DNA of 64,000 bases from a virus (lineage: Duplodnaviria; Caudoviricetes). The number at the start of each line of letters is the position of its first letter. Positions within the stretch are counted from its first letter, which is position 1. Position numbers and translations under genes: made by a program. The DNA lies in the IMG/VR virus record IMGVR_UViG_3300043078_000170. The stretch is one strand, 5' to 3'. Below, one piece after another: positions 1 to 64,000 of the stretch. The notes beneath the pieces were generated by a model, which was not told where the DNA came from, did no database searches, and worked only from the letters and a program-made list of their open reading frames with translations.

Positions 1-1292
1 CACCTAAAGAAGTCTTTGATACATTAAAATCTATTGAAGAAATTATTTCAAAAGGTGTTAAAGAAATGGCTACACCTATTGATGAAGATAATTTTGATAT
101 TATTAGAAAAATTGCTGAAGTATCTAATAATAATGATGCTAAAGTAGGTTCTAATATTTATGATATTTATAAGGTTATTGGAAATGATGGTTTTATTTAT
201 TTAGAGAATTCTAATGATTCTGAAGATCATTTTAAATATTTAAATGGTCTTGAATTTGCTACAGGAATGATTGCAGAGGATTTTTCAAATAATAAGAATA
301 AACCAGAATGTAATTTTAAAGAACCTTTTATTTTTATGTGCAATGATAGATTAGATTCTACTGACTTAAATTATATGGTAGATTCTGTAGGTAATTTAGT
401 TGCTAGACATACTAAACCTATGGTTATTATTGCTAAAAGCTTTTCAGCAGAATTTGTTTCTTGCTGGATCATAAATAAAAAGCAAAATCCTGATTTTAAT
501 ATTTGTTTAGTTGATTTTAATTTTGCTAATAAAAATCAAGAAGAAATATTTAAGGATATTGCTTTATATACTAAGAGTACTATCTACGATAAGACTTTTA
601 ATTCAGCAGATGATTTTAAAAAGAATTTTTATACTATGCTAGGTTCTTGTGATGAAATTTCTATTAGTAATAAAACTACTAAGCTAGTTGGTCGTAAATG
701 TTCTGATAAAGAACTTGAAGATCGTGTCAAGTATATAGATGAAGAGATTCAAAAGTTTAAAGATCTTAAGGATGAATCATTCGATAGTAGAATTTTCCAA
801 TTAGAAACTAGAAAAGCTAATTTAAATTCTACAATTGTTAAATATTATGTAGGTGGGGATACTGAATTAGAAAAGAATAATCGTAAGTATCTAATTGAAG
901 ATAGTATTTTTGCTTGTAAAGCAGCTTTAGAAACTGGTTATGTTTGTGGTGGTAACTTAGCTATTCCAAAGTTTATTAATACTTATATGAGTAAAACTGA
1001 TATGAGTAGTTTAGAAAATATTTTATTTAAATTAGTTAAAGAATCTTTCATTCAATGTTATAAATGCGTTTTAAATAATGCTTCTATACCTTCAAATGAT
1101 ATTAATAATATTATTGAACAGTGTGTTAATAACGATGTTATTTATAATCTTAAGACAAAGCGATATGAAACTGAAAAGGAAACTTACATTGTAAATTCAG
1201 CTAAGACTGAAATTGAAATACTAAAAGCAGTAATTAGTATTATTGGTATTCTAGTAACATCTAATCAATTTATTTGTAAGAGCTTAGTTTAA
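1..1292 (+). CDS. groEL: Phage GroEL-like chaperonin (5'-truncated by window edge)
   Basis: Frame is open from position 3 (PKEVFDTLKSIEEIISKGVKEMATP). IAEVSNNNDAKVG..VIGNDGFIYLE and VGGDTELEKNNRKYLIEDSIFACKAALETGYVCGG match GroEL motifs ([36 protein letters not shown]). Confidence 0.88.
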   Translation, partial: PKEVFDTLKSIEEIISKGVKEMATPIDEDNFDIIRKIAEVSNNNDAKVGSNIYDIYKVIGNDGFIYLENSNDSEDHFKYLNGLEFATGMIAEDFSNNKNKPECNFKEPFIFMCNDRLDSTDLNYMVDSVGNLVARHTKPMVIIAKSFSAEFVSCWIINKKQNPDFNICLVDFNFANKNQEEIFKDIALYTKSTIYDKTFNSADDFKKNFYTMLGSCDEISISNKTTKLVGRKCSDKELEDRVKYIDEEIQKFKDLKDESFDSRIFQLETRKANLNSTIVKYYVGGDTELEKNNRKYLIEDSIFACKAALETGYVCGGNLAIPKFINTYMSKTDMSSLENILFKLVKESFIQCYKCVLNNASIPSNDINNIIEQCVNNDVIYNLKTKRYETEKETYIVNSAKTEIEILKAVISIIGILVTSNQFICKSLV

Positions 1293-1305
1293 TTTATTTT
1301 TTTTT

Positions 1306-1336
1306 TACTCTAAAGGAAGAAAATTCCTTTAGAGTA
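1306..1336 (+). terminator. Intrinsic terminator hairpin
   Basis: TACTCTAAAGGAA/TTCCTTTAGAGTA stem followed by a T run. Confidence 0.8.
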
Positions 1337-1346
1337 TTTTTTTAAG

Positions 1347-1363
1347 TATATATTATAGCTTTG
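1347..1363 (+). promoter_or_regulatory. Early-type phage promoter TATATATTAT-N5-TG (also at 4540, 11228, 14196, 28987, 63575 on + and 21533-21542 on -)
   Basis: Exact decamer plus TG at fixed spacing in 7 intergenic sites, each upstream of non-structural genes. Resembles the phiKZ-type early TATATTAC motif. Confidence 0.75.
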
Positions 1364-1414
1364 ATTATTAAATTATTTATAATCAAAATAAATATTATAA
1401 TGAGGTGTATACTT

Positions 1415-1606
1415 ATGAACAAAATTAAAATTAAAGATTTTGAACGAGTACTTAATGAAAATAATTTTATATATGTACGATGTAAAGGAGGACATCGAAT
1501 ATATAAAAGAACGACCGATAATGCTATTTTTGTATTACCAGGTCATAAAGGAAAGGAAGTGAATGGTGTTATCATGTGTAATTTCAAAAGAAAATATTTA
1601 ACTTAA
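1415..1606 (+). CDS. hicA: HicA-family mRNA interferase (orphan)
   Basis: 63 aa from the ATG after GAGGTG. KDFERVLNENNF..RCKGGHRIY...FVLPGHKGKEV fits the HicA G-x-H and P-x-H pattern. Confidence 0.75.
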   Translation: MNKIKIKDFERVLNENNFIYVRCKGGHRIYKRTTDNAIFVLPGHKGKEVNGVIMCNFKRKYLT

Positions 1607-1661
1607 TAAAATTAATATGTTAAAAATTATTAAATTTAAATTTCAGGAGGAAAAAAAAAAT

Positions 1662-2699
1662 ATGAACAGTGTATTTTCAAATAGAATTTGTATGTTAAAT
1701 GATGGAAAGGTTATTTGGGAAAATTATAATGAAGAAAAAGATTATGTTAAAAATATTATATTGAATAATGATAATATTTTTCTTATAATTGATAAATTCA
1801 ATAAAGGCTATGATATTTCCGAAATATTTTCAGAATTTATGTCAACTGATAATAATTGTCATTTAATTTATGATAATGATTATAACGTTAAAAAATCATA
1901 TAATGAAGTAAAAACATATGACGAGATTTTTAAATTAGTATCAACTGATATTTTAAATGATGTAATTGATTGGGATATAATTAATGATATTGTAAAAATA
2001 ATTAATGATATTAATGATTATGGAAAGAAACTTTGTAATAATAGAAATTTTTCAGATTTATTAAAAGAATATTGTGATGTTGATGATGTTAAATTAAATT
2101 TAGAAGACATTGATGAATCAGAAAGAGAAACTAATAAATTTGATAAATTTAAAAATCAAGTAATAAATGATATAAAAGATTATTGCAAAAAAAGAAAAGT
2201 TGATATTGATTATGAAGATGACAATCCAAAAATTCCTATTGTACCATCTGATATAAATAAAGATTCATGGGATATTTTAAAAAATTTTTACAATCCAGCC
2301 GACTATAAAAAATGCTCTAATAGTTATTATAATTCATCAATTTATTATGAAAAACGTGCTACAATGTTTTTATATAATTGTTATTATTATGATAATTATA
2401 TTAGCAATTATTCAAATTATTTTATATTATTCTTTATAACAGAACAAATGGATGTAAAAAAATTTACAAAAGAAAATTTGTCTAATACATCAATGATTAT
2501 TAATTTATCACTTTTAGCTAAAAGCTTAGAAGAGGGTAATGTTCTAAAAATGATAAAAGATTTTTTGTTAGATGTTATTAACTATTTAGATTGTAATTTT
2601 GATAGATTAAACGATAATTTATACAATCAATATAGTTGTATAAATTATTTAATGAATATTAATAAAACTTGTAACGAAATGTATTCTTTATTTATTTAA
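1662..2699 (+). CDS. Hypothetical protein
   Basis: Long ORF. AGGAGG RBS precedes the ATG at 1662 (track start 1617). Confidence 0.8.
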   Translation: MNSVFSNRICMLNDGKVIWENYNEEKDYVKNIILNNDNIFLIIDKFNKGYDISEIFSEFMSTDNNCHLIYDNDYNVKKSYNEVKTYDEIFKLVSTDILNDVIDWDIINDIVKIINDINDYGKKLCNNRNFSDLLKEYCDVDDVKLNLEDIDESERETNKFDKFKNQVINDIKDYCKKRKVDIDYEDDNPKIPIVPSDINKDSWDILKNFYNPADYKKCSNSYYNSSIYYEKRATMFLYNCYYYDNYISNYSNYFILFFITEQMDVKKFTKENLSNTSMIINLSLLAKSLEEGNVLKMIKDFLLDVINYLDCNFDRLNDNLYNQYSCINYLMNINKTCNEMYSLFI

Positions 2700-2702
2700 T
2701 GA

Positions 2703-3260
2703 ATGAAAGGAAATGACTTTATGTTTACTAATATAAAAGAAAAGAAGCCAAAAGAAGAAGGTTTATACGTTTGTAGAATTCTTAATGATGATGGCTCAAT
2801 TGATTATCGAATTGATGAATATCGCATTCCTACAGTATTTGAAGAAAAATATGAAGGAATAGTAGAAGGATTCCAAAAAGATTTCGGTAGTCTTTTAAAG
2901 ACTGAAGGTTATATGAAAATATCAGATGATTATGAAAAGCATATCATAAAATTTGATAAGAATGGAGTAGCTTCTATATTTATTAAAGGTGAAGAATTTA
3001 ATCTTCAATTGGGTAATTGTAAATTAATTAATGGAGATACTAATCCAAAGATTTATGAATATCCATTAATTGGTTATTATGGAGATACTACTATTAATTC
3101 TTATATTGATATTTATTGCTTTAATGATAAAACAAATAAAGTAGTAGTTCCTGAAAGTGAATTCACTAAAATTATAGAAGAATCAGGTGATGAAACTTTA
3201 AAAGAATATATGAATAAGTATTTTAGTATAAATATTTTAGACTTATTTAATAACAGATAA
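2703..3260 (+). CDS. Hypothetical protein
   Basis: 185-aa ORF followed by a hairpin at ~3288-3322. N-terminal KPKEEGLYVC motif is typical of small phage proteins. Confidence 0.75.
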   Translation: MKGNDFMFTNIKEKKPKEEGLYVCRILNDDGSIDYRIDEYRIPTVFEEKYEGIVEGFQKDFGSLLKTEGYMKISDDYEKHIIKFDKNGVASIFIKGEEFNLQLGNCKLINGDTNPKIYEYPLIGYYGDTTINSYIDIYCFNDKTNKVVVPESEFTKIIEESGDETLKEYMNKYFSINILDLFNNR

Positions 3261-3335
3261 AAAACTTTTAAAATTATTTTAATTTGGTTACCATATTGTA
3301 TTTAATTATACAATATGGTAATCTTTTTTTTTTGG

Positions 3336-3347
3336 AACTTTTTATTA
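3336..3347 (+). promoter_or_regulatory. Late-type phage promoter AAC[A/T]-N6-TA (also + at 5082, 7465, 9360, 12582, 31493, 46737; - at 6704-6715, 9084-9095, 9309-9320, 11195-11206, 22712-22723, 25644-25655, 28946-28957, 53013-53024, 63531-63542)
   Basis: Same motif and spacing just upstream of 16 gene starts, mostly virion, RNAP and tRNA genes. Matches the AR9 late-promoter consensus AACA-N6-TA as I recall it. Confidence 0.7.
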
Positions 3348-3372
3348 TATTTTATAAGAAGGAAGTGATTTT

Positions 3373-4050
3373 ATGGCTAATAATTCTAGATTACAACTTA
3401 ATCCAGAAGATTTGGATAAAGAATATAATATGCTAGAATCTGAATTAGAATCATTAGATTTATTATTTAATGATGCTAAAGCAAGATTAGATGCTATGTC
3501 AAAATATCCTACAAAATCTAATCCTGTTTTCATGGCTTCTCAAACAGCTAATTTAATTTCTATTAAAGAAAAACGTTTAAATATAATTAAAGAATTAACT
3601 AATATTAAAAAATCTAAAATGGATATGGAACTTAAAATGTTTACAGCTAATAATAAACTTGATGACCAAAATACAGGCGTTAGTAAAGAAATTCTTGATA
3701 TTTATAGACTACTTAACAAAAATGATAAAAGTACTTTATTAGAAGAAACTATTAATGATAATAAAGAAGAATTAATTAATGAACCAAGTGATGAAGAAAT
3801 TGATAGAATATTTAAAGAAAGATTATCTGAAGATGAAAAAGAAAAGAAAGATCAAACTAAATTAGAGCAAATTTTGCCTGATGAATATAATATTGTATGT
3901 ACTAAAGATAAGACATTATATATTATAGATGAAGATTATAATATTATTGATGATTGTAATTTTGATACTTCAGTTATTAATATAGTTAAAGTTGAAGATG
4001 AATACGCATATGATGAAGATAATAATACATATGAGGTGGTGGAAATATGA
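3373..4050 (+). CDS. Hypothetical coiled-coil protein (late)
   Basis: 225-aa ORF with RBS and late-type promoter. Confidence 0.8.
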   Translation: MANNSRLQLNPEDLDKEYNMLESELESLDLLFNDAKARLDAMSKYPTKSNPVFMASQTANLISIKEKRLNIIKELTNIKKSKMDMELKMFTANNKLDDQNTGVSKEILDIYRLLNKNDKSTLLEETINDNKEELINEPSDEEIDRIFKERLSEDEKEKKDQTKLEQILPDEYNIVCTKDKTLYIIDEDYNIIDDCNFDTSVINIVKVEDEYAYDEDNNTYEVVEI

Positions 4051-4466
4051 ATAGTTCTAATTATTTAGTAGAAGGTATAATCCAAAATATTAAATTAAAA
4101 AATAAAATGAAAAAAGATGCTGCCGCTCAAAATAAAAAAAGCAATGAAAGACAGTTAAAATATATTGCATATCAACAACGTGGTGGTAAATTAAGTATTG
4201 AAAATTTTGAAGATCCAGAAATGTTACAATATGAAAAAGATCATAATAAAAATCCTAAATTATATAAGAACTTTAAAACATGGAAAAAGATTAAATATCA
4301 AGAAGCTACTGATAAAGCTAACTTAGAAGAAAAGATTTCTAAGAATAAAAGAAGAAGAGCACAGGCGGAGCATGAAAGTTCTATAGCAGAAAAAAATAGA
4401 ATTAAAAATAAACAAATGGAAAGTTATATGGAAGGATATCGAGATGCTTTGTTAGAAATTTTATAA
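4047..4466 (+). CDS. Basic protein, putative internal head protein
   Basis: ATGA overlap with the upstream gene. N-terminal LVE, C-terminal ESYMEGYRDAL motif shared with 48605..49534. Confidence 0.65.
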   Translation: MNSSNYLVEGIIQNIKLKNKMKKDAAAQNKKSNERQLKYIAYQQRGGKLSIENFEDPEMLQYEKDHNKNPKLYKNFKTWKKIKYQEATDKANLEEKISKNKRRRAQAEHESSIAEKNRIKNKQMESYMEGYRDALLEIL

Positions 4467-4552
4467 TGCTTAAATATTCCTATAGAGAAAATAATCTCTA
4501 TAGGAATATTATTAAACCGTATTAAATCATATATTTGTATATATATTATAAT

Positions 4553-4728
4553 TGTGAATAAAGTAAATAATTACTTATATTCATATATTAGAGTGGATAT
4601 TTAATTCTAGTGGCTCTTAAATAAATACTAGAGTTTATATGTTCCCTTGAAGAAACTCATTGCCTGAAAAGATAGGGCGACTGATATGAGATAACAGAGT
4701 AGGGGTAAAATAATATAAATAATATCTT
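4553..4728 (+). ncRNA. Candidate structured 5' leader / ncRNA (hairpin + H-type pseudoknot + long irregular stem)
   Basis: Stems GTGAATA-AAGTAA/TTACTT-A-TATTCAT; AGAGT(4590)/GCTCT(4613); TTCTAGT(4605)/ACTAGAG(4627); CCCT(4644)/AGGG(4701); CTCAT(4656)/ATGAG(4686). Confidence 0.4.
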
Positions 4729-4738
4729 GGAGGCTATT

Positions 4739-4987
4739 ATGGCTAACTTCAATTCTACAAAGAAAAACTACAATAAGGGTTACAACAATGGATATTGCAA
4801 TGGTAAGAATGTCGGTACTATTGTTGGATTGGCTGTTGGAGCATCTATTGGAGCATGCTTTGGAGCAATGATTTCAGGTCTTTCTCATGATTTCAGTGAC
4901 ATCAGAGAATATGACCGTATTAATCATGACGCTGAAAAGCTTATTGAGAGACAGGAGAGATTGAATAATATTTATAGAAATAAGTAA
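4739..4987 (+). CDS. Small single-pass membrane protein
   Basis: GGAGG RBS, ATG at 4739. Hydrophobic VGTIVGLAVGASIGACFGAMISGL segment. Own promoter and GC-rich terminator (~5023-5062). Confidence 0.75.
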   Translation: MANFNSTKKNYNKGYNNGYCNGKNVGTIVGLAVGASIGACFGAMISGLSHDFSDIREYDRINHDAEKLIERQERLNNIYRNK

Positions 4988-5129
4988 TTCAGTTTTCTTC
5001 TAGCTCTAAAAAAAAATATATGTGGGCGCTGCAATTGAAAAACTAATGTTTCAGCGCCCATATTTTTTTTTTATATATAAAAACTACTATTTATTATAAT
5101 TTTTTTTTTTGATAGGAAGGTGTAAAATT

Positions 5130-5867
5130 ATGCTTAAATTTTTAGAGCAAGATGGAGATTCTATTAGATTTACTGGAGATATTTTAAATGTATATATACC
5201 GAAAAATTATTTTGAATCAAATATAGCTGTTTATAACGGTAATGAAGTAAATACTATAGCATATTTCTTTTTTGAAGTAAAATCATTTGCTATGGAAGAA
5301 AAAGATGAAATGGGTCATATTTATACATTTAAACTTCCATCTAGAATTGTATTTGAATTTGATGATAAAAATTCTAAAACTTTAAATATTAAAGATACTG
5401 GTGAAATTCAATATGATGTATTAACAATGAATCGTGGTTCTATATTTGTTAAGAATATTAATGTAGAAGAATCTGGTAAAAATGCTGGTGACTTTTTAAA
5501 TATGTTATTATATGGAAGATTTTTACCATTAATACCATATGAAGAAATTGTTAAAATTTTTATGGAAAATATGTCTATTAATAAAATGGATTTAGGTTGC
5601 CAGAATATAATATATGAAATGATGATCGGTGAATTAATGAGAAATAAGAAAAATGTTAAAGAGCCTTTTAGAAAAGCTATTAATAAGCAAAATATTAATT
5701 CAATTGATTATAAAAATATTAATCTTAAAAATATTGCATTCTTTAATAGTACTTATACTGCAATTGGATTTGAAGATTTTAATAAGGCAATGATTACTTC
5801 TACTGCTAAAAATATTAACAATGAAAAAGAAATTATTTCTCCTGTTGAAAAGATTCTTAAATATTAA
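5130..5867 (+). CDS. Split RNA polymerase beta' subunit, C-terminal fragment (probably virion RNAP)
   Basis: [24 protein letters not shown] resembles beta' [45 protein letters not shown]...SPVEKIL resembles [24 protein letters not shown]...GLKENVI. Late-type promoter upstream. Confidence 0.6.
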   Translation: [245 protein letters not shown]

Positions 5868-5873
5868 AAATTT

Positions 5874-5898
5874 CCCTATAGAGTTAATCTCTATAGGG
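5874..5898. terminator. Bidirectional terminator between convergent genes
   Basis: CCCTATAGAG-TTAAT-CTCTATAGGG. Confidence 0.75.
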
Positions 5899-5908
5899 TT
5901 ATATTATT

Positions 5909-6688
5909 TTATTTGTTACAATATTTCTTAATAATAAGATTCTGTACTTTATAAATCTTATTAGAATTAAAAGCAACATCTAAAATATTCTTTTTAAAAT
6001 TATCACCATAACTAATATCTACAAAATCATTATCAATAAAAATTTTAGTACACCAGAAATTACATTCAATCATTGGATCATTAGCAATCATTAATTCAAT
6101 TAAATCTTCAGCATATAATTTATATTCTTTAATAGTTTCAATGTTTTCTAAGAAATTATAAATTTGATTTAAATATTCGTTAGGAATAATTCCTTTAAAA
6201 TTAATATAAGTCTGATCCTTAGTATTAATAGTTCTATTAGGAAATTCTTTAATGTGATCTATAAAATAATTATAAAATAAACTTTCTATACCATCTTCTA
6301 TATAATTAATTAAGAAATTATAAATCATATGAATATAATGAATTTTATCATCAATAAGTAAGCTTTCACTAAATGTAATTTTAAAATCAAATTTATTTTC
6401 AATATTATTTAAAATATCAATAATAATTTCTTCTACTGTCTGTTCTAAGCTAGGAATAAATTCTTCATTATCTTTATATTTTTCTTTAAGAAATTTATAT
6501 TTCTGTATAAAACTTTCAAATACGTCACTACTATTTCTAGGAGGTTCATCTTCATCAAAAATTCTATCAATCTGTTGATTAATTGTATCTAAAGAAATCT
6601 CTGAAGAAAGATTACTTAAAATATCCTTTTGGTCATAATTGCTTAAACTAGTATCTTCTTTTTCACTAAGCATCATTATAGTTTCCAC
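5909..6688 (-). CDS. Hypothetical protein (late)
   Basis: 259-aa ORF. The real start is probably the downstream ATGATG after GAAAGGTGG. Late-type promoter at 6704-6715. Confidence 0.8.
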   Translation of the reverse strand: METIMMLSEKEDTSLSNYDQKDILSNLSSEISLDTINQQIDRIFDEDEPPRNSSDVFESFIQKYKFLKEKYKDNEEFIPSLEQTVEEIIIDILNNIENKFDFKITFSESLLIDDKIHYIHMIYNFLINYIEDGIESLFYNYFIDHIKEFPNRTINTKDQTYINFKGIIPNEYLNQIYNFLENIETIKEYKLYAEDLIELMIANDPMIECNFWCTKIFIDNDFVDISYGDNFKKNILDVAFNSNKIYKVQNLIIKKYCNK

Positions 6689-6785
6689 CTTTCATTTATA
6701 AATTATTAAGTTGTTATATTTAATTTTTTATATTAAAATTTATAATTAACTAATTAATTAGTATTTTAAATAAGGAGTGAAATAA

Positions 6786-7466
6786 ATGAAATCTGAAATA
6801 CATGAAGAACATGAATTCTATGATAAAAATAAGGATAAAGACAAAAAAGATAAAAATGAATGTCAGGTATATTGTGTACCTAATCTTAAAGATATTATAG
6901 AAAATTATAAGAATATAGATAATAATGATCCATATTCAATTGATAAAGCTAACTGGAGTTTTACTTATAATCAATTACAATGTGTTAAGAATTTTCCAGA
7001 AAAAGAAGCAGAAGAATTTATTAAGAATAATTTAAATTCAGAGGATATAATTCATCCAAAAGTATTACAACAATTAATAGAAGAAAAAGTAAATGATTTA
7101 ATAGATAATGGAGAAGATATTTCTAATAAATTAGTAACTGCTAGAATTTCATTAGATAATGATTTTAATAGAGTTATTAATATTGATGTAAATGAAAATG
7201 CTAATTTCTCTAATTGCATGGTTGAAAGTGTAAATGTTGAATTACCACCTTTTAATGATTTAATTAAAGAGCAAATTAAATTATTATGTAATACTATGAT
7301 GTGTGGTTATTTAGATGATGAAGAATTAGAAGAATTTATTAAAGAAAGAATTGAAGACTATAAAGAAAGTCCCTATACTACAGATTGGTTAGAAGGTTAT
7401 ATTGAAGGATTCTTAGATAATGATGGATATATCGATGGAATTATTGAAGGCTTTAATAATGATTAA
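6786..7466 (+). CDS. Acidic hypothetical protein
   Basis: AAGGAG RBS, 226 aa. Confidence 0.8.
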   Translation: MKSEIHEEHEFYDKNKDKDKKDKNECQVYCVPNLKDIIENYKNIDNNDPYSIDKANWSFTYNQLQCVKNFPEKEAEEFIKNNLNSEDIIHPKVLQQLIEEKVNDLIDNGEDISNKLVTARISLDNDFNRVINIDVNENANFSNCMVESVNVELPPFNDLIKEQIKLLCNTMMCGYLDDEELEEFIKERIEDYKESPYTTDWLEGYIEGFLDNDGYIDGIIEGFNND

Positions 7467-7534
7467 CAGATTATTATTGTATTATTTTTACCGCAGATAC
7501 AATAAACCATGTATAAAGGGGATGAAAAAATTTT

Positions 7535-7681
7535 ATGTATGAACCAACATTCGAAGATATGTTAAAAGATATTAATAAAGATCTACCAGAATCTGAAATA
7601 ACTAATCATTTTAAAGGACAAGATGATCGTGGTTGGTACACTGGAGAATGTAATTATCAATATAAAGATTGGAATGATTAA
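7535..7681 (+). CDS. Small hypothetical protein (48 aa, not in ORF track)
   Basis: MYEPTFEDMLKDINKDLPESEITNHFKGQDDRGWYTGECNYQYKDWND*. AAAGGGG RBS, late-type promoter at 7465, terminator 7686-7720. Confidence 0.65.
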   Translation: MYEPTFEDMLKDINKDLPESEITNHFKGQDDRGWYTGECNYQYKDWND

Positions 7682-7722
7682 TAATAAAAGAAATAAAGCT
7701 TAATAAGCTTTATTTCTTTTTT

Positions 7723-9063
7723 TTATTTATTATTTTTTAAATCTTTTAAGAATTGATCCAATTCTTTTTCAGATTTACTATCTTCTCCCATTAATAAATT
7801 AATTCTATTTAATATACCCATATCAGCATAACATACAACTGTATAAGTAGTATTTACCATAGGATTCTTAGTTTTAAGAATTAAATCTTTTTCATCAACT
7901 TCATAATTTTCTGGGAATAATAATCTACCATTAATATATAAATCTATTGTAAATACTTTACTCATTTTAATTTTATATTTCTTTAATAAATCACAAGCTT
8001 TATGCACATTTAAAGGTAATACTGATTTAAGGTCAACTTCATCATATTCAACATTAACTTCAGGTAAGAAATTTCTTTTCATTAGAATATTTCTATTATC
8101 TTTAGTATATGGTATATAATCTTCATTCATAACTAATGAGAATCTATAAGTACCATCTTCATAATCATTAGGATTAGTTAATTTTACATTCTTAAATCTT
8201 TCCATATTATCTAATTCCATAATAAATGTTGATGGTGTCCATAATTCAGCTGTTATATTATATTCAATTTGAGAATTTTGAATAACATTTTGTCTCATAT
8301 TTCTATTTTGATTAGACATATCAGGATAGTTTATTAATATATTAGCAGGATATCTGAACATAAATCGATTATTACCAGTACTTAAATCTTTAGCCATATA
8401 AATACCATTATAAGAATATTGTAACATAAAATCTTCCATACGTTCTAAATCTGCATTTTCATTTAAATTATAATTAAGCCTATTTGCAATATTTTGAATT
8501 ATAAATGGAGGTACTTGTGTTTGCACGAATACTTTATTAAGAAAAAACCATCCATTAGTTTGGAAATTTTGATCTATATAGGAAATAGTATTCCATCCTT
8601 GAAGTTCTGAATTAACCCTAATACCTATTCTAAAATTAATTTTAGTTCTTTTAAAAGCATTAAATATTCTTATACCAGTATTTTGATCTTCAAATATAAG
8701 ATTATAATTCTTTCTTAATTTTTTTAAATATACCCAAGAAGTATCTGTAAATAAAGTAGGTAAATCTCCCATATATCCTTGCGTTAAATCAAATTGAGGT
8801 TGAATAAATAAATAAGGACGTTTTTTAACTTCAAAGTAATCTTTTTGAATAGCACTTGCAGCCATTGTAGTTGATATATAAGTTTCCTTAAAGAAGCTTT
8901 CAGGAAATTTAGATTTAAAATATTCAGTAATATAACTAGTAACTGAACCAATAATTGATGATAAAGAATTGGTTGAACTACATACTGAAATAGTGCTATA
9001 AGTTTGATTTACTATTTTTTCTTGATTAGCTGGATTTCCAAAAGTAATATTCATATAAAACAC
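7723..9063 (-). CDS. Putative virion structural protein
   Basis: 446-aa ORF with late-type promoter. Beta-rich appearance; no family recognised. Confidence 0.55.
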   Translation of the reverse strand: MFYMNITFGNPANQEKIVNQTYSTISVCSSTNSLSSIIGSVTSYITEYFKSKFPESFFKETYISTTMAASAIQKDYFEVKKRPYLFIQPQFDLTQGYMGDLPTLFTDTSWVYLKKLRKNYNLIFEDQNTGIRIFNAFKRTKINFRIGIRVNSELQGWNTISYIDQNFQTNGWFFLNKVFVQTQVPPFIIQNIANRLNYNLNENADLERMEDFMLQYSYNGIYMAKDLSTGNNRFMFRYPANILINYPDMSNQNRNMRQNVIQNSQIEYNITAELWTPSTFIMELDNMERFKNVKLTNPNDYEDGTYRFSLVMNEDYIPYTKDNRNILMKRNFLPEVNVEYDEVDLKSVLPLNVHKACDLLKKYKIKMSKVFTIDLYINGRLLFPENYEVDEKDLILKTKNPMVNTTYTVVCYADMGILNRINLLMGEDSKSEKELDQFLKDLKNNK

Positions 9064-9215
9064 TTCCTTTCTTTTATATTTAATAAAGAGATGTTGAATT
9101 ATAAAAAATTATATACCCTTATGGAATAAATCCATAAGGGTATATTGAAACTTTTCTACTATCATTATTTTTTACCATAAAAGGAGTCATCATAAAATAA
9201 AAAGGAGGAGACTCA

Positions 9216-9303
9216 TGGTGGATGAGGTAGGAATCGAACCTACGGTGTTTCAAGTGTAACAGATTTACAGTCTGCCGTCATCGCCAACTAGACATACTCA
9301 TCC
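9216..9303 (-). tRNA. trnY: tRNA-Tyr (GTA), CCA encoded
   Basis: GGATGAG acceptor stem, anticodon arm GCAGA-CTGTAAA-TCTGT, long variable arm, GGTTCGATTCC T-loop, ends CTCATCC-ACCA. Confidence 0.95.
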
Positions 9304-9398
9304 ATTTATATAAATTTGTTATTATATATTTTTATAATTAATTTTTTTATATTAAAAATAACATTTATATAAATAATATAAAAAAGGAGCTGAAAATT

Positions 9399-9920
9399 AT
9401 GGAAGAAAATGCAATAGATATTAATGAAACAACTTCTAAAGAGAATAAAGAATTCGAACAACCAGATGTTGAAATTTTTGATAGCTTTGAAAATTTCGAT
9501 GTTTTAACTGATTTAGTATTTGAAGGTAAAGAAGATGTTAATCTTAGAGATATTGATTATATGTGCAATTATATTTCTAAATATGAAGGTTGTGAAAATT
9601 GTATACTAAATTCTGGAAGGGTATGTGGTTTTGCTCTTCTATTAAAGAAATTTGGTACGACTAGTAGTTTAAATAATAATATCTTAAATTGGCTTAATGA
9701 TAATCCGCCGACAAGTTTCTTAATGGATATTAAAGAAAAAATGCCTAATGTAGATATTGATGATTATAATATACCAAATTTTTGTGTACAAAGTATTTAT
9801 GGAAAAGATTGTTGTGAATGTCTTATAGAAGATTCTAGTAAATTTGATAAGAAAGATATTTTATGTAGAAAGTGTTGGAGAACACCTATGGAAGAAGAAA
9901 TTAGAAAAGATTATCATTAA
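9399..9920 (+). CDS. Cys-rich hypothetical protein
   Basis: MC..CENC..C and C..CCEC..CRKCW clusters; AAGGAG RBS. Confidence 0.75.
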   Translation: MEENAIDINETTSKENKEFEQPDVEIFDSFENFDVLTDLVFEGKEDVNLRDIDYMCNYISKYEGCENCILNSGRVCGFALLLKKFGTTSSLNNNILNWLNDNPPTSFLMDIKEKMPNVDIDDYNIPNFCVQSIYGKDCCECLIEDSSKFDKKDILCRKCWRTPMEEEIRKDYH

Positions 9921-9924
9921 AAAT

Positions 9925-9956
9925 AACTCTTAAGGAATATAATTTCCTTAAGAGTT
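9925..9956. terminator. Bidirectional terminator
   Basis: AACTCTTAAGGAA/TTCCTTAAGAGTT between convergent genes. Confidence 0.75.
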
Positions 9957-9962
9957 TTATTA

Positions 9963-10625
9963 TCAAGAATTAGAATGAGTATGATTAATATAATCACTAA
10001 TAATAGTATCTACTGAAGAAGCTATCAATGAATCAATATATTCTTTAAGATTAGCATAACTAGATACTAAGTCTTCATCTAAGAAGTCCATAATATTTTC
10101 AATATTTTCTTCATCTGTGTCTAATCTTTCATTAATATCATCAATAGTACTAATTTTATTTTCTTTAAATTTATAAATCTTATTAGTATTCGTAACTGTT
10201 TTATCTTCATCTACTTCAATAATATCAGTTAATATTTCATTATTATTTTCTACTAAAGCTGAAGTATCTTCAATATTAAGATTTTCATCTAGATTTCTTA
10301 ATAAAGCGTAATCGTGTGAAGACATTAATCCATTATCTGAAGCAGTTGATAAATCAGATTTACTTCTAGATTTTAAATAATTATCGGTACTATTATAGAA
10401 TATTTGTGTATCACCGCCATTATATCTTAATAATAATGCTCTATTAGCACTTGAAGTATCATTCATATTATCAACTACATATGCCACATAATTATCCGAA
10501 TTTAATTCTAATGTTTGTATGGTATCTTCAAGATAATCATTAAAATCTTCAGGTGTTTTTGTAGTATCTGAAGTATTATCAGTTATAATTCTAAATTCTA
10601 ATTCAATTGAATTACTATCTGCCAT
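9963..10625 (-). CDS. Putative virion (tail/baseplate) protein
   Basis: Co-transcribed behind the gp5-like gene. ASDNGLMSSHDY resembles the GLMS motif of tail-fibre repeats. Confidence 0.5.
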   Translation of the reverse strand: MADSNSIELEFRIITDNTSDTTKTPEDFNDYLEDTIQTLELNSDNYVAYVVDNMNDTSSANRALLLRYNGGDTQIFYNSTDNYLKSRSKSDLSTASDNGLMSSHDYALLRNLDENLNIEDTSALVENNNEILTDIIEVDEDKTVTNTNKIYKFKENKISTIDDINERLDTDEENIENIMDFLDEDLVSSYANLKEYIDSLIASSVDTIISDYINHTHSNS

Positions 10626-10638
10626 TTATATCATCTCC

Positions 10639-11187
10639 TTAATTATAAGACCATTTAATTTTAGTTGATACATTAACTTTAGAAGTATTTCTAGTATTAT
10701 TTTCACTTTCAACTTTAATAGTAGTAACTCCATCAACTTTATTACTTTCAATTAATGCAATAGATTCTCCTTCAGTTAAGAATAATACATTTTCATAAAT
10801 ACAATTATTAGGATTATCATTTAAAAATGATACTAATACTTTTTCACCAACATCTGGTACTACTTCTTTAATAAATTCTTCCTTAGTAGTAGTTGTAGTA
10901 CTTCTATCTAGTAATACTCTAGCATATACATATTCTTGTTTATCTATTTTAGTAGTTAATTTTACATCATCATTTAATAAATGACTTGTTGATATATCTA
11001 CTGAGCTATCTATATTATTAATTGCAGGATTATACATATAACCAAATAATTCTGGAATAAATACTTTTATTTGTAAGGTATTTTCAAATTCTGAGTTATC
11101 TAATACATAACCTATATAATAACCACTAAAATTAAATCTATCTATAATTTTATTTTCAAATAAACTATAATTATTCAATAAAATCAC
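10639..11187 (-). CDS. Baseplate spike/hub protein with gp5/VgrG-like N-terminal OB fold
   Basis: GYYIGYVLDN...QIKVFIPEL and VPDVGEKVLVSFLNDNPNNCIY match the gp5 OB-fold signature (P.vG..V.V.F..gdp..p). Confidence 0.65.
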   Translation of the reverse strand: MILLNNYSLFENKIIDRFNFSGYYIGYVLDNSEFENTLQIKVFIPELFGYMYNPAINNIDSSVDISTSHLLNDDVKLTTKIDKQEYVYARVLLDRSTTTTTKEEFIKEVVPDVGEKVLVSFLNDNPNNCIYENVLFLTEGESIALIESNKVDGVTTIKVESENNTRNTSKVNVSTKIKWSYN

Positions 11188-11300
11188 TCCTTTATAATGA
11201 AAAGTTTAAATAAGAATTTATTTAAAATATATATTATTTTATTGTATTTAAAAATAATTTTTAAATATAATAATTAATTATTAAAAGGAGGAAAAAAAAA

Positions 11301-12527
11301 ATGATATTAACTAACGAACAAGAAATAGCTATTGAAAAAGCTAAAAAATGGTATCTAAGTGATAATAGAAAACCATTTGTAATTATGGGAGGTGCAGGAA
11401 CTGGTAAAAGTACAATTGTTAAGTATATTATTGAATCAATTGGTATTGATAAAGAAGTTAATACTAAATATGTAACATATACAGGTAAAGCAGCTTCAGT
11501 ATTAATCAAGAAAGGTAATAAAACTGCAACAACTATTCATAAACTCATTTATGATCCAATATTTGATAAAGATGGTAATGTAATTGGTTTTGATTTAAAA
11601 GAATCTTTAGATGAATTTATTAAATTAATTATTGTAGATGAATTCTATATGGTTAATAATCAAATAATGAAAGATCTTTTATCATTTGGTATTAAAATTA
11701 TTTGTCTAGGTGATAATAATCAATTACCACCACCATTTGGAGAAGTAAATGAATTATGTCAAAATCCAGATGCTTTATTAACTGAACCATTGAGACAATC
11801 ATTAGATAATCCAATTATTTATTTAGCAGAACAAGCTAGAAAACATAAATTCTTAAAAGTTGGTAATTATGGAGATGGTATTAATGTAATTAGAAAATCA
11901 GATTTAGATTTAGAACGTTTAATGAATTGTGATCAAATAATTGCAGGTAAAAATGATACAGTTAAAAAACTTAATAGTTTTTATAGAAATAATTTTAAAG
12001 GAATTAATAAAGATATTTGGATCCCTCAAAAAGGAGAAAAACTTATTTGCTTGAAGAATAATTGGAATTTAATTTGTAGTGAAGAAAAACTTCAAACTAA
12101 CTTAGTAAATGGATTAGGAGTTATTTTAGAGGATGATTTAGAAGTTTATAATTCTACAAAACATGGTTTAGCAACAGTTAGACCAGATTTTTATAATGAC
12201 CATGCATTTAAGAAAATTATTATTGATCTTCTTTATTTTGAATTTAATTTTAATAAAGAAGAAGATCTTTATAATTCTGATAATATTAAGAACTATAATT
12301 ATGGTGAATACTTAAAGAAAAGAAAAATATTCTTTGATAATCAATTAAATAAGATTAATAAATTTACATTTGGATATGCAATAACTTGTCATAAATCACA
12401 AGGTTCTGAATGGGATGATGTTTATTTTATTTTTGAGCCATTTAAAGGTTATAAAGATCCTTTATACTGGCAGATGCTATATACAGGTATTACAAGAGCA
12501 TCTAAAAAATTAACTGTTTGTATTTAA
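11301..12527 (+). CDS. SF1B helicase, RecD/Dda-like
   Basis: Walker A GGAGTGKS, TIHKL, IVDE, LGDNNQLPP, YAITCHKSQGSEW, LYTGITRA. Confidence 0.92.
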   Translation: MILTNEQEIAIEKAKKWYLSDNRKPFVIMGGAGTGKSTIVKYIIESIGIDKEVNTKYVTYTGKAASVLIKKGNKTATTIHKLIYDPIFDKDGNVIGFDLKESLDEFIKLIIVDEFYMVNNQIMKDLLSFGIKIICLGDNNQLPPPFGEVNELCQNPDALLTEPLRQSLDNPIIYLAEQARKHKFLKVGNYGDGINVIRKSDLDLERLMNCDQIIAGKNDTVKKLNSFYRNNFKGINKDIWIPQKGEKLICLKNNWNLICSEEKLQTNLVNGLGVILEDDLEVYNSTKHGLATVRPDFYNDHAFKKIIIDLLYFEFNFNKEEDLYNSDNIKNYNYGEYLKKRKIFFDNQLNKINKFTFGYAITCHKSQGSEWDDVYFIFEPFKGYKDPLYWQMLYTGITRASKKLTVCI

Positions 12528-12617
12528 TAAAAATTATTTATACCTTTAATACTTCGGTATTAAAGGTTTTATTTTAAAGGTAACAATCAATTAAATTCCT
12601 AGGAGGTACAAGGAAAA

Positions 12618-13883
12618 ATGAAAACTATGCGTGAAACTTTAGATGACATTAAATCTGGCTCAACATCAGCTAGAAAGATAACAAATATGAATAAAGGATT
12701 AAAAACAATGCAAAGTAGATCCAGTAATAAATTTAAAGGATTTACCATTGATTTGAACAATCCAACAAATGAAATGTTTAATGATATTGATTCAATGATT
12801 AATGAATGGGAATTCAAGATTAAAGATGAATATGGTATCATTAATAAAAACTTCTTTGAAGATGGTAAAGGAAGATGTGAATTTTGTGGCAAAGTAGGTT
12901 GTAAATCATTATATAGAATTGTAAACCATAAAACTAATAAAAGTATGGAAATAGCATCACAATGTATTAAATTATATCAAATTCCAACTTATATTGATGG
13001 AGAACCAATTTCTATTGAAGAAGGTTTTGATTATATTAATAAACTTAATGATATTTCAAAAAGTGAATATGGTAAGTTATTTACAATTTGTAATCAAAAT
13101 AATTTAATAATTCTTAATAATAATCCTAAATACAAAGAAGAATATTTAAATTATCTTAAAGATTATGGAAGAATTATTTATAGCGTAATTGATAAAACTG
13201 AGAGAGAAGGTAAAATTCCAGATAAGGAAGAATTGAATGAAGTATTTGATGCTCATCACTCTTTTTATATTTTCTCAAAAGATATGAATAATGAAGGATT
13301 AGTAACCTTCGTTCCAGGTGCTGCAGCAGTATTAAATAATACTTTTAAATATTCAGCAAAATTTAAAGTTATTTTAAATAATTTATTAGCAGAATATTGT
13401 AGAAATAATACTGAAGATAAAAAGTTTAATTTCTATAATGCAGCTAAAAAAGCTTTTGATATAACTAAAGATTTTAATTGTTTCGATATTTATTCAATAG
13501 CTTCTGTAAGATTTTGGACTAAAGAAAGATTTGTTAAAGAATCTAATAGACCAAATATATTTGATTTAGTTGGTTTAATAGTATTAATGCCAAATAATAA
13601 AAAAGAAGCAACTGATGTTTTTAAAATGTATAAATTCCCTCAAGAAGTTTTAGGAAAAACGACTCTTAAAGAATATGTTTCAAAGTATGTTGAATCATTA
13701 TATAAAAATATCATTAAAAAGGATGATTTAAATGAATTTGATAAATTTATTATTATGATTCATGATGAAGTTATTGGAACTATCATGCCTTCTTTCTTAA
13801 AAGATAGAGATGATAGAATTGAAAATAAAAATAATAAACCTAAGAAAAATATTCGTCATAAAAGTAGAAATAATTTAGTATAA
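12618..13883 (+). CDS. Hypothetical protein with Zn-binding motif
   Basis: CEFCG...IASQC; AGGAGG RBS. Confidence 0.75.
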   Translation: MKTMRETLDDIKSGSTSARKITNMNKGLKTMQSRSSNKFKGFTIDLNNPTNEMFNDIDSMINEWEFKIKDEYGIINKNFFEDGKGRCEFCGKVGCKSLYRIVNHKTNKSMEIASQCIKLYQIPTYIDGEPISIEEGFDYINKLNDISKSEYGKLFTICNQNNLIILNNNPKYKEEYLNYLKDYGRIIYSVIDKTEREGKIPDKEELNEVFDAHHSFYIFSKDMNNEGLVTFVPGAAAVLNNTFKYSAKFKVILNNLLAEYCRNNTEDKKFNFYNAAKKAFDITKDFNCFDIYSIASVRFWTKERFVKESNRPNIFDLVGLIVLMPNNKKEATDVFKMYKFPQEVLGKTTLKEYVSKYVESLYKNIIKKDDLNEFDKFIIMIHDEVIGTIMPSFLKDRDDRIENKNNKPKKNIRHKSRNNLV

Positions 13884-13900
13884 AAAAGGAGATTAATAAA

Positions 13901-14140
13901 ATGCTTAAGGTAATTTTAGTATTGTTAATTATTGCATTATTATATGCTTTAAATGGAATTAGAAAGAATATTAAGTATAATAAAGTTGTATCTGAATATA
14001 ATAAAATCTTTGAAAAGTATGAAAAGCTTAAGAGAAGATATGAAGATAATGATGAAAGTGTTAAAGAAGAATTAGATGATCTCGAATTTAAGTTAAATGA
14101 TCTTGAAGCTCAATTAAGAGTACTTGATTGTGGTTTTTAA
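13901..14140 (+). CDS. Small protein with N-terminal TM/signal anchor and coiled coil
   Basis: MLKVILVLLIIALLYAL; AAGGAG RBS. Confidence 0.75.
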   Translation: MLKVILVLLIIALLYALNGIRKNIKYNKVVSEYNKIFEKYEKLKRRYEDNDESVKEELDDLEFKLNDLEAQLRVLDCGF

Positions 14141-14249
14141 TTAATTAGGGCTAAGTGAAATATTAATCAAATATTTTACTTAGCTCTTTTTTATTTATAT
14201 ATTATTTAAATGGTGTTAAAAACACTAATAAAATTCATTAAGGAGGATA

Positions 14250-16931
14250 ATGATGAATAAAAGTAATCATTACAATGAAAATTCAATTAAGGTTTATGAA
14301 TATCCAGAAAATATTCAGAATAAACCAACTATGTACATCGGAAATATTGGAATGGAAGGTTGTACTCATTTAATTAGAGAATTAATGGATAATTCTATTG
14401 ATGAATGTTTAAATGGTTTTGGTAATAAAATTATTATTAAAATCTCTAATAAAAAAGGTTCTGCTTCAGTAGAAGATTTTGGTCGTGGTATTCCGCCTAC
14501 AGCTATTGAAAAAGCATTTTGTACGCTCCATGCATCAGGTAAATTTGATAATAATGAATATTCAGCGTCTGCTGGTACAAATGGTGTAGGAACTACTGCA
14601 GTAAATGCACTATCAAAATCATTTATTGTAGAAAGTGTTAGAGAAAATAAACATTATATTCAGAAATTTAGTAATGGTCTTCCAATTACTAAATTAAAAT
14701 GCACTGGTGATTCAGATAAATCATCTGGTACTAAAGTTTATATTGAACCTAATAAAGATTTTATGGAAGAAGTTAATTTTGATTTTGAAACTATTAAATT
14801 TGAACTTGAAACTAAGAAATATGTCTTAAAGAATGTAGAATTCATTTTAATTAATGAAGATACTAATGAAGAATTTAAGTTTCTTTCAGCTAATGGTATT
14901 GATGATTATATTAAAGATAACATTAAAGAATCAATATGTAGAACTATTAAAATCTCAAATGATGTTGAATTTAATAAAAGAAATAAAACATCTAAGTTTA
15001 ATGTAGAATTAGCTTTTTCATATGATAAGAAATCACGTATTAATATTATTTCTTTTTGTAATTCATTATTAATGAGAGAAGGAGGTATTCAAGAAACAAC
15101 TTTTAAAACTTCTCTAACAAGATTCTTTAAAAGCTATATAGAAAATAATAATCTATTAGCTAAAAAGGATGAAGGACTCTTAGATAAAATTAATGGTGAT
15201 CATGTAACTGATGGCTTAGTAGCTATTATTAGTATTAGACATCCTGATCCATTATTTGAAAATCAGACTAAGAATAAATTAAAGTCTAAAGAAATTGGAT
15301 TAATTTCTAAACTTATTTCAGAAGCTCTTGATAATTTTGCTAGTTCTAACACAAAAGATATAAAGAATATTTGTAATAAAATTATTATTAGCATTAAAGC
15401 TTATGAAGCAGCTAAAAAGGCTAGAGAGACCGTTCAGAAAAAAGGAGAAAATCAATTCGCTATTGTAAGTGATCTTTCTAAATTGGCTAATTGTATTTCA
15501 AAAGATACAGAAGTTAATGAAATATTTATTACTGAAGGACGTTCAGCATCTGGTACAGCAAAAGAAGCTAGAGATAAAAATACTCAAGCAGTTTATAGCT
15601 TAAGAGGTAAAATGCTTAATACTATTGGTATGGATACTTTAAAAGTTCTTGCTAATAAAGAATGTGCTGATTTAGCTTATATTTTAACAGGTATTAAAAA
15701 TGCCATCGATGATAATTTTAATATTGACTATTTAAAATATGGAAAAGTTATAATGTTATGTGATGCAGATGTTGATGGATATCATATTAGTATGCTTGGT
15801 CTAACTTATATATTTGAACATATGAGACCAATTATTACAGAAGGTCATATGTATATAGCTATTCCACCTTTATATTCTATTATTGAAAAAGGTAAGAAAA
15901 GATATTTTGTAGACCAGTATGAATATGACCAGTATATTTATGAAAAGATTCTTAAGAATTATAAATTCATTGAAAATAATAAGCCTGTTAAAACTATTAA
16001 GAAACTTACAAGAATATTTGAAGAATATGATAAGATTTCTAAATATATTGAAGAGATTGTCAATAATAATATTGGTGTTAGTAAGGAATTAATTTTTAGT
16101 CTTTTTAATTATTTATTAGATAATGATTATACTAAAGAAAATATTGTTAAATTTTTAAAAGGTTGTAATGATATTATTCTTAATGATAAAAAGTATGAAG
16201 GATTCTTTAATGAAAATTATGTATATTTTACGTTAAATAATATTATTAGTATTTTTAATAATATCTTTAAATATGCTAATGATAATAATATTTCATTCAG
16301 TGATATATATTATAATAATGATCAAAGTGATAATTATAATCCTTTTAATATCAGTGTTTATGATGAAATCATTTCAGCAGTAACTCCTAAAAGCAGAGTT
16401 CGCTTAAAGGGTAAAACCTATGCCCCATATAATAGTAATATTATATAGAAAACTCTTCTAAACAGGGAAACTCTTAATATTATAAATTAAGACAATCCTG
16501 TGCTAATAAAAATGTGCAACGACTATCGAAACCATAGACTATTAAAAATAGTTGATGAAGGGAGTAGAGTACCTCCAAGTGGCAGGGAAATGAAGAGCTA
16601 GTCCTAATTGAAATATTAGGCAGATGATATAGTCTCAACGAGTTTGAAATAACTCCTTCTACTGTGAAATTCAGTAGTCGTCTATAGTGATGTAGAGAAG
16701 TTCATAAGGGAACTGCATAAGATTAACGACCTTATGTGAAGGTAATTGTTAGGTGAAATGGATGCTAATGAATTAAGAGATACAACACTTGATAAAGAAA
16801 AAAGAAATATTTATAAAATTGAAATTCCAGATGTTAAAAAAGCAGAGGAATCAATGAATAACTTTATGAATGGTAATTCTAAGTATGTTGATTTTAGAAA
16901 GAATATACTTTTAACTAAACAGCCAAATTAA
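14250..16931 (+). CDS. gyrB: Type IIA topoisomerase (gyrase) B subunit; exons 14250..16412 + 16749..16931 (781 aa spliced)
   Basis: GHKL motifs ELMDNSIDE, DFGRGIP, GTNGVGTTAVNALS; TOPRIM EGRSA, LRGKMLN, DADVDGYHI. The conserved R.KG|LGEM is restored by splicing. Confidence 0.93.
16413..16748 (+). ncRNA. Group I intron (ORF-less, 336 nt) in gyrB
   Basis: 5' exon ends GGGU and pairs with IGS GCCC (U.G). ACCUA pairs with 3' exon UAGGU. Core AAUCCUGUGCUAA, CAACGACUA, GAUAUAGUCU. Terminal G. Confidence 0.93.
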
Positions 16932-16948
16932 GGAGGAAAATAAAATAA

Positions 16949-19450
16949 ATGGGAGTAATCAATATTAATTTAACAGATCTTCAAGAGGATTATATGATTA
17001 AATATATGAGATCTGTGTTAGAAGATAGAGCTATTGCAGATGTTAGGGATGGAATGAAGCCTATTCAAAGATATTGTGTTTGGGATGAATATAATAATGG
17101 TTGTCTTCCTGATAAGCCACATGTAAAGTGTGCTATGACCGTAGGAAGCGTTATTGGTAAATGGAGTCCTCATGGTGATGCATCGGCTTATGGTGCATTA
17201 ACTAGACTAGCACAAAACTTTTCAATTAATATTCCAATAATTGATGGACATGGAAATATGGGTAGTATTAATGGAGATTGTCCAGGTGCTTATAGATACT
17301 GTGAGTCGAGACTTTCAAAATATGGTTTATCATTATGTGATGATATTAATAATAATGCAGTAGATTTTGTTCCAAACTATTCTAATATGTTTCAAGAACC
17401 AACTGTATTACCTGCAAAGGTTTGTAATCTTTTAATTCAAGGTTCTTTAGGTATTGCTAGTGGTTTTGTTTCTTCAATTCCACCTCATAATATTAATGAT
17501 GTATGTAATGCTACTATAAAGCTTGTTAAAGAACCAGACACTGATGAGAATTATTTTGCAAGAACTCTTAAACCAGATTTTCCCACAGGAGGTATTATAT
17601 GTAATACTTCTGAAATTCAAAACGCTTATAAAACTGGTAAAGGTAATATTAAAATAAGATCTCATGTAGAAATTAAAACACATAAAAATGGAAGTAGCTC
17701 AATAATTATTAAAGATATTCCTTATCTTGTTACAATTGGTCCAAGAATTGTTCCAGGAGCTTCTAGCAATGATGATGGTGGTCTAATTAATAGTATTGTA
17801 AATAAAATTAAAGATAGTACTATTGATGGTATTTCTGATATTCAAGATCATTCTACTGGTATGGATATTAATATTGAGATAAAGATTAAAAAGGATTATG
17901 ACCCTAATGTAATTTTAGCTCAATTATATAAATATACTAAAATGGAATTCTCTTATAAGATTCAATTAGTTTGTCTTAATGATAAGAAGTATAGTTATTA
18001 TTCAATTAAAAAAATTCTTGAAGAATTCATTGAATTTAGAAAGAAGACAATTAAAAGAGTAGTAGTATATAATATCAATAAACTTAAGAGACGTATTCAT
18101 ATCATTGATGGTCTTATTATGGCTTTGAATGTAATTGATGATGTTATCAAAATTATTAAAAAGTCTAAGGATAAAAATATTGCTAGAGATAGTCTTAAAA
18201 AGAAACTTCCTAAATTAACTTTATTCCAGATTGATGCTATTTTGGATATGAAACTATCTTCTTTAACTAATTTAGAGATTAATAAACTAGTTGATGAGAA
18301 AAATGAAAAAGAAAATAAAGTTAAAGAATTGATTGAAGATCTTAAAGAAGAAAATATCTGTAAAAGAATTATTGATGAACAAAATGAATACAAAAAGAAG
18401 TATGGTTATCCATTAAGAACAGAATATCAAGATATTGATACTAATATTACTACTGAAGATATTATTGAAAAAGAAGATTGTGTTTTAGTATTAACTAATG
18501 ATAATTATATTAAGAGACTTTCTGCTGATAAATTTAAAACACAAAAAAGAAATACACAAGGTAATAATATAACTAATAGCGTTAAAGATATATTCTCAAC
18601 AAATACTAAAGATCATTTATTATGCTTTACAAATCTTGGAAGAGTATTTGATATTAAAGTATATAATATTAATGAAGGATCTATTAAAAGTAAAGGTATG
18701 AGAATTCCACTAAATCTTAAACCAGATGAAAAAGTTATTAAATTCTTATGTCTAAGTGATGAAAAGATTTCTGATCCTAATTCTTATTTAATGTTTGTTA
18801 CTAAAAATGGATTAGGTAAAAGAACTTCTCTAGAAGAATTTAAGAATATTAATAAAGCAGGAATTATTGCAATAGACCTCAAAGAAAATGATAAAATAGT
18901 ATTTGTTGGTTATATTGACAATAATAAAGATATTCAAGATATTATTATAGCTACAGAAAATGGATTAACTGTAAGATATGATAAAGAACAATTTAAACCT
19001 ATTGGAAGAACTACACAAGGTAATGTAGTTATGAAATTATTAGACGATGATCATATTGCAAGTGCTTGTATCATTGATGATGAAAATGATAAGATATTCT
19101 TTATAACACAGAATGGATTAGGTAAAACTACTTTGGTAACAGATAATGTTAAAAAGAAAGATCCTAATACTAAAAAAGAAGTAATCATTAATGATGGTTT
19201 TCCAAGACTTAAAAGAAGTGCTACAATTAAAGGAAGAATTGGTATAACTCTTAAAAATGATAAACTAGTAGAAATTATTCCTATTCATAATAATGATGAT
19301 ATTAAAGATATTATAATTACAACTAAACAAAAAGTTTTAACAATTAGCACTGAAGAATTCCTAGAGCCATTAAAAAGAGCTACTATGGGTAAGAAATTAA
19401 TTAATATTAAAGATGAAAATGATTTTATCGTTAATATTGCACTCAGATAA
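16949..19450 (+). CDS. gyrA: Type IIA topoisomerase (gyrase) A subunit
   Basis: RAIADVRDGMKPIQR, SPHGDAS, AYRYCESRL catalytic Tyr, C-terminal beta-pinwheel repeats; degenerate GyrA box QKRNTQG. Confidence 0.93.
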   Translation: MGVININLTDLQEDYMIKYMRSVLEDRAIADVRDGMKPIQRYCVWDEYNNGCLPDKPHVKCAMTVGSVIGKWSPHGDASAYGALTRLAQNFSINIPIIDGHGNMGSINGDCPGAYRYCESRLSKYGLSLCDDINNNAVDFVPNYSNMFQEPTVLPAKVCNLLIQGSLGIASGFVSSIPPHNINDVCNATIKLVKEPDTDENYFARTLKPDFPTGGIICNTSEIQNAYKTGKGNIKIRSHVEIKTHKNGSSSIIIKDIPYLVTIGPRIVPGASSNDDGGLINSIVNKIKDSTIDGISDIQDHSTGMDINIEIKIKKDYDPNVILAQLYKYTKMEFSYKIQLVCLNDKKYSYYSIKKILEEFIEFRKKTIKRVVVYNINKLKRRIHIIDGLIMALNVIDDVIKIIKKSKDKNIARDSLKKKLPKLTLFQIDAILDMKLSSLTNLEINKLVDEKNEKENKVKELIEDLKEENICKRIIDEQNEYKKKYGYPLRTEYQDIDTNITTEDIIEKEDCVLVLTNDNYIKRLSADKFKTQKRNTQGNNITNSVKDIFSTNTKDHLLCFTNLGRVFDIKVYNINEGSIKSKGMRIPLNLKPDEKVIKFLCLSDEKISDPNSYLMFVTKNGLGKRTSLEEFKNINKAGIIAIDLKENDKIVFVGYIDNNKDIQDIIIATENGLTVRYDKEQFKPIGRTTQGNVVMKLLDDDHIASACIIDDENDKIFFITQNGLGKTTLVTDNVKKKDPNTKKEVIINDGFPRLKRSATIKGRIGITLKNDKLVEIIPIHNNDDIKDIIITTKQKVLTISTEEFLEPLKRATMGKKLINIKDENDFIVNIALR

Positions 19451-19463
19451 AGGAGAGATTAAT

Positions 19464-19628
19464 ATGAAATCTGTTGTTATTGTAAGATCTGAAGACACTA
19501 AAACAATTTATGGTGTTTTTGAAAATGATGAAAAAGCTGATGAGTATATTAAAGATTTAACTAAAAATAATCCAAATCTTTTTGATGAAAATAATAGATT
19601 ACAAAAGATGCACTGGTCTGTAAGATAA
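19464..19628 (+). CDS. Small hypothetical protein (54 aa)
   Basis: AAGGAG RBS before ATG 19464; IYGVFENDEKA motif. Confidence 0.7.
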   Translation: MKSVVIVRSEDTKTIYGVFENDEKADEYIKDLTKNNPNLFDENNRLQKMHWSVR

Positions 19629-19640
19629 AATTTTTATATG

Positions 19641-19736
19641 TTCCCTTAGTATATATTAAATATACTAAGGGAATATTTTTTTTTTGTAAAATATCGAAAA
19701 AAAAAATCCCTTAACTATTTTTAAATAGTTAAGGGA
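19641..19736. terminator. Pair of terminators between convergent units
   Basis: Hairpins at 19641-19673 (T run after) and 19707-19736 (A run before). Confidence 0.75.
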
Positions 19737-19746
19737 AATTTATTAA

Positions 19747-21471
19747 TTATCTTTCATAATAGAATACGAAGTTACCACAATCATAAATTTTGAGATAACC
19801 AGCTTCTCTCATAATTTGGAATTCAGTTTTATCATCAGAATAAATATCTGGGAACTTCTTTTTAAGTTCTTGCTTTCTAAATCCAAATCTATTATATTTC
19901 TTTATATTATTTTTATCAATATAGAAATATGATGGAGAACTTGTATGATCTAATCTAAAATTATTTTTCAAATAAAGATTTCCATCAGACCATCTTCTAT
20001 CAGCATATGTGATAATTCTATTCCATTCAAAATTTCTTTCAAAATATTTAAATAATTTACTAAAACCACCAATTACACAAATATCTCCTTCAGTAGCATA
20101 TCTTGAAAGTTCATAATCAAAAGCAGTCTTATCACTCTTTTGTCCTAAAGAAAGTCTAGGCTTACAGAATGTCATAACTGCTACTAAAGTATCTTCACCA
20201 TTATCTTCTGGATACCAAAGACCAAGTTTAATACTTGCACTATCAGTTCCTTGAATATGATTATCTTCTAAAAATACCTTTTTAGCAGGTGCAGTAATCT
20301 CTTCAATATAACATTTTCTTGCAAATACCTTTCTACCAACATGCTGAGTCATATACTTTAATTTTCTTTTAACAATATCTTGCTTATTTACCCATTCATC
20401 TTCAAATAAATGAATAAGTCTTATACCATTTTTAACTGCTAATTCAGTTTTCTTAATATGATAATCCTTTGGAACAAAATCTTCTGAATGCCAATAAAGT
20501 CCATCAAATTCAATTCCAATTTTATAGTCAGGAAGATAAATATCTATTTCCTGTTTATTACCAAGAATTGTTCGATCATTTCTTGAGATATTTTCAACAC
20601 CAATAGATTTAAGATAATCACAAATATCATCTTCATATTTAGATTTACCCATATTAGTGTTACATTTAGGGCATCTTTCAATAGTCTTATTATCTCTAGT
20701 ATATGGATGAAGAATATCTACAGGTCTTACTGACCATTCATGACCACACTTATTATGTCTAATTTTTACTTTTTCTTTATTACTTGAATAATTACTTAAT
20801 AGAGTATAATTATCTCCTAAAGCTTCTTGGAACGTTTCATTTGTATATTTTTCTGATTTATAACAATTTGAACAACCTTTACCAAGTAATAAATTAGAAG
20901 GTGTTGCTTCAAATAATTTTCCACACTTAGTATGATATACTTTAATCTTAGTATTATTATCAGTATAAGGCTGTTTTAATAATACTTCATACTCTTCACC
21001 TAAGACTTCTTCAACTCTTGCTTTAAGTGTCTTAATTCCAATTTTATGCTTTTCAGCACCTTGTTTCTTAGAACATTTAGGACATCTTCTATTATTAAGA
21101 AAACAATCTGGTCTAACATCATATTCTAACCCACAAGTATTATGTTTCATTTTAACCTTGGTTGTAGTATTAACGAAATCACTTAATAAAGTATATTCAT
21201 CTCCAACTAAATCAAATATTTCCTTTTTAAAGCTTTCAGTTGTTCTATTACGATTTTTAGGTTTTTTAGCATTTTCTCTATTTGCAATAGCTCTTGCACA
21301 TTTAGGACATCTTTTTCCTGCTAAAAAGTTAGTAGGAGAAACGTCATATTTAAGTCCACAATCTTCATGTAATATTGTAACTTTATTATGAGTTCCAGTA
21401 TATTCGGATAATAATTTATATCCTTCATTTTCTTCAACCTTTTTTCTAAAGCTTTCAGTATCCCAACGCAT
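19747..21471 (-). CDS. Free-standing Hef-like homing endonuclease: Zn repeats + PD-(D/E)XK nuclease + Mom/GNAT-like C-terminal domain
   Basis: Four H..CG...CPKC repeats; EIDIYLPDYKIGIEFDGLYWH; NHIQG, YELSRY, IITYADRRWSDGNLY, IYDCG. Confidence 0.75.
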   Translation of the reverse strand: MRWDTESFRKKVEENEGYKLLSEYTGTHNKVTILHEDCGLKYDVSPTNFLAGKRCPKCARAIANRENAKKPKNRNRTTESFKKEIFDLVGDEYTLLSDFVNTTTKVKMKHNTCGLEYDVRPDCFLNNRRCPKCSKKQGAEKHKIGIKTLKARVEEVLGEEYEVLLKQPYTDNNTKIKVYHTKCGKLFEATPSNLLLGKGCSNCYKSEKYTNETFQEALGDNYTLLSNYSSNKEKVKIRHNKCGHEWSVRPVDILHPYTRDNKTIERCPKCNTNMGKSKYEDDICDYLKSIGVENISRNDRTILGNKQEIDIYLPDYKIGIEFDGLYWHSEDFVPKDYHIKKTELAVKNGIRLIHLFEDEWVNKQDIVKRKLKYMTQHVGRKVFARKCYIEEITAPAKKVFLEDNHIQGTDSASIKLGLWYPEDNGEDTLVAVMTFCKPRLSLGQKSDKTAFDYELSRYATEGDICVIGGFSKLFKYFERNFEWNRIITYADRRWSDGNLYLKNNFRLDHTSSPSYFYIDKNNIKKYNRFGFRKQELKKKFPDIYSDDKTEFQIMREAGYLKIYDCGNFVFYYER

Positions 21472-21589
21472 AATTTTATTACTCCTTTAATAAAAAATAT
21501 TTTTTGTAGTTTATCAATCTAACTACACTATAATAATATATAGTTATAGTTGGTTTTAAAATTTTTTAATTTATAGTTGGTATAAATTT

Positions 21590-22696
21590 CTAATTATATT
21601 TATTAATAATATCTTCTAATATTATTTCTAGATTATCAAAATCCTTATAAGATATTCGATATAAATCAATATTATGATCTTTACAATATTGATCTTTAAT
21701 TTCATCTCTTTTCTTTTGCATTTCTAATTTCTTTTCACCATATATATTTTTATTATGAAATTCTCCATCATATTCTATTAATATAATTTTTCCTGTATCA
21801 TCTTCTAGCTTAAAATCAAACTCTAATGTTCTTTTATATTTGCAATCTTTTAAACCTTTATAATGCCAAATATATTCATAATCATTTGAATCTAACCATT
21901 TAGCTATCTTTTCTTCTCCTAATGAAATTCTACAATGTGGACATCTGTTTCCATTTAAAAAATCATCTGCAGTTAATGTAAAAATATTATTACATTTTTT
22001 ACATAATACTTTTATTTTATTTTTTCGTTTAGTATATTTAGTTAATATTTCATAATTATTAAAAGTATCTTTTGGTAATTTCTTTAAAAATTCTTCATGT
22101 GTTAATGTATGCTTTTTAGCTCTTTGTTTTAAAGAGCATTTAGGACATCTTCTCTTTTTATTTAAGAAGTTGTCAGCAGTTGTTTCAAATATATTATTAC
22201 ATTTATTGTGTTTAATTTTTATTTTAGATTTATTATTAATATATTCATCACTTATTAATGAATATTCATTACCTACTTGATTTTCCATATCACTTCTTAA
22301 GGATTCTATTGTCTTTCTTTTACTTGGATGAGAACAATATGGACATCTATGATTATTATTAAAATTAATAGGTGTCATTTCAAATTCTTTATTACATTTA
22401 TTATGCTTAAATTTAACTTTAGTTTTATTATTAATATACTCAGATATTAATTCATATTCGTTATTAGTAATATTTTTTACTTTTTCTTTATACATATCAG
22501 TATTCATTATATGATTAGAACAATAAGGACATCTATCTCCTTGAATAAATCTATCAGGTCTTACTCTATAAGTATTATTACATTTATTATGCTTAAGAAT
22601 AACTTGTGTTTTATTATTAATATATTCTGATTGTAACTCATACTCATCATTAGTAAGATTTTTTAATTTGTCTTTAAATGATAAAATAATTATCAA
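21590..22696 (-). CDS. Free-standing Zn-repeat PD-(D/E)XK (Vsr/DUF559-like) endonuclease
   Basis: HNKC...RCPYC repeats; LEFDF..IEYDGEFH...RDEIKDQYCKDHNIDLYRISY. Start codon is uncertain. Confidence 0.8.
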   Translation of the reverse strand: MIIILSFKDKLKNLTNDEYELQSEYINNKTQVILKHNKCNNTYRVRPDRFIQGDRCPYCSNHIMNTDMYKEKVKNITNNEYELISEYINNKTKVKFKHNKCNKEFEMTPINFNNNHRCPYCSHPSKRKTIESLRSDMENQVGNEYSLISDEYINNKSKIKIKHNKCNNIFETTADNFLNKKRRCPKCSLKQRAKKHTLTHEEFLKKLPKDTFNNYEILTKYTKRKNKIKVLCKKCNNIFTLTADDFLNGNRCPHCRISLGEEKIAKWLDSNDYEYIWHYKGLKDCKYKRTLEFDFKLEDDTGKIILIEYDGEFHNKNIYGEKKLEMQKKRDEIKDQYCKDHNIDLYRISYKDFDNLEIILEDIINKYN

Positions 22697-22746
22697 CTCC
22701 TATTTAGTATTTAAATAATAGTTTTCCAATTATAAAAAATAAAAAT

Positions 22747-22773
22747 TCCCTAAGACTTAATAAGTCTTAGGGA
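22747..22773 (-). terminator. Terminator after RNAP beta-N gene
   Basis: TCCCTAAGACTTA-A-TAAGTCTTAGGGA. Confidence 0.75.
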
Positions 22774-22778
22774 TTTAT

Positions 22779-25700
22779 TTAAGATTGATATATATCTTTT
22801 ATTTGACGTTTTAATTCTATTAAAGCTTTCGAAGCGTAACCGTCAATAAAGATGTCTAGAGTCATACGGCTGTTTATACTTAAAGGACTTAATATAGCTT
22901 CTACTGGTTCTTCTGGTCTATACTCAGAATATGGTTCTTCACCTTTTTCTAAAACCTTTGAAACAATAGTTTTAAGAGCCGTTCCGTATATAATTTTATC
23001 GCCTATACCTAACTCTTGGTAATATTCTATAAAGAATTCAAACATTACACCATCTATTACATCTTCACCTTTAATTTTATTTTCAGTTTGTTTTTCAATA
23101 ATAGGAGCATTTAAAGAATCATAACCTGTTCCTTTTATTTTTTCTATAATAGCTTTTCTAGATTTTTTTGCATTAATATAAGATTTAATTACTTTTTGTA
23201 AACTTTCTGAATATTCTTCAATATCATTAGTATAATAAATATTTACTTTAGTAACTACACCTGTATATTTACACTTTAATTCATTTTTAGCCATCTCGGC
23301 AATATTGGCTGCAAATTCATCACCAATTTTACCTAAGATATCATTCATAGATTCATCATTAAATGAATTTTCAAAGATTAATAAAGGTTCATTAGTTTTA
23401 ATATTTTGACCTTCTTTAGCTACAAAACTTACTGTAGCATTTTTATCAAGAATCTTTGTCTTTCTCATAGTAACTTTAGTAGCTAAGCCTTCAGATACTT
23501 TATCAGTAACAATAGATGAGTCTTCAAGAGTAAAATCTGCTGAAGCAATAGCTACTTTAGTAGTTCTACCCATACAATATATAATATCATCTTTTTTACC
23601 ATTACCAACAAAGAAATTAGGATTCTTTGCTATTACAGCACCTTTATTGAATTTTTCTCCAGGTGTATAAAGCATTTCAAATTGCTGTGAGTTATAAAAA
23701 CCACCATTACTATTGTTGGTTTCAACTATATCTAAATCAATTAAATCTTGTTTACCAGATTTATATTTAAGAATAGCTACTTTATTTTTCATATCAACAG
23801 ATTCTACTACACCATCTTCTTTTGCTTTAAATGCAAATTCATCAGAAATCATATAAGGAGCAGTTTTTTCCAATCCAGAACTAATTAATGGTGGTGTCTG
23901 ACCCAATACTGATACAATATGTTTCTGCTGTACAGATTGCATAGAAATACGAGGAGCATCTGAGTGTGTAGTTGTTGATGGATTCATTAATTCTGAGAAG
24001 TCATATTGAGTTGTAGAGCCATTTCCTTTAGCATTACTTGGATCTACAAAACCATATATATTAGTAATTTTAGGATTATAAGTTAATTGTCTAACAATAC
24101 CAACCTGATTTCCTTCAGGAGTGTTAAGACTAATTAAATTCTTCATATTTTCATTATAACCACGAGTTCTTGTAGTGTAAGCTTCCATTTTAATAATTGG
24201 ACTATATCTTCATCACTAAATGATGCCTTCCATTTCGGGTAAACCATAAAACCCTACTCTACTCGCTTCGTGTAAATATTTCAATTTACCTTATTTTTAA
24301 CTAGTTTATACTAGTATATTAGCTTTCGATAGTCTCTGAACTCATATCCTATCTTAGTAGGATACTTCGCTGCATCGATTGGACTTAAAACTTAATCTTG
24401 TTACTATACCTAAGTCTGTTAAACTTCGCCACTAATTATATTACTATCTTAGTTTAGTAATTAAGTTCGTTTAGTCTTTCCTGCAATTAGGAAGGTTTAT
24501 TTTTACAATGTCAACAAAGCTTACTTGTTTAATATTATTTATTATAATTATAAATTTCATAATATTTATTTTTATTATACATAATGTCATCTTCACTATC
24601 ATAAAATAACATATTGTATTTATTAATAATAGCTAAAACATCTTCTTCTTCAGCTATATATTTTATTAAATTTTTAATTTCATTTAGATTTAATTTATAT
24701 GGAATTCTAAGTAAATTTATTTTATTATTTTGACAATATTCATTTTTAACTAAATCATTTTTACGAGTATTTTCAAATTTATTTATTTTTCCACTTGAAA
24801 AAGAATTTTTATCAAAATGTTGTTGTCCATCATACTCAATTAATAAATTATATTCTTCTAAATAAAAATCAAATCTTAATTTAAATTTTTTACCTTTTAG
24901 ATCATCATAAGATTTTTCCTTTGTAAATTTTATTTTATTTTCATTTAAAAGATTTTCAATAAATATTGAATTTTTTGAATTATTATAATCTATTTCACAA
25001 GGACATCTTTCTCCTTTATAAATAAAATTCTCAGGATAAATCATATATTCACTTTTACATTTTTCATGATAAGATTTTACTTTAGTATGCATTGTAGTAA
25101 ATTTACCAATAATTTTATATGAAGGATCTAATTCATTTATTTTATTAACAAACTCTTCATGAGACATTTGGTATTTACCAGAACAATAAGGACAACCAAA
25201 ATATTTTTCTGGATATTTATTAGTCTTAACATTTCTTATTAAAATATGTGGTTCAGCTTTAAAATTTTTGTCGCATACATTGCATTTAAAAGTAGTTTTT
25301 GAATGCGTATTTTTAAAATCTCCTATTAATGTTAATTTACCATTAGTTAATAATTTTAATTTATCTTCTACATTTTTCTTTGATTTACTTATATCTGATT
25401 GTCTTCTACACTTAGGACATAAATCTTCTAAAAAACGTTTTCTTACTCTTTCTCTAGTAAATTCATTAGGAAAAGTTTCAAAAGTATTTCCACATTTAAT
25501 GTGTTTAATAGTACATTTTGTTTGTCCTGATTCAAAGTTAATTAATTTAAATTTATTTCCATATAAATTTAATATATTTTCTTGAAATTTTTCTTTGGTT
25601 AATTTTGGATTACCCATAATACTAACAACTCCTTTAAATTTATTAAAGGATTGTTAGGAATCAATTTATTTTTAAATTTATGGTTTTAAGAATTTTTATT

Positions 25701-28700
25701 GACATTGATCCCAGCAAGCCCCTTCATTGAAGCAGTGCCCATTCTCTCTAACAATTATTACTAATTGGACTATATCATCTTCTATAATAATTTATAGAAG
25801 CCTTGCACTTCGGACATATTATATCCTACTCTACTCACTTCGTGTAAATATTTCAATTTACCTTATTTTTAACTAGTTTATACTAGTATATTAGCTTTCG
25901 ATAGTCTCTGAACGTTCTTCATTTTATTATGAAGCTTCGCTGCTAGATTTCCCATTATTACAATACTTAGATTTTCATCATATATCAATTTAATTATTTT
26001 TTCCGTCTTTCGACTGCATTCACACTTATCTTTACAGATTATGTTGTAGCTAATTAAATATTAGGGTTTACAAGCAATTCACAAGGTTATCATACATTAT
26101 TACTAATATATGAGAGCTAATTACTCAAGAGATGGGTTTAAACTTGAATAAGATTCAATTGTTTTTAATTCCATTAATTTCTTAGTTAGAATATCTGGAT
26201 CAACAGTTATCTTGACTGGGTTTTTAGCATGTTTAGAGTCTTTATAATGCTTAAATGAATCAGCCAATACTTTATAAAGCATAGCAGGTACTTGTTCTGC
26301 ACCACGAATTCTAAAATTATTTACATCAGTTGGTTCAGAGAAAGAAATATCTTCTAATAATGTATTAGCATATAATAAAACATCATAAACATTAGTAGGT
26401 AAATTTAATTCTTCCAGTATATCTTTAGTAATAGGATCTATTAATAAAGAAATTGAGTTATGAAATCCCTTTGCAGCATTTCTTGAATTAAATGCATCAC
26501 CAAAATAATCAATATAAGGATCTGGTGAATTCATATCTGCAAACACTATCTCAGAACAGTTCATTTCTAATAAACCTGAAAGAAGCATACTGTTTCTTAT
26601 CTTAGAAGTATCATAATAAAGATAACCATCTTTAAATTTAATTTTACCTAAATCATCTTGTACGCTTAAAGATCTATTGGTAGTTTCAAAAGTATACATG
26701 ACTTTATATCTATCTAATAAATTTAATAATCCTAATTCATATCCTAATAAAACAGCTAATGGAAGTGTTTTATTATTAATTTCCATTCTAGAATATGTTA
26801 ATTTAGTATTAGTTTTAATTTTAGCAGAAGTAATATCTTTAACCTTTTCAGTTGTATTATTATAAACTAATTCAACAATCCATGAAGATAAAGTAATATC
26901 TAATGGCTCATATTTACTACCATTATATAAATAAATCTTTTTATCAATAATATTTGATAAAATTAATTTACTTTTATCTTTAGTATACCCTACCATGAAA
27001 TATTCTTTTTTATCAAAAGTTGCTTTAACAGCAATTTTTTCATTATATAGAGGTTTCTTAATATCCATAATATCTTGGATTTCTTGTTGATTAAAAATAA
27101 ATATATAGTTTTCAATATTTAAACTATATAAATAAGATGAAATATCATTATATTCAGAACTTACAGTATATTTACCATTATTCTTTAATGAATTACCAAA
27201 TTTAAAATCAAAAGTAGAACCTTGTTTTTTATATTTTAAAAGATTTTGCTTAGTAAATAAAGATTTTAAATAAGTAAGCTTTTCACTAAATTTCTGTCCA
27301 AATCTTGTTATAAAGTGCTTATTATAGTTTGTAGTAATTTGAACTCTATCTGGTTCTAATTTAACAATTGGTAAAAAAACTATCTGTTTCATAATTACCT
27401 TTTTAGAACCATTTACATACATAAATTTTCCTTCTTTAATTTCTGGCATATTTACTTTAAATTTATGTGTAACATTAGTATCATCTTTAAATTCTACTTC
27501 AAGGAGTTGTTGCTTGTTCATATCAGTATTATTAGATTTTAAATTAATCTTATTAACATATACACCAATATCATTATCATCATTAAATGATTTAAGAACT
27601 TTTGCAACATCTTTATTAAACTTTTTTTCCATATAAGTATCATCATAATCTTTTAATGTACTTGTAAGGATTTCTTTATTAGTAATATCTTTAATATTAC
27701 CATCAGATATTTCTTTAGTATCTATTTTTTTATTTTCATAATTTTCTTTAAGATCTTTTAAAGAAACATCATTAAACATAATTTTTTCTTGTTGTATTTT
27801 TAATTGTTCTGCATTTTTTCTACGATCCCCATCTAATTTATCCTGCTGAACTTTTATTAAAGTATCTTTAAAAGCTTTATCATTAGTCATTAATTCCATC
27901 ATTTGTTCTTCAGTCATATCAGTATCTTGATATTCATCAACAACTTCTTCAATTTTTTTATCTACTTCAGAAATATTGTCATCATCTTCATTAACAGAAA
28001 TACCAATTTCTTCAGCCATTTTTTCTTTAATATTATTTTTAGTAATTTCTTTTTCATCTGCTACAACATTCTTTGAATTAACTTTTTCTATAAAATTACT
28101 TGAAGGAGTATTATTAGATACTTCATTTGTTTCAATACCTTCTTCAGATTTTATAACTTCTTCTAATTCATCAGAACTTAATAATAAATGATTAATTCTA
28201 ATATTGAATTTTTGTTTATTTTTATAAAAATCATCATCTACTGTAAATTTAAAGAATGTTTTATTCTTAGCAGATAAGAATATAAATTGTACTCCTTTAA
28301 AATACTCTAAGAAATAGTCAACTCTTTTCTTAATTGCAGTTACAAAATAATAGAGAAAACTTGTATTATCAGTAGCATCCATTCCATCTACATTAAATAC
28401 AATAGCTTTATAATCATATTTAAATTCATTATATTTAACATTAATTTCATCAAAGAAATCTTTCATTTTTACTAAAGGACTCTTTTTAGTAGACTCTTGA
28501 TTAATTAATAAATAAGGTGTCATATCATAAAATAAATTAAGATTTTTATAGCTACTTATATTTTGTCTACAAAGTAAATTATAATTTACTTTTTCTAAGA
28601 ACTCTTTATAATGATTTGACTGATTAACCATTTTTCTTATTTTTTTATTATCTGAAACTAATAATCTTTCTCTATAATAGCTTTTATAATAAGCTGGCAT

Positions 28701-28856
28701 AAATATATTTGAATTAATAGTCTCTATAAAATTTTCACTAGTTTTACCAATATGTAGAATTAATTGATTCTTTCTTAATTCTTTATTCTCACTTGATAAA
28801 TTTTTAATAGGCTTCTTTATAAGTTTATAATCTTTATATTTATCTAAAACTATCAT
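22779..28856 (-). CDS. Split RNA polymerase beta subunit, N-terminal part (probably virion RNAP); exons 28856..26124, 25751..25698, 24185..22779 (~1397 aa)
   Basis: Joined NPSLE|LERMGTASMKGLAGINVN|EAYT aligns without gaps to beta [74 protein letters not shown] are beta motifs. Confidence 0.88.
24186..25697 (-). mobile_element. Group I intron with homing endonuclease gene in the P1 loop (1512 nt)
   Basis: Exon CAAUGUCAAU pairs with IGS GUUGACAUUG located after the ORF (~24506-24515). GUAAGCUUU pairs with 3' exon GAAGCUUAC. Core CAGAGACUA/AAGAUAUAGUCC. Terminal G at 24186. Confidence 0.92.
24535..25617 (-). CDS. Intron-encoded Zn-repeat PD-(D/E)XK homing endonuclease
   Basis: HIKCG..CPKC repeats; LRFDFYLEEYNLLIEYDGQQH..NDLVKNEYC..INLLRIPY. 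Own RBS and late-type promoter. Confidence 0.85.
   Translation of the reverse strand: MGNPKLTKEKFQENILNLYGNKFKLINFESGQTKCTIKHIKCGNTFETFPNEFTRERVRKRFLEDLCPKCRRQSDISKSKKNVEDKLKLLTNGKLTLIGDFKNTHSKTTFKCNVCDKNFKAEPHILIRNVKTNKYPEKYFGCPYCSGKYQMSHEEFVNKINELDPSYKIIGKFTTMHTKVKSYHEKCKSEYMIYPENFIYKGERCPCEIDYNNSKNSIFIENLLNENKIKFTKEKSYDDLKGKKFKLRFDFYLEEYNLLIEYDGQQHFDKNSFSSGKINKFENTRKNDLVKNEYCQNNKINLLRIPYKLNLNEIKNLIKYIAEEEDVLAIINKYNMLFYDSEDDIMYNKNKYYEIYNYNK
25752..26122 (-). ncRNA. Group I intron (ORF-less, ~371 nt) in RNAP beta-N; junction ambiguous by 1 nt
   Basis: P1 GAGU/GCUC, P2 UCAUAUAUUA-GUAA-UAAUGUAUGA, core CAGAGACUA/GAUAUAGUCC, P9 with GUAA loop, G at 25752. Confidence 0.88.
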
Positions 28857-29054
28857 TTCTTAACCTCCTTAATAAAATTATTTTTATTTTATAAATTTAA
28901 ATTTTAAAAAATTAAATAAATTAAATTATATTTTATCTAGTTTTATAATAAAAAGTTAAACAAAAAATTTAAATACAAAAAATAAATATATATTATTTTT
29001 GTGTCAAAGTATAATTTGACAGAAAATTTTATTTTATAACGGAGGTCATATTAA

Positions 29055-29372
29055 ATGATTAACTCAAAGTTAAAAAAATTCGCAGAGCAGATGAATCTTA
29101 ATGTATTGGATAATGAGGAAACTTATTATCTTTCATTGGATGAAATCAGTATCAATGACTACTTAAAGAGTCATGTAAAAGAAGATGAAAGTGGTATTTA
29201 TGCAACAAGTATTAGTACCTCAGATGAAACCCATTCAATTTCATTAATTGAAGATGAAAATAAGAATTTCGTTGAAATTAATTTCATTGATAATGAAACT
29301 GGAAACTATGTCGTTTATTCATTTAATGATGTAATTAATGAATATGTAGAAGAATTAATCGTTGAATTTTAA
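29055..29372 (+). CDS. Hypothetical early protein
   Basis: GGAGG RBS; early-type promoter at 28987. Confidence 0.8.
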   Translation: MINSKLKKFAEQMNLNVLDNEETYYLSLDEISINDYLKSHVKEDESGIYATSISTSDETHSISLIEDENKNFVEINFIDNETGNYVVYSFNDVINEYVEELIVEF

Positions 29373-29386
29373 GGAGGAAATTAAAA

Positions 29387-30574
29387 ATGATTAAGAAAAC
29401 TAGTAAACGCACATTTACTGAAATGATTACAGAAGCCGATGCAAACAATAATAAGGAGGAAACTAAAATGGCTGGAAAGAGAATCACAAAGAAGGTTACT
29501 AGAACAATTGAACCTGTAGTAGACGAAATCGATGTAACAGAAGAAGATGTTATTGAAGTAACAAAGCCTGCTAAGACAATTACTAAGAAGCCTAAGACAA
29601 TCAATAAGAAGATTGAAATTGATGAAGAAGATGATAATGAAGTAGAAGTAAATAATACTTCAGAAAATGAAGAAGATGAAGATAATGATATTATTAATAA
29701 TGAAGAAGGAGATGAAAATTCCTATGATCCAGAAGGTGAAGAAGATAATGAAGAATTTGAAGGAAACAATGAAAGCGAAGATTCAGATGAAGATTCAGTT
29801 AAAGAAGAAGTTGTAATTAATAAGCCTAAGACTACAACAAAGAAAACATCTGAAAAAGAAATCAGTAATAAGGAAGAAGATAAGACTGATAAAGTAGACA
29901 ATAAACCTAAGCCTAAGACTAAAAATACTGCTAATAAAATTAATAGAGATAAGCTTAATGCTTATAACAGATTAATGGACAATATTAATGAAATCAGTAA
30001 GCTTCCTATGGCTGGACCTGAAAGAGGTCGTCGTCTTTATGACGAAGATTTTGAAGATACTAAGGTTGTTTCAACAAGAAAATCAAGCAAGGAAGAAAAC
30101 CTTGATAGATTTGTTGAAGCTCTTGAACTTAATGGTTTAGACTATATCTTTGGAAAGGTTTCTACAGGTATTGGAAAGAGAAGAATTGCTTCTCAGATCT
30201 ATGAGAGCTTTGAAGAAGCTTTCCTTCGTTCAAGTTTCCTTGATAATAATGGATTTGTATTCCTTGGTGGTTATATTAACGTAGAACATGTTAATGCAAA
30301 GCTCTTTAAGAAATTTAAGGATGGTCCTATGAAGCATGACGTAATTAAGATGGAACATTATAAGATTAATACTGTAAATTGCAATTACAATACTAGTCTT
30401 GGAAATAGCTATAAGACAAATGGTTCTTATGATATTTCAATTCCAGTTGATGATAATGAAGATGGAACAGTTACTATTGCTGAAGACAATCTCTTCTTCA
30501 AGAAGGGTGATGTTGTAACTATTAATGACGAAGGAAAGGTTGTTAAGGTTACTAAGAAGAAGACAACTAAGTAA
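29387..30574 (+). CDS. Highly charged protein (K/T-rich and acidic tracts), possible HU-like C-terminal DNA-binding region
   Basis: Low-complexity N-half. IYESFEEAF..GFVFLGGYINVEHVNAKLF loosely resembles HU/IHF. The ORF is secure; the function is weakly supported. Confidence 0.55.
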   Translation: MIKKTSKRTFTEMITEADANNNKEETKMAGKRITKKVTRTIEPVVDEIDVTEEDVIEVTKPAKTITKKPKTINKKIEIDEEDDNEVEVNNTSENEEDEDNDIINNEEGDENSYDPEGEEDNEEFEGNNESEDSDEDSVKEEVVINKPKTTTKKTSEKEISNKEEDKTDKVDNKPKPKTKNTANKINRDKLNAYNRLMDNINEISKLPMAGPERGRRLYDEDFEDTKVVSTRKSSKEENLDRFVEALELNGLDYIFGKVSTGIGKRRIASQIYESFEEAFLRSSFLDNNGFVFLGGYINVEHVNAKLFKKFKDGPMKHDVIKMEHYKINTVNCNYNTSLGNSYKTNGSYDISIPVDDNEDGTVTIAEDNLFFKKGDVVTINDEGKVVKVTKKKTTK

Positions 30575-30665
30575 GAATAATTTATAAATAACAAAAAGTG
30601 ATAAGATAGAAAGGAGAGATTATTAAAATCTCTCCTTTTTATTTTTTACATAGGAGGAAAAATAA

Positions 30666-31409
30666 ATGGCTATTTTTAATATTATTTCAAATAATCAAAT
30701 TCAAATTAATATGGTTGAGTTCATTAAAGGACAAATTCCAATTAATGAAAAATTTCCTAATCCAAATAGAGGAAGTAAATTTGTAAATGTCTTTGACAAT
30801 ATGGTAGGTCAAATTGAAGAAGAGATATATGAAACTAAAGAAGCTTTACACAAAAATGTAAAATTTAAAAGTTCTACTTATCAGACGAATGAATCATTGG
30901 AAGAATTTGTTGATTCATTTATGTATATTGGTAGTTTACTTGTAGAAGCTGCTAATTATTTTAATGTAGATATTAATGAAATACTTCTTGAAGAAAAGTT
31001 AAATTATGTAAATATTTATAATAATTATGTAAAAGATAATCTTAATGATAGATGTGTTCCACATGATGAATTTCTTTCTCATATTCGTAGAAAGATTTAT
31101 GATCGTAAATATCATAAAGAAGCTGGACCAGTTCCTGTTAATTATGATACAAAGATTATAAATAGTATTATTGTAGGTGGATTACTTCCTAGAATGGGAG
31201 ATAGTGATTCTTCATTTCATAATAAATATCTAGCTTATAAAATTCCAAAGTTTGTTGATAATATGAATCCTTTTATGCAAGATTTATTTTTCTGTTATGA
31301 TAATGGATTCTGTAAATCAGATGATGAAAGAATTAAAACTATTCCAAAGAGAATTTCAACTTTAAATGATATTATTAATAAAAAGCAGAACTTTATTAGT
31401 TCTCTTTAA
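30666..31409 (+). CDS. All-alpha NTP pyrophosphohydrolase (MazG/dimeric dUTPase-like)
   Basis: EEEIYETKEA ... ESLEEFVDSFMY = ExxE...ExxD metal-binding signature. Confidence 0.6.
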   Translation: MAIFNIISNNQIQINMVEFIKGQIPINEKFPNPNRGSKFVNVFDNMVGQIEEEIYETKEALHKNVKFKSSTYQTNESLEEFVDSFMYIGSLLVEAANYFNVDINEILLEEKLNYVNIYNNYVKDNLNDRCVPHDEFLSHIRRKIYDRKYHKEAGPVPVNYDTKIINSIIVGGLLPRMGDSDSSFHNKYLAYKIPKFVDNMNPFMQDLFFCYDNGFCKSDDERIKTIPKRISTLNDIINKKQNFISSL

Positions 31410-31420
31410 TTAATATATTA

Positions 31421-31455
31421 TCCCATAAGGCTTAAATTAATAAAGCCTTATGGGA
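31421..31455 (+). terminator. Intrinsic terminator
   Basis: TCCCATAAGGCTT/AAGCCTTATGGGA followed by a long T run. Confidence 0.8.
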
Positions 31456-31548
31456 TATTTTTTTTTTTGGTTTTGAGAAATTTCTATTTTTTAACAAGCA
31501 TTTATACTTATTTTATATAAATTATTTTAAGAAAGGAAGTGAAATTAA

Positions 31549-34500
31549 ATGGCTGGTTATAAATCTAGTAAAGAATTGTTAGACAAAGGAAAAAACAATT
31601 TAAAAGAAATGTCTGGACAAAATAAAGATTTAAATGAAACTATCGCTAGTTATTCTGAAGAGGAAACAAGATTAAATGCTCCTACAAGTTCTAGAATGCA
31701 AGCAATAGCTGTTAGTGAAAAATTTATAAGTTCATTACAAGAAACTTCATCTTTAATAGAACAAACTAATTCTAGTTTAGTTGGTTTTAAAAGTGCTTTA
31801 GAAGGTGTTGCTTCACAAGCTACAACAGCTACAAATTGTTTATTAGCTTCTAGCTTAGTAAGCTTAACTCAAATTAATAGTGTATTAAGTGCTTTTAGAG
31901 CAGATTTCTTAATAAATAGCTCTGGTGGAAAAGCTGATGGTACAGGTTATTATGATAAAAATCTTTTAACACAATCTTTAAGAGATATTAAAATACAAGA
32001 TAGAGCAGTATTATCAATATTAAAATATGTAAATAAAGCTGCTAATTATGCTAATAAATCTTCAAATACTGTTAGAAGCCAACTTGGTAATAATACTATG
32101 GCTAAAGATGATGATGATGAATCAAATGGTATTATGGATAAACTACTTGGTGGTCTAACTCAAGCAAAAGGTCTTGCAGGATTAGGAGCATTTCTACAAT
32201 TAGCTCCAGGAAAAGGTAAAGTAGGTAAAGCTTTAAATAAAATAGGCGGTAAAGCTGCTAATTTTGCACAAGCTGATACATCTAGTATAGGTGGATTACT
32301 TGAATCATTAATGTCTGATAAACAAAAAGCACAAATACTTGATCCTTTAAAATCTCTTGGTATGGATTTAGGTAATAAAAATGACCCTTTAAGCCAAATG
32401 CTTGGAGATTTTATGAAAAAGAATGGTCTTTCTAAATCTAAAAAAGAAAAAGAAAAAGACCCTAAATTAGTAATGACATCATTAGCTCCTTTTGCAGATG
32501 ATATTAAAGATATGGTTGAAGTAAAAGTAAAAGCTATGCATGCTAGACCAACTTCAATACCTGATTATGCAACTCCTGTATGGGTTGTTAATAGTGAAGA
32601 ACAAACAGACTATGTAAAAAATAAAGATAAAACTAAAGATAAAGAATTAACTAATAAAAGAATTGATGAAATATTCCAAGGTGTTGCCAATAATACTAAA
32701 GATAAATTTGGTAATGATTTATTAACTGCTAACTACGGAGAAAATGGTGTTACATATTCTGGTGTATTAGCTGATAAATATAGTAAAGGTAAAAAAGCTG
32801 TTAATGCTAGAAATGAATTAAATGATAAACAAAAAGCATCACAGAAAAAAGTTTATGACAGAAACCATGAAGAATCTAGCTGGATAGATGAAAATGGTAA
32901 AATACAAAAAGGTGGAGGAGATTTTAAACAAGCAGCTGAAGAATTTAGTAAAAGTAGAGGTGCTGCTGATAACTCTGGTATTTTAGGTGCAGCAGGTAGT
33001 TTACTAAGTGGTGATACTGAAGGAGCTTTGAATGTAGCATTACAAAGTATAATGAGCGGTGATGGTATCTCTGGTGCTTTTGGTTATGGTAAAGGTTTAT
33101 TTAATTTAGGAAAATCTGCTTTTGGTGGCATTAAAGGTTCACATAAAGGTGGTAAAAAGAAAGGAACTGGTAGTAAACCATATTTAGTACAAGTTCATGA
33201 TAATGAAAGAATTCTTGGACCAGATAATGTAGCTGAACAAACTGCAATAAATGATACATCTAAAATACTCGGTATGACAATTGGTATGTTAAACTATGGT
33301 ATTTCATTAACACAAATGAAAAATCAGTTATTTATTAAATATGTCAATAAAGAGAAATTTTCTCCTGAAGAATTACAAACTAATAATGAATTATTAGGTG
33401 CAGATGCTATTGCACAAATAGGTAAAGTATCTGATGCTTCTGAATATTTAAGAACTATTTCAGATTTAAAACAAAAATTATCTGGTAAGAAACAAGATAG
33501 ACAACTTGCAGAAAAACTTGATGATGGAAAACAAGAAAAAAAGAAATCTTTAAAAGATATAGTTAAAGAAAAATTAAAAGATGCTGAAAAAAAATTAAAA
33601 GATAAAGTTCAAGACTTCTTAGGTCTAAAAGAAGAAGAGGAGAAAAAAGATGAAGAAGATAAAGAGAAAAAAGTAGATGAGAAAAAAGATGAAATAGATC
33701 AACAATCTGATGCAGAAGTCTCTGAATATCAAGAAGAAAAAGCACAAGAAGTAGAAGATCAAAAAGAAGAAGTTGAAAAAAATGCACAAGCACAAGTTGC
33801 TGCAAACCAAGAAAAAATAGATCAACAAGTAGAAGATCAAGAAAAAGCACAAGAACAAGAAGGACAAGCACAAGTTGCTGCAAACCAAGAAAGAATAAAT
33901 CAAGATGTTAAGCAAAAAATTGAAGAAGATAATGAAAATGCTGAAGAAAGAAAGAAAATAATTGATAAATATGAAAATAAAATTAATGAAGTTGAGAAAA
34001 AAAGTAAAATGAAAGCTTTAAAAATAAAAATTAAAGGAACTAAAAAAGCATTAAAAGAAAAAATGAAAGGTGTTAAAGAAGCTTTTAATCTTTCAATGTT
34101 AGCTAATATTGATTTAAGTAATCTTAGTATTGATGGCATAAAAGAAATAATAAAAGATAAAATAAATGATATTAAAAGAAGTTTAATAAATAAATTAAAA
34201 GCAAAAGCTAAAATTATTCTTAAAAGTTTAACAAAGAAAAATCTTATAGAAACATTAAAAACTGAAAAGACTAATTTACTTGAACGTATTAAAGGTATGG
34301 CTCATAATGCATCCGATATTATAGAAACTATTGGTACTGGTATGGGTGCAGCAGTAGATGCTTTAGAAGCAGTTCCTATAGCAGGTCCAGCCTTAAAATT
34401 AGCAGCAGGTATTGCAGCAGGCACAGCAGTTGCAGGAATTGGTTTAGCAATTAAAAAAGCTATTGATAAGGGTAAAGAAGCTAATGTAAATGCAGATAAA

Positions 34501-37500
34501 GAAACTAAAAAATTTGAAAAATCAGCGGATAAAGAAAAAAAGAAAGCAGAAAAAGAACAAGAGAAAAAAGATAAAGAAAAAGAAAAAGAAGAAAATTCTA
34601 AAGCTAAAGCTTCAACAACTCAAGAAAAAGAAAAAGATGATAAAGATATAGATAAAACTAAAGATGAATTAGATAAATTTAAAACTGATGATGAAAAAAA
34701 TGGAAAAGCTAAACCTCATAAAAAAGGTGGTTTATTAGGTGCTTTGCTTGGTGGACCAAAAAATGATTTATTACATTATTTAAATAAAAATCAAATAAAA
34801 GCTTTAGAAACAGGTTCTAAAAGCAAATTTGCTAATTTAATGCTAAAAGATCCTAAAAAAGCAGCAAATATTATATTTATGCTTAATGGTGGACCAATGC
34901 TTTTAGGGTTTAAAGATACTAAAACAGAAGATTTAAATAATCTTGAGAGTGTTACAGCTACCAATTCTAATTCAAACTCTAGTTCTAGTAGTAAAAATAC
35001 TATTTGGTCTAAATTAAAAAATAAACTTAGTCAAAAGAAATTACTTTCTGATGATTTAAGTGATGAAGGATATTCTCAGAATATTGAAACTGCTGCTTTA
35101 CAATATGAACAAACTAAAAATAGTGCTAATATAATTTCTGCTTTTGCTAGTGGATTAGGTTTTGCAAAATTAGAAGATGACTCAGGAACTTCACTATTTA
35201 CAACAACTATTAGAAAAACAGCACAGCAAGAAGCTTTAACTAAAAACTTAGGAACAGCAACTGCTGCTTCTACAACTTCAACTGGTACAACTGCTGCTTC
35301 TACAACTTCAACTGATGATGATAGTAGCTCTTCAGACAATCGATTTAATGGTAGTAAATATATTGGCTATGATGAGGATGGTACTTGGAGTAATAGTACT
35401 ACTAATAGTGATATTGATAGTAGTGGTTATTTTTCTAAAAGTAATTCTTCATCGTCAAAAACTTTAGTTACAAAAATATTAAATAATAACTGGCTTAAAT
35501 ATAAAAATGATAATAATATAACTGATACTACAACAACTAATGGTAGTTCTTATCCTAGAAAATTTTTAAATTCTGAATATGATAAAATGTATACTGCATT
35601 TATTAGTGGTGTTCCTTTTAGTGGAACAACTTCTAAAAATTATATGCATTCTAAATTAGCAAGTTCTATTAGTGAATCAGATGCTTGGACTGTTCCAGAT
35701 TCTATTAAAAACTCAGATACAGAAAAAAATGCTGTAAGAGATTATATAAATAAAAAATCTGGAGTTAAATACACTAAATATGGTTTAGGTATTTCTGGGT
35801 TATATGGATTAGGTGATGAAAATGATGAAGACTTCTTAGATGCTTCAGGATATGCTCTTTCTAAAGGTTACAAAGAAAAAGATGGTGGTACTTACCCTCA
35901 ATTCTTTACAGACTATCTTAAAAAAGATAATATCGAAGTAGAAAATGCTGGAAGTGTTAATAAAATAAAAAATAGATTAGCTAGTGGTAGTCCAGTAATT
36001 CTTATGGGTAAAGATGAATCAGAAAATGGTACAACTCCTTATGGAGCAGAACCTCACTATGTAGTAGCTACTGGATATGACGGTAAAAATATTAGAGTAG
36101 TTGACTCTGAAAGTACTAATGATTATGATATTTATAATGCCGATAAGGTATTAAGTCATTCATCAATTAAATTAGGAACTACTAATAGTAAAAAAGGTAA
36201 AGGAAGAAAAGTTAGAAGTAAATCTGGAAGAGCTAGAAAAACTTCAAAAAATAAAAAATATGATAATAAAAGAACAGTTGGTGGTTCTAGAACATATAGT
36301 ACAACTATAATAAAATCTGCTTCTGATTACGGTACTTCAAGTTCTTCAAAAATTTCTAATAATTATTCAAAACAAAATAATTCTTCTAGAAGAGTTAGTA
36401 ATAATAGAAGAAAGAGTTATTTAAAATCAGGGAAAGGAAAATATGGAAGAGGTTATGTTGAACAAATTAATGCAAATCCAGAATTATTAAAAGGTGCTCA
36501 AGATGGTTGGACTATGTATGGTATCTTAGCATCAGTAACATTAGCACAGTCTATTATTGAATCTGGTTTTGGTACTTCTAATTTAGCAAAGAATTATCAT
36601 AACTGGTTTGGACATACTGCTGGATTCGCTAGTGATAAATATATGACTGGTACATATCAAGGATCACATGAATGGGCTGTATATACTTCTGATGGCGACT
36701 GCTTTAGAGACCATGCTTATGTATTATCAGGTCAATCAGGTAACACTAGATACATGGCTGCAGTAGGTGAAGCAGATCCTAGAGCTTCTATTACAGCAAT
36801 TGAAAATGGTGGTTATTGTGAAGGTGATCCAAATTCTTATATTGATAAAGTAATGAATATTATTGATAGTTATAATTTAACTCAATTCGATGTAGGTGAA
36901 TATAATGGTGTTGCAGCAGGCAGTGGAGCAGTAGTTTATTCTAAGACTTGTTGGACTGGTGACTCACGTACAGAACAAATGGCTAATTACTTTAGTGATT
37001 TAGAAGTATACGCTACAAAAGGTGGACAAACTATTGATTACTTTAATCAACATTATTCAGAAATTTCTGATAAAGAAGGTTATAATATTTTCTGTTGGTA
37101 TGGTGTAAATGGTGCAACAGCATCTGGAGCACAAAAGACAGCAGAAGCTTATAATAAATTAGCTACAGATTTAAAAGGTAAATCACAAGTATTCGCTGGT
37201 ACTATTGGTCATTGTCCTAATGGTACAGGAAGTGGTAAAGTAGAAGGCGGTGCAGGTCAATCTATTGAAACACAAAATGAAGGTGTTGTTACATTCAATA
37301 CTGAATTATTACAGAATCTTTCAAGTGATATTATAGTTATTGATACTTATACTTATATTAAAAGTCTTGAAGATAGTATGGGTGCAGAAGCCATGACTAC
37401 AGATAACTTACATTATACTAAAGAATGTAGCCAGAAAATTAGAGAATATGTAAATCAACAAATTCAAGCAGCTTCGGCAACAACTACTACGGCTACTTCA

Positions 37501-38139
37501 GATGCAGGTGTTGCTATTGGTGATTTATATGTAACATTAGAAGGTTATGTTGATGCTAAAGATATTTTATCACAGTATGCTTCTGGAGATGATATATGGG
37601 ATGGTGTTTCATCTTATAATTATGCAGATAGTTCTGATTATACATCTACTGCTGCTGCAAATTATGATCCAACAAGTAGTAGTGAAGATGACGAAACATC
37701 TACCGCAACTCCAACAGCTTCTAGCAGTTCTTCATCTACACCAACATCTAGTAGTACACCTTCTTCTAGTGATAGCACTTCTAGTTCTACTAGTAGTAGT
37801 ACACCTTCTTCTAGCGGTAGTACTTCTGGTTCTACTAATAATCCTACTACAACAACTACTACTACAACTCCAACAGTATCTACGCCAACTGATAGCAATA
37901 CATCTACAGAAATATATCAAAGTAATGGTACATTATATGTAGTAAATAATATTGAATATGGAATTAAAGCTAATATAGCAGATATTCTAAAAGAATTTAA
38001 TGAATTAAATGATATACAAGATGATAGTTTAGATGTATTAAATGTAATATATCAAAAATTATTAAAACGTAATGGAAAAAGTAAAAATACAAAAATTGAT
38101 GGTTATGACTATTCTTTAAAGTATAGAAGATTCGTATAA
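31549..38139 (+). CDS. Giant tail-associated lysin paralogue 1: shared N-terminus, C39-like C-half, GH73 glucosaminidase, SGNH hydrolase
   Basis: GSPVILMG..PHYVVATGYD..VVDS (35812-36180); LAQSIIESGFG..HNWFG..YIDKVMNIIDSYNLTQFD (36450-36900); GDSRT..GVN..DNLHY (36940-37470). Confidence 0.8.
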   Translation: MAGYKSSKELLDKGKNNLKEMSGQNKDLNETIASYSEEETRLNAPTSSRMQAIAVSEKFISSLQETSSLIEQTNSSLVGFKSALEGVASQATTATNCLLASSLVSLTQINSVLSAFRADFLINSSGGKADGTGYYDKNLLTQSLRDIKIQDRAVLSILKYVNKAANYANKSSNTVRSQLGNNTMAKDDDDESNGIMDKLLGGLTQAKGLAGLGAFLQLAPGKGKVGKALNKIGGKAANFAQADTSSIGGLLESLMSDKQKAQILDPLKSLGMDLGNKNDPLSQMLGDFMKKNGLSKSKKEKEKDPKLVMTSLAPFADDIKDMVEVKVKAMHARPTSIPDYATPVWVVNSEEQTDYVKNKDKTKDKELTNKRIDEIFQGVANNTKDKFGNDLLTANYGENGVTYSGVLADKYSKGKKAVNARNELNDKQKASQKKVYDRNHEESSWIDENGKIQKGGGDFKQAAEEFSKSRGAADNSGILGAAGSLLSGDTEGALNVALQSIMSGDGISGAFGYGKGLFNLGKSAFGGIKGSHKGGKKKGTGSKPYLVQVHDNERILGPDNVAEQTAINDTSKILGMTIGMLNYGISLTQMKNQLFIKYVNKEKFSPEELQTNNELLGADAIAQIGKVSDASEYLRTISDLKQKLSGKKQDRQLAEKLDDGKQEKKKSLKDIVKEKLKDAEKKLKDKVQDFLGLKEEEEKKDEEDKEKKVDEKKDEIDQQSDAEVSEYQEEKAQEVEDQKEEVEKNAQAQVAANQEKIDQQVEDQEKAQEQEGQAQVAANQERINQDVKQKIEEDNENAEERKKIIDKYENKINEVEKKSKMKALKIKIKGTKKALKEKMKGVKEAFNLSMLANIDLSNLSIDGIKEIIKDKINDIKRSLINKLKAKAKIILKSLTKKNLIETLKTEKTNLLERIKGMAHNASDIIETIGTGMGAAVDALEAVPIAGPALKLAAGIAAGTAVAGIGLAIKKAIDKGKEANVNADKETKKFEKSADKEKKKAEKEQEKKDKEKEKEENSKAKASTTQEKEKDDKDIDKTKDELDKFKTDDEKNGKAKPHKKGGLLGALLGGPKNDLLHYLNKNQIKALETGSKSKFANLMLKDPKKAANIIFMLNGGPMLLGFKDTKTEDLNNLESVTATNSNSNSSSSSKNTIWSKLKNKLSQKKLLSDDLSDEGYSQNIETAALQYEQTKNSANIISAFASGLGFAKLEDDSGTSLFTTTIRKTAQQEALTKNLGTATAASTTSTGTTAASTTSTDDDSSSSDNRFNGSKYIGYDEDGTWSNSTTNSDIDSSGYFSKSNSSSSKTLVTKILNNNWLKYKNDNNITDTTTTNGSSYPRKFLNSEYDKMYTAFISGVPFSGTTSKNYMHSKLASSISESDAWTVPDSIKNSDTEKNAVRDYINKKSGVKYTKYGLGISGLYGLGDENDEDFLDASGYALSKGYKEKDGGTYPQFFTDYLKKDNIEVENAGSVNKIKNRLASGSPVILMGKDESENGTTPYGAEPHYVVATGYDGKNIRVVDSESTNDYDIYNADKVLSHSSIKLGTTNSKKGKGRKVRSKSGRARKTSKNKKYDNKRTVGGSRTYSTTIIKSASDYGTSSSSKISNNYSKQNNSSRRVSNNRRKSYLKSGKGKYGRGYVEQINANPELLKGAQDGWTMYGILASVTLAQSIIESGFGTSNLAKNYHNWFGHTAGFASDKYMTGTYQGSHEWAVYTSDGDCFRDHAYVLSGQSGNTRYMAAVGEADPRASITAIENGGYCEGDPNSYIDKVMNIIDSYNLTQFDVGEYNGVAAGSGAVVYSKTCWTGDSRTEQMANYFSDLEVYATKGGQTIDYFNQHYSEISDKEGYNIFCWYGVNGATASGAQKTAEAYNKLATDLKGKSQVFAGTIGHCPNGTGSGKVEGGAGQSIETQNEGVVTFNTELLQNLSSDIIVIDTYTYIKSLEDSMGAEAMTTDNLHYTKECSQKIREYVNQQIQAASATTTTATSDAGVAIGDLYVTLEGYVDAKDILSQYASGDDIWDGVSSYNYADSSDYTSTAAANYDPTSSSEDDETSTATPTASSSSSSTPTSSSTPSSSDSTSSSTSSSTPSSSGSTSGSTNNPTTTTTTTTPTVSTPTDSNTSTEIYQSNGTLYVVNNIEYGIKANIADILKEFNELNDIQDDSLDVLNVIYQKLLKRNGKSKNTKIDGYDYSLKYRRFV

Positions 38140-39585
38140 TTATTGAGATAGGAGTGATAAGATATGGCAAATATGAAATCTTCAAAACAGACAGCTAATC
38201 AAGCTACTAACAATCTTGATCCAAATATGAGTAAAATAGCTGAGCAAACAAGTGCTATAGCATCAAGCTTATCTCAACAAAGTAGTTCGATTCAAGCTTT
38301 AAAAGATTCTATATCTAGAAAAGAAGCTAGTGATGAAAAATCTAATAAACAAATTACTTCATCATTACAAAATTCTGATAAATATATACTTTCTATTAAT
38401 ACTAATTTAAAAAATATGAATCAAACAATAAGCTCTATGTCAAGTGTTGTATCTAATATGACAATGAATAGTAGCGCTACAGTATCGTTGTTAGGTTCTA
38501 TTCAAACAAGTTTAGTACAAATTACAAGCGTATTAGCAGCTTTTAGGTCAGATTATTTATTAGTAAATAGTGGTAATAAAGCAGATGGTACAGGTTATTA
38601 TGATATGAACCTCTTAAAAGAAATTGGTAGTTCTTTAAGAGGTGTTAAAAGTGCTGAATTACAAAGACAAATTAATTCAATTATGAAAGCTGCTAATTAT
38701 GCTAATATGGCTTCTAATTCCGTTAGAAGTAAGCTTGGTAATAAAAATATGGCTAAAGATGGTGATGAACCAACAGGTGCTATAGACAAATTATTAGGCG
38801 GTTTAACACAAGCAAAAGGTCTTGCAGGTTTAGGAGCATTTTTACAATTAGCTCCAGGAAAAGGAAAGGTTGGTAAAGCTTTAAATAAAATAGGCGGTAA
38901 AGCTGCTAATTTTGCACAAGCTGATACATCTAGTATAGGTGGATTACTTGAATCATTAATGTCTGATAAACAAAAAGCACAAATTTTAGATCCTTTAAAA
39001 AGTTTAGGAATGGACTTAAAAGGTAAAAATGATCCTTTAAGCCAAATACTTGCTTCTTTTATGGATAAAAATGGATTATCAAAAGATAAAAAAGAAAAAG
39101 AAAAAGACCCTAATCTAGTTTGGTCGGCTTTAGCTCCTTTTGCAGATGATATTAAAGATATGGTTGAAATGTCTTATGAAGGAGTTAAAAAAAGACCTAA
39201 AGCTATTCCTATATATGCTACACCTGTATGGGTGGTTAATAGTAAAGATCAAAATAATTATGTAGATCATTCTAAAGGAACTAATGAAAAAGATTTACTT
39301 AATAAAAGAATAGATGAAATATTCCAAGGTGTTGCTAATAATACTAAAGATAAATTTGGTAATGATTTATTAGTTGATAATGGTGGAACATATTCTGGTG
39401 TATTAGCTGATAGATATAGCAAAGGTAAAAAAGCAATTAATGCTAGAAATGAATTAAATGATAAAAGAAATGCTGCTAGTAAAAAAGTTTATAATAGAAA
39501 CCATGAAGACTCTAGCTGGATAGATGAAAATGGTAAAATACAAAAAGGTGGAGGAGATTTTAAACAAGCAGCTGAAGAATTTAGT
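32224..39585 (+). repeat. Identical DNA blocks shared by the two giant paralogues (113 bp 32224-32336 = 38872-38984; 75 bp 32875-32949 = 39511-39585)
   Basis: Direct base-by-base comparison. Confidence 0.9.
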
Positions 39586-42500
39586 GGAATTGCAGGAAAA
39601 AAATACGGTCCAAACGGTGAAATTTCTGGCGGTTCTGGTATTTTAGGTGCTGCAGGTAGTTTACTAAGTGGTGATACTGAAGGAGCTTTGAATGCTGCTT
39701 TACAAAGTATAATGGAAGGTAACGGAGTCTCTGGCGCTTTTGGTTATGGTAAAGGTTTATTTAAAATGGGAAAAGCTGCTTTTGGTGGTATTAAAGGTTC
39801 ACATAAAGGTGGTAAAAAAGGTAAAGGTGTAGATCCACGTAAAAAAAATGATAAAAACTCTTATGAAAATAGAGATGAAACTACTAATGAGCATGAAGTA
39901 ACACCTATTACTGCAGAAACTACTATTTTAAATGAAAAAGATACTAAAGAAGCTAAAACTAATAGAGATATTTTAACAGGACAAATTACTGTAGCAGGTG
40001 CTATCAATGCTTTAGTAGATATGACTACACAAGAAAATATTTATTTAAGTCAAGCTGTAAATAATGGTAAAGTTGATCCAACTAAAGTTAAAAAATATCC
40101 AAGTTCTTTTGATAGTTTAATAAAATTAGCATCTTCTTTAAAAATAGATAAAGCAGGTTTAAAAGCTATTAGTCAATTTAAAAAAGTTTCTGATTTAACT
40201 AAAGTTATTAAAAAACCTAAAAATAAAACTATGACAACTTCTGAATATTTTTATGGCAAAACTCCTGAAGAATTAGAAGAAGAAAATAATGAAAAAGAAG
40301 GAGAAGAAAAGAAAGAAACTCCACTTGAAAAACTTATGAATAAAATTAATGACAAGAAAAAAGATATTACTGATAAATTAAAGGATAAAGTTACAGGTAA
40401 ATTAAAAGATAAAGTTATGCCTAAAGCTAAAGAATTAGGAAAAAAAGTATTAAATAAAGTTGAGAATAAGTTTGGAATGGCAGCAGGATCTGTAGGTAAA
40501 AAAATTAAATCTATGAAAGATATGAAAAAAAATTTTGAGGATAAAGTAGATAAAAAAGTAGATGCTGCTCTTGATAAAGGTATGGATTTAGCTGCAAAAG
40601 GTGCTAAAAAAGTTGGTGGTGCTTTAGTAGGTCTTGGTAAAAAAATGGCTAATAAAATGAAAAAGAAAAAAGACCCAAATGCCGAACTTGAGAAAATGTA
40701 TGAAGACCAATTAAAAGCTAAACGAGGTGTTGGTGAAAAAGAAATAGAAGCAGCAGAATATGCAGTTGGTGCAGAAAAGGATGCAGCAGAAGATGCAGCA
40801 GCTAAAGAAAAAGAAACGGCACAGGAAATATCGGATGAAGAAAAGAAGGCTGCAGAAGAAAGAGAAAAAACTAGAAAAGAAAATGAAGAAAAGCTTAAAG
40901 AAAAAAGAGAACAAGCTCAAGAACAAGAAATTGCACATGAACAAGCTGCTGCAGATGCTGAACTAGCAGTTAAAACAACAACTGCTGAAACTGAAGGAGC
41001 AGTTCAAGAAGCTGCAGCTACTGGCGAATCTGGTTTTAGTATTACTGGTGCTATTAAAAATGCTATAACAAAAGTTTCTGGTTTGCCATTGCCTGCTAAA
41101 ATAGCATTAGGTGCTGCTGGTGTTGCTGCAGTAGGTGCTTTAGGAGCAAAGTTAATTAAGAAAATTAAAAAAATGGCATCAGGCAAAGGTGGAAAAGGTT
41201 CTGGAGATTCTGGTGGCAGTGAAGCAAAAGCTTCAGTTAGTAAAGATGCTACAAAAGCTGCTAAAAAAGAACAAAAGAAACAAGAAAAAGAACAAAAGAA
41301 ACAAGAAAGAAAAGAAAAAAGAGAAAAAGCTAAAAAGAAAATAAAAAGAGGTGCAAGATCTTTTCTTAATAGATTAACTGGTGGATTAACTGCTGCAAAA
41401 GTTTATGTAGATGAAAATGGTGATGTTTTAAAATCTAAAGGTGACCAACCAATCATGATGTTAGATGATAATGGTGATGAAACAGACCAAACTTTAAATG
41501 TTAAAGATAGTGATGGTAAAAAGCAGTTTCTTAAAAGATTAATGAAAAGAGAATTTAAAATAGATAAAGGTAAAGCTCTTAAACAAACTTTAAATAAAAT
41601 TAAAAATAAAGCTAAAGAAAAAATAGAAGCTGCTAAAGAAAAAATATCTGAAGGTAAAGAAAATGCTAAATCTTCTTTAAAAAAAGGTCTTGGAATTGCA
41701 GGAAAAATAGGTCTTGGATTAATAGGTGGTCCAGGTGCTTTAATTGCAGGCGGTTTAGCTAAAAAAGCTATTGGTGGATTAACTAAAAAGAAAAATGAAA
41801 AAGCCGATAAATTAAATCAATTATTATTAATGTCATCTTCTGCTTATTTATTCATGGATTCTAAACTTCAAGAACAATTAGAAAATATTGAAAATAGTGA
41901 TTTTGGTAAATTAATAAATGAAAATCCACAACAAGCTTCTAGTTTATTATTTAGTACTGCTGCAAGTAGTCTTAATAGTATAATTAGTGGAGTATCAGAT
42001 GTTACAAGTGATTTATCGTCTGTTGTAAGTAGCTTAGTCGATAAGGTTACTGGTGATGATGAAGAAACTAAAGCTAAGTCTGCATATTCTTCAGACTTAT
42101 CGGATGGCTCTTTCAGTGAAAGTGCTACAGTTGCTTATGCACAGATGAATGAACGTAATAATAATAATGAAGTATTAAACTCTTTTGCTAAAAGTATAGT
42201 CGGAACAGCTTCTACAGCTAGTGATAATGGTAATGCAATGACTACTTCTAAATTAGTTAATTCAGAAAGAAAAAATAATGCTGTAAAAATTGGTGTAGTA
42301 GATGGTGTAGCAGGAAGTTCAGCAACAGCTTCTAGCGGTAATGGTGGTGCAGGTGTCTTAGCTGCAACAGCTCAAGTCTGTGTAGCTTATAATAACGCAG
42401 GTATTACTGGTAAAGAAGGTGACTATAATCAAGATGGTTTAACTCTTGATATTAATGTTGGTGGACAAACTATTAATACTAGACCTGACTGTACTGGTTT

Positions 42501-45171
42501 GATTGATGCTGTACTTGAATATATGGGTTATGATTCTGAAAAAATGAATTCTCTTAAATTTAAAGAATGCTCAGGTATTAAAGACTCTTCTGGTAATATT
42601 TCTACAGACTGGACTCTTATTGATAGCCCTGAACTAACTGATATTCAAGCAGGCGATATTTGTATTGTAAATAGTAACGGTAATCACCACGGTGAAATTG
42701 CTGCTGGTCCTATTGATGATAGTGGTACATTATATGGATTTAACTATGGTTGGGAAACAGGTATGAAAAGATCAAATGCTGCTGCAGCAGAAGCTTTAGC
42801 AGGCACTGATTATTTAACTGCTTGTATTAACAATAGTTCTACAATTAATGGGCATAAATATTATGACCGTATTATTAGATATAATGTTGCTACAACTACT
42901 AACTCTAATTCATCTTCTTCTGCTTCTGTATCAGCAGGTATGTCCGCAGATACATTCTTTATTAATGATTTAGGATTAGATTCTTCTAATCCAACATCTA
43001 GAGGATTCTCTGCACATAAAGGTACTGACTATAGAGCAGCTTCTGGTACAGCAGTTCATACGCCAACAGGCGGTACTGTTGTTAAAGCTACTAAGGATCA
43101 AGCATCTATTTCATCATCTATGGGTAGATATGTAATAATTAAAGATAATGATGGTAACTATTGGAGATATATGCATTTTAGTGCTATACCTTCTGTTGCT
43201 ACTGGAGATAGTTTAACACCTGGTCAGCTTATTGGTTATTCAGGTGGAGATACTAGTGACCCTTATAGAGGTGATTCTACTGGAGCACATCTTCACGTAG
43301 ACTTATCATCATCAAGCACAGTTGATGGCAAGAATAATAATATGATGGATGTACAAAAATATACTTTAACTGGTAAAGGTAGATCAAGTAATAATCATAT
43401 TTATCAAAGAGATTATTCTAATTATATTTATAATACCGATAAAGACTCTGAATTACAAACATTAGGTGACTCTGGTTGTGGACCTGCTGCAGCAACTGCT
43501 GTTAAAAGATATTATGTCGGAAGAGGTCTTAAGAAGTATGGTGGAGATAAAGAAGATGATACAACTACAACTGATACAACAACAGCAACTGCTTCTGAAG
43601 ATACAACTGATACAAATACTGCAACAGATAGTACAGCAGATGCATCTACAACACAAAAAACTGCAACTGTTGGTGAATCAGTAACAGTTGTTGATGAGAA
43701 ATTTAATCATACTTATGAATTAACTTTACAACAATGTCATATAGATGTATGGAATGGAATAAAAGCTGCAGGACTTACTGACGAAGCCGCTTGTGGTGTT
43801 TTAGGTAACTTTCTATCAGAATGTGGTAGTGGTGACTGGAATGAAGAAGTTGCTAAAGGTAAAACAGGTTATGGCGGTGGTCTTATGCAATGGACACCTT
43901 ATACTAAGCACCAAAATTGGTGTACTTCAAATGGTTATAGTGGTAAAGATACTACAATGGAAGCAAATATAGCTCATGTCGTTTATGCTTTACAAAATGA
44001 AGGTAACTTCTCAAATCCAGCAAGTGCTGATCCTTCTTTAGCTTCACAAGGTTATAATCCTGTAGGATCTTATGAAGAATTTAAAGCTTTAACTAGTGTA
44101 GAAGATGCTGCAGTTAACTATGAAAGAATTTATGAAGTATCATATAACTGGAATGGTAAAACTAGTGAAAATGCACATGCTCTTGAAGATTGGGAAATGT
44201 ATGATAGACCTAGAGTATATCACGCTATATGTTTCTATAATTTACTCTGTGGTACATATAAAGGTGGTACAACATCAGGTTCTACTTCTGCTGTTTCAGG
44301 AAATCTTGGTTTAACTGGTTATATTAATTTAATTACAGATAGTGCAGTTGATGGTTCTTCATTATCTAGCTATTTATCTGGTTCTAATATCTGGGATACA
44401 TCTTCAAGTTCATCTTCAGATAGTAGTGATGGTAGTACAGATAGTAGTACAACTTCAGCTGATAGTAATTCATCTTCAGGGTCTGGTAGAGGAAAACGAA
44501 GATTTGCTAGAAGTCATAAAAGAAATGGAAAAGGTAAATATGGTTTTGGTATTACAAGTGAAGATTCAGTAGGATTTGCTAATACACACTTCGTTGCAGC
44601 AGGTAGTGATGATGATTCTTCAACAGATAGCACAACTTCTTCAAGTAGTTCTTCTAGTGATAGTTCTTCATCAGCATCTCCTTCAAGTAGTTCTTCTTCA
44701 AGCAGTAGTAGCTCATCATTAAATAATACATCAAGCAGTAGTACAAATTCATCTAATAATAATAGTAGTAGTTCTTCAAGTAGTAGTACTCCTTCTACAA
44801 ATTCATCTAATAGTTCTTCATTAAGTGCAACAATAGATTCTTATATTAAAAATAAAATGACACTAACTGATGTAGATAGTAATGGTAATAAATCTTCAAC
44901 TACTAATATATATACTAGTGATAATAAAACTACTTTAACAACTAATGGTAAAACTACTATAGTAATTTGTAATAATTTTGCTGAAAAATCAACAACTGAT
45001 TTAAGTAATATATTAACTAATTTTAAACGTTTAAATGGAACACAAAACAATGCATTAAAAGTATTAAACGCTATTTCAGATTTAATTAAAGAAGAAAATA
45101 CTAGCGAAGATGGAATAACTAAATTAAGATTAGATAATGATGGATTAGATTATATATTAAAAGGATTATAA
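38164..45171 (+). CDS. Giant tail-associated lysin paralogue 2: shared N-terminus, NlpC/P60-like, M23 peptidase, C39-like N-half, phage tail lysozyme
   Basis: RPDCTG..AGDI..HGEI (42350-42890); HKGTD..YMH..STGAHLH (42950-43370); YQRD..GDSGCGPAA (43393-43510); AACGVLGNFLSEC..GLMQWT (43740-44260). Confidence 0.8.
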   Translation: MANMKSSKQTANQATNNLDPNMSKIAEQTSAIASSLSQQSSSIQALKDSISRKEASDEKSNKQITSSLQNSDKYILSINTNLKNMNQTISSMSSVVSNMTMNSSATVSLLGSIQTSLVQITSVLAAFRSDYLLVNSGNKADGTGYYDMNLLKEIGSSLRGVKSAELQRQINSIMKAANYANMASNSVRSKLGNKNMAKDGDEPTGAIDKLLGGLTQAKGLAGLGAFLQLAPGKGKVGKALNKIGGKAANFAQADTSSIGGLLESLMSDKQKAQILDPLKSLGMDLKGKNDPLSQILASFMDKNGLSKDKKEKEKDPNLVWSALAPFADDIKDMVEMSYEGVKKRPKAIPIYATPVWVVNSKDQNNYVDHSKGTNEKDLLNKRIDEIFQGVANNTKDKFGNDLLVDNGGTYSGVLADRYSKGKKAINARNELNDKRNAASKKVYNRNHEDSSWIDENGKIQKGGGDFKQAAEEFSGIAGKKYGPNGEISGGSGILGAAGSLLSGDTEGALNAALQSIMEGNGVSGAFGYGKGLFKMGKAAFGGIKGSHKGGKKGKGVDPRKKNDKNSYENRDETTNEHEVTPITAETTILNEKDTKEAKTNRDILTGQITVAGAINALVDMTTQENIYLSQAVNNGKVDPTKVKKYPSSFDSLIKLASSLKIDKAGLKAISQFKKVSDLTKVIKKPKNKTMTTSEYFYGKTPEELEEENNEKEGEEKKETPLEKLMNKINDKKKDITDKLKDKVTGKLKDKVMPKAKELGKKVLNKVENKFGMAAGSVGKKIKSMKDMKKNFEDKVDKKVDAALDKGMDLAAKGAKKVGGALVGLGKKMANKMKKKKDPNAELEKMYEDQLKAKRGVGEKEIEAAEYAVGAEKDAAEDAAAKEKETAQEISDEEKKAAEEREKTRKENEEKLKEKREQAQEQEIAHEQAAADAELAVKTTTAETEGAVQEAAATGESGFSITGAIKNAITKVSGLPLPAKIALGAAGVAAVGALGAKLIKKIKKMASGKGGKGSGDSGGSEAKASVSKDATKAAKKEQKKQEKEQKKQERKEKREKAKKKIKRGARSFLNRLTGGLTAAKVYVDENGDVLKSKGDQPIMMLDDNGDETDQTLNVKDSDGKKQFLKRLMKREFKIDKGKALKQTLNKIKNKAKEKIEAAKEKISEGKENAKSSLKKGLGIAGKIGLGLIGGPGALIAGGLAKKAIGGLTKKKNEKADKLNQLLLMSSSAYLFMDSKLQEQLENIENSDFGKLINENPQQASSLLFSTAASSLNSIISGVSDVTSDLSSVVSSLVDKVTGDDEETKAKSAYSSDLSDGSFSESATVAYAQMNERNNNNEVLNSFAKSIVGTASTASDNGNAMTTSKLVNSERKNNAVKIGVVDGVAGSSATASSGNGGAGVLAATAQVCVAYNNAGITGKEGDYNQDGLTLDINVGGQTINTRPDCTGLIDAVLEYMGYDSEKMNSLKFKECSGIKDSSGNISTDWTLIDSPELTDIQAGDICIVNSNGNHHGEIAAGPIDDSGTLYGFNYGWETGMKRSNAAAAEALAGTDYLTACINNSSTINGHKYYDRIIRYNVATTTNSNSSSSASVSAGMSADTFFINDLGLDSSNPTSRGFSAHKGTDYRAASGTAVHTPTGGTVVKATKDQASISSSMGRYVIIKDNDGNYWRYMHFSAIPSVATGDSLTPGQLIGYSGGDTSDPYRGDSTGAHLHVDLSSSSTVDGKNNNMMDVQKYTLTGKGRSSNNHIYQRDYSNYIYNTDKDSELQTLGDSGCGPAAATAVKRYYVGRGLKKYGGDKEDDTTTTDTTTATASEDTTDTNTATDSTADASTTQKTATVGESVTVVDEKFNHTYELTLQQCHIDVWNGIKAAGLTDEAACGVLGNFLSECGSGDWNEEVAKGKTGYGGGLMQWTPYTKHQNWCTSNGYSGKDTTMEANIAHVVYALQNEGNFSNPASADPSLASQGYNPVGSYEEFKALTSVEDAAVNYERIYEVSYNWNGKTSENAHALEDWEMYDRPRVYHAICFYNLLCGTYKGGTTSGSTSAVSGNLGLTGYINLITDSAVDGSSLSSYLSGSNIWDTSSSSSSDSSDGSTDSSTTSADSNSSSGSGRGKRRFARSHKRNGKGKYGFGITSEDSVGFANTHFVAAGSDDDSSTDSTTSSSSSSSDSSSSASPSSSSSSSSSSSSLNNTSSSSTNSSNNNSSSSSSSSTPSTNSSNSSSLSATIDSYIKNKMTLTDVDSNGNKSSTTNIYTSDNKTTLTTNGKTTIVICNNFAEKSTTDLSNILTNFKRLNGTQNNALKVLNAISDLIKEENTSEDGITKLRLDNDGLDYILKGL

Positions 45172-45177
45172 TAAAAA

Positions 45178-45210
45178 TAAGCTTAAAGGAATCCATTTCC
45201 TTTAAGCTTA
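45178..45210. terminator. Hairpin terminator after paralogue 2
   Basis: TAAGCTTAAAGGAA/TTCCTTTAAGCTTA. Confidence 0.65.
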
Positions 45211-45242
45211 TAATTAAATTTAAATTGAAGGGAGTAATTAAT

Positions 45243-46718
45243 ATGCCAGATAGTTTTACTGATACTTCTTCAGCTTTTGAAGGTACTGACTTAGAAACTG
45301 AAGGTTATGAAACTTTTTATTCAGAAGATAGTGAACATTCTAATGTTATTGATACTACTGATACACAAGATTCAGAAGGTCTTACGACAACTGGACAAGC
45401 TATGTCTTCTCATATGGTAACAACTTTAACAGGTTCAACATTTAAAGGTATGGTATATGGTTATGATAATAAAGTATTTGGAATGCCTTATAAATATACA
45501 ACTTTAGCAGATCCTTTAGCTAGAGTTTATCAATCTACTTTTGAATCAGATAATACTTGTATAGCATTTATTAAATTTGGAACACCTAATATTAATAGAC
45601 TTTTATATCAAAAAATGTCAGCCGATACTACTGATGCTGAAAATTCATCATTTGGTATTGGCTCTAGTATCATGCTAGGACTTAGATCTGCAGTAGACCC
45701 TGAGCATAAAGCCACGGATCAAAATTTAATTTCTTTTCATGAAGATATGTCTGAATTTATGAAATATGCTTCATCTTCATTATCACAAGTTTATACATTA
45801 TTAGACCTTCCAGGTTATTTCTCAGCAGATGATTCTTGGGATGTTTTTAATGATAATGGTTTTGCTTTTTATTGTGTAAAAACTGGTTCTTTTCAAGAAG
45901 GTGTTTCAAATACTTATACAGAGCCATCTATTATTTCAAGTATGAATGGTAAAGCTGCTGAAATGAGAGAAAATTATCAGTTATATGGTACTTATGGAAA
46001 TGTAGATACTGGTGGCTCAGCTACAAGTTGGTTAAATAATATTGCTACAGGTTTAGTTGAAAATATTACAAATATTATTGCAAGCCTTCCAGTTGTTGGT
46101 TCTGTAGCATCTGTATTTATGGCAACCAATAAAGGTTCTATGTCATATTATGGAAAAATATGGTCTGATTCTAAATCAGATAGATCAATATCAATGTCAT
46201 TTAAATTTAGAACACCATATGGTAATAAATATGATATATTTAGAAATGTATTATTTCCATTTTTATTATTACATACAGCAGCTATTCCAAAACAAGATGG
46301 TAGATATAGTTATCAAGAACCTTTTATGATACAAGTAGACTTTCCAGGATGGTTTAGAGTAAACTGTGGAGTAATTACTAATTTATCATGGGTCAAAGGT
46401 GGAGATAACCAACTATGGAATAGTGATGGATTACCATTAGAATTAAGTGTAACAATGGCTATTGAAGATTTATATCCTATTGAATTATCTTCAAAAAATA
46501 TGACTGTTATTGCTTATAATTATGGTTTATTATCATTTCTAGAAAATTTAGCAGGATTAACTACAAGTGAATGCTCATCCTTCTTAGGTGATGAAGCAAT
46601 GGGTATTTATATAAAACAAAATTTAGCTAAATATGGCGGAACAATAGGTGGATCAATTCATTCTTATATGAATGCAGCATTCCGTAGATTTACAGGTAGC
46701 TCTTTTATGGGTTTTTAA
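45243..46718 (+). CDS. Baseplate hub / tail-tube initiator-like protein
   Basis: RSISMSFKF..P..F...GVITNLSW..GG...W..DGLPLELSVTMAIEDL resembles the T4 gp48/gp54 tube-initiator pattern. Follows the tail lysins. Confidence 0.6.
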   Translation: MPDSFTDTSSAFEGTDLETEGYETFYSEDSEHSNVIDTTDTQDSEGLTTTGQAMSSHMVTTLTGSTFKGMVYGYDNKVFGMPYKYTTLADPLARVYQSTFESDNTCIAFIKFGTPNINRLLYQKMSADTTDAENSSFGIGSSIMLGLRSAVDPEHKATDQNLISFHEDMSEFMKYASSSLSQVYTLLDLPGYFSADDSWDVFNDNGFAFYCVKTGSFQEGVSNTYTEPSIISSMNGKAAEMRENYQLYGTYGNVDTGGSATSWLNNIATGLVENITNIIASLPVVGSVASVFMATNKGSMSYYGKIWSDSKSDRSISMSFKFRTPYGNKYDIFRNVLFPFLLLHTAAIPKQDGRYSYQEPFMIQVDFPGWFRVNCGVITNLSWVKGGDNQLWNSDGLPLELSVTMAIEDLYPIELSSKNMTVIAYNYGLLSFLENLAGLTTSECSSFLGDEAMGIYIKQNLAKYGGTIGGSIHSYMNAAFRRFTGSSFMGF

Positions 46719-46779
46719 ATAATATTAAAAATTATCAACTTTTAATTATTAATAAAAAAGAAAGGTGTGAATTTAAATT

Positions 46780-47367
46780 ATGTTTAGAATTCCTAGTAGT
46801 GCTTTACAGTACGAAAAATATATGAGATTATTAGAAGATGAACAACAAGCAGAAGATCCTAATGCAGCTCAAGATCCAAATGCCCAGCAACAAGCAGAAG
46901 ATCCTAATGCACAACAACCAATGGATGATGGTACACAAGGAGCAGGTGCAACTCAACCATCAGGTATTGAAAACGCTCAAACGCCAGAAGATGCTTATGA
47001 AGCAGGCTTAAAAGAAATTCAAAATACAATTGCTACAACAGGTAGAAAAAGATATCAAAGATATAAATTAAATGGTGGTAAAGATAGTTGGGAAATATTT
47101 AGAAAAAACCTTGAAGATTCTTTAAAGCAAGAACTTGAAGATGATTGCAAAGAGATGTATGGATATAACCCAGGAAAAACTACAGAAAAAGATATTTTAT
47201 TAATGATTAAGAATGGTATAGATCAATTAAATCAAGCTATGCAAGCAGGTATGGCACAGGATCAGCAACAAGCAGAAGATCCTAACGCACAACAAGCTAT
47301 GCAAGAAGCATATGATTATATTGCTGAAAGAAGTTATAGAAATTATATGAGAAAGAATAGATTCTAA
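46780..47367 (+). CDS. Gln-rich putative internal head protein with QQAEDPNA repeats
   Basis: Late-type promoter at 46737; repeats CAACAAGCAGAAGATCCTAA; LLE near the N-terminus. Confidence 0.65.
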   Translation: MFRIPSSALQYEKYMRLLEDEQQAEDPNAAQDPNAQQQAEDPNAQQPMDDGTQGAGATQPSGIENAQTPEDAYEAGLKEIQNTIATTGRKRYQRYKLNGGKDSWEIFRKNLEDSLKQELEDDCKEMYGYNPGKTTEKDILLMIKNGIDQLNQAMQAGMAQDQQQAEDPNAQQAMQEAYDYIAERSYRNYMRKNRF

Positions 47368-47383
47368 TAAGGAGGTAATTAAA

Positions 47384-48598
47384 TTGTTTACCACTTATAT
47401 GAATGAAAATATTTCTTTAACTGAAGAGATATATCCTATATTTATTTTACTAACAAGAGGAAAAAGTATTATTAGTGGACCAATTAGTAAAATAACTAAA
47501 TCTCCTTTTACACATTGTTCAATAAGTTTAGATCCTAAACTTAGATATTTCTATAGCTTTAATTTTTTAGATAAATTTAATCGAGGTTTTGTAAAGGAAA
47601 CTAGACAAAGCTTAACAAAAAATACAAATTCAACTAATATTTCAGTATTTTTTGTTAATAAAGAAATATATAAAAATATTAATAGAAATCTTAAATTTTT
47701 TAGTGATAATAAGGATAAAACTAAATATAGTTTTAAGAGATTATTTGAAGCAGCTTTTAATAAAGGAAAAGAAAAAAATCCTTATGAACAAGTATGTTCT
47801 TCATTTGTATATTCTATATTGAAAAATGCAGGTGTACAATTAGCTCCAGATAATATAAAATGTGTAAAACCTTCTGATATAGCAAAAACAGTAATTAACA
47901 ATAATAAATATATCTATGAAATTTTTGATGGTCCAATATTAGATTTAAATACAGATGATATTACATTAAAAATAGAAAAATTAAAAAACTCTTCTAAATC
48001 TAAATTATATAATCAAGATAAAATAGTTTTAGAAGAAAGCATCCATCCAGAAACTGTTGATCGTTCTAATTATGATAACTTTACTTTATATGGTTTATTT
48101 CATATTTATACTACTAATTTTTCTTTAAGAAATGATCCAAAATTTTTAGAGAATATGAAATGGGTTAAAGAACGTATAGAAGAAATTTGTAAAATGGCTG
48201 GATGGATAGCTTTTCCTTATGAACTAACTCTATGTGACACTTTTGATGATTTAAATGTATTTTATAATTATGAGGCTCCTATATGGGTAACAGGATTTAC
48301 ATATGGTGATAAAGTATATATGAAAGCACCAAATATTTATCCAGGTACTCTTTATTATAATGTAGTATTACATGAATGTATACATGTTCAAATATATTTA
48401 AATGAAAAAGTTAAAGGAAAATTTATTAGTAGAGAAGATGAAGAAGGAATGGCAGTTTTCTTTAGTACACCATTGGATGCTTGGCTTAGAGAACTTAATC
48501 ATGGTCCAAATTGGTATTATTATGAAAGTTCTATAAGAGTTCAAGATGATTTTATGCGTGGTGGAATGGAATATGTTAAAGAAAAACGATTTATTTAA
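47384..48598 (+). CDS. Two-peptidase fusion: permuted papain-like (YiiX-type NlpC/P60) + zincin (HExxH)
   Basis: SPFTHCSISLD (His before Cys) ... QVCSSFV ... KPSD; then VVLHECIH...EEG. Confidence 0.75.
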   Translation: MFTTYMNENISLTEEIYPIFILLTRGKSIISGPISKITKSPFTHCSISLDPKLRYFYSFNFLDKFNRGFVKETRQSLTKNTNSTNISVFFVNKEIYKNINRNLKFFSDNKDKTKYSFKRLFEAAFNKGKEKNPYEQVCSSFVYSILKNAGVQLAPDNIKCVKPSDIAKTVINNNKYIYEIFDGPILDLNTDDITLKIEKLKNSSKSKLYNQDKIVLEESIHPETVDRSNYDNFTLYGLFHIYTTNFSLRNDPKFLENMKWVKERIEEICKMAGWIAFPYELTLCDTFDDLNVFYNYEAPIWVTGFTYGDKVYMKAPNIYPGTLYYNVVLHECIHVQIYLNEKVKGKFISREDEEGMAVFFSTPLDAWLRELNHGPNWYYYESSIRVQDDFMRGGMEYVKEKRFI

Positions 48599-48604
48599 AT
48601 AATT

Positions 48605-49534
48605 ATGAAAGAGATGATTAATATGAATTATATAATTAAACAATATAAAATCCTTTCAGAATGTTATAGTAACCCTAATTTTTCAACTAAAGTATATTTA
48701 AGATTAATTAATGAAAATCCTAATTTAAATATTAGTCCTGAAGATTTTGATTGTATGATAGATGATATGTATAATAATTTTCTTAATGAAAATGCAGAAT
48801 ATATTGATGAATTTTTTTACTATAATGAAGGATTTTTTGGAAATATTGCTAAAAAAACTAAAAATATGGCTGGAAAAACTAAAAATAAATTTAGTGAAGT
48901 AAATCAAAAAAGAAAAGAAAAAATGGAAGAAAAGAAAAATGAAAGAAAACAAAGAAAAGAAGAAAGAAAAAATACTAGCAAAAAAATTAGTAAATCCGCT
49001 TCAAATATTGAAGAAGTTACAAATACTGCTAAAAGTGTTGCTAACAAAGCTGATAGTACTATGGATGATGTAAAAGGTGTAGCTTCTAATGTTAAATCAG
49101 CTACTGGTAAAGTAAATAGTGCTATGGATGATGTAAAAGGTGTTACTAATAAAGCTAATAATACTATGACTAATGTTCAGAATGCTTCTTCCGATGTTAA
49201 GAAAGTAACTAGAGATGCTGCTGAAATAACTAATGATGTAAATAAACGTTATAAAAATGCTACAAAGAAAATAGACAATACTAAGCAAAAGATTAAGAAA
49301 AATGGTAAAAAAGTAGCAATAGGTGGTGCTGCTGTAGGTGCTACAGCAATTACTGCTAAAATTATTTTAGACAAAAGAGATAGAAAAAGATATAATGAAT
49401 GGAAGGCTAAACATAAATCTAAAAGAGAATTAGTTACATTTAAACAATGGAAAGATTTAGGAAAGCCATTAAATGAAGATTTCATTCAAGGTTATAATGA
49501 TGCTATTGAATATTTAAATAATTTAGATTATTAA
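48605..49534 (+). CDS. Putative internal head protein with amphipathic repeats
   Basis: MDDVKGV repeats; FLNE/YYNE sites; C-terminal EDFIQGYNDAI motif. Confidence 0.6.
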   Translation: MKEMINMNYIIKQYKILSECYSNPNFSTKVYLRLINENPNLNISPEDFDCMIDDMYNNFLNENAEYIDEFFYYNEGFFGNIAKKTKNMAGKTKNKFSEVNQKRKEKMEEKKNERKQRKEERKNTSKKISKSASNIEEVTNTAKSVANKADSTMDDVKGVASNVKSATGKVNSAMDDVKGVTNKANNTMTNVQNASSDVKKVTRDAAEITNDVNKRYKNATKKIDNTKQKIKKNGKKVAIGGAAVGATAITAKIILDKRDRKRYNEWKAKHKSKRELVTFKQWKDLGKPLNEDFIQGYNDAIEYLNNLDY

Positions 49535-49541
49535 AAATAAA

Positions 49542-49571
49542 TAGAGTAAACAGAATATTCTGTTTACTCTA
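49542..49571. terminator. Bidirectional terminator (30-nt perfect palindrome)
   Basis: TAGAGTAAACAGAATATTCTGTTTACTCTA between convergent genes. Confidence 0.75.
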
Positions 49572-49578
49572 AATTTTA

Positions 49579-52500
49579 TTATTTATTAAGATTCTTTAAA
49601 GCTTCAATTGTAGAATCTGGAACAGTCATATCATTATCAATACCTGCTGATAATAATAAAGTACTAACTGTATTTAAAGTTTGTTTCTTAGAAATATCAT
49701 TTGGAAGATCTTTCATATATACATAACCTTGCTTAGATATTTCTTTATACATATAAGCTTTAGCATCTGCGCTATCTGCTCTTGGACCTAAAAATTCTTT
49801 TAAGCAAATAGGATCTTCTTTATATGATAATAAAGAATAGGACTCTGAATCGCTGATTCGCAATATCTTCACTTAAGTTCGCTAATTCTTAAGCAGTTCT
49901 CTTATGAACTTCTCTATGTTTCCATAGAAGTTGAGACTATATCTTCTTTAGATTTACGTTTCCATTTAAAAAGGAATTACTGAATTATTACTTCAAACCT
50001 CTACCCAATAGCTTGGCTGTACTCTACTTCCTTCGTGTAAGTATTTCAACTTACCTTATTCTCTATATTATAGAGTTATATTTATTATTTGGTTTCGATA
50101 GTCGTTGAATTGATTAAATTTTCTAAAAACTTATAAATAATTCAATCAACTGCTGATTGCCCAATCCTTTATAAAGGCTCTAAGGGTGTTCCAGCATTTG
50201 TAAATTTTTAAATCGCCCGATATGTTAAGCGATTTTATCATCTGATGTAACCTGACCCGTTTTCATATTACGTTTATTTATATCTAAACTATAAGTATTC
50301 TTTTTGCTAAGCATCTGCTGTGTTGATAGGTAACTTTTTGATATTATCTTCAAGTTTTCCCCCAACCCAAACCGTACGTGAAAGTTTCCCTTCATACGGC
50401 TTTCCATCAATAAATTTAATTTATTGACTAAGAACCTTCCCTCCATTACTTATTATCATAACTTCATAGGTACTATGTTCTTTCCGACTTCTTATATCAA
50501 TTATAAATATAAGATCTCAAACGTTCCATTTTAGATAGGTTTATAATTGTACTTAGGTTTCATCTATAGCTATTTAATATCGTTTATAGAAATATATTAA
50601 CCCATTAAATATATTAGAATTTGAGGACTACTTCTCTCTTTCCTATTAAAAGCCTTCATAAATGATTCGTGTTCCTAACCATATACAATTCCCTAACCGC
50701 TTCATTATAAAAAGCGACTTCACTCAGCTTCACACAAAATATCACTACTTTGCATGTGAGATATTATTAATAGCAATACAGAATTTTATTATGGGTAATT
50801 CTAGCTTATTCTCTAAAATAGTTTTACGTTTCACACGTAGTCTTCTTAAGTTTATATATAAAATAGGAACTTTATATCTAGTTCTTATTGGATTTTCTTC
50901 ATGACCATCATGTCTATAATAAAGATATTCTTCAGTAGGAACTTTAAGATAATCTAAAGCTTCTTTACAATCTTTAATTCTAGGACAATTTTTATTAGGT
51001 AATACTTCAAGATAAAAATTCTTCTTATCATCTAAAATAAGATCTTTAATATATTTATCAAATTTCTCATCTGACATTGATTTAAATAAGTTCTTATACT
51101 TTTGAGTATTAGCACCTGTTTTATCTAAAAGATCAAAGACTTTATAAACTTTTTCTTCAATTTGTTTTCTTTTATTAGCATTAATAGCTTCATTTAATAC
51201 TAATTGATCTTTATTAGATTCATTAATACTTTCAAATAAAGTAAAAGGTAAATCAGGATTGTCAATTTTTCTATATTCATCAGTTGCTTCTATTTTATCA
51301 GCTAATGAGAAATTTCTACATTCTATTCTTAAATCAGTTATATTTAATTTTCTTTTAACATAATTAATCATAGCTATTTCAATTCCTTGAAGCTTATAAT
51401 CAGAACTAGCTTCTAAAGCTACAACTGTTTTAATGGTTCTATTTAAAGCAGTTTGTAAATTATAAATTTTATCTTCAATTATAATATATCCTGCTATATT
51501 TTCATTACTATCAATAAACATAAAACCATGTTGATTTCCAGGAAGTTTTTGACAATTTCTTAATTTATAATGTGTTTTACCATATTTGAATAAATTCTGT
51601 GGTGTCATTTCTTTAATATCAAATTCAGATATAATACTATCTTTGAAATCTTGCTCATCTTGAACTGTATTAGTATAAATAAAGTTTTCTTTTTGTTTAT
51701 TATTTAAATCTATTAATCTAGTTAAGAATTCTTTATTATCTTTAGAATTATTCAAAATAAACTTTAAAACACTGTCAGTTAAACCCTCAATAGTAATAAA
51801 TAGATTATCATAATTATCTTCATTATAAACTTCATTTAATACACTATACATATCTTCAATAGAATCAAATTCATTAATACCTTTCATTATATTATCATTA
51901 CATTCAATGTAATATATAGAATCTTCTATTTGGAATGTAGGAATTAATGAAGTGGTTTCACCTAATGAATATACATTCATTTTAGGATTATATCCTAATT
52001 CATATAGCTTATTAAATACTGAACTAGATCTTTGTGCAGCTATATTTAATCCAACAGCATTTGGAGCTATTGCACCTTCTTTAATAATTGAAAAATAATC
52101 ATAGACATCTTCATAATTATTAAAATCAAAATTTTCTAATAAAGGACTTTCATCATTATTAATATATTTATCTAAGAACTCTTTAGAAGTTAAATAAATA
52201 TCTATTCTATTCTCTCCATACCTTTCAAAATTTAAATCCTTTTCAATTGATTGGAAATTTAATAATCTAGTATCATAATCAATTATATCAATATTAGGAA
52301 CATGAATTAATTCAAAGATATGTAATAAATAATTTATAGCTGCATATTCATAATAAGTCTTTTTAACTTTAATATCATCTAATAAATTCCAATTAATAGA
52401 ATTATATAATGAAAATAAATCAGAAATATCATAAGAACTACTAAACTCTTCAAGATTTCTTAAAAATCTTTCATAAGTTTCATCTGGAACAATTTTGTTA

Positions 52501-52985
52501 CATACTTTTATTCTATAATCTTTTAATACTGGATTATTATCTTTATCAAAATCTTGTAAGATGTTTTTATAAGAAATTTCAGTTAATTTAAACTTTAAAC
52601 AATCTTTAACATCAGGAACTATACCAAAAGTATTATTAATATAATCATTATCCCATGTAATACAAAGATTAGTAAGTATATTCATATTATTAACATTTTT
52701 AAATATAGGAACTACACTTAATACATGATAAGATCTATTATTATTCCTAATAAGATAATTTCTATTATAACTTTGAGAGAATGGTAATTTATCTTGTACT
52801 GATATAAATGAATCATAATGAATAAAATCATCAGGATCATTTAATTTAGGAATATCAAAATAATTTTTAATACGATTTGATTCAGCATAATTTAAATGGT
52901 CATTACAAATAGGACAAGGTGTTTCCAATAATGAACCATCAAATATAGAATTACACGTATTACATTTACAATATAAGTATCCCAT
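49579..52985 (-). CDS. Split RNA polymerase beta subunit, C-terminal part, with ~600-aa N-terminal extension; exons 52985..50837, 50319..50228, 49860..49579 (~840 aa)
   Basis: Joined VPILYINLRRL|QQMLSKKN...TGQVTSDDKIA|RISDSESYSL...LKEFLGPRADS resembles beta VGYMYMLKLHHMVDDK...TQQP...QRFGEMEVWAL...LQEMLTVKSDD. GAGGTG RBS before ATG 52985. Confidence 0.85.
49861..50227 (-). ncRNA. Group I intron (ORF-less, 367 nt) in RNAP beta-C
   Basis: P1 AAAUCGCU/GGCGAUUU (U.G); core AAUCAGCAG, CAACGACUA, AAGAUAUAGUCU; 3' domain nearly the same as in the gyrB intron; terminal G. Confidence 0.92.
50320..50836 (-). mobile_element. Group II intron, ORF-less (517 nt), in RNAP beta-C
   Basis: Starts GUGUG. Domain V AGCCGUAUGAAGGGAAACUUUCACGUACGGUU; domain VI ends AC. 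EBS1 GUAGUC (50626-50631) in a stem-loop is complementary to exon end GACUAC. Removal restores the frame (CTA C|AG CAG). Confidence 0.92.
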
Positions 52986-53037
52986 AGTTATATTCACCTC
53001 TTTTAAAAAATATAAAATATTGTTGACGTGCAAATAA

Positions 53038-53069
53038 AATCCTAAAGAGTTTTAAAACTCTTTAGGATT
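53038..53069 (-). terminator. Terminator (32-nt perfect palindrome) after the giant virion gene
   Basis: AATCCTAAAGAGTTTTAAAACTCTTTAGGATT. Confidence 0.75.
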
Positions 53070-53075
53070 AATTTA

Positions 53076-56000
53076 TTACTTAATAAAATCAATATTAGTT
53101 GAAATATTTTCTTTTGTTGTTGAGCTTAAATCAATTTCTCTAATACCACCAGCAAATGAAATTTTAACTAAGTTATTTGAAATTACAGTATTTTTTAATA
53201 AGTCATTATAAATATCATGTAAATTATATGTTGTATTATTAAATGTAAATTCTTTATCTTCAACATTTAATGTATCATAATAATCTTCAGCTAAGATAGT
53301 TACTGTATCTGAAAATGAACGATAACCTTTCTTTTCATTTTCTTTCATCCAACCATTAATTCTATAACCTACAATTTTATTGGCAGTACTATCATAAATA
53401 ACGCCAAATAATCTATAAATAAATGAGAATCTATTTAAGCTAGACGTTTTAAGTTTATCATCATTTTCTTTACTAATTATTATATTAGTTGTAGCGTTAG
53501 GGATTGTTCTAAATTGATTTGTATTAGTATATTTTTCATTATAGTCATATACATTTCTAATATTAATATAATAATTACTATTTTTATTAGTTATATCACA
53601 ATCTTTTAAGAATATAGTATTAGTGTCTTTTAATAAATAATTATCTTCGCTATCTGTAAAATCTTTTATAGGATAATTTGCGGAAATATCATATAATGTT
53701 ATACCATTATAATTCTCTGCATTAAATCTACCTCTAGGGTTTTCCATACCTAACATTCCATAAGCAATACAACCAAATCCGTCTAATTGATAGGAAGTAG
53801 CATAATTTAAAACTGAAGGCGTTAAAGGCTTTGAAGTATTATCTTTATTTACTAATTCATTAAAATCACTTTCATTTAAACTTAAAGTACCACAAACATC
53901 ATCTGGATCATCTGGATTCTTTTCAAATTTTCTACCTTCATAGAAATGACAGAAATTTTTATAATTGCTTTTATACTTTGAGTTTGCTAAATCTTCAAGT
54001 GTAGTATCTAATAATATTCTACTAGCTCCATTATATCCATATCGATACATATATGAAATATTATCTTTAAATATTGGATTATTAATTGAATTATCTACTA
54101 CATCTGAAATTAATTCTTGAATAGTTTCATTAAATAAAGCAATTTTCTTACCAGATCTCTCATAATTAGACACATAATAACCTGTGTAATCATCATTATC
54201 AAAATCTAAATTAAAATATTGATAACCATCAATAAAATTTCTAGAAGGAATTTCGTAATCAATATTATCTATATTTATATTTCTCATTTTACTTTTTACA
54301 GTAGCTTTAAATAGATATAAATTTTTATTTGCATATTCTGATTCATTATCACTAAATTTATTCTGATTAAATTTAATAATATTTAAATCTTTAATATAAT
54401 TTTTAAATATTTCTTTTTTAATATCATCATCATCTGTATAATATCTATCAGGAAATGCATCTAAGCTTTCAGTTTTAGTTCTATGATATTCATTCGTAGA
54501 AAATTTTGGTACATTTTCAGTACTACTTGGCAAATATTTTTCAACTTTTAAAGGATCTATATACCAATATTCATTAGATCTTTTTCTTTCATCGCTATAA
54601 GTGCTACCAGCTATTTTATTTTCATGTATAGTAGCTAATACGCTATCAATATTATTATAAGTATTTTTAGCTCTTAAATAAAGAGAATTTAAAGGATCAC
54701 CATCATAAGTAAAATTATTATCTGGATTAAAATCTTTTAAACTATAAATAGTAAATGTATAATTATTATCTTTTTCATAAGTGTTGTCATTCTTTTTATA
54801 TGTTTCTAAAGAATCAAAATAAAGTTCAGAATCATTCATTGTTAGAGTAAAATAGTTATTACCAGTAAAGTTATCATCTTTTTCATGTAAATATGGTAAA
54901 TCACCAACTTTACTATATGGACTTTCTATACGTTTATTTGAAACAGTTGAGATATTTTTATATTTTTGTTTATTACCTCTTGCATTCCAGTTAATTTTCT
55001 TTCTAACTTCTTTAAATTCATCGTTTGTTCCATGATATATTATATTAAATGCATCATTATAAATAATATCATTAATTTCAACTGCAATAAGACTGTTCCA
55101 ATTTACATATGGTTTATTTACATCATAGAATTTTTCAATATATTTTACATTATTATCTTCAATTGAAAAATCACTATCATCTTTTATTAATTCACCTAAA
55201 TCAATAATACTATCTTCTGTATAGTCACTATCTATTGAGTATAAATGATTATTATTAATTCTTAATTTACCACAATTTATAAAGTTATTATCTGAAATAA
55301 TATATAATTTATTACCAAACTCAACATTTATTAAAGATATACAATTTTCACAAACTTTAGAAACATTAGAAGCAGTTGTTACCATTACTTTTTCAGCATT
55401 ATAACCAGAGTTAACATATTCTAAATAATAATCTTTAAATTTAGTTACCAATAATGTACTATCTTCTCCATTGTTATATATTTCAGGTTTTTCTTCTATA
55501 ACACTTTCAATGTAATCTATATATTCATTATAGTCTGTATAACCATCTCTTTCATAGTATATATATTTAGGATCAATATAATAATCTTCACCATCTACTT
55601 CATCTTTATTTTCTTCATAAATATCAACCATTTTACCATGAAAATTTTTATCATCATGATTATAATATAACCAACCAGTTTTACAGTTAACATAAATTGC
55701 ATGGTTTCCTATATAAGTACCATTAAAGCAGCTAGTCATAATTTCATAAGCTTTTCCATCAATATTAACACGATAACCACTTTCAATATCAGAATCTTTA
55801 TAATAATAAGCAAGATATTTTTTATTATTATAATTTATTATAAAAGATTTAACTCTAGGATCAACATCCATAGAACTTTGAACGTTTTCTACAAAAAAGT
55901 TACCAAAATATATAACTTCTGGTAATAATAAATTCATTAATCTACTACAACCGGAAAAACAGCTATAACCTATTGCATAAGCATTGCCAGTATCTATAGT

Positions 56001-59000
56001 TTTAGCATATATATCATCTATAAATACATTAGAATGAAATCTATTTATAAATACATTATCACCATGTTTAAATTTAATGCTAAGTTGATCTGAAAATTTA
56101 TAACCATTAGTAGGTTGTAATTTTTCATCAAATACTGTAGTATTATATTCTTGGAAGTTTCCTTCTGAATCATAAGAATACTTTGAATCATCCATTTTAG
56201 CTTGTCCTTCATATACTAAATTATCATCTTCATCTCTATAATCATTACCTTTAGAATCTACTATATAACGTCTATTTAAATATTCATTTTCAGAAAAAGC
56301 ATTAATACTAGTAGTATAAATATAATTACAATTATCAAATATAATTTGATTTAATGTAGAAAGATAAAATGCTTCACTTTCAATAAATCCAAGATTATAA
56401 GGAAGTTTAATACTAAAATGATTATCTTTAAAAGTACTAATATTTTTAAATGATTTACTCCCGAAAGTAGCAAATCCATAAATATTATCATTACTATTAT
56501 AAGGTATATAATTTATATTAAATGATGAATCAGAATATACAGGAGGAGTTTTTTTATCTATAGTTCTTCTATAATTTGAGCATGTTAAAGCATTATTTAA
56601 AAAATAAACTTCTTTCAATAATGAATTTTCAAATAAAGATTCTCCATAATAAGTAGCTAAAGGACCAAATGTAAATGAATCAAAATTTTTATTATTTTTA
56701 AATACGCCTTCTCCAAAATAAACTATGGTTGAAGGTATTCTTGCGTTAGTAATATATTTATTAGAAGTATTTGTAACTGTAACTGATGGTGCTCTATTGT
56801 TAATATCTTTAAATATTCCATCATCATTAAATAAATATGAATATGAAGTTTCTAATTTATTATTACCATATTTTAGAATATAATTATTATTAGTTTTACT
56901 CCAATATTTAGTTCCATTTATATCATAATTAATTTTAGTATTAAATGTTGCTAGAATATTCTCTTCATTTGTTGTTGTATTTTCTATTTCTTCTTTATAT
57001 AATAAAAATGGCATTGTTATAGTATAATTATCTGTAGTAAGCCAATAATTATCAATAGCAAAACAATAGTTAGTTATAGGATTATAATTTGAATACTCAT
57101 TTGTAGCTCTATTATTATGTGCTGACATTGGTAAGCCAGTAGATATCATTACTCTTCTTTGTTTTTTGTCATCATCACTAGTATCAAATTCATGTGTAGT
57201 ATAAGTAAATGGCATTGATTGTAATCCACTTCCATCACCATAATAAACAATTGAACCGCAATGTGTATGGACATCTTTTTGGTTTTTAGTAGCATCACTT
57301 TGTAAATTACGATTTTTACTAGGAGAAATTAATAATAATTTATGTGTATCAGAATTCTCATCTGTAAAATCATAATCTAAAATAGTTTCAAATATAATAA
57401 TACCTGACATTTTAAATTTAAGATTACATTCCTTTTTAGTAGGAGTAAAATCAAAATTTAAAATAGCTATAGAATTTCCATATATATCAGAATCATAAGT
57501 TATTTTTTTATTTGAAAAAGTACAACCAACAGTTTTATCATCATCTATATCTAAATTAAATAAGAAATTACCATTATTAGCTCCAGTATTTTGTATTAAA
57601 GTTTCTACATATACGTTATAAGTACTATTACGTTTAATAGTTTCATTATCGTTATTTAATTTTAATGATTCATTAAAGCAATTATTATAAGAATCATAAA
57701 TTATTTCGTCATTATTTTTAATAATAATATGAGTTTCTACTAAATCATTTGATAATGGACCATCACAAATACCAGAATCAATAATCTTTTCAGTTGCTCC
57801 AATTTCTTTAGCATAATCATAATCATAAAAGAATTCTTTATCTTTTTCATTATTACCAAGTATATCTGAGCCAAAATCACTATAATCATTAAATTTATTA
57901 AAAGTCTTTAGTCTTACATAATTATAATTTTCATCATATACTATATTACTTTCATCATGTTGACCTTCAAGTGTTAAAATGTTTTCTTCAGATGTATCAT
58001 TTAAATAAGTTTTAACAGTAAACCTACCAACTTTAGACATTTCATTAATAGCTGCTGCAGCAGCTATAGCACTCTTAGAGATTATATTATTAGTACTAAT
58101 ATTTCTTAATCCTAAACTACTAGCAAATTTACTAACTTCATATAATAAAGGTCTAGTTTTATTTGTATAACTTTCAGCAGTATAGTCGGTAATACCTTTA
58201 TTTTCAACTGCAATATATGCAAAATTTTGTGTGATAGAAGATTCATCATCATCTGAATCAGTCTTGTCAGTAATTTCAATTGTAATATTAGTAGAAGTAT
58301 CTGGTTTTTCAATATTTTGGTATAATGTTACTAAATAAGCATTATTATTAATAGTGCTTGGAATACTTAATTTAAAATTATCATCTAAAGCATTAAAGCT
58401 TGTTCCAGCATTCATCATTAAATCAGAAGTTAAAAGATCTTTTGTTATTATAATATCAAAATTAGTTTCACTTTTATTACTATTAATATAATCAATATAA
58501 TAATGATTTTTATTATTATTATCAGTATAATTATTAGCTGAATAATTTTTAATTGTATAGAAAAAGTCAAATATATTACCAGTGTAATAATTAAATGCGC
58601 TATCATTCATAATTGAAAACTTTTTAAGTTGTTCTTCAGTATAATCTGTATGGAATACTTTTAAAATACCATCTTCTTCAGTTAATATAGGTTCTGGAAG
58701 TAATTCTTCACCAGAATTAATAGAAATAGCTAATGGTAATACACTAGTTTTTCCATTAATAATTTCATCTGTATATTCTATCTGATTATGAAAATCTTCA
58801 TAATTATAATATCTTAATGCTTCATAAAGAATATTAATTGAAAATTTATCACTTTTATTAAGAGTATAACCATAACCTATTTTATATAATTTGTCGGTAG
58901 TACTACACTCGTGATCATATTTATAAATAGTTGTAGAACCAGTACTATTATCTACTACAAAATAAATTTTATATTTTAACATTTCATCTAAGGGATCATA

Positions 59001-62000
59001 TATAACTTTAATACCTTCAGTTTGATTAGAAATATTTGAAAACATAAAAGGATTATCTTTATTATATCCTAAATCACTATCTCTAGAACTACCAACTTTA
59101 TCAATAAAATTTAATAATTCACTTAAAGAATTTTCATCCAATAAATCAGTCATGCTTTTTTTAACGCCTTTTTTAGTTTTAAAAGTTACTGCATAAATTT
59201 TATATTCTGTATCAATAGCATCTATATTTTCAATAACATTTTTATACTCAGAATCTTCTACATCAATTATTGAAACTAACTCAAAATCAAACATAAGTGC
59301 AGTATCAATACCAACTTTATTTATAAAACTATCAACATCTGATTTATTCATTTTAATATAAATTGTTCTTTCTTTAAATATATCTGAGTAATTCATATCT
59401 TCATACATTTTTATTAAATCTGAATATGAATAATGTATATTTAAATAATATTTTTTACCAAGCTCCAATTCAATAGATTTAACTTCATTTCCTTTAATGG
59501 AAGTAGTATATATATTTGTCAAACTTTCAGCGTTATCATTAATTTTATATTTATTAGTATTATCAATTTCCGTAGTTGAATAATATGTATAATCAGCACT
59601 ATCTTTTAATTTATAAATATAATCACCATTTACCATATCATTTTCATTTAAATAATTAATATAATCAATATCTGGAACAGTAACAATTTCTTTGTGTATT
59701 TTTTCATTATAATAAATTCTACCAGTTTCAGTAAAATTATATCCTCTATTATCTCTCATATAAAATAAAGTTTCACGTCTATTATCAGTCTTTCTGCTTG
59801 TATCATTATAATTATTTAAATAATAATCAGTATTTAATGATAAAAACATTAAATCGTTATCTTCACTATTTATATTTGTTAAAGGATTGTAATAATAAAC
59901 GTTGGAATAATAACCACATTCAAGATATGGGTCATAATAAACATTAAAATCTCCTTCAGTCATATCATGCTCAACTAAATAATTAATAAAATTATTATTA
60001 AAAAATGAAACAGATAAAAATCCAGATTTTTCTGCTGGTTCAAATTTATTAGTTTCATGATTATAAATATTTAAAGTAAATTTATATTTACTTCTAGTTA
60101 CATTTCCATCTGAAATGTCAACGTTAGAGATATTACTAATATATGCAATATTATCATTTTCTCCTATTTCTTCTATCTTATAAGTATTATTTGATGATGG
60201 TTTATAAATATAATAAGTAGAATTTTTATAAACAATATAACCTCTGCTATCTCTATCATTACTTTCATCTAAATCATTTTCTTTATTAATGCATATATTG
60301 TAGCTTATTGTTTTATTTTGATTTTTATCATAATAATTAAAACTTTTCATAGAACTAATATCACATTCTCCAGTATAACTATTTTGTAAATACCAGTAAG
60401 AATCTTCTATATAATTATACTTATAGGTTTCATTGCTAAGACCTAAAGGACTTGATAAAATTACATCACCATATTTTATCTTAAACTCAGAAGGAGATAA
60501 ATTAGTAACTGCATATGGAAGATTTTCTGAACCTTCATAAATATTTACATAAGCTTTAATATATTGTAAATATTCATCTTTTAATGATAATTCTTCATCA
60601 CTTTCAAATGTATTTAATATAAGATTTCTTATAAATAAATTATAACTAGAATCTATATCGCCATTATCTTTTCTAATATCATCTTGAATATCTAAATATT
60701 CTGGTTCAGCATCTAATTGAAAATGCTCAAAATCAATATCATCCATTTCATCAAATATTTTAATTTGTTCTCCAACTGGATCATCAAAATCTAAAACATT
60801 ATTAGAATAAAGAGTATCTAATGTATAAGCTTTAAATACTTCAATTAGTAATGAAGCAAATTCTTTCATATTAGAAAATATTACATTAAATGTACTATTA
60901 TAAACTATATTACCATTAGAAGCAATATATGTTTCAATAGCAGTAGATAATTCAAGAATTCTTTCTTCAATTTCTTCTCTTCTTTCATTATCTGTATTAA
61001 ATGTTCCAAATTCTGTTACAAAGTTATATAATTCTTCATCATTATTTAATAAATATTCCTTAAAGCTTTCAAATTCATGATAAATATCAAAATTAAAATC
61101 AGATTTAAATTTAATATTTAATAATTTCTTTAACTCAAGATAAATTTCACGTTCTTCACATTCAGTTATATATCTTTCAAGTTCTGATCTTATTTGTTCA
61201 TTTTTATTAAGAACTTGCATTAAAGTAGATATATTAATATCTGAATAGTTAGATGATAAATTAGTTAGTCCAGTTACTTCAAGACTTGAAGAAGAATTCT
61301 TAGAATTAATTTCCTTTGAAAGTACTGAAAATACTTCAAGGAATGTTAATAGATTTCTGTATTTATAAAGTATATCACTAGTAAAGAAATTATTTTTAAC
61401 TAAATTAATAAACTTCATAAAATAATTAAGACCATCTTCATTATATCTATTATCTAAAAAGTTATTAAAATAAGCAACTTTATAACCATACATTTCATGA
61501 CAATAATCTACTAATTCATTATAAATTACATCATTATGAATCATAAATGTATAAAATAAATCATACTTAGGATTATAATAAGTATAGAAATTATCTTCAT
61601 CACCTAAGTCTTCAGAAGTTACAATATCATTATTAATAATACAATAAGCTAAATACTTCTTAAATAAAATCTTAAAATTACTATGAATTGATAAGAATTC
61701 TACATTTAGATCTCCATTAAATATAAGAGTCTTTAAATAAGAAAGGGCTTCTTGTAAATTATCATTTTTAATTTCAGTATAAAGATTAAATCCTTTATGA
61801 TAAACATCATCTAAATCTGTATAACCATTAATTGATTGATTATAAGAATTATAATTAACAGTATCATAAATTTCATTAGCTTTTATAAAATTAGCTAATT
61901 CTAAGAATTCACTCTTTATAGTCATATTGCCTACAGTAGCATTATCTGTAGAACTTAGTGATAATAATTTATATGGGTTATTATAAAGATTTTCAATTGT

Positions 62001-63512
62001 TTCAAATGAATAGTTTTCACTATAATGAAAATCTCTTAAATTAAAATCATTTAATAAGAAATCTCTTAAATTATTATTCCATGAAATTATTGAAGATGAA
62101 ATTACTATTTCATTATTTTCATATTTCTCGGAAATTTCATCAATTATATTAACTATTTTAATAATTTGATCTTTAACTGTTTCATCATTAATATAACTTG
62201 AATAACCATAGATATTAATAATTAAAGGATTATCACTATTATCTTCTGAATAAATATTACGATTATTTTCTGAATCTTCATCATATACAAAACCATCACC
62301 ATCTTGATCAATTGCATCTGCAGGTTCTCCATCAAATTGGTCATTTTTGATATATGTATAGAATAAAGAATATAAAGCTAACATAGCATCATATAGTTTA
62401 ATAGTATTTGAACTAATATCAGTATTTTTAAATGATAAAGAAGTATTTACTCCATTTTCTCTATCTTGTAACATAGCATCATTTAAAAGATACATAAAAT
62501 AAGAAAGTGCTTTACCATTTTTAATCATATCTACAACGTATTCAATAGAAATATACTTAGTATCTAAAGTATTGAAAGACTGATAAAGTACTTCATCTTT
62601 ACTAGCTCTCCAATATGGATCATCACCAGTAATTTCTTCAAAAGTATAAGTTTCATTAGTGTCAGTATTTAATTCTTCATCATAAGGTACTTGATAAAAA
62701 ATTAAATCACCCTTTGGATTTTCTTTGGTTGGTTGATACTTTGCTAATACATATTTGTAAATATTAAGATTATTTACCATTAAGACTTCTTTAATATATT
62801 CAAATGCTGTATCGTCACCTTTATCTCTTTGTAAATCATTTAATAATTTAATTAATCTTCTTTGATAAGTAATTGGGAGACTATCAAAATAATCAACACC
62901 ATTTGAAATAAAATAGTTCTTACACTGGAATTTATTAAAAGTATCTACATCAAATTGATTTTTCATTCTATAAGTAATATATCTTTGAATTGCCATGAAT
63001 AAAAGATATACTTCAGAAAATCCTCTATATAAATCTTCATTTTTAAAAGATTTTGTTCTAGTTACATTATTCCAATAGAATAATGATTCATTATAACACT
63101 TTAAAAATAACTGTTCTTGCCATTCTTCTAGTAATACATTGCCATTACTATCTGTTGTATTGATACAAGTTAGTATACTATAATCTTCAGCCATTCTTGA
63201 ATTTAAAGGATCAATATTATAATCAGTTAATAACCAACGATAGTATTTATTAGTTTCCTCATACATTCCTTTTAATTTTTCTCTTTGAGTTTCTGTATAA
63301 TTATCTTGCTTATAACAAGCTTTAATATATACATTTGAATTTCTTGCAGAAATATCAGTTTCATATTTATCTGCCATATCAGAATCTTTAACAACTACAC
63401 CAGAAGCATAATCAAAAAGATTCTGGAGTTCATCTATATCTTCTGTATTGACTAAACCATATGAATATTTTTTAAATAATTCTCTACGGCTCAATGTATC
63501 CATAAATAACAC
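53076..63512 (-). CDS. Giant virion protein (baseplate wedge/fibre-like) with BspA-type leucine-rich repeats
   Basis: 3478-aa ORF with late-type promoter. IPSTIVYFGEGVFKNN, LPYNLGFIESEAF, IGYSCFSGCSRL, CENCISLINVEFGNKLYIISDNNF are LRR_5-like. Confidence 0.65.
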   Translation of the reverse strand: MLFMDTLSRRELFKKYSYGLVNTEDIDELQNLFDYASGVVVKDSDMADKYETDISARNSNVYIKACYKQDNYTETQREKLKGMYEETNKYYRWLLTDYNIDPLNSRMAEDYSILTCINTTDSNGNVLLEEWQEQLFLKCYNESLFYWNNVTRTKSFKNEDLYRGFSEVYLLFMAIQRYITYRMKNQFDVDTFNKFQCKNYFISNGVDYFDSLPITYQRRLIKLLNDLQRDKGDDTAFEYIKEVLMVNNLNIYKYVLAKYQPTKENPKGDLIFYQVPYDEELNTDTNETYTFEEITGDDPYWRASKDEVLYQSFNTLDTKYISIEYVVDMIKNGKALSYFMYLLNDAMLQDRENGVNTSLSFKNTDISSNTIKLYDAMLALYSLFYTYIKNDQFDGEPADAIDQDGDGFVYDEDSENNRNIYSEDNSDNPLIINIYGYSSYINDETVKDQIIKIVNIIDEISEKYENNEIVISSSIISWNNNLRDFLLNDFNLRDFHYSENYSFETIENLYNNPYKLLSLSSTDNATVGNMTIKSEFLELANFIKANEIYDTVNYNSYNQSINGYTDLDDVYHKGFNLYTEIKNDNLQEALSYLKTLIFNGDLNVEFLSIHSNFKILFKKYLAYCIINNDIVTSEDLGDEDNFYTYYNPKYDLFYTFMIHNDVIYNELVDYCHEMYGYKVAYFNNFLDNRYNEDGLNYFMKFINLVKNNFFTSDILYKYRNLLTFLEVFSVLSKEINSKNSSSSLEVTGLTNLSSNYSDINISTLMQVLNKNEQIRSELERYITECEEREIYLELKKLLNIKFKSDFNFDIYHEFESFKEYLLNNDEELYNFVTEFGTFNTDNERREEIEERILELSTAIETYIASNGNIVYNSTFNVIFSNMKEFASLLIEVFKAYTLDTLYSNNVLDFDDPVGEQIKIFDEMDDIDFEHFQLDAEPEYLDIQDDIRKDNGDIDSSYNLFIRNLILNTFESDEELSLKDEYLQYIKAYVNIYEGSENLPYAVTNLSPSEFKIKYGDVILSSPLGLSNETYKYNYIEDSYWYLQNSYTGECDISSMKSFNYYDKNQNKTISYNICINKENDLDESNDRDSRGYIVYKNSTYYIYKPSSNNTYKIEEIGENDNIAYISNISNVDISDGNVTRSKYKFTLNIYNHETNKFEPAEKSGFLSVSFFNNNFINYLVEHDMTEGDFNVYYDPYLECGYYSNVYYYNPLTNINSEDNDLMFLSLNTDYYLNNYNDTSRKTDNRRETLFYMRDNRGYNFTETGRIYYNEKIHKEIVTVPDIDYINYLNENDMVNGDYIYKLKDSADYTYYSTTEIDNTNKYKINDNAESLTNIYTTSIKGNEVKSIELELGKKYYLNIHYSYSDLIKMYEDMNYSDIFKERTIYIKMNKSDVDSFINKVGIDTALMFDFELVSIIDVEDSEYKNVIENIDAIDTEYKIYAVTFKTKKGVKKSMTDLLDENSLSELLNFIDKVGSSRDSDLGYNKDNPFMFSNISNQTEGIKVIYDPLDEMLKYKIYFVVDNSTGSTTIYKYDHECSTTDKLYKIGYGYTLNKSDKFSINILYEALRYYNYEDFHNQIEYTDEIINGKTSVLPLAISINSGEELLPEPILTEEDGILKVFHTDYTEEQLKKFSIMNDSAFNYYTGNIFDFFYTIKNYSANNYTDNNNKNHYYIDYINSNKSETNFDIIITKDLLTSDLMMNAGTSFNALDDNFKLSIPSTINNNAYLVTLYQNIEKPDTSTNITIEITDKTDSDDDESSITQNFAYIAVENKGITDYTAESYTNKTRPLLYEVSKFASSLGLRNISTNNIISKSAIAAAAAINEMSKVGRFTVKTYLNDTSEENILTLEGQHDESNIVYDENYNYVRLKTFNKFNDYSDFGSDILGNNEKDKEFFYDYDYAKEIGATEKIIDSGICDGPLSNDLVETHIIIKNNDEIIYDSYNNCFNESLKLNNDNETIKRNSTYNVYVETLIQNTGANNGNFLFNLDIDDDKTVGCTFSNKKITYDSDIYGNSIAILNFDFTPTKKECNLKFKMSGIIIFETILDYDFTDENSDTHKLLLISPSKNRNLQSDATKNQKDVHTHCGSIVYYGDGSGLQSMPFTYTTHEFDTSDDDKKQRRVMISTGLPMSAHNNRATNEYSNYNPITNYCFAIDNYWLTTDNYTITMPFLLYKEEIENTTTNEENILATFNTKINYDINGTKYWSKTNNNYILKYGNNKLETSYSYLFNDDGIFKDINNRAPSVTVTNTSNKYITNARIPSTIVYFGEGVFKNNKNFDSFTFGPLATYYGESLFENSLLKEVYFLNNALTCSNYRRTIDKKTPPVYSDSSFNINYIPYNSNDNIYGFATFGSKSFKNISTFKDNHFSIKLPYNLGFIESEAFYLSTLNQIIFDNCNYIYTTSINAFSENEYLNRRYIVDSKGNDYRDEDDNLVYEGQAKMDDSKYSYDSEGNFQEYNTTVFDEKLQPTNGYKFSDQLSIKFKHGDNVFINRFHSNVFIDDIYAKTIDTGNAYAIGYSCFSGCSRLMNLLLPEVIYFGNFFVENVQSSMDVDPRVKSFIINYNNKKYLAYYYKDSDIESGYRVNIDGKAYEIMTSCFNGTYIGNHAIYVNCKTGWLYYNHDDKNFHGKMVDIYEENKDEVDGEDYYIDPKYIYYERDGYTDYNEYIDYIESVIEEKPEIYNNGEDSTLLVTKFKDYYLEYVNSGYNAEKVMVTTASNVSKVCENCISLINVEFGNKLYIISDNNFINCGKLRINNNHLYSIDSDYTEDSIIDLGELIKDDSDFSIEDNNVKYIEKFYDVNKPYVNWNSLIAVEINDIIYNDAFNIIYHGTNDEFKEVRKKINWNARGNKQKYKNISTVSNKRIESPYSKVGDLPYLHEKDDNFTGNNYFTLTMNDSELYFDSLETYKKNDNTYEKDNNYTFTIYSLKDFNPDNNFTYDGDPLNSLYLRAKNTYNNIDSVLATIHENKIAGSTYSDERKRSNEYWYIDPLKVEKYLPSSTENVPKFSTNEYHRTKTESLDAFPDRYYTDDDDIKKEIFKNYIKDLNIIKFNQNKFSDNESEYANKNLYLFKATVKSKMRNINIDNIDYEIPSRNFIDGYQYFNLDFDNDDYTGYYVSNYERSGKKIALFNETIQELISDVVDNSINNPIFKDNISYMYRYGYNGASRILLDTTLEDLANSKYKSNYKNFCHFYEGRKFEKNPDDPDDVCGTLSLNESDFNELVNKDNTSKPLTPSVLNYATSYQLDGFGCIAYGMLGMENPRGRFNAENYNGITLYDISANYPIKDFTDSEDNYLLKDTNTIFLKDCDITNKNSNYYINIRNVYDYNEKYTNTNQFRTIPNATTNIIISKENDDKLKTSSLNRFSFIYRLFGVIYDSTANKIVGYRINGWMKENEKKGYRSFSDTVTILAEDYYDTLNVEDKEFTFNNTTYNLHDIYNDLLKNTVISNNLVKISFAGGIREIDLSSTTKENISTNIDFIK

Positions 63513-63672
63513 CTCTTTTGTAAAATAATTTAATTTGTTGTTAAATTATTAAATTAAATATAAATATATATAAATATATATTATTTTTGTGATTAAAATA
63601 ATTTAATTTTTTAAATTTAATTTTTAAATTTTAAATAAAATATAATATTATATAAAAGGAGGAAAAAATAAA

Positions 63673-64000
63673 ATGTCTTTAAGCTCAAAGCATAATTATA
63701 TTAATAAAAATATTAAATATATTAAAAATGCAATTATTACTGAATATGATATGAAGAATGGAGGAATATCAATTTTATATCATAAAGGGTTTTTAACAAA
63801 AGATGAATATGATTATTTAATGAATAATTTAAATAAATTAGAAAGAAATATTGAAATAGGTAAATGGTTAAAGAATAATAAAGAAGTTTCTATAGGTTTA
63901 ATGGAAGGGTTTAAAGAAGCTAGAGAATTATTCTTCAATGAAAATGATATTAATGATTCAGATGTTTTATCTATTAAAAAAGATGCAATATTTCTTATTG
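63673..64000 (+). CDS. Partial ORF, divergent DNA polymerase palm-like protein
   Basis: AGGAGG RBS and early-type promoter. ITEYDMKNGGISIL (motif A-like) and VLSIKKDAIF (motif C-like). Runs off the window. Confidence 0.5.
   Translation, partial: MSLSSKHNYINKNIKYIKNAIITEYDMKNGGISILYHKGFLTKDEYDYLMNNLNKLERNIEIGKWLKNNKEVSIGLMEGFKEARELFFNENDINDSDVLSIKKDAIFLI

Follow-up and report, generated by a model that had tools for sequence, protein, structure and literature searches.

Can a single cysteine peptidase domain be divided between two neighbouring genes in such a way that the enzyme forms only where their products meet? The question is raised by a window of 64,000 nucleotides (IMG/VR record IMGVR_UViG_3300043078_000170; the window denotes the whole stretch of DNA analysed), in which a first-pass annotation had noted two giant paralogous tail proteins, each carrying one half of a C39-like domain. 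The source phage is an uncultivated jumbo phage. The two giant ORFs, P0001 (p1) and P0002 (p2), are indeed real paralogues, their first ~540 residues being 68% identical by BLASTP, and their N-terminal modules furthermore share 80-91% nucleotide identity in blocks and undergo concerted evolution inside each genome, as would be expected if both dock in one assembly. The features of the locus are as follows.

31549..38139, + strand: P0001 (p1), 2196 aa, the upstream paralogue, with the C-half and a glucosaminidase module
31717..33123, + strand: N-terminal module of P0001, paralogous to that of P0002 (BLASTP, 68% identity)
35773..35814, + strand: linker TKYGLGISGLYGLG of P0001, with aromatic-Gly-x-Gly motifs, immediately 5' of the C-half
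35830..36174, + strand: C-half of the C39-like domain, P0001 residues 1428-1542 (Pfam PF13529, C-half HMM, six-frame scan)
36436..36453, + strand: linker motif GKYGRG of P0001, before the glucosaminidase module
36496..36879, + strand: glucosaminidase module, P0001 residues 1650-1777
38164..45171, + strand: P0002 (p2), 2335 aa, the downstream paralogue, with the order M23, N-half, Phage_lysozyme2
38347..39783, + strand: N-terminal module of P0002, paralogous to that of P0001 (BLASTP, 68% identity)
43012..43308, + strand: Peptidase_M23 module, P0002 residues 1617-1715
43396..43527, + strand: N-half of the C39-like domain, P0002 residues 1745-1788 (N-half HMM, alignment A1, six-frame scan)
43516..43545, + strand: linker VGRGLKKYGG of P0002, immediately 3' of the N-half
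43744..44151, + strand: Phage_lysozyme2 module, P0002 residues 1861-1996
44533..44550, + strand: linker motif GKYGFG, behind the lysozyme region of P0002
45225..46718, + strand: conserved jumbo-phage virion structural protein, phrog_20401 (context gene)

Two complementary half-domains

The piece in P0002 corresponds to the Cys-bearing first ~45 residues of a papain-fold domain of the Peptidase_C39_2 type and the piece in P0001 to its His/Asp-bearing last ~115 residues. Peptidase_C39_2 (PF13529) matches the P0001 segment over profile positions 56-142 of 143 with 35.8 bits (E 1.4e-8), the curated Pfam cut-off being 24 bits, but it is the excised C-half alone that scores, and a Pfam search with the whole giants gives no C39 match. 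The N-half of the window is left unmatched by PF13529 and that of the relative G003 reaches 11.2 bits, while profile A3 recognises the N-half at 2.2e-8 in G001, a near-identical IMG/VR record used to represent the window's assembly. With half-profiles built exclusively from 126 whole phage domains, P0002 is the only one of the giants to match the N-half (residues 1745-1788, i-E 5e-10 at Z=1e6) and P0001 the only one to match the C-half (residues 1428-1542, i-E 2.4e-34). A six-frame scan of the whole window furthermore places model positions 5-49 at nt 43396-43527 and model positions 48-166 at nt 35824-36174, so that the two pieces tile the whole domain almost exactly and leave no gap, and the same scan reveals no second copy of the domain or of either half.

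Neither protein thus contains its own missing half, and the reading of P0002 as carrying the N-half only and P0001 the C-half only is confirmed by both approaches. The peptides and positions first reported are likewise correct to the base, with the catalytic Cys1772 of P0002 at nt 43477-43479 and His1503 and Asp1519 of P0001 at nt 36055-36057 and 36103-36105, respectively; Gln1748 and Gln1765 of P0002 start at 43405 and 43456. The catalytic residues that define PF13529 on one chain are accordingly distributed, the Cys residing on P0002 and the His and Asp on P0001. No PF03412 or ABC-transporter match is found in P0001 or P0002, no PHROGs family matched either half or the two unassigned modules of the giants, and tblastn with either half against 50,697 isolated-phage records gave no useful match. 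At the two break points there is no DNA repeat, the only repeated elements being the N-terminal modules and low-complexity Lys/Glu tracts.

Each giant appears to consist of successive cell-wall hydrolase modules that are connected by basic linkers of the aromatic-Gly-x-Gly type. At the position of TKYGLGISGLYGLG all p1 orthologues examined carry a basic linker rich in Gly, in most cases with aromatic-Gly-x-Gly, and p2 orthologues have an equivalent ...[FY]G[RK][AG] at the position of VGRGLKKYGG. These giants gain and lose modules freely, and the relative G002 is without three modules that the window has.

Whole domains and the origin of the split

In other phages the domain is common in its whole form, with ~1300 protein clusters at E<=1e-3, almost all at full coverage and nearly all consisting of single phage giants of 3000-6000 aa, of which eight examples were read directly. 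The whole domains of relatives match PF13529 with 41-43 bits over positions 12-142, and a model of one of them (L004, pLDDT 83.5) has a papain-like C39 fold, with the PEP domain of ComA, PCAT1, 3erv and PeiR as top Foldseek matches. The window's N-terminal module was not found in five genomes with the whole domain.

When this N-terminal module alone was used as query, without the domain, 17 proteins were retrieved and exactly one half was found in 16 of them, all eight of the p2 type being N-only and all eight of the p1 type C-only. The 17th protein, from the outgroup L047, is the product of one giant gene that has the same N-terminal module and a whole domain, the latter interrupted by a 379-nt group I intron at L047:6257-6635, and this outgroup provides the polarity of the split. 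The split, with gene order unchanged, recurs in 9 independent assemblies that stem from different samples (the window/G001, G002, G003, L039-L043 and L048), and the C-halves of these form one clade with a support of 98 in a tree from a quick search, in agreement with a split that arose once and was then kept. In the complete 306-kb relative G002 the two halves are present and there is no whole copy elsewhere, and the halves strictly co-occur both here and among the proteins retrieved by the N-terminal module. The notion that the domain was partitioned after duplication hence fits the one-gene, whole-domain outgroup, and the overall first-pass interpretation, which included a peptidase assembled from both proteins, is to this extent supported in part. 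Each of the three conditions that it named for its own refutation (a missing half within either protein, halves that do not co-fold, decay in relatives) was examined, and none spoke against it.

The case for reconstitution in trans

On balance we are inclined to believe that P0001 and P0002 together form an obligate two-protein peptidase reconstituted in trans. Since every split-lineage relative examined has conserved the two halves, the enzyme, as judged from these sequences, probably forms only where the proteins meet. An ancestral giant gene would have carried a papain-fold cysteine peptidase module of the Peptidase_C39_2 type, and following duplication of this gene one half of the module would have been deleted from each copy. 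P0002 would have retained a ~45-residue piece with a β-hairpin and the catalytic helix bearing the Gln and Cys1772, and P0001 a ~115-residue piece with the remaining helices and the sheet bearing His1503 and Asp1519. The break would fall in the surface loop that directly follows the catalytic helix, and a standard flexible linker adjoins each broken end. The Cys piece may then dock non-covalently into a groove of the His/Asp piece, such that a single active site would arise only where P0001 and P0002 adjoin, as an obligate heteromer of two putative virion proteins, and the peptidase might in that case act as an assembly checkpoint, as the first-pass annotation proposed. Candidate substrates would be peptide bonds of peptidoglycan, the assumed target of C39-like lysin domains, or else the giants' own aromatic-Gly-x-Gly linkers.

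A complex model is in agreement with such an arrangement. The C-half (alignment A2) and N-half (alignment A1) obtained a score of 0.92, against 0.01 for the best of 3 controls, a mark attained by 58 of 80 solved complexes and by 2 of 110 mismatched pairs, which is a rough calibration as the alignments used for the present pair were our own. The runs showed at least 99% contact agreement with a partner pLDDT of at least 87, and the strand His76-79 contacts Cys31-35 in the model. The halves thus co-fold in silico, but since they belong to one known fold the pass is to be expected and may reflect likeness to solved C39 structures, and 4 of the 7 rows of the alignment used stem from whole domains; the model therefore speaks for the compatibility of the halves and not for binding.

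Further indications come from conservation. In split and whole forms alike, Gln, Cys, His and Asp do not vary, corresponding to the invariant columns Q24, C31, H76 and D92 of alignments A1 and A2, and all four are conserved in 8/8 aligned split genomes. The N-half sequence QTLGDSGC(G/A)PAAA is furthermore unchanged over ~11 lineages, save for two positions that vary in one lineage each, while the segments around it change over the same lineages. It should also be mentioned that the His and Asp sit in core strands, and that structural reasons could explain their conservation. Neither half leans on a fixed neighbour, given that in several p1 orthologues the C-half is preceded by a low-complexity linker and that the N-half of L039 has no M23 neighbour. 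Two further candidates were considered and rejected. A surrogate in cis for the catalytic helix upstream of the C-half does not hold, several orthologues carrying a low-complexity linker and nothing else at this place, and neither does the view of the N-half as an appendage of M23, as L039/P0006 keeps the N-half without M23 and linkers separate the two.

A more specific version of the proposal, which seems doubtful to us, is that the reconstituted C39-like enzyme is a maturation protease of both giants, cutting their own aromatic-Gly-x-Gly linkers. The linkers cut would be those found next to nearly every module and also at the two broken ends of the split domain. As the Cys resides on one protein and the His/Asp on the other, P0001 and P0002 would have to co-assemble before processing could begin, amounting to a two-key switch that would release a set of free hydrolases from two tail polyproteins.

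Among the alternatives, the one that deserves most consideration, unlikely as we find it, is that both halves are functional and no peptidase is rebuilt, the C-half being an autonomous non-catalytic unit, for instance for binding or structure in the manner of the Cys-less C39-like domains that RTX exporters carry, and the N-half a conserved mini-module with a regulatory, docking or linker-associated role. Indeed the structures that resemble the modelled whole phage domain include 3zua, a solved C39-like domain that has no Cys, and a Ser in place of the Cys in the whole copy of P0059 suggests that non-Cys variants are tolerated. Furthermore, C-half-only modules are found in two other lineages of giant proteins (P0016/P0021 and P0024/P0034), where they are well conserved, score very well against the profile (i-E 1e-35 to 1e-49) and occur in proteins that also have a whole copy and no separate N-only piece. 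A common origin of these modules with the C-half of the window is ruled out by the tree, and such modules have consequently arisen independently at least twice elsewhere, which suggests that a C-half may work without a dedicated Cys piece. The existence of a conserved 45-residue piece with QTLGDSGC(G/A)PAAA is however hard to explain without a role in an active site, and the invariance of His and Asp in every C-half, as well as the strict co-occurrence of the halves, are likewise in poor agreement with this alternative. In addition, a C-half without the catalytic helix lacks the core helix of the papain fold, as judged from the secondary structure of the modelled domain.

It is very improbable that the pieces are non-functional leftovers of two in-frame deletions that slowly decay. 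The free gain and loss of modules, including the three absent from G002, and the fact that the N-half is missed by Pfam could be taken in favour of this notion, but G002 has kept both halves while losing other modules, and the fragments are conserved even though the C-halves of the split clade have diverged down to 53-55% identity. Both halves are among the best-conserved segments of the two proteins, with identities of 0.55-0.80, whereas linkers reach ~0.1 and the M23 and lysozyme modules, which the halves thus outdo, 0.35-0.47. They are furthermore under purifying selection: in the closest pair (G003-L040) the N-half has a dN/dS of 0.08 and the C-half one of 0.21, and values calculated segment by segment are 0.13 for the N-half, close to the 0.06-0.22 of enzyme modules, and 0.34-0.55 for linkers; values for distant pairs (up to 0.99) are uninformative, since at ~25% GC these genomes probably have a dS that is saturated or limited by composition. 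A half is kept in 16/16 split-type proteins with no catalytic residue lost, and as the relatives retain both fragments complete with all catalytic residues, a decay reading is strongly disfavoured.

That the split is only apparent, a contiguous domain being restored by correction of an assembly error, by an intron, by recoding or by trans-splicing, is brought to mind by the 379-nt group I intron within this very domain in L047 but is extremely improbable, since the N-half is encoded 7.3 kb downstream of the C-half, so that simple splicing would meet the pieces in the wrong order, since both halves are in frame in the middle of long ORFs with further conserved modules following, and since the identical arrangement recurs in all 9 independent assemblies.

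Naturally split enzymes with catalytic residues on different gene products are rare, and we know of no papain-fold peptidase in which one structural protein supplies the nucleophile, on a fragment of ~45 residues, and another the His/Asp. If the halves do reconstitute, they would represent a natural protein-fragment complementation that makes enzyme activity depend on two virion proteins assembling together, as well as a clean case of subfunctionalisation at the sub-domain level following gene duplication, and split-protease tools could be built on them as a compact natural scaffold. The target of the C39-like module that is very common in the giant tail proteins of jumbo phages, be it the cell wall or the giants' own Gly-rich linkers, would then furthermore become testable.

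Tail location and comparison with known systems

By their position, P0001 and P0002 are tandem giant tail proteins resembling tape measure proteins or tail lysins, with a putative location in the virion. They are found upstream of a phrog_20401 homologue, which in AR9 and Staphylococcus phage PB50 lies just 3' of tape measure or tail lysin genes; g204 of AR9 and the 'tape measure protein' and 'tail lysin' of vB_StaM_PB50 occupy the same position directly 5' of phrog_20401, and PB50 has two tandem giant genes like the window. The designation as tail proteins thus derives from a gene order shared with annotated genes for tape measure proteins and tail lysins and not from homology, since the AR9 and PB50 genes have no detected sequence similarity to the N-terminal module of the window, the N-terminal 584 aa have no PHROG or Pfam match to tape measure proteins, and the N-terminal module has no tblastn match in 50,697 phage records. 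In addition, neither C39 halves nor the linker motif are present in the tape measure and tail lysin proteins of AR9 and PB50, which makes these proteins unusable as experimental stand-ins.

The closest relatives of the halves are the whole-domain giants, e.g. the 4093-aa protein of IMGVR_UViG_3300014203_000012 (L004) and the cluster representative P0112, which are 41-54% identical to the C-half and up to 78% identical to the N-half over 36-39 aa. They have the catalytic residues and flanking aromatic-Gly-x-Gly linkers as in the window, and P0112 has the order C39 then Phage_lysozyme2 as does P0002. The domain is however contiguous on one polypeptide in these giants whereas it is divided between two genes in the window, and it is the enzyme modules alone, not the N-terminal module, that they have in common with P0001 and P0002.

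Among solved structures the C39 domains of bacteriocin ABC exporters, ComA PEP (3k8u/5xe8) and PCAT1 (4ry2/6v9z), resemble the modelled whole phage domain with TM 0.57-0.61, rmsd 2.4-3.2 Å and a Foldseek probability of 1.00, and both groups have the papain-like arrangement of Cys, His and Asp. The exporter domains are double-glycine leader peptidases with specificity for Gly-Gly cleavage, a specificity reminiscent of the G-x-G linkers of the window. In contrast to the exporters, the window has no ABC transporter, its domain is split and belongs to PF13529 rather than to their PF03412, and at the sequence level it resembles ComA only marginally (E about 0.8).

The Peptidase_C39_2 domains of phage lysins belong to the same Pfam family as the halves of the window, and our search of the literature for C39 domains in jumbo-phage virions or tape measure proteins returned surveys of lysin domains only. 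Peptidase_C39_2 is also one of several cell-wall hydrolase modules in the lysins of phages infecting Gram-positive bacteria (PMC3314691; PMC8223927), and domain N5 of mycobacteriophage LysA has been matched to the C39-like peptidase 3ERV of B. anthracis (PMC3314691). The same 3erv resembles the whole phage domain both in structure and in sequence. Lysins of the LysA type are however soluble endolysins with their modules on one chain, whereas the domain of the window is split between giant, putative virion proteins.

With regard to activation by a partner, the hepatitis C virus (HCV) NS2 protease has composite Cys/His-Glu active sites across a homodimer, and the adenovirus protease gains its activity from pVIc, a peptide derived from another virion protein. 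By analogy with both, the proposed split peptidase would require that two viral polypeptides meet and would have its activity tied to assembly. NS2 is however a homodimer of whole domains and the pVIc cofactor contributes no catalytic residue, whereas in the window the nucleophile would be provided by a ~45-residue fragment encoded by a separate gene from the fragment with the His and Asp.

Parts of one C39-like domain in two giant genes

The window is very AT-rich throughout (GC 0.21-0.35) and carries two adjacent giant paralogues, P0001 upstream and P0002 downstream, which are 68% identical over their first ~540 residues and, judged by eye, resemble each other in the final ~80 residues as well. 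P0001 contains a Glucosaminidase module and P0002 a Peptidase_M23 and a Phage_lysozyme2 module (Pfam). The first-pass annotation described both as giant tail proteins, a label supported by genomic position but not by sequence homology, none of which was detected. The gene 3' of P0002 encodes a virion structural protein of the phrog_20401 family, homologues of which are present in jumbo phages of the phiKZ/AR9 type that infect Listeria, Staphylococcus and Bacillus; in Bacillus phage AR9 a tail tape measure protein is annotated directly upstream of this homologue, and in Staphylococcus phage PB50 the upstream position is taken by two genes in tandem, annotated 'tape measure protein' and 'tail lysin'.

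Features of the two genes in the window
31549-38139, plus strand: P0001 gene, 2196 aa
38164-45171, plus strand: P0002 gene, 2335 aa
35824-36174, plus strand: C-half match, model positions 48-166, six-frame scan
43402-43530, plus strand: N-half match, model positions 5-49, six-frame scan
31717-33123 and 38347-39783, plus strand: paralogous N-terminal modules, with blocks of 80-91% nucleotide identity

Two further conserved modules are found in these proteins. One, with Cys/His motifs, lies in P0002 (aa 1399-1573, window 42358-42882) and recurs in P0143 as two copies, at 47% identity; the other, in P0001 (aa ~1785-1965, window 36901-37443), shows 72-90% identity between the window and the related genome G003. 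Neither has a Pfam or PHROG family, and both are missing from the related genome G002.

A Peptidase_C39_2-type domain had been reported as divided, with the Gln/Cys part (N-half) in P0002 and the His/Asp part (C-half) in P0001, and all peptides and coordinates are confirmed, placing Cys1772 of P0002 at nt 43477 and His1503 and Asp1519 of P0001 at 36055 and 36103. Recognition of each half by Pfam succeeded for the C-half only: the excised P0001 segment exceeds the Peptidase_C39_2 cut-off, at just profile positions 56-142 of 143, whereas the short P0002 piece gives no Pfam match to this family. Separate half-profiles were made from the first 46 and last 120 residues of 126 whole phage domains, a training set free of split-clade sequences. 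The N-profile matches only P0002 (residues 1745-1788, i-E 5e-10 for a nominal million sequences) and the C-profile only P0001 (residues 1428-1542, i-E 2.4e-34), with zero matches in the remaining window ORFs, and a whole-domain profile finds exactly two matches in six frames of all 64 kb. It follows from these matches that the two pieces tile one domain with no gap and essentially no overlap, and by the same scans neither protein holds its own missing half.

Structural fit and proposed reconstitution in trans

The modelled whole domain of the jumbo-phage contig L004 (pLDDT 83.5) has a papain-like layout in which the catalytic helix spans residues 32-42 and the following helix starts at 49, so that the break falls in the inter-helix loop. 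Its best solved neighbours are the C39 peptidase domains of ComA and PCAT1, the pseudomurein endoisopeptidase PeiR, 3ERV from B. anthracis and the papain-like CdiA toxins; matches to solved structures at the sequence level are marginal. Complex prediction with the C-half and N-half of the window scored 0.92 against 0.01 for the best of three controls. Among solved complexes 58 of 80 attain that mark, as do 2 of 110 mismatched pairs, figures that are approximate here because alignments made for this analysis were used. Between runs at least 99% of contacts are shared, the partner pLDDT is 87 or higher, and the His strand (chain 1, 76-79) contacts the Cys helix (chain 2, 31-35). The proposed co-folding is hence reproduced in the model, but what the model shows is compatibility of the halves rather than binding, since solved relatives exist for the fold that they make up and whole domains contributed part of the alignment rows.

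Among the window, G002, G003 and the related contigs L039, L041 and L043, the within-genome identity of the paralogous N-terminal modules (0.49-0.72) exceeds most between-genome orthologue comparisons, being 0.72 in L043 and 0.58 in L041 versus ~0.39 to the others. This pattern indicates concerted evolution by gene conversion, from which we infer a pressure on the two proteins to suit a common partner or assembly, as indirect support for co-assembly.

In four giant proteins of other lineages an extra C-half-only module is found beside a whole copy, each immediately preceded by a G-x-G linker.

C-half-only modules (residues)
P0016: 3283-3400
P0021: 3161-3279
P0024: 2871-2985
P0034: 3396-3509

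These four occupy two tree positions, both outside the split clade, and C-half-only modules thus have at least three origins, in two of which no separate N-only piece is present; the Cys helix could be supplied to these modules by another copy, the alternative being that the C-half is useful by itself. Mainly because of these modules, we lean only modestly towards a peptidase that would be reconstituted in trans from the P0001 and P0002 halves, and regard independent roles of the halves, for which the two origins lacking an N-only piece speak, as rather unlikely.

Maintenance, distribution and history of the split

The Gln, Cys, His and Asp positions show no variation when split forms are aligned with whole ones. 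In three-way orthologue alignments (40-residue windows) the N-half (identity 0.55-0.68) and C-half (0.57-0.80) are among the best-conserved windows, the M23 and lysozyme modules reaching 0.35-0.47 and the linkers about 0.1. For the closest genome pair dN/dS is 0.08 in the N-half and 0.21 in the C-half, and sliding dN/dS is 0.13 in the N-half window, 0.06-0.22 in enzyme modules and 0.34-0.55 in linkers; the higher values of more distant pairs are unreliable, owing to saturation and compositional constraint at synonymous sites. Furthermore, the complete genome G002 (306 kb, CheckV 100%) retains both halves despite the loss of three modules (the Cys/His-containing one, the glucosaminidase and another), and has no whole copy to make the halves redundant. 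Decay of the fragments with loss of catalytic residues, which the first-pass annotation had named as an outcome that would refute its reading, is poorly supported in view of this conservation and seems very improbable. Nor does either half need a fixed neighbour: only Thr/Ser-rich low-complexity sequence precedes the C-half in several P0001 orthologues, and the P0002 orthologue of L039 lacks M23 and retains the N-half with linkers on both sides.

In the protein P0059 a whole C39-like copy (residues ~2805-2945) carries Ser at the position of the catalytic Cys (AEAGSGPAVA) and adjoins a second copy with Cys.

As to whether relatives carry the domain intact or split, whole copies are widespread and the split is found in nine assemblies of one clade. 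The whole copy from the 4093-aa protein of L004, searched against 1.84 billion cluster representatives, gave 1300 clusters at E<=1e-3, and nearly all of the best 150 have full-domain coverage and the domain about three quarters along single proteins of 3000-6000 aa; eight whole-domain examples were inspected directly. The independent split assemblies (the window with its near-identical record G001, G002, G003, L039, L040, L041, L042, L043 and L048) all have the C-half gene upstream and the N-half gene downstream. As a control for bias, relatives were retrieved by the N-terminal module alone (17 proteins), and only the N-half was found in P0002-type C-termini (8/8) and only the C-half in P0001-type C-termini (8/8), the 17th protein being P0180, the single giant gene product of a more distant phage (L047). 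An artefact or hidden joining of the halves is likewise poorly supported and can practically be discounted. The ten C-halves of the split form group as one clade (support 98) when 194 C-halves are placed in a tree, and the closest whole N-half, in the giant protein P0112, is directly followed by Phage_lysozyme2 as in P0002. Judged from these sequences, the whole domain is the common form and the split a derived state of one lineage.

In L042 (13089-14369) the P0001 orthologue stops shortly past the C-half and the glucosaminidase module is a separate 360-aa ORF ~200 nt beyond, reflecting either another fission of the gene or an effect of sequencing or of an intron.

The C39-like domain of P0180 is whole but broken by a 379-nt group I intron (L047:6257-6635; Rfam RF00028, 47.6 bits, E 8e-11; ENA ERZ22666178 contig), and the exon junction, joining ...EADGG to TNPNFF..., would be in frame and matches the family consensus; the three genes called there (1644, 245 and 344 aa) probably belong as exons to a single giant gene. 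Since this outgroup has it, a single gene with the whole domain between M23 and lysozyme is indicated as the ancestral state. Partition after duplication, as originally suggested, stands as the simplest history, with L047 as evidence of polarity: the giant gene would have duplicated, one copy losing the C-half and the other the N-half, both in frame and leaving the adjoining linker in place.

Linkers, putative substrates and known C39 modules

Basic aromatic-Gly-x-Gly motifs (e.g. GKGKYGRG) mark module borders in the giants of the window and of the contigs L004, L005 and L006, and both ends at which the split domain breaks off coincide exactly with such a motif.

Linker motifs in the window
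35773-35814, 36436-36453, 43516-43545 and 44533-44550, plus strand: aromatic-Gly-x-Gly

A motif lies within 45 residues upstream in 72% and downstream in 71% of 180 whole domains, as against 11% of random windows of the same proteins, and none is found in 14,573 residues of other window ORFs or in the C39-less AR9 and PB50 giants. A minus-strand ORF of 3478 aa (53076-63512) is without the motifs, and a similar gene of 3284 aa occupies the corresponding place in relatives. In the P0002 orthologue of G003 (contig L021) a ~36-residue linker segment just 5' of the N-half, TLTGKGKYNIPDEPKSKVKKFGGENQIIEDEPSTAT, is perfectly duplicated in tandem, giving two copies.

C39 peptidases cleave after Gly-Gly, which makes self-processing of a polyprotein, by cutting of the giants' own linkers, an attractive possibility, with the motifs as candidate processing sites. 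The putative substrate may also be the cell wall: the modules neighbouring the halves are cell-wall hydrolases throughout, Peptidase_C39_2 is one of the catalytic domains listed for lysins of phages that infect Gram-positive bacteria (PMC8223927), and mycobacteriophage LysA has a C39-like domain, N5 (PMC3314691).

A literature search found no description of this two-gene C39 partition. The Peptidase_C39_2 family and its occurrence among the modules of phage cell-wall enzymes are already known; the new element is that the domain is stably divided between two genes and that its nucleophile lies on a fragment of ~45 residues.

Follow-up and report, generated by a model that had tools for sequence, protein, structure and literature searches.

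An ORF-less class IIB group II intron at a conserved site in the putative virion RNA polymerase beta-C gene of an uncultured jumbo phage

The DNA analysed here is a 64-kb stretch of IMG/VR virus record IMGVR_UViG_3300043078_000170 (hereafter the window). On its minus strand lies a gene in three exons that is interrupted by a group II intron and, further downstream, by a group I intron (Table 1). Judged by its sequence, the gene encodes the putative C-terminal beta-like subunit (beta-C) of the virion RNA polymerase (RNAP) of an uncultured AR9-like jumbo phage. Residues 557-731 of exon 1 matched the PHROG profiles 'RNA polymerase beta subunit' and 'hydrolase', tblastn with exon 1 found AR9, PBS1, LPJP1 and Staphylococcus jumbo phages, and the AR9 annotation lists the homologue as a subunit of the virion RNAP. 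The phage genome is very AT-rich (25% GC). The exon 1 ORF starts, as listed, with TTG at 53033, and an ATG is present at 52985. The last codons of exon 1 read R, R, L, with one base left over, and exon 2 supplies two bases before continuing as Q M L S K K; the group II intron splits the codon CAG within RRL/QQM (in exon sequences, a slash marks the splice site), the beta-C motif that a preliminary description of this DNA had named as its target. The 30 codons of exon 2 include no start codon, and translation of unspliced RNA would terminate 30 codons into the group II intron. By manual alignment only, the insertion site lies near residues 1237-1243 of E. coli beta; direct PDB sequence searches for this placement gave non-significant matches only (E 0.2-0.9). 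The PALS_2 equivalent of the exon 3 region weakly matched E. coli beta 1272-1315.

Table 1. Features of the interrupted beta-C gene and its introns (window coordinates)
Feature	Position	Strand	Details
beta-C exon 1	50837..53033	-	732 codons + 1 nt
IBS1 GACUAC	50837..50842	-	3'-terminal six nt of exon 1; covaries with EBS1 across six orthologues
ORF-less group IIB intron	50320..50836	-	517 nt; GUGUG...AC; boundaries fixed by intron-less G001
Domain I	50519..50831	-	from alignments and pair counts
Domain I closing stem I(i)	50831-50825/50525-50519	-	from alignments and pair counts
Domain I closing stem I(ii)	50821-50812/50535-50526	-	conserved AACU between I(i) and I(ii)
alpha ACCC	50793..50796	-	IB-like hairpin loop; pairs with alpha' GGGU 50600-50603
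AAGC four-base bulge, stem IC (epsilon'/lambda region)	50727..50730	-	between two covarying helices
Domain ID arm	50545..50690	-	basal helix 50690-50677/50559-50545, 100% paired, 5 compensatory pairs
EBS1 GUAGUC	50626..50631	-	perfect 6-bp complement of IBS1
Domain II	50490..50514	-	8-bp hairpin; 7 compensatory pairs
gamma G in J2/3	50485	-	pairs with last intron base C50320 (gamma')
Domain III	50430..50482	-	covarying helices
Domain IV	50406..50428	-	23 nt, bare 8-bp hairpin, no ORF
Domain V	50369..50402	-	AGC triad 50401-50399, two-base bulge, GAAA loop; RF00029
Domain VI	50322..50366	-	bulged branch-point A 50327, 8 nt from 3' end
Exon 2	50228..50319	-	92 nt; encodes (Q)QMLSKKNTYSLDINKRNMKTGQVTSDDKIA; identical in G001
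Group I intron	49861..50227	-	367 nt, ORF-less; starts 92 nt downstream of group II intron
Exon 3	49579..49860	-	encodes RISDSESYSLLSY...NLNK*; beta C-terminal 'GEMEVWALEAYGA...SDD' region

The group II intron has the position, length and ends given in the preliminary description, with GUGUG at 50836..50832 and AC at 50321..50320, in agreement with the group II boundary consensus (GUGYG and AY). A canonical domain V had also been claimed, and Rfam model RF00029 (domains V and VI) indeed matched 50404..50320 with 66.8 bits (E 5.9e-11; gathering score 40), the match ending on the final intron base. For domains I-IV, Rfam models matched in the correct order, but all below threshold: D1D4-5 with 30.6 bits (gathering score 34.5; locally E 1e-4), D1D4-3 with 22.8 and D1D4-1 with 18.4. 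The absence of any covariance-model hit to domains I-IV had been named as grounds for rejecting the intron, a condition that it escapes only marginally with these sub-threshold hits. Orthologous introns (see below) reach 38-45 bits on the domain I-IV models, above threshold, and we accepted the fold of domains I-IV because of homology and covariation with these relatives.

Merk, Jones & Eddy (NAR 2025, PMC12350094) recognise class IIB introns by an AARC bulge of four bases in stem IC, within the epsilon'/lambda region; since the AAGC bulge fits this pattern, we assigned the intron to class IIB. In domain VI, A50327 is unpaired and flanked by two covarying helices. The ID basal helix contains UAUGG/CCUAAG, which we take to be a GAAA tetraloop receptor of the 11-nt type and a candidate for zeta. 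The longest sense-strand frame within the intron has 43 codons, confirming that no maturase or reverse transcriptase (RT) is encoded, and domain IV lacks the RT/maturase ORF by which a mobile group II retroelement is recognised.

An IMG/VR relative that is 99% identical in the gene, G001, lacks the group II intron precisely, its exons being joined as AGACTAC/AGCAGATG. The group I intron is likewise precisely absent. The window exons are in frame and 99-100% identical to this intron-less allele. Because a 99%-identical sequence carries the exons joined exactly at the splice site, the group II insertion is not a chance assignment; the natural intron-plus/intron-minus pair, which is new for this site, fixes the splice junction. 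The two sequences are identical over the 163 nt that precede the insertion site and throughout exon 2, and diverge by ~1% elsewhere. We also considered this comparison as a record of a co-conversion tract, but it was uninformative on gain versus loss.

Seven orthologous introns were found in the same gene and codon phase, in Staphylococcus phages PALS_2 and S6, Listeria phage LPJP1 and four metagenome contigs, so that insertion site and phase are identical in eight sequences with the window intron included. Similarity to the window intron was 73-74% by blastn over 78-91% of the query, and nhmmer matches were full-length. The introns of PALS_2 (MN091626 50111..50691) and LPJP1 (MZ422438 164479..163854) are ORF-less, are 72% identical in nucleotides to the window intron over domains I-VI, and share with it the GUGYG start, AGC triad, AAGC bulge and covarying EBS1-IBS1 pairing. 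The window intron differs from them in being 64-109 nt shorter, in ending with AC and a compensating gamma G where they end with AU, and in having a group I intron downstream, which both lack. The S6 intron belongs to the same ribozyme family, but its domain IV holds a 436-aa homing endonuclease of the CapR/DUF4379 type, in contrast to the bare hairpin of the window intron; three homologues of this endonuclease gene, at most 32% identical, lie elsewhere in the window. The beta-C introns of PALS_2, S6 and LPJP1 have already been catalogued as class IIB (PMC12350094, Table S1). The window intron therefore belongs to a published site-specific family and is not new in kind, and the rarity implied by the preliminary description does not hold. 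Exact-pattern scans of IMG/VR with two conserved domain I blocks gave no matches, and the two matches of a domain V pattern scan were both unrelated RT-type introns.

Within domain I, between I(i) and AACU, the introns of PALS_2, LPJP1, L036, L032 and L037 carry a module of two hairpins (~58-70 nt) that is absent from the window intron; these five are the orthologues whose 5' end is complete. The module is a trait of this family but does not define group II introns, and the window intron is the shortest member of the family. Its absence could in principle impair folding.

Covariation was assessed among six sequences, the window intron and its orthologues in PALS_2, LPJP1, L036, L032 and L037. 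In the alignment 94.5% of cells were paired, compared with ~40% in slid controls, and compensatory changes on both sides occurred in 102 of 186 pairs, a value matched by none of 500 shuffles. The window intron forms 161 of the 165 consensus pairs. The perfect EBS1/IBS1 match noted earlier was found as described, and compensatory changes at three positions support this pairing across the six orthologues. The alpha-alpha' contact covaries (C-G in three sequences, U-A in two), and gamma-gamma' is G-C in the window intron and L037 and A-U in the other four. The AC 3' end is thus explained by the compensating change of gamma to G. A candidate EBS3-IBS3 pair would join the U of AACU to the first base of exon 2, an A; both AACU and this A are invariant and give no covariation signal. 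A candidate for EBS2, UUUUAA pairing with UUAAGA, was discarded because its columns belong to a covarying helix and the orthologues do not conserve its register.

The downstream group I intron scored 48.3 bits with Rfam RF00028 (gathering score 50; locally E 2.9e-11), and its P1 helix, AUCGCU/GGCGAU, places a U.G pair at the 5' splice site. The gene has at least five further intron sites besides the group II site, and the last ~70 beta-C codons are a hot spot for two ribozyme classes at six or more sites. In AR9 the corresponding gene (BI022_gp077) is joined from three pieces; its group I introns fall within the same conserved stretch, at KTG/Q and GPRA/, but differ from the window group II intron in site, ribozyme class and chemistry. 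Elsewhere in the window, 16300..26300 showed similarity to group I cores by blastn, while an Rfam E-value search returned nothing; group I introns there are probably hidden by Rfam speed filters, which hid the group I intron at 50227..49861 in the whole-window run.

The intron has the elements required of a splicing-competent group II intron, and the suggestion in the preliminary description that it splices, either unaided or through a trans-supplied factor, is a reasonable reading. We consider it likely that this is a functional, lariat-forming, ORF-less class IIB intron of a fixed-site family in the virion RNAP beta-C gene of AR9/PBS1-like Firmicutes jumbo phages. In the proposed mechanism, domain I would serve as the scaffold, stabilised by alpha-alpha' and by a contact between the GAAA tetraloop of domain V and its receptor, and EBS1 (50631..50626) would hold the end of exon 1. 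The attack on the 5' splice site, after C50837, would come from the 2'-OH of A50327 in domain VI, and the freed exon 1 would then attack the 3' splice site after C50320, positioned by the G50485-C50320 gamma-gamma' pair. Splicing would restore the CAG codon of ...RRL-QQM..., with the predicted RNA junction AGACUAC/AGCAGAUG. The downstream group I intron would also have to splice, at AAAAUCGCU/CGAAUCAGC, to yield a protein of ~840-856 aa.

Under physiological conditions most class IIB introns depend on a protein cofactor. The preliminary description had called for a search for an RT/maturase and for sister copies, and this search extended over the 64-kb window and the 134 kb of G001, about 52% of the relative's genome. 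No RT/maturase was found in either. No second group II intron appeared in the window by blastn, nhmmer or Rfam, the last run both at gathering and at E-value thresholds, and the search for sister copies in G001 gave matches at chance level only. For PALS_2 and S6, which carry the orthologous intron, we found a retron-type RT only, and no RT-encoding group II intron is listed (PMC12350094). The free-standing RT of PALS_2, S6 and LPJP1 was considered as a trans-acting maturase and rejected: PADLOC typed it as a retron RT (RT_II-A, E 3.6e-39), no maturase domain was matched, and the window contains no homologue of it. Most likely, the window intron, which is predicted to splice, needs no cognate maturase, and self-splices or relies on general host RNA chaperones. 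We favour maturase independence because no RT was found in the window or G001 and only a retron-type RT in PALS_2 and S6.

A functional intron could instead depend on a group II RT/maturase supplied in trans, from an unseen part of the phage genome or from a host intron, which we regard as possible but rather unlikely. IIB introns are generally known to need their intron-encoded protein in vivo, and the RT search covered part of the genome. Moreover, LPJP1 pairs one RT-encoding group II intron with three related ORF-less ones, and supply in trans has been proposed for that phage (Merk et al., PMC12350094). Against such a dependence stand the lack of any RT in the window or G001 and the presence of the orthologous intron in PALS_2 and S6, whose only RT shows no maturase domain.

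The lost domain I module also raises the question of whether the window intron still splices. It alone lacks the conserved two hairpins, and its domain I-IV Rfam scores are below those of its relatives, as would be expected of a decaying remnant killed by the deletion, with beta-C a pseudogene or expressed as separate fragments. We judge this very improbable: the catalytic and tertiary elements are all intact, nearly all consensus pairs form, gamma-gamma' is compensated to G-C and the match of EBS1 to exon 1 is perfect. The exons, furthermore, are in frame and nearly identical to the intron-less allele, exon 2 could not be started on its own, and the AR9 gene encodes a virion RNAP subunit. That the insertion is an assembly chimera foreign to the phage genome might be suspected from the intron-less nearest record, G001, but orthologous introns at the identical position in three cultured phages and four independent metagenome contigs, and boundaries that coincide exactly with canonical splice sites, together with a matching EBS1, leave this explanation a negligible probability.

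Related systems differ from the fixed-site beta-C family in several respects. The virion RNAP beta'-N introns of AR9, PBS1, Internexus and MarsHill are also class IIB, come from the same jumbo-phage lineage, are in part ORF-less and, as in the window, split multisubunit RNAP genes shared with group I introns (Merk et al. 2025, PMC12350094). They occupy another gene and site, have a CGC instead of an AGC triad, and show local sequence similarity only. Among bacterial group II introns, ORF-less ones that are presumed to use a maturase in trans occur, for example, in the Bacillus cereus group. They too consist of a ribozyme without an intron-encoded protein, but lie in genomes with RT-encoding sister copies, whereas neither an RT nor a sister copy was found in the window or G001.

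The most plausible reason for the patchy distribution of the beta-C intron is exchange of DNA between relatives during co-infection, in which homing endonucleases may assist. We tentatively extend this to a less probable proposal, in which this intron lineage is a naturally minimised, maturase-independent IIB ribozyme that self-splices in an essential late gene under physiological conditions and spreads between jumbo phages purely at the DNA level by recombination or trans-acting endonucleases. If this were true, the 517-nt copy would demonstrate that domain I can dispense with the conserved two-hairpin module, and it would offer structural biology and engineering a compact natural IIB model.

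General knowledge of group II introns is unchanged by the window intron, which adds an uncultured AT-rich jumbo phage to the few phages with known group II introns. New for this site, relative to the 2025 survey, are the intron-plus/minus pair, covariation for three tertiary contacts and the shortened variant, which may mark a dispensable module of domain I. Also new are the group I intron 92 nt downstream and the hot spot with its further intron sites, which is useful for studying how self-splicing elements choose conserved targets.

The nearest record to the window, IMGVR_UViG_3300043094_000076 (G001; 134 kb), has 65% of the window's sampled words in common with it and is 99% identical in the virion RNA polymerase (RNAP) gene. 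In the alignment, window bases 53100..50837 were followed directly by 50319 onward, and the sole uncertainty in the breakpoint, a 2-nt AC ambiguity, was resolved by the canonical GUGUG...AC intron ends. The uninterrupted G001 sequence reads ...AAGAAGACTACAGCAGATGCTTAGC..., and a second relative (L024/L083; 81% amino-acid identity) encodes ...RRLQQMLSKK..., also without interruption. The 163 nt immediately upstream of the insertion site and exon 2 were free of differences between window and G001, and the remaining exon 1 diverged by about 1%. Because the flanks are identical, no co-conversion tract is visible, and gain is not told from loss by this comparison.

On the minus strand, the last bases of exon 1 are ...AAC UUA AGA AGA CUA C; GUGUGAAACG (50836) and ...CCUAUCAACAC (50320) mark the two ends of the intron, after which exon 2 opens with AG CAG AUG CUU AGC. 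Exon 1 (53033..50837) comprises 732 codons plus one base and exon 2 contributes two bases, then QMLSKKNTYSLDINKRNMKTGQVTSDDKIA; a CAG codon is therefore split inside RRL↓QQM (arrow, insertion site), the motif named in the preliminary description. Domains V and VI (50404..50320) matched Rfam Intron_gpII end to end (66.8 bits, gathering score 40; E 5.9e-11), and the match stops at the final intron base. For domains I-IV, a permissive Rfam search of the region yielded sub-threshold matches to three D1-D4 models, arranged 5' to 3' as expected: D1D4-5 at 50826..50686 (30.6 bits, gathering score 34.5), D1D4-3 (22.8 bits) and D1D4-1 (18.4 bits). The proposed covariance-model check thus gave a match above the gathering score for domains V/VI and only sub-threshold matches for the D1-D4 models. 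No gene was found inside the intron, whose longest sense-strand frame has 43 codons and whose domain IV consists of an 8-bp hairpin, in agreement with the earlier claim that no maturase or reverse transcriptase (RT) is encoded. Together, the Rfam match, the intron ends and the intron-minus G001 allele confirm a group II intron at 50320-50836. We conclude that the feature is a real intron of class IIB, that it has no ORF and that the phage gene which it interrupts is essential; judged by its sequence, it is very probably active.

A blastn search of a phage collection with the intron revealed full-length homologues directly after homologous exon 1 in Staphylococcus phage PALS_2 (74% identity over 91% of the query), Listeria phage LPJP1 and Staphylococcus phage S6. 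Scanning metagenome contigs with a domain V pattern, then nhmmer, added four introns (L036, L032, L037 and the truncated L052). Position and phase are identical in all eight, ...(R/K)R(L/M/V) C↓A(A/G) CA..., with lengths of 517 (window), 545, 562, 581, 626, 773 and 1918 nt and pairwise identities of 67-72% between the window intron and the others. In IMG/VR, nine further relatives of the gene all lack the intron; given this and the one shared position, the element is sporadic and tied to a single site.

We aligned six introns along with flanking exon sequence (5', 30 nt; 3', 10 nt), took nested helices from RNAalifold and added three tertiary pairings by hand. Standard pairs occupied 94.5% of cells, compared with 38-46% when partners were slid by 1-3 columns, both sides changed in 102 of 186 pairs, and these values were reached by none of 500 shuffles; the nested helices, being derived from this alignment, are biased towards it, which does not apply to the tertiary pairs. 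EBS1-IBS1, described earlier as perfect beside a canonical domain V, is indeed so: GUAGUC/GACUAC in the window intron and LPJP1, GUAGGC/GUCUAC in PALS_2, GUAGCC/GGCUAC in L036, GCAUAC/GUAUGC in L032 and GUACUC/GAGUAC in L037. Alpha-alpha' alternates between ACCC/GGGU and ACCU/AGGU. For gamma-gamma', the terminal base is a C paired with a G in J2/3 in the window intron and L037, and a U paired with an A in the other four, which explains the AC end of the window intron. The window intron forms 161 of 165 consensus pairs. A bulged A is present at 50327, as is the AGC triad, and we read UAUGG/CCUAAG, opposite the GAAA loop of domain V, as a receptor-like motif. No assignment was obtained for EBS2 and EBS3. 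Its sole structural oddity is that AA alone remains of a module of two hairpins (58-70 nt) that the five other aligned introns carry between the 5' strand of stem I(i) and an invariant AACU. Stem IC contains an AAGC bulge; a bulge of this type is the class IIB criterion of Merk, Jones & Eddy (NAR 2025, PMC12350094).

Over its last 140-175 residues, the product of exon 1 matches the PHROG families 'RNA polymerase beta subunit' (E 1e-15) and 'hydrolase' (E 5.9e-45), and by tblastn one gene in AR9, PBS1, BpSp, LPJP1, Staphylococcus jumbo phages and phiR1-37. In AR9 the homologue is BI022_gp077, whose CDS is a join of three pieces; its annotation is that of a virion RNAP subunit with a fused HD hydrolase domain, and the same fusion is described for the virion RNAP of Bacillus jumbo phages, in its C-terminal beta fragment (review, PMC7598289). 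The bacterial counterpart of the region 3' of the intron is the end of beta: its PALS_2 equivalent aligned weakly (E 0.2-0.9) with E. coli beta 1272-1315, EMEVWALEAYGA...SDD. Manual alignment would place the intron at about E. coli beta 1237-1243, in the LNHLVDDKM motif. Giant virion-protein genes neighbour the RNAP gene; the PHROG match of the 3478-aa ORF is limited to its first roughly 600 residues, and a Pfam search of this ORF gave no match. The whole window is extremely AT-rich (25.4% GC). Bases 45225-49534 had no blastn match in the phage collection, so cultured AR9-like phages are no more than distant relatives of the window phage.

Exon 2 is only 92 nt long and ends ...GAU AAA AUC GCU before a stop; the reading frame restarts at 49860 with RISDSESYSLLSY... 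The group I intron in between was missed by the whole-window Rfam search. In its P1, AUCGCU/GGCGAU, a U.G pair stands at the splice site; the boundaries of the intron are fixed by G001, which lacks exactly 50227..49861 and reads GATAAAATCGCT↓CGAATCAGC. The group I site of the window lies 27 nt downstream of ...ACGGGT↓CAGGTT, where G001 has another group I intron (~400 nt); within the same 120 nt, the introns of near-identical phages thus differ. In L037, a micro-exon of only about 20 nt lies between the group I intron at KVPVG↓ and the group II intron. The core of the window's group I intron showed blastn similarity to window 16517-16744, 24255-24340 and 25827-25912; an Rfam E-value-mode search of the three surrounding regions gave no match.

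Coordinates of introns, intron sites and associated genes (L numbers, sequences used in the comparisons)
Feature	Sequence	Position	Strand	Remarks
Site A, group II, RRL↓QQ	window, PALS_2, S6, LPJP1, L036, L032, L037, L052
Upstream of A, group I, KVPVG↓	L037, L087, L089	L037 about 1400-1430; L087 and L089 just after 2812/2818		about 7 codons upstream of group II site
Site B, group I, KTG↓Q	G001 (L013)	about 1035-1435	minus
Site B, group I, KTG↓Q	L024 (IMG/VR relative)	3520-about 4990		with multi-repeat CapR-type HEG
Site B, group I, KTG↓Q	L004 (AR9)	3479-about 3809
Site C, group I, KIA↓RIS	window only	49861-50227	minus	Rfam Intron_gpI 48.3 bits (gathering score 50; E 2.9e-11, local search)
Near C, group I, two nearby sites	L036, L032
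Site D, group I, GPRA↓	AR9, L037, L084
Group I-core-like region	window	about 16413-16748	plus	flanked by ORF pairs resembling split genes
Group I-core-like region	window	24186-25707	minus	as above
Group I-core-like region	window	25744-26129	minus	as above
S6-HEG homologues	window	19747..21471, 21590..22696, 24535..25617	minus
Free-standing RT	PALS_2 (piece L082)	L082 1380-2882 (PALS_2 24879-26381)		retron-type copy
Free-standing RT	S6	about 168180-168818
Free-standing RTs	LPJP1	about 184285-184920 and 179667-180230
3478-aa ORF	window	53076-63512	minus	directly upstream of RNAP gene; PHROG 'virion structural protein' match

The suggested search for an RT or maturase elsewhere in the genome gave no match to the LPJP1 group II RT in the window (tblastn) and none to PF00078 in G001. 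PALS_2 and S6, both with the orthologous intron, have one RT each, free-standing and retron-type (PADLOC RT_II-A, E 3.6e-39); it showed no match to a maturase domain and has no homologue in the window or in G001. Free-standing RTs of about 455-511 aa occur in Staphylococcus and Listeria AR9-like jumbo phages. Since the family persists in phages without a group II RT, we favour splicing without a cognate maturase. Alternatively, the window intron may be served by a maturase in trans, a reading we retain because the RT search covered a minor part of the window phage's genome; a trans-acting RT has been proposed for LPJP1 (PMC12350094). Unlike the window intron, the S6 copy holds a homing endonuclease (HEG) of the CapR/DUF4379-Vsr type in domain IV. 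Three window ORFs are homologous to it (at most 32% identity, E 9e-34); one of them is located in a group I intron region, and the other two appear to be free-standing.

The intron-rich RNAP genes of AR9-like phages had been noted before Merk et al., whose search of phage genomes used these Rfam models too. Listed in their Table S1 are PALS_2 50111..50691 (ORF-less, class IIB, 'viral RNA pol beta') and S6 191615..193532 (HEG-carrying, class IIB), and they describe HEG-bearing group II introns in RNAP genes shared with group I introns (PMC12350094). The PALS_2 intron is ORF-less and IIB like that of the window and differs in EBS1-IBS1 sequence. The window intron therefore belongs to a family already described and is no new kind; the interpretation in the preliminary description is supported, without its implied novelty. 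Our analysis makes a modest contribution: a natural allele from which the intron is precisely absent, support by covariation for three tertiary contacts, a family member shorter than all others, with a deleted module, and a map of the intron hot spot in the RNAP gene.
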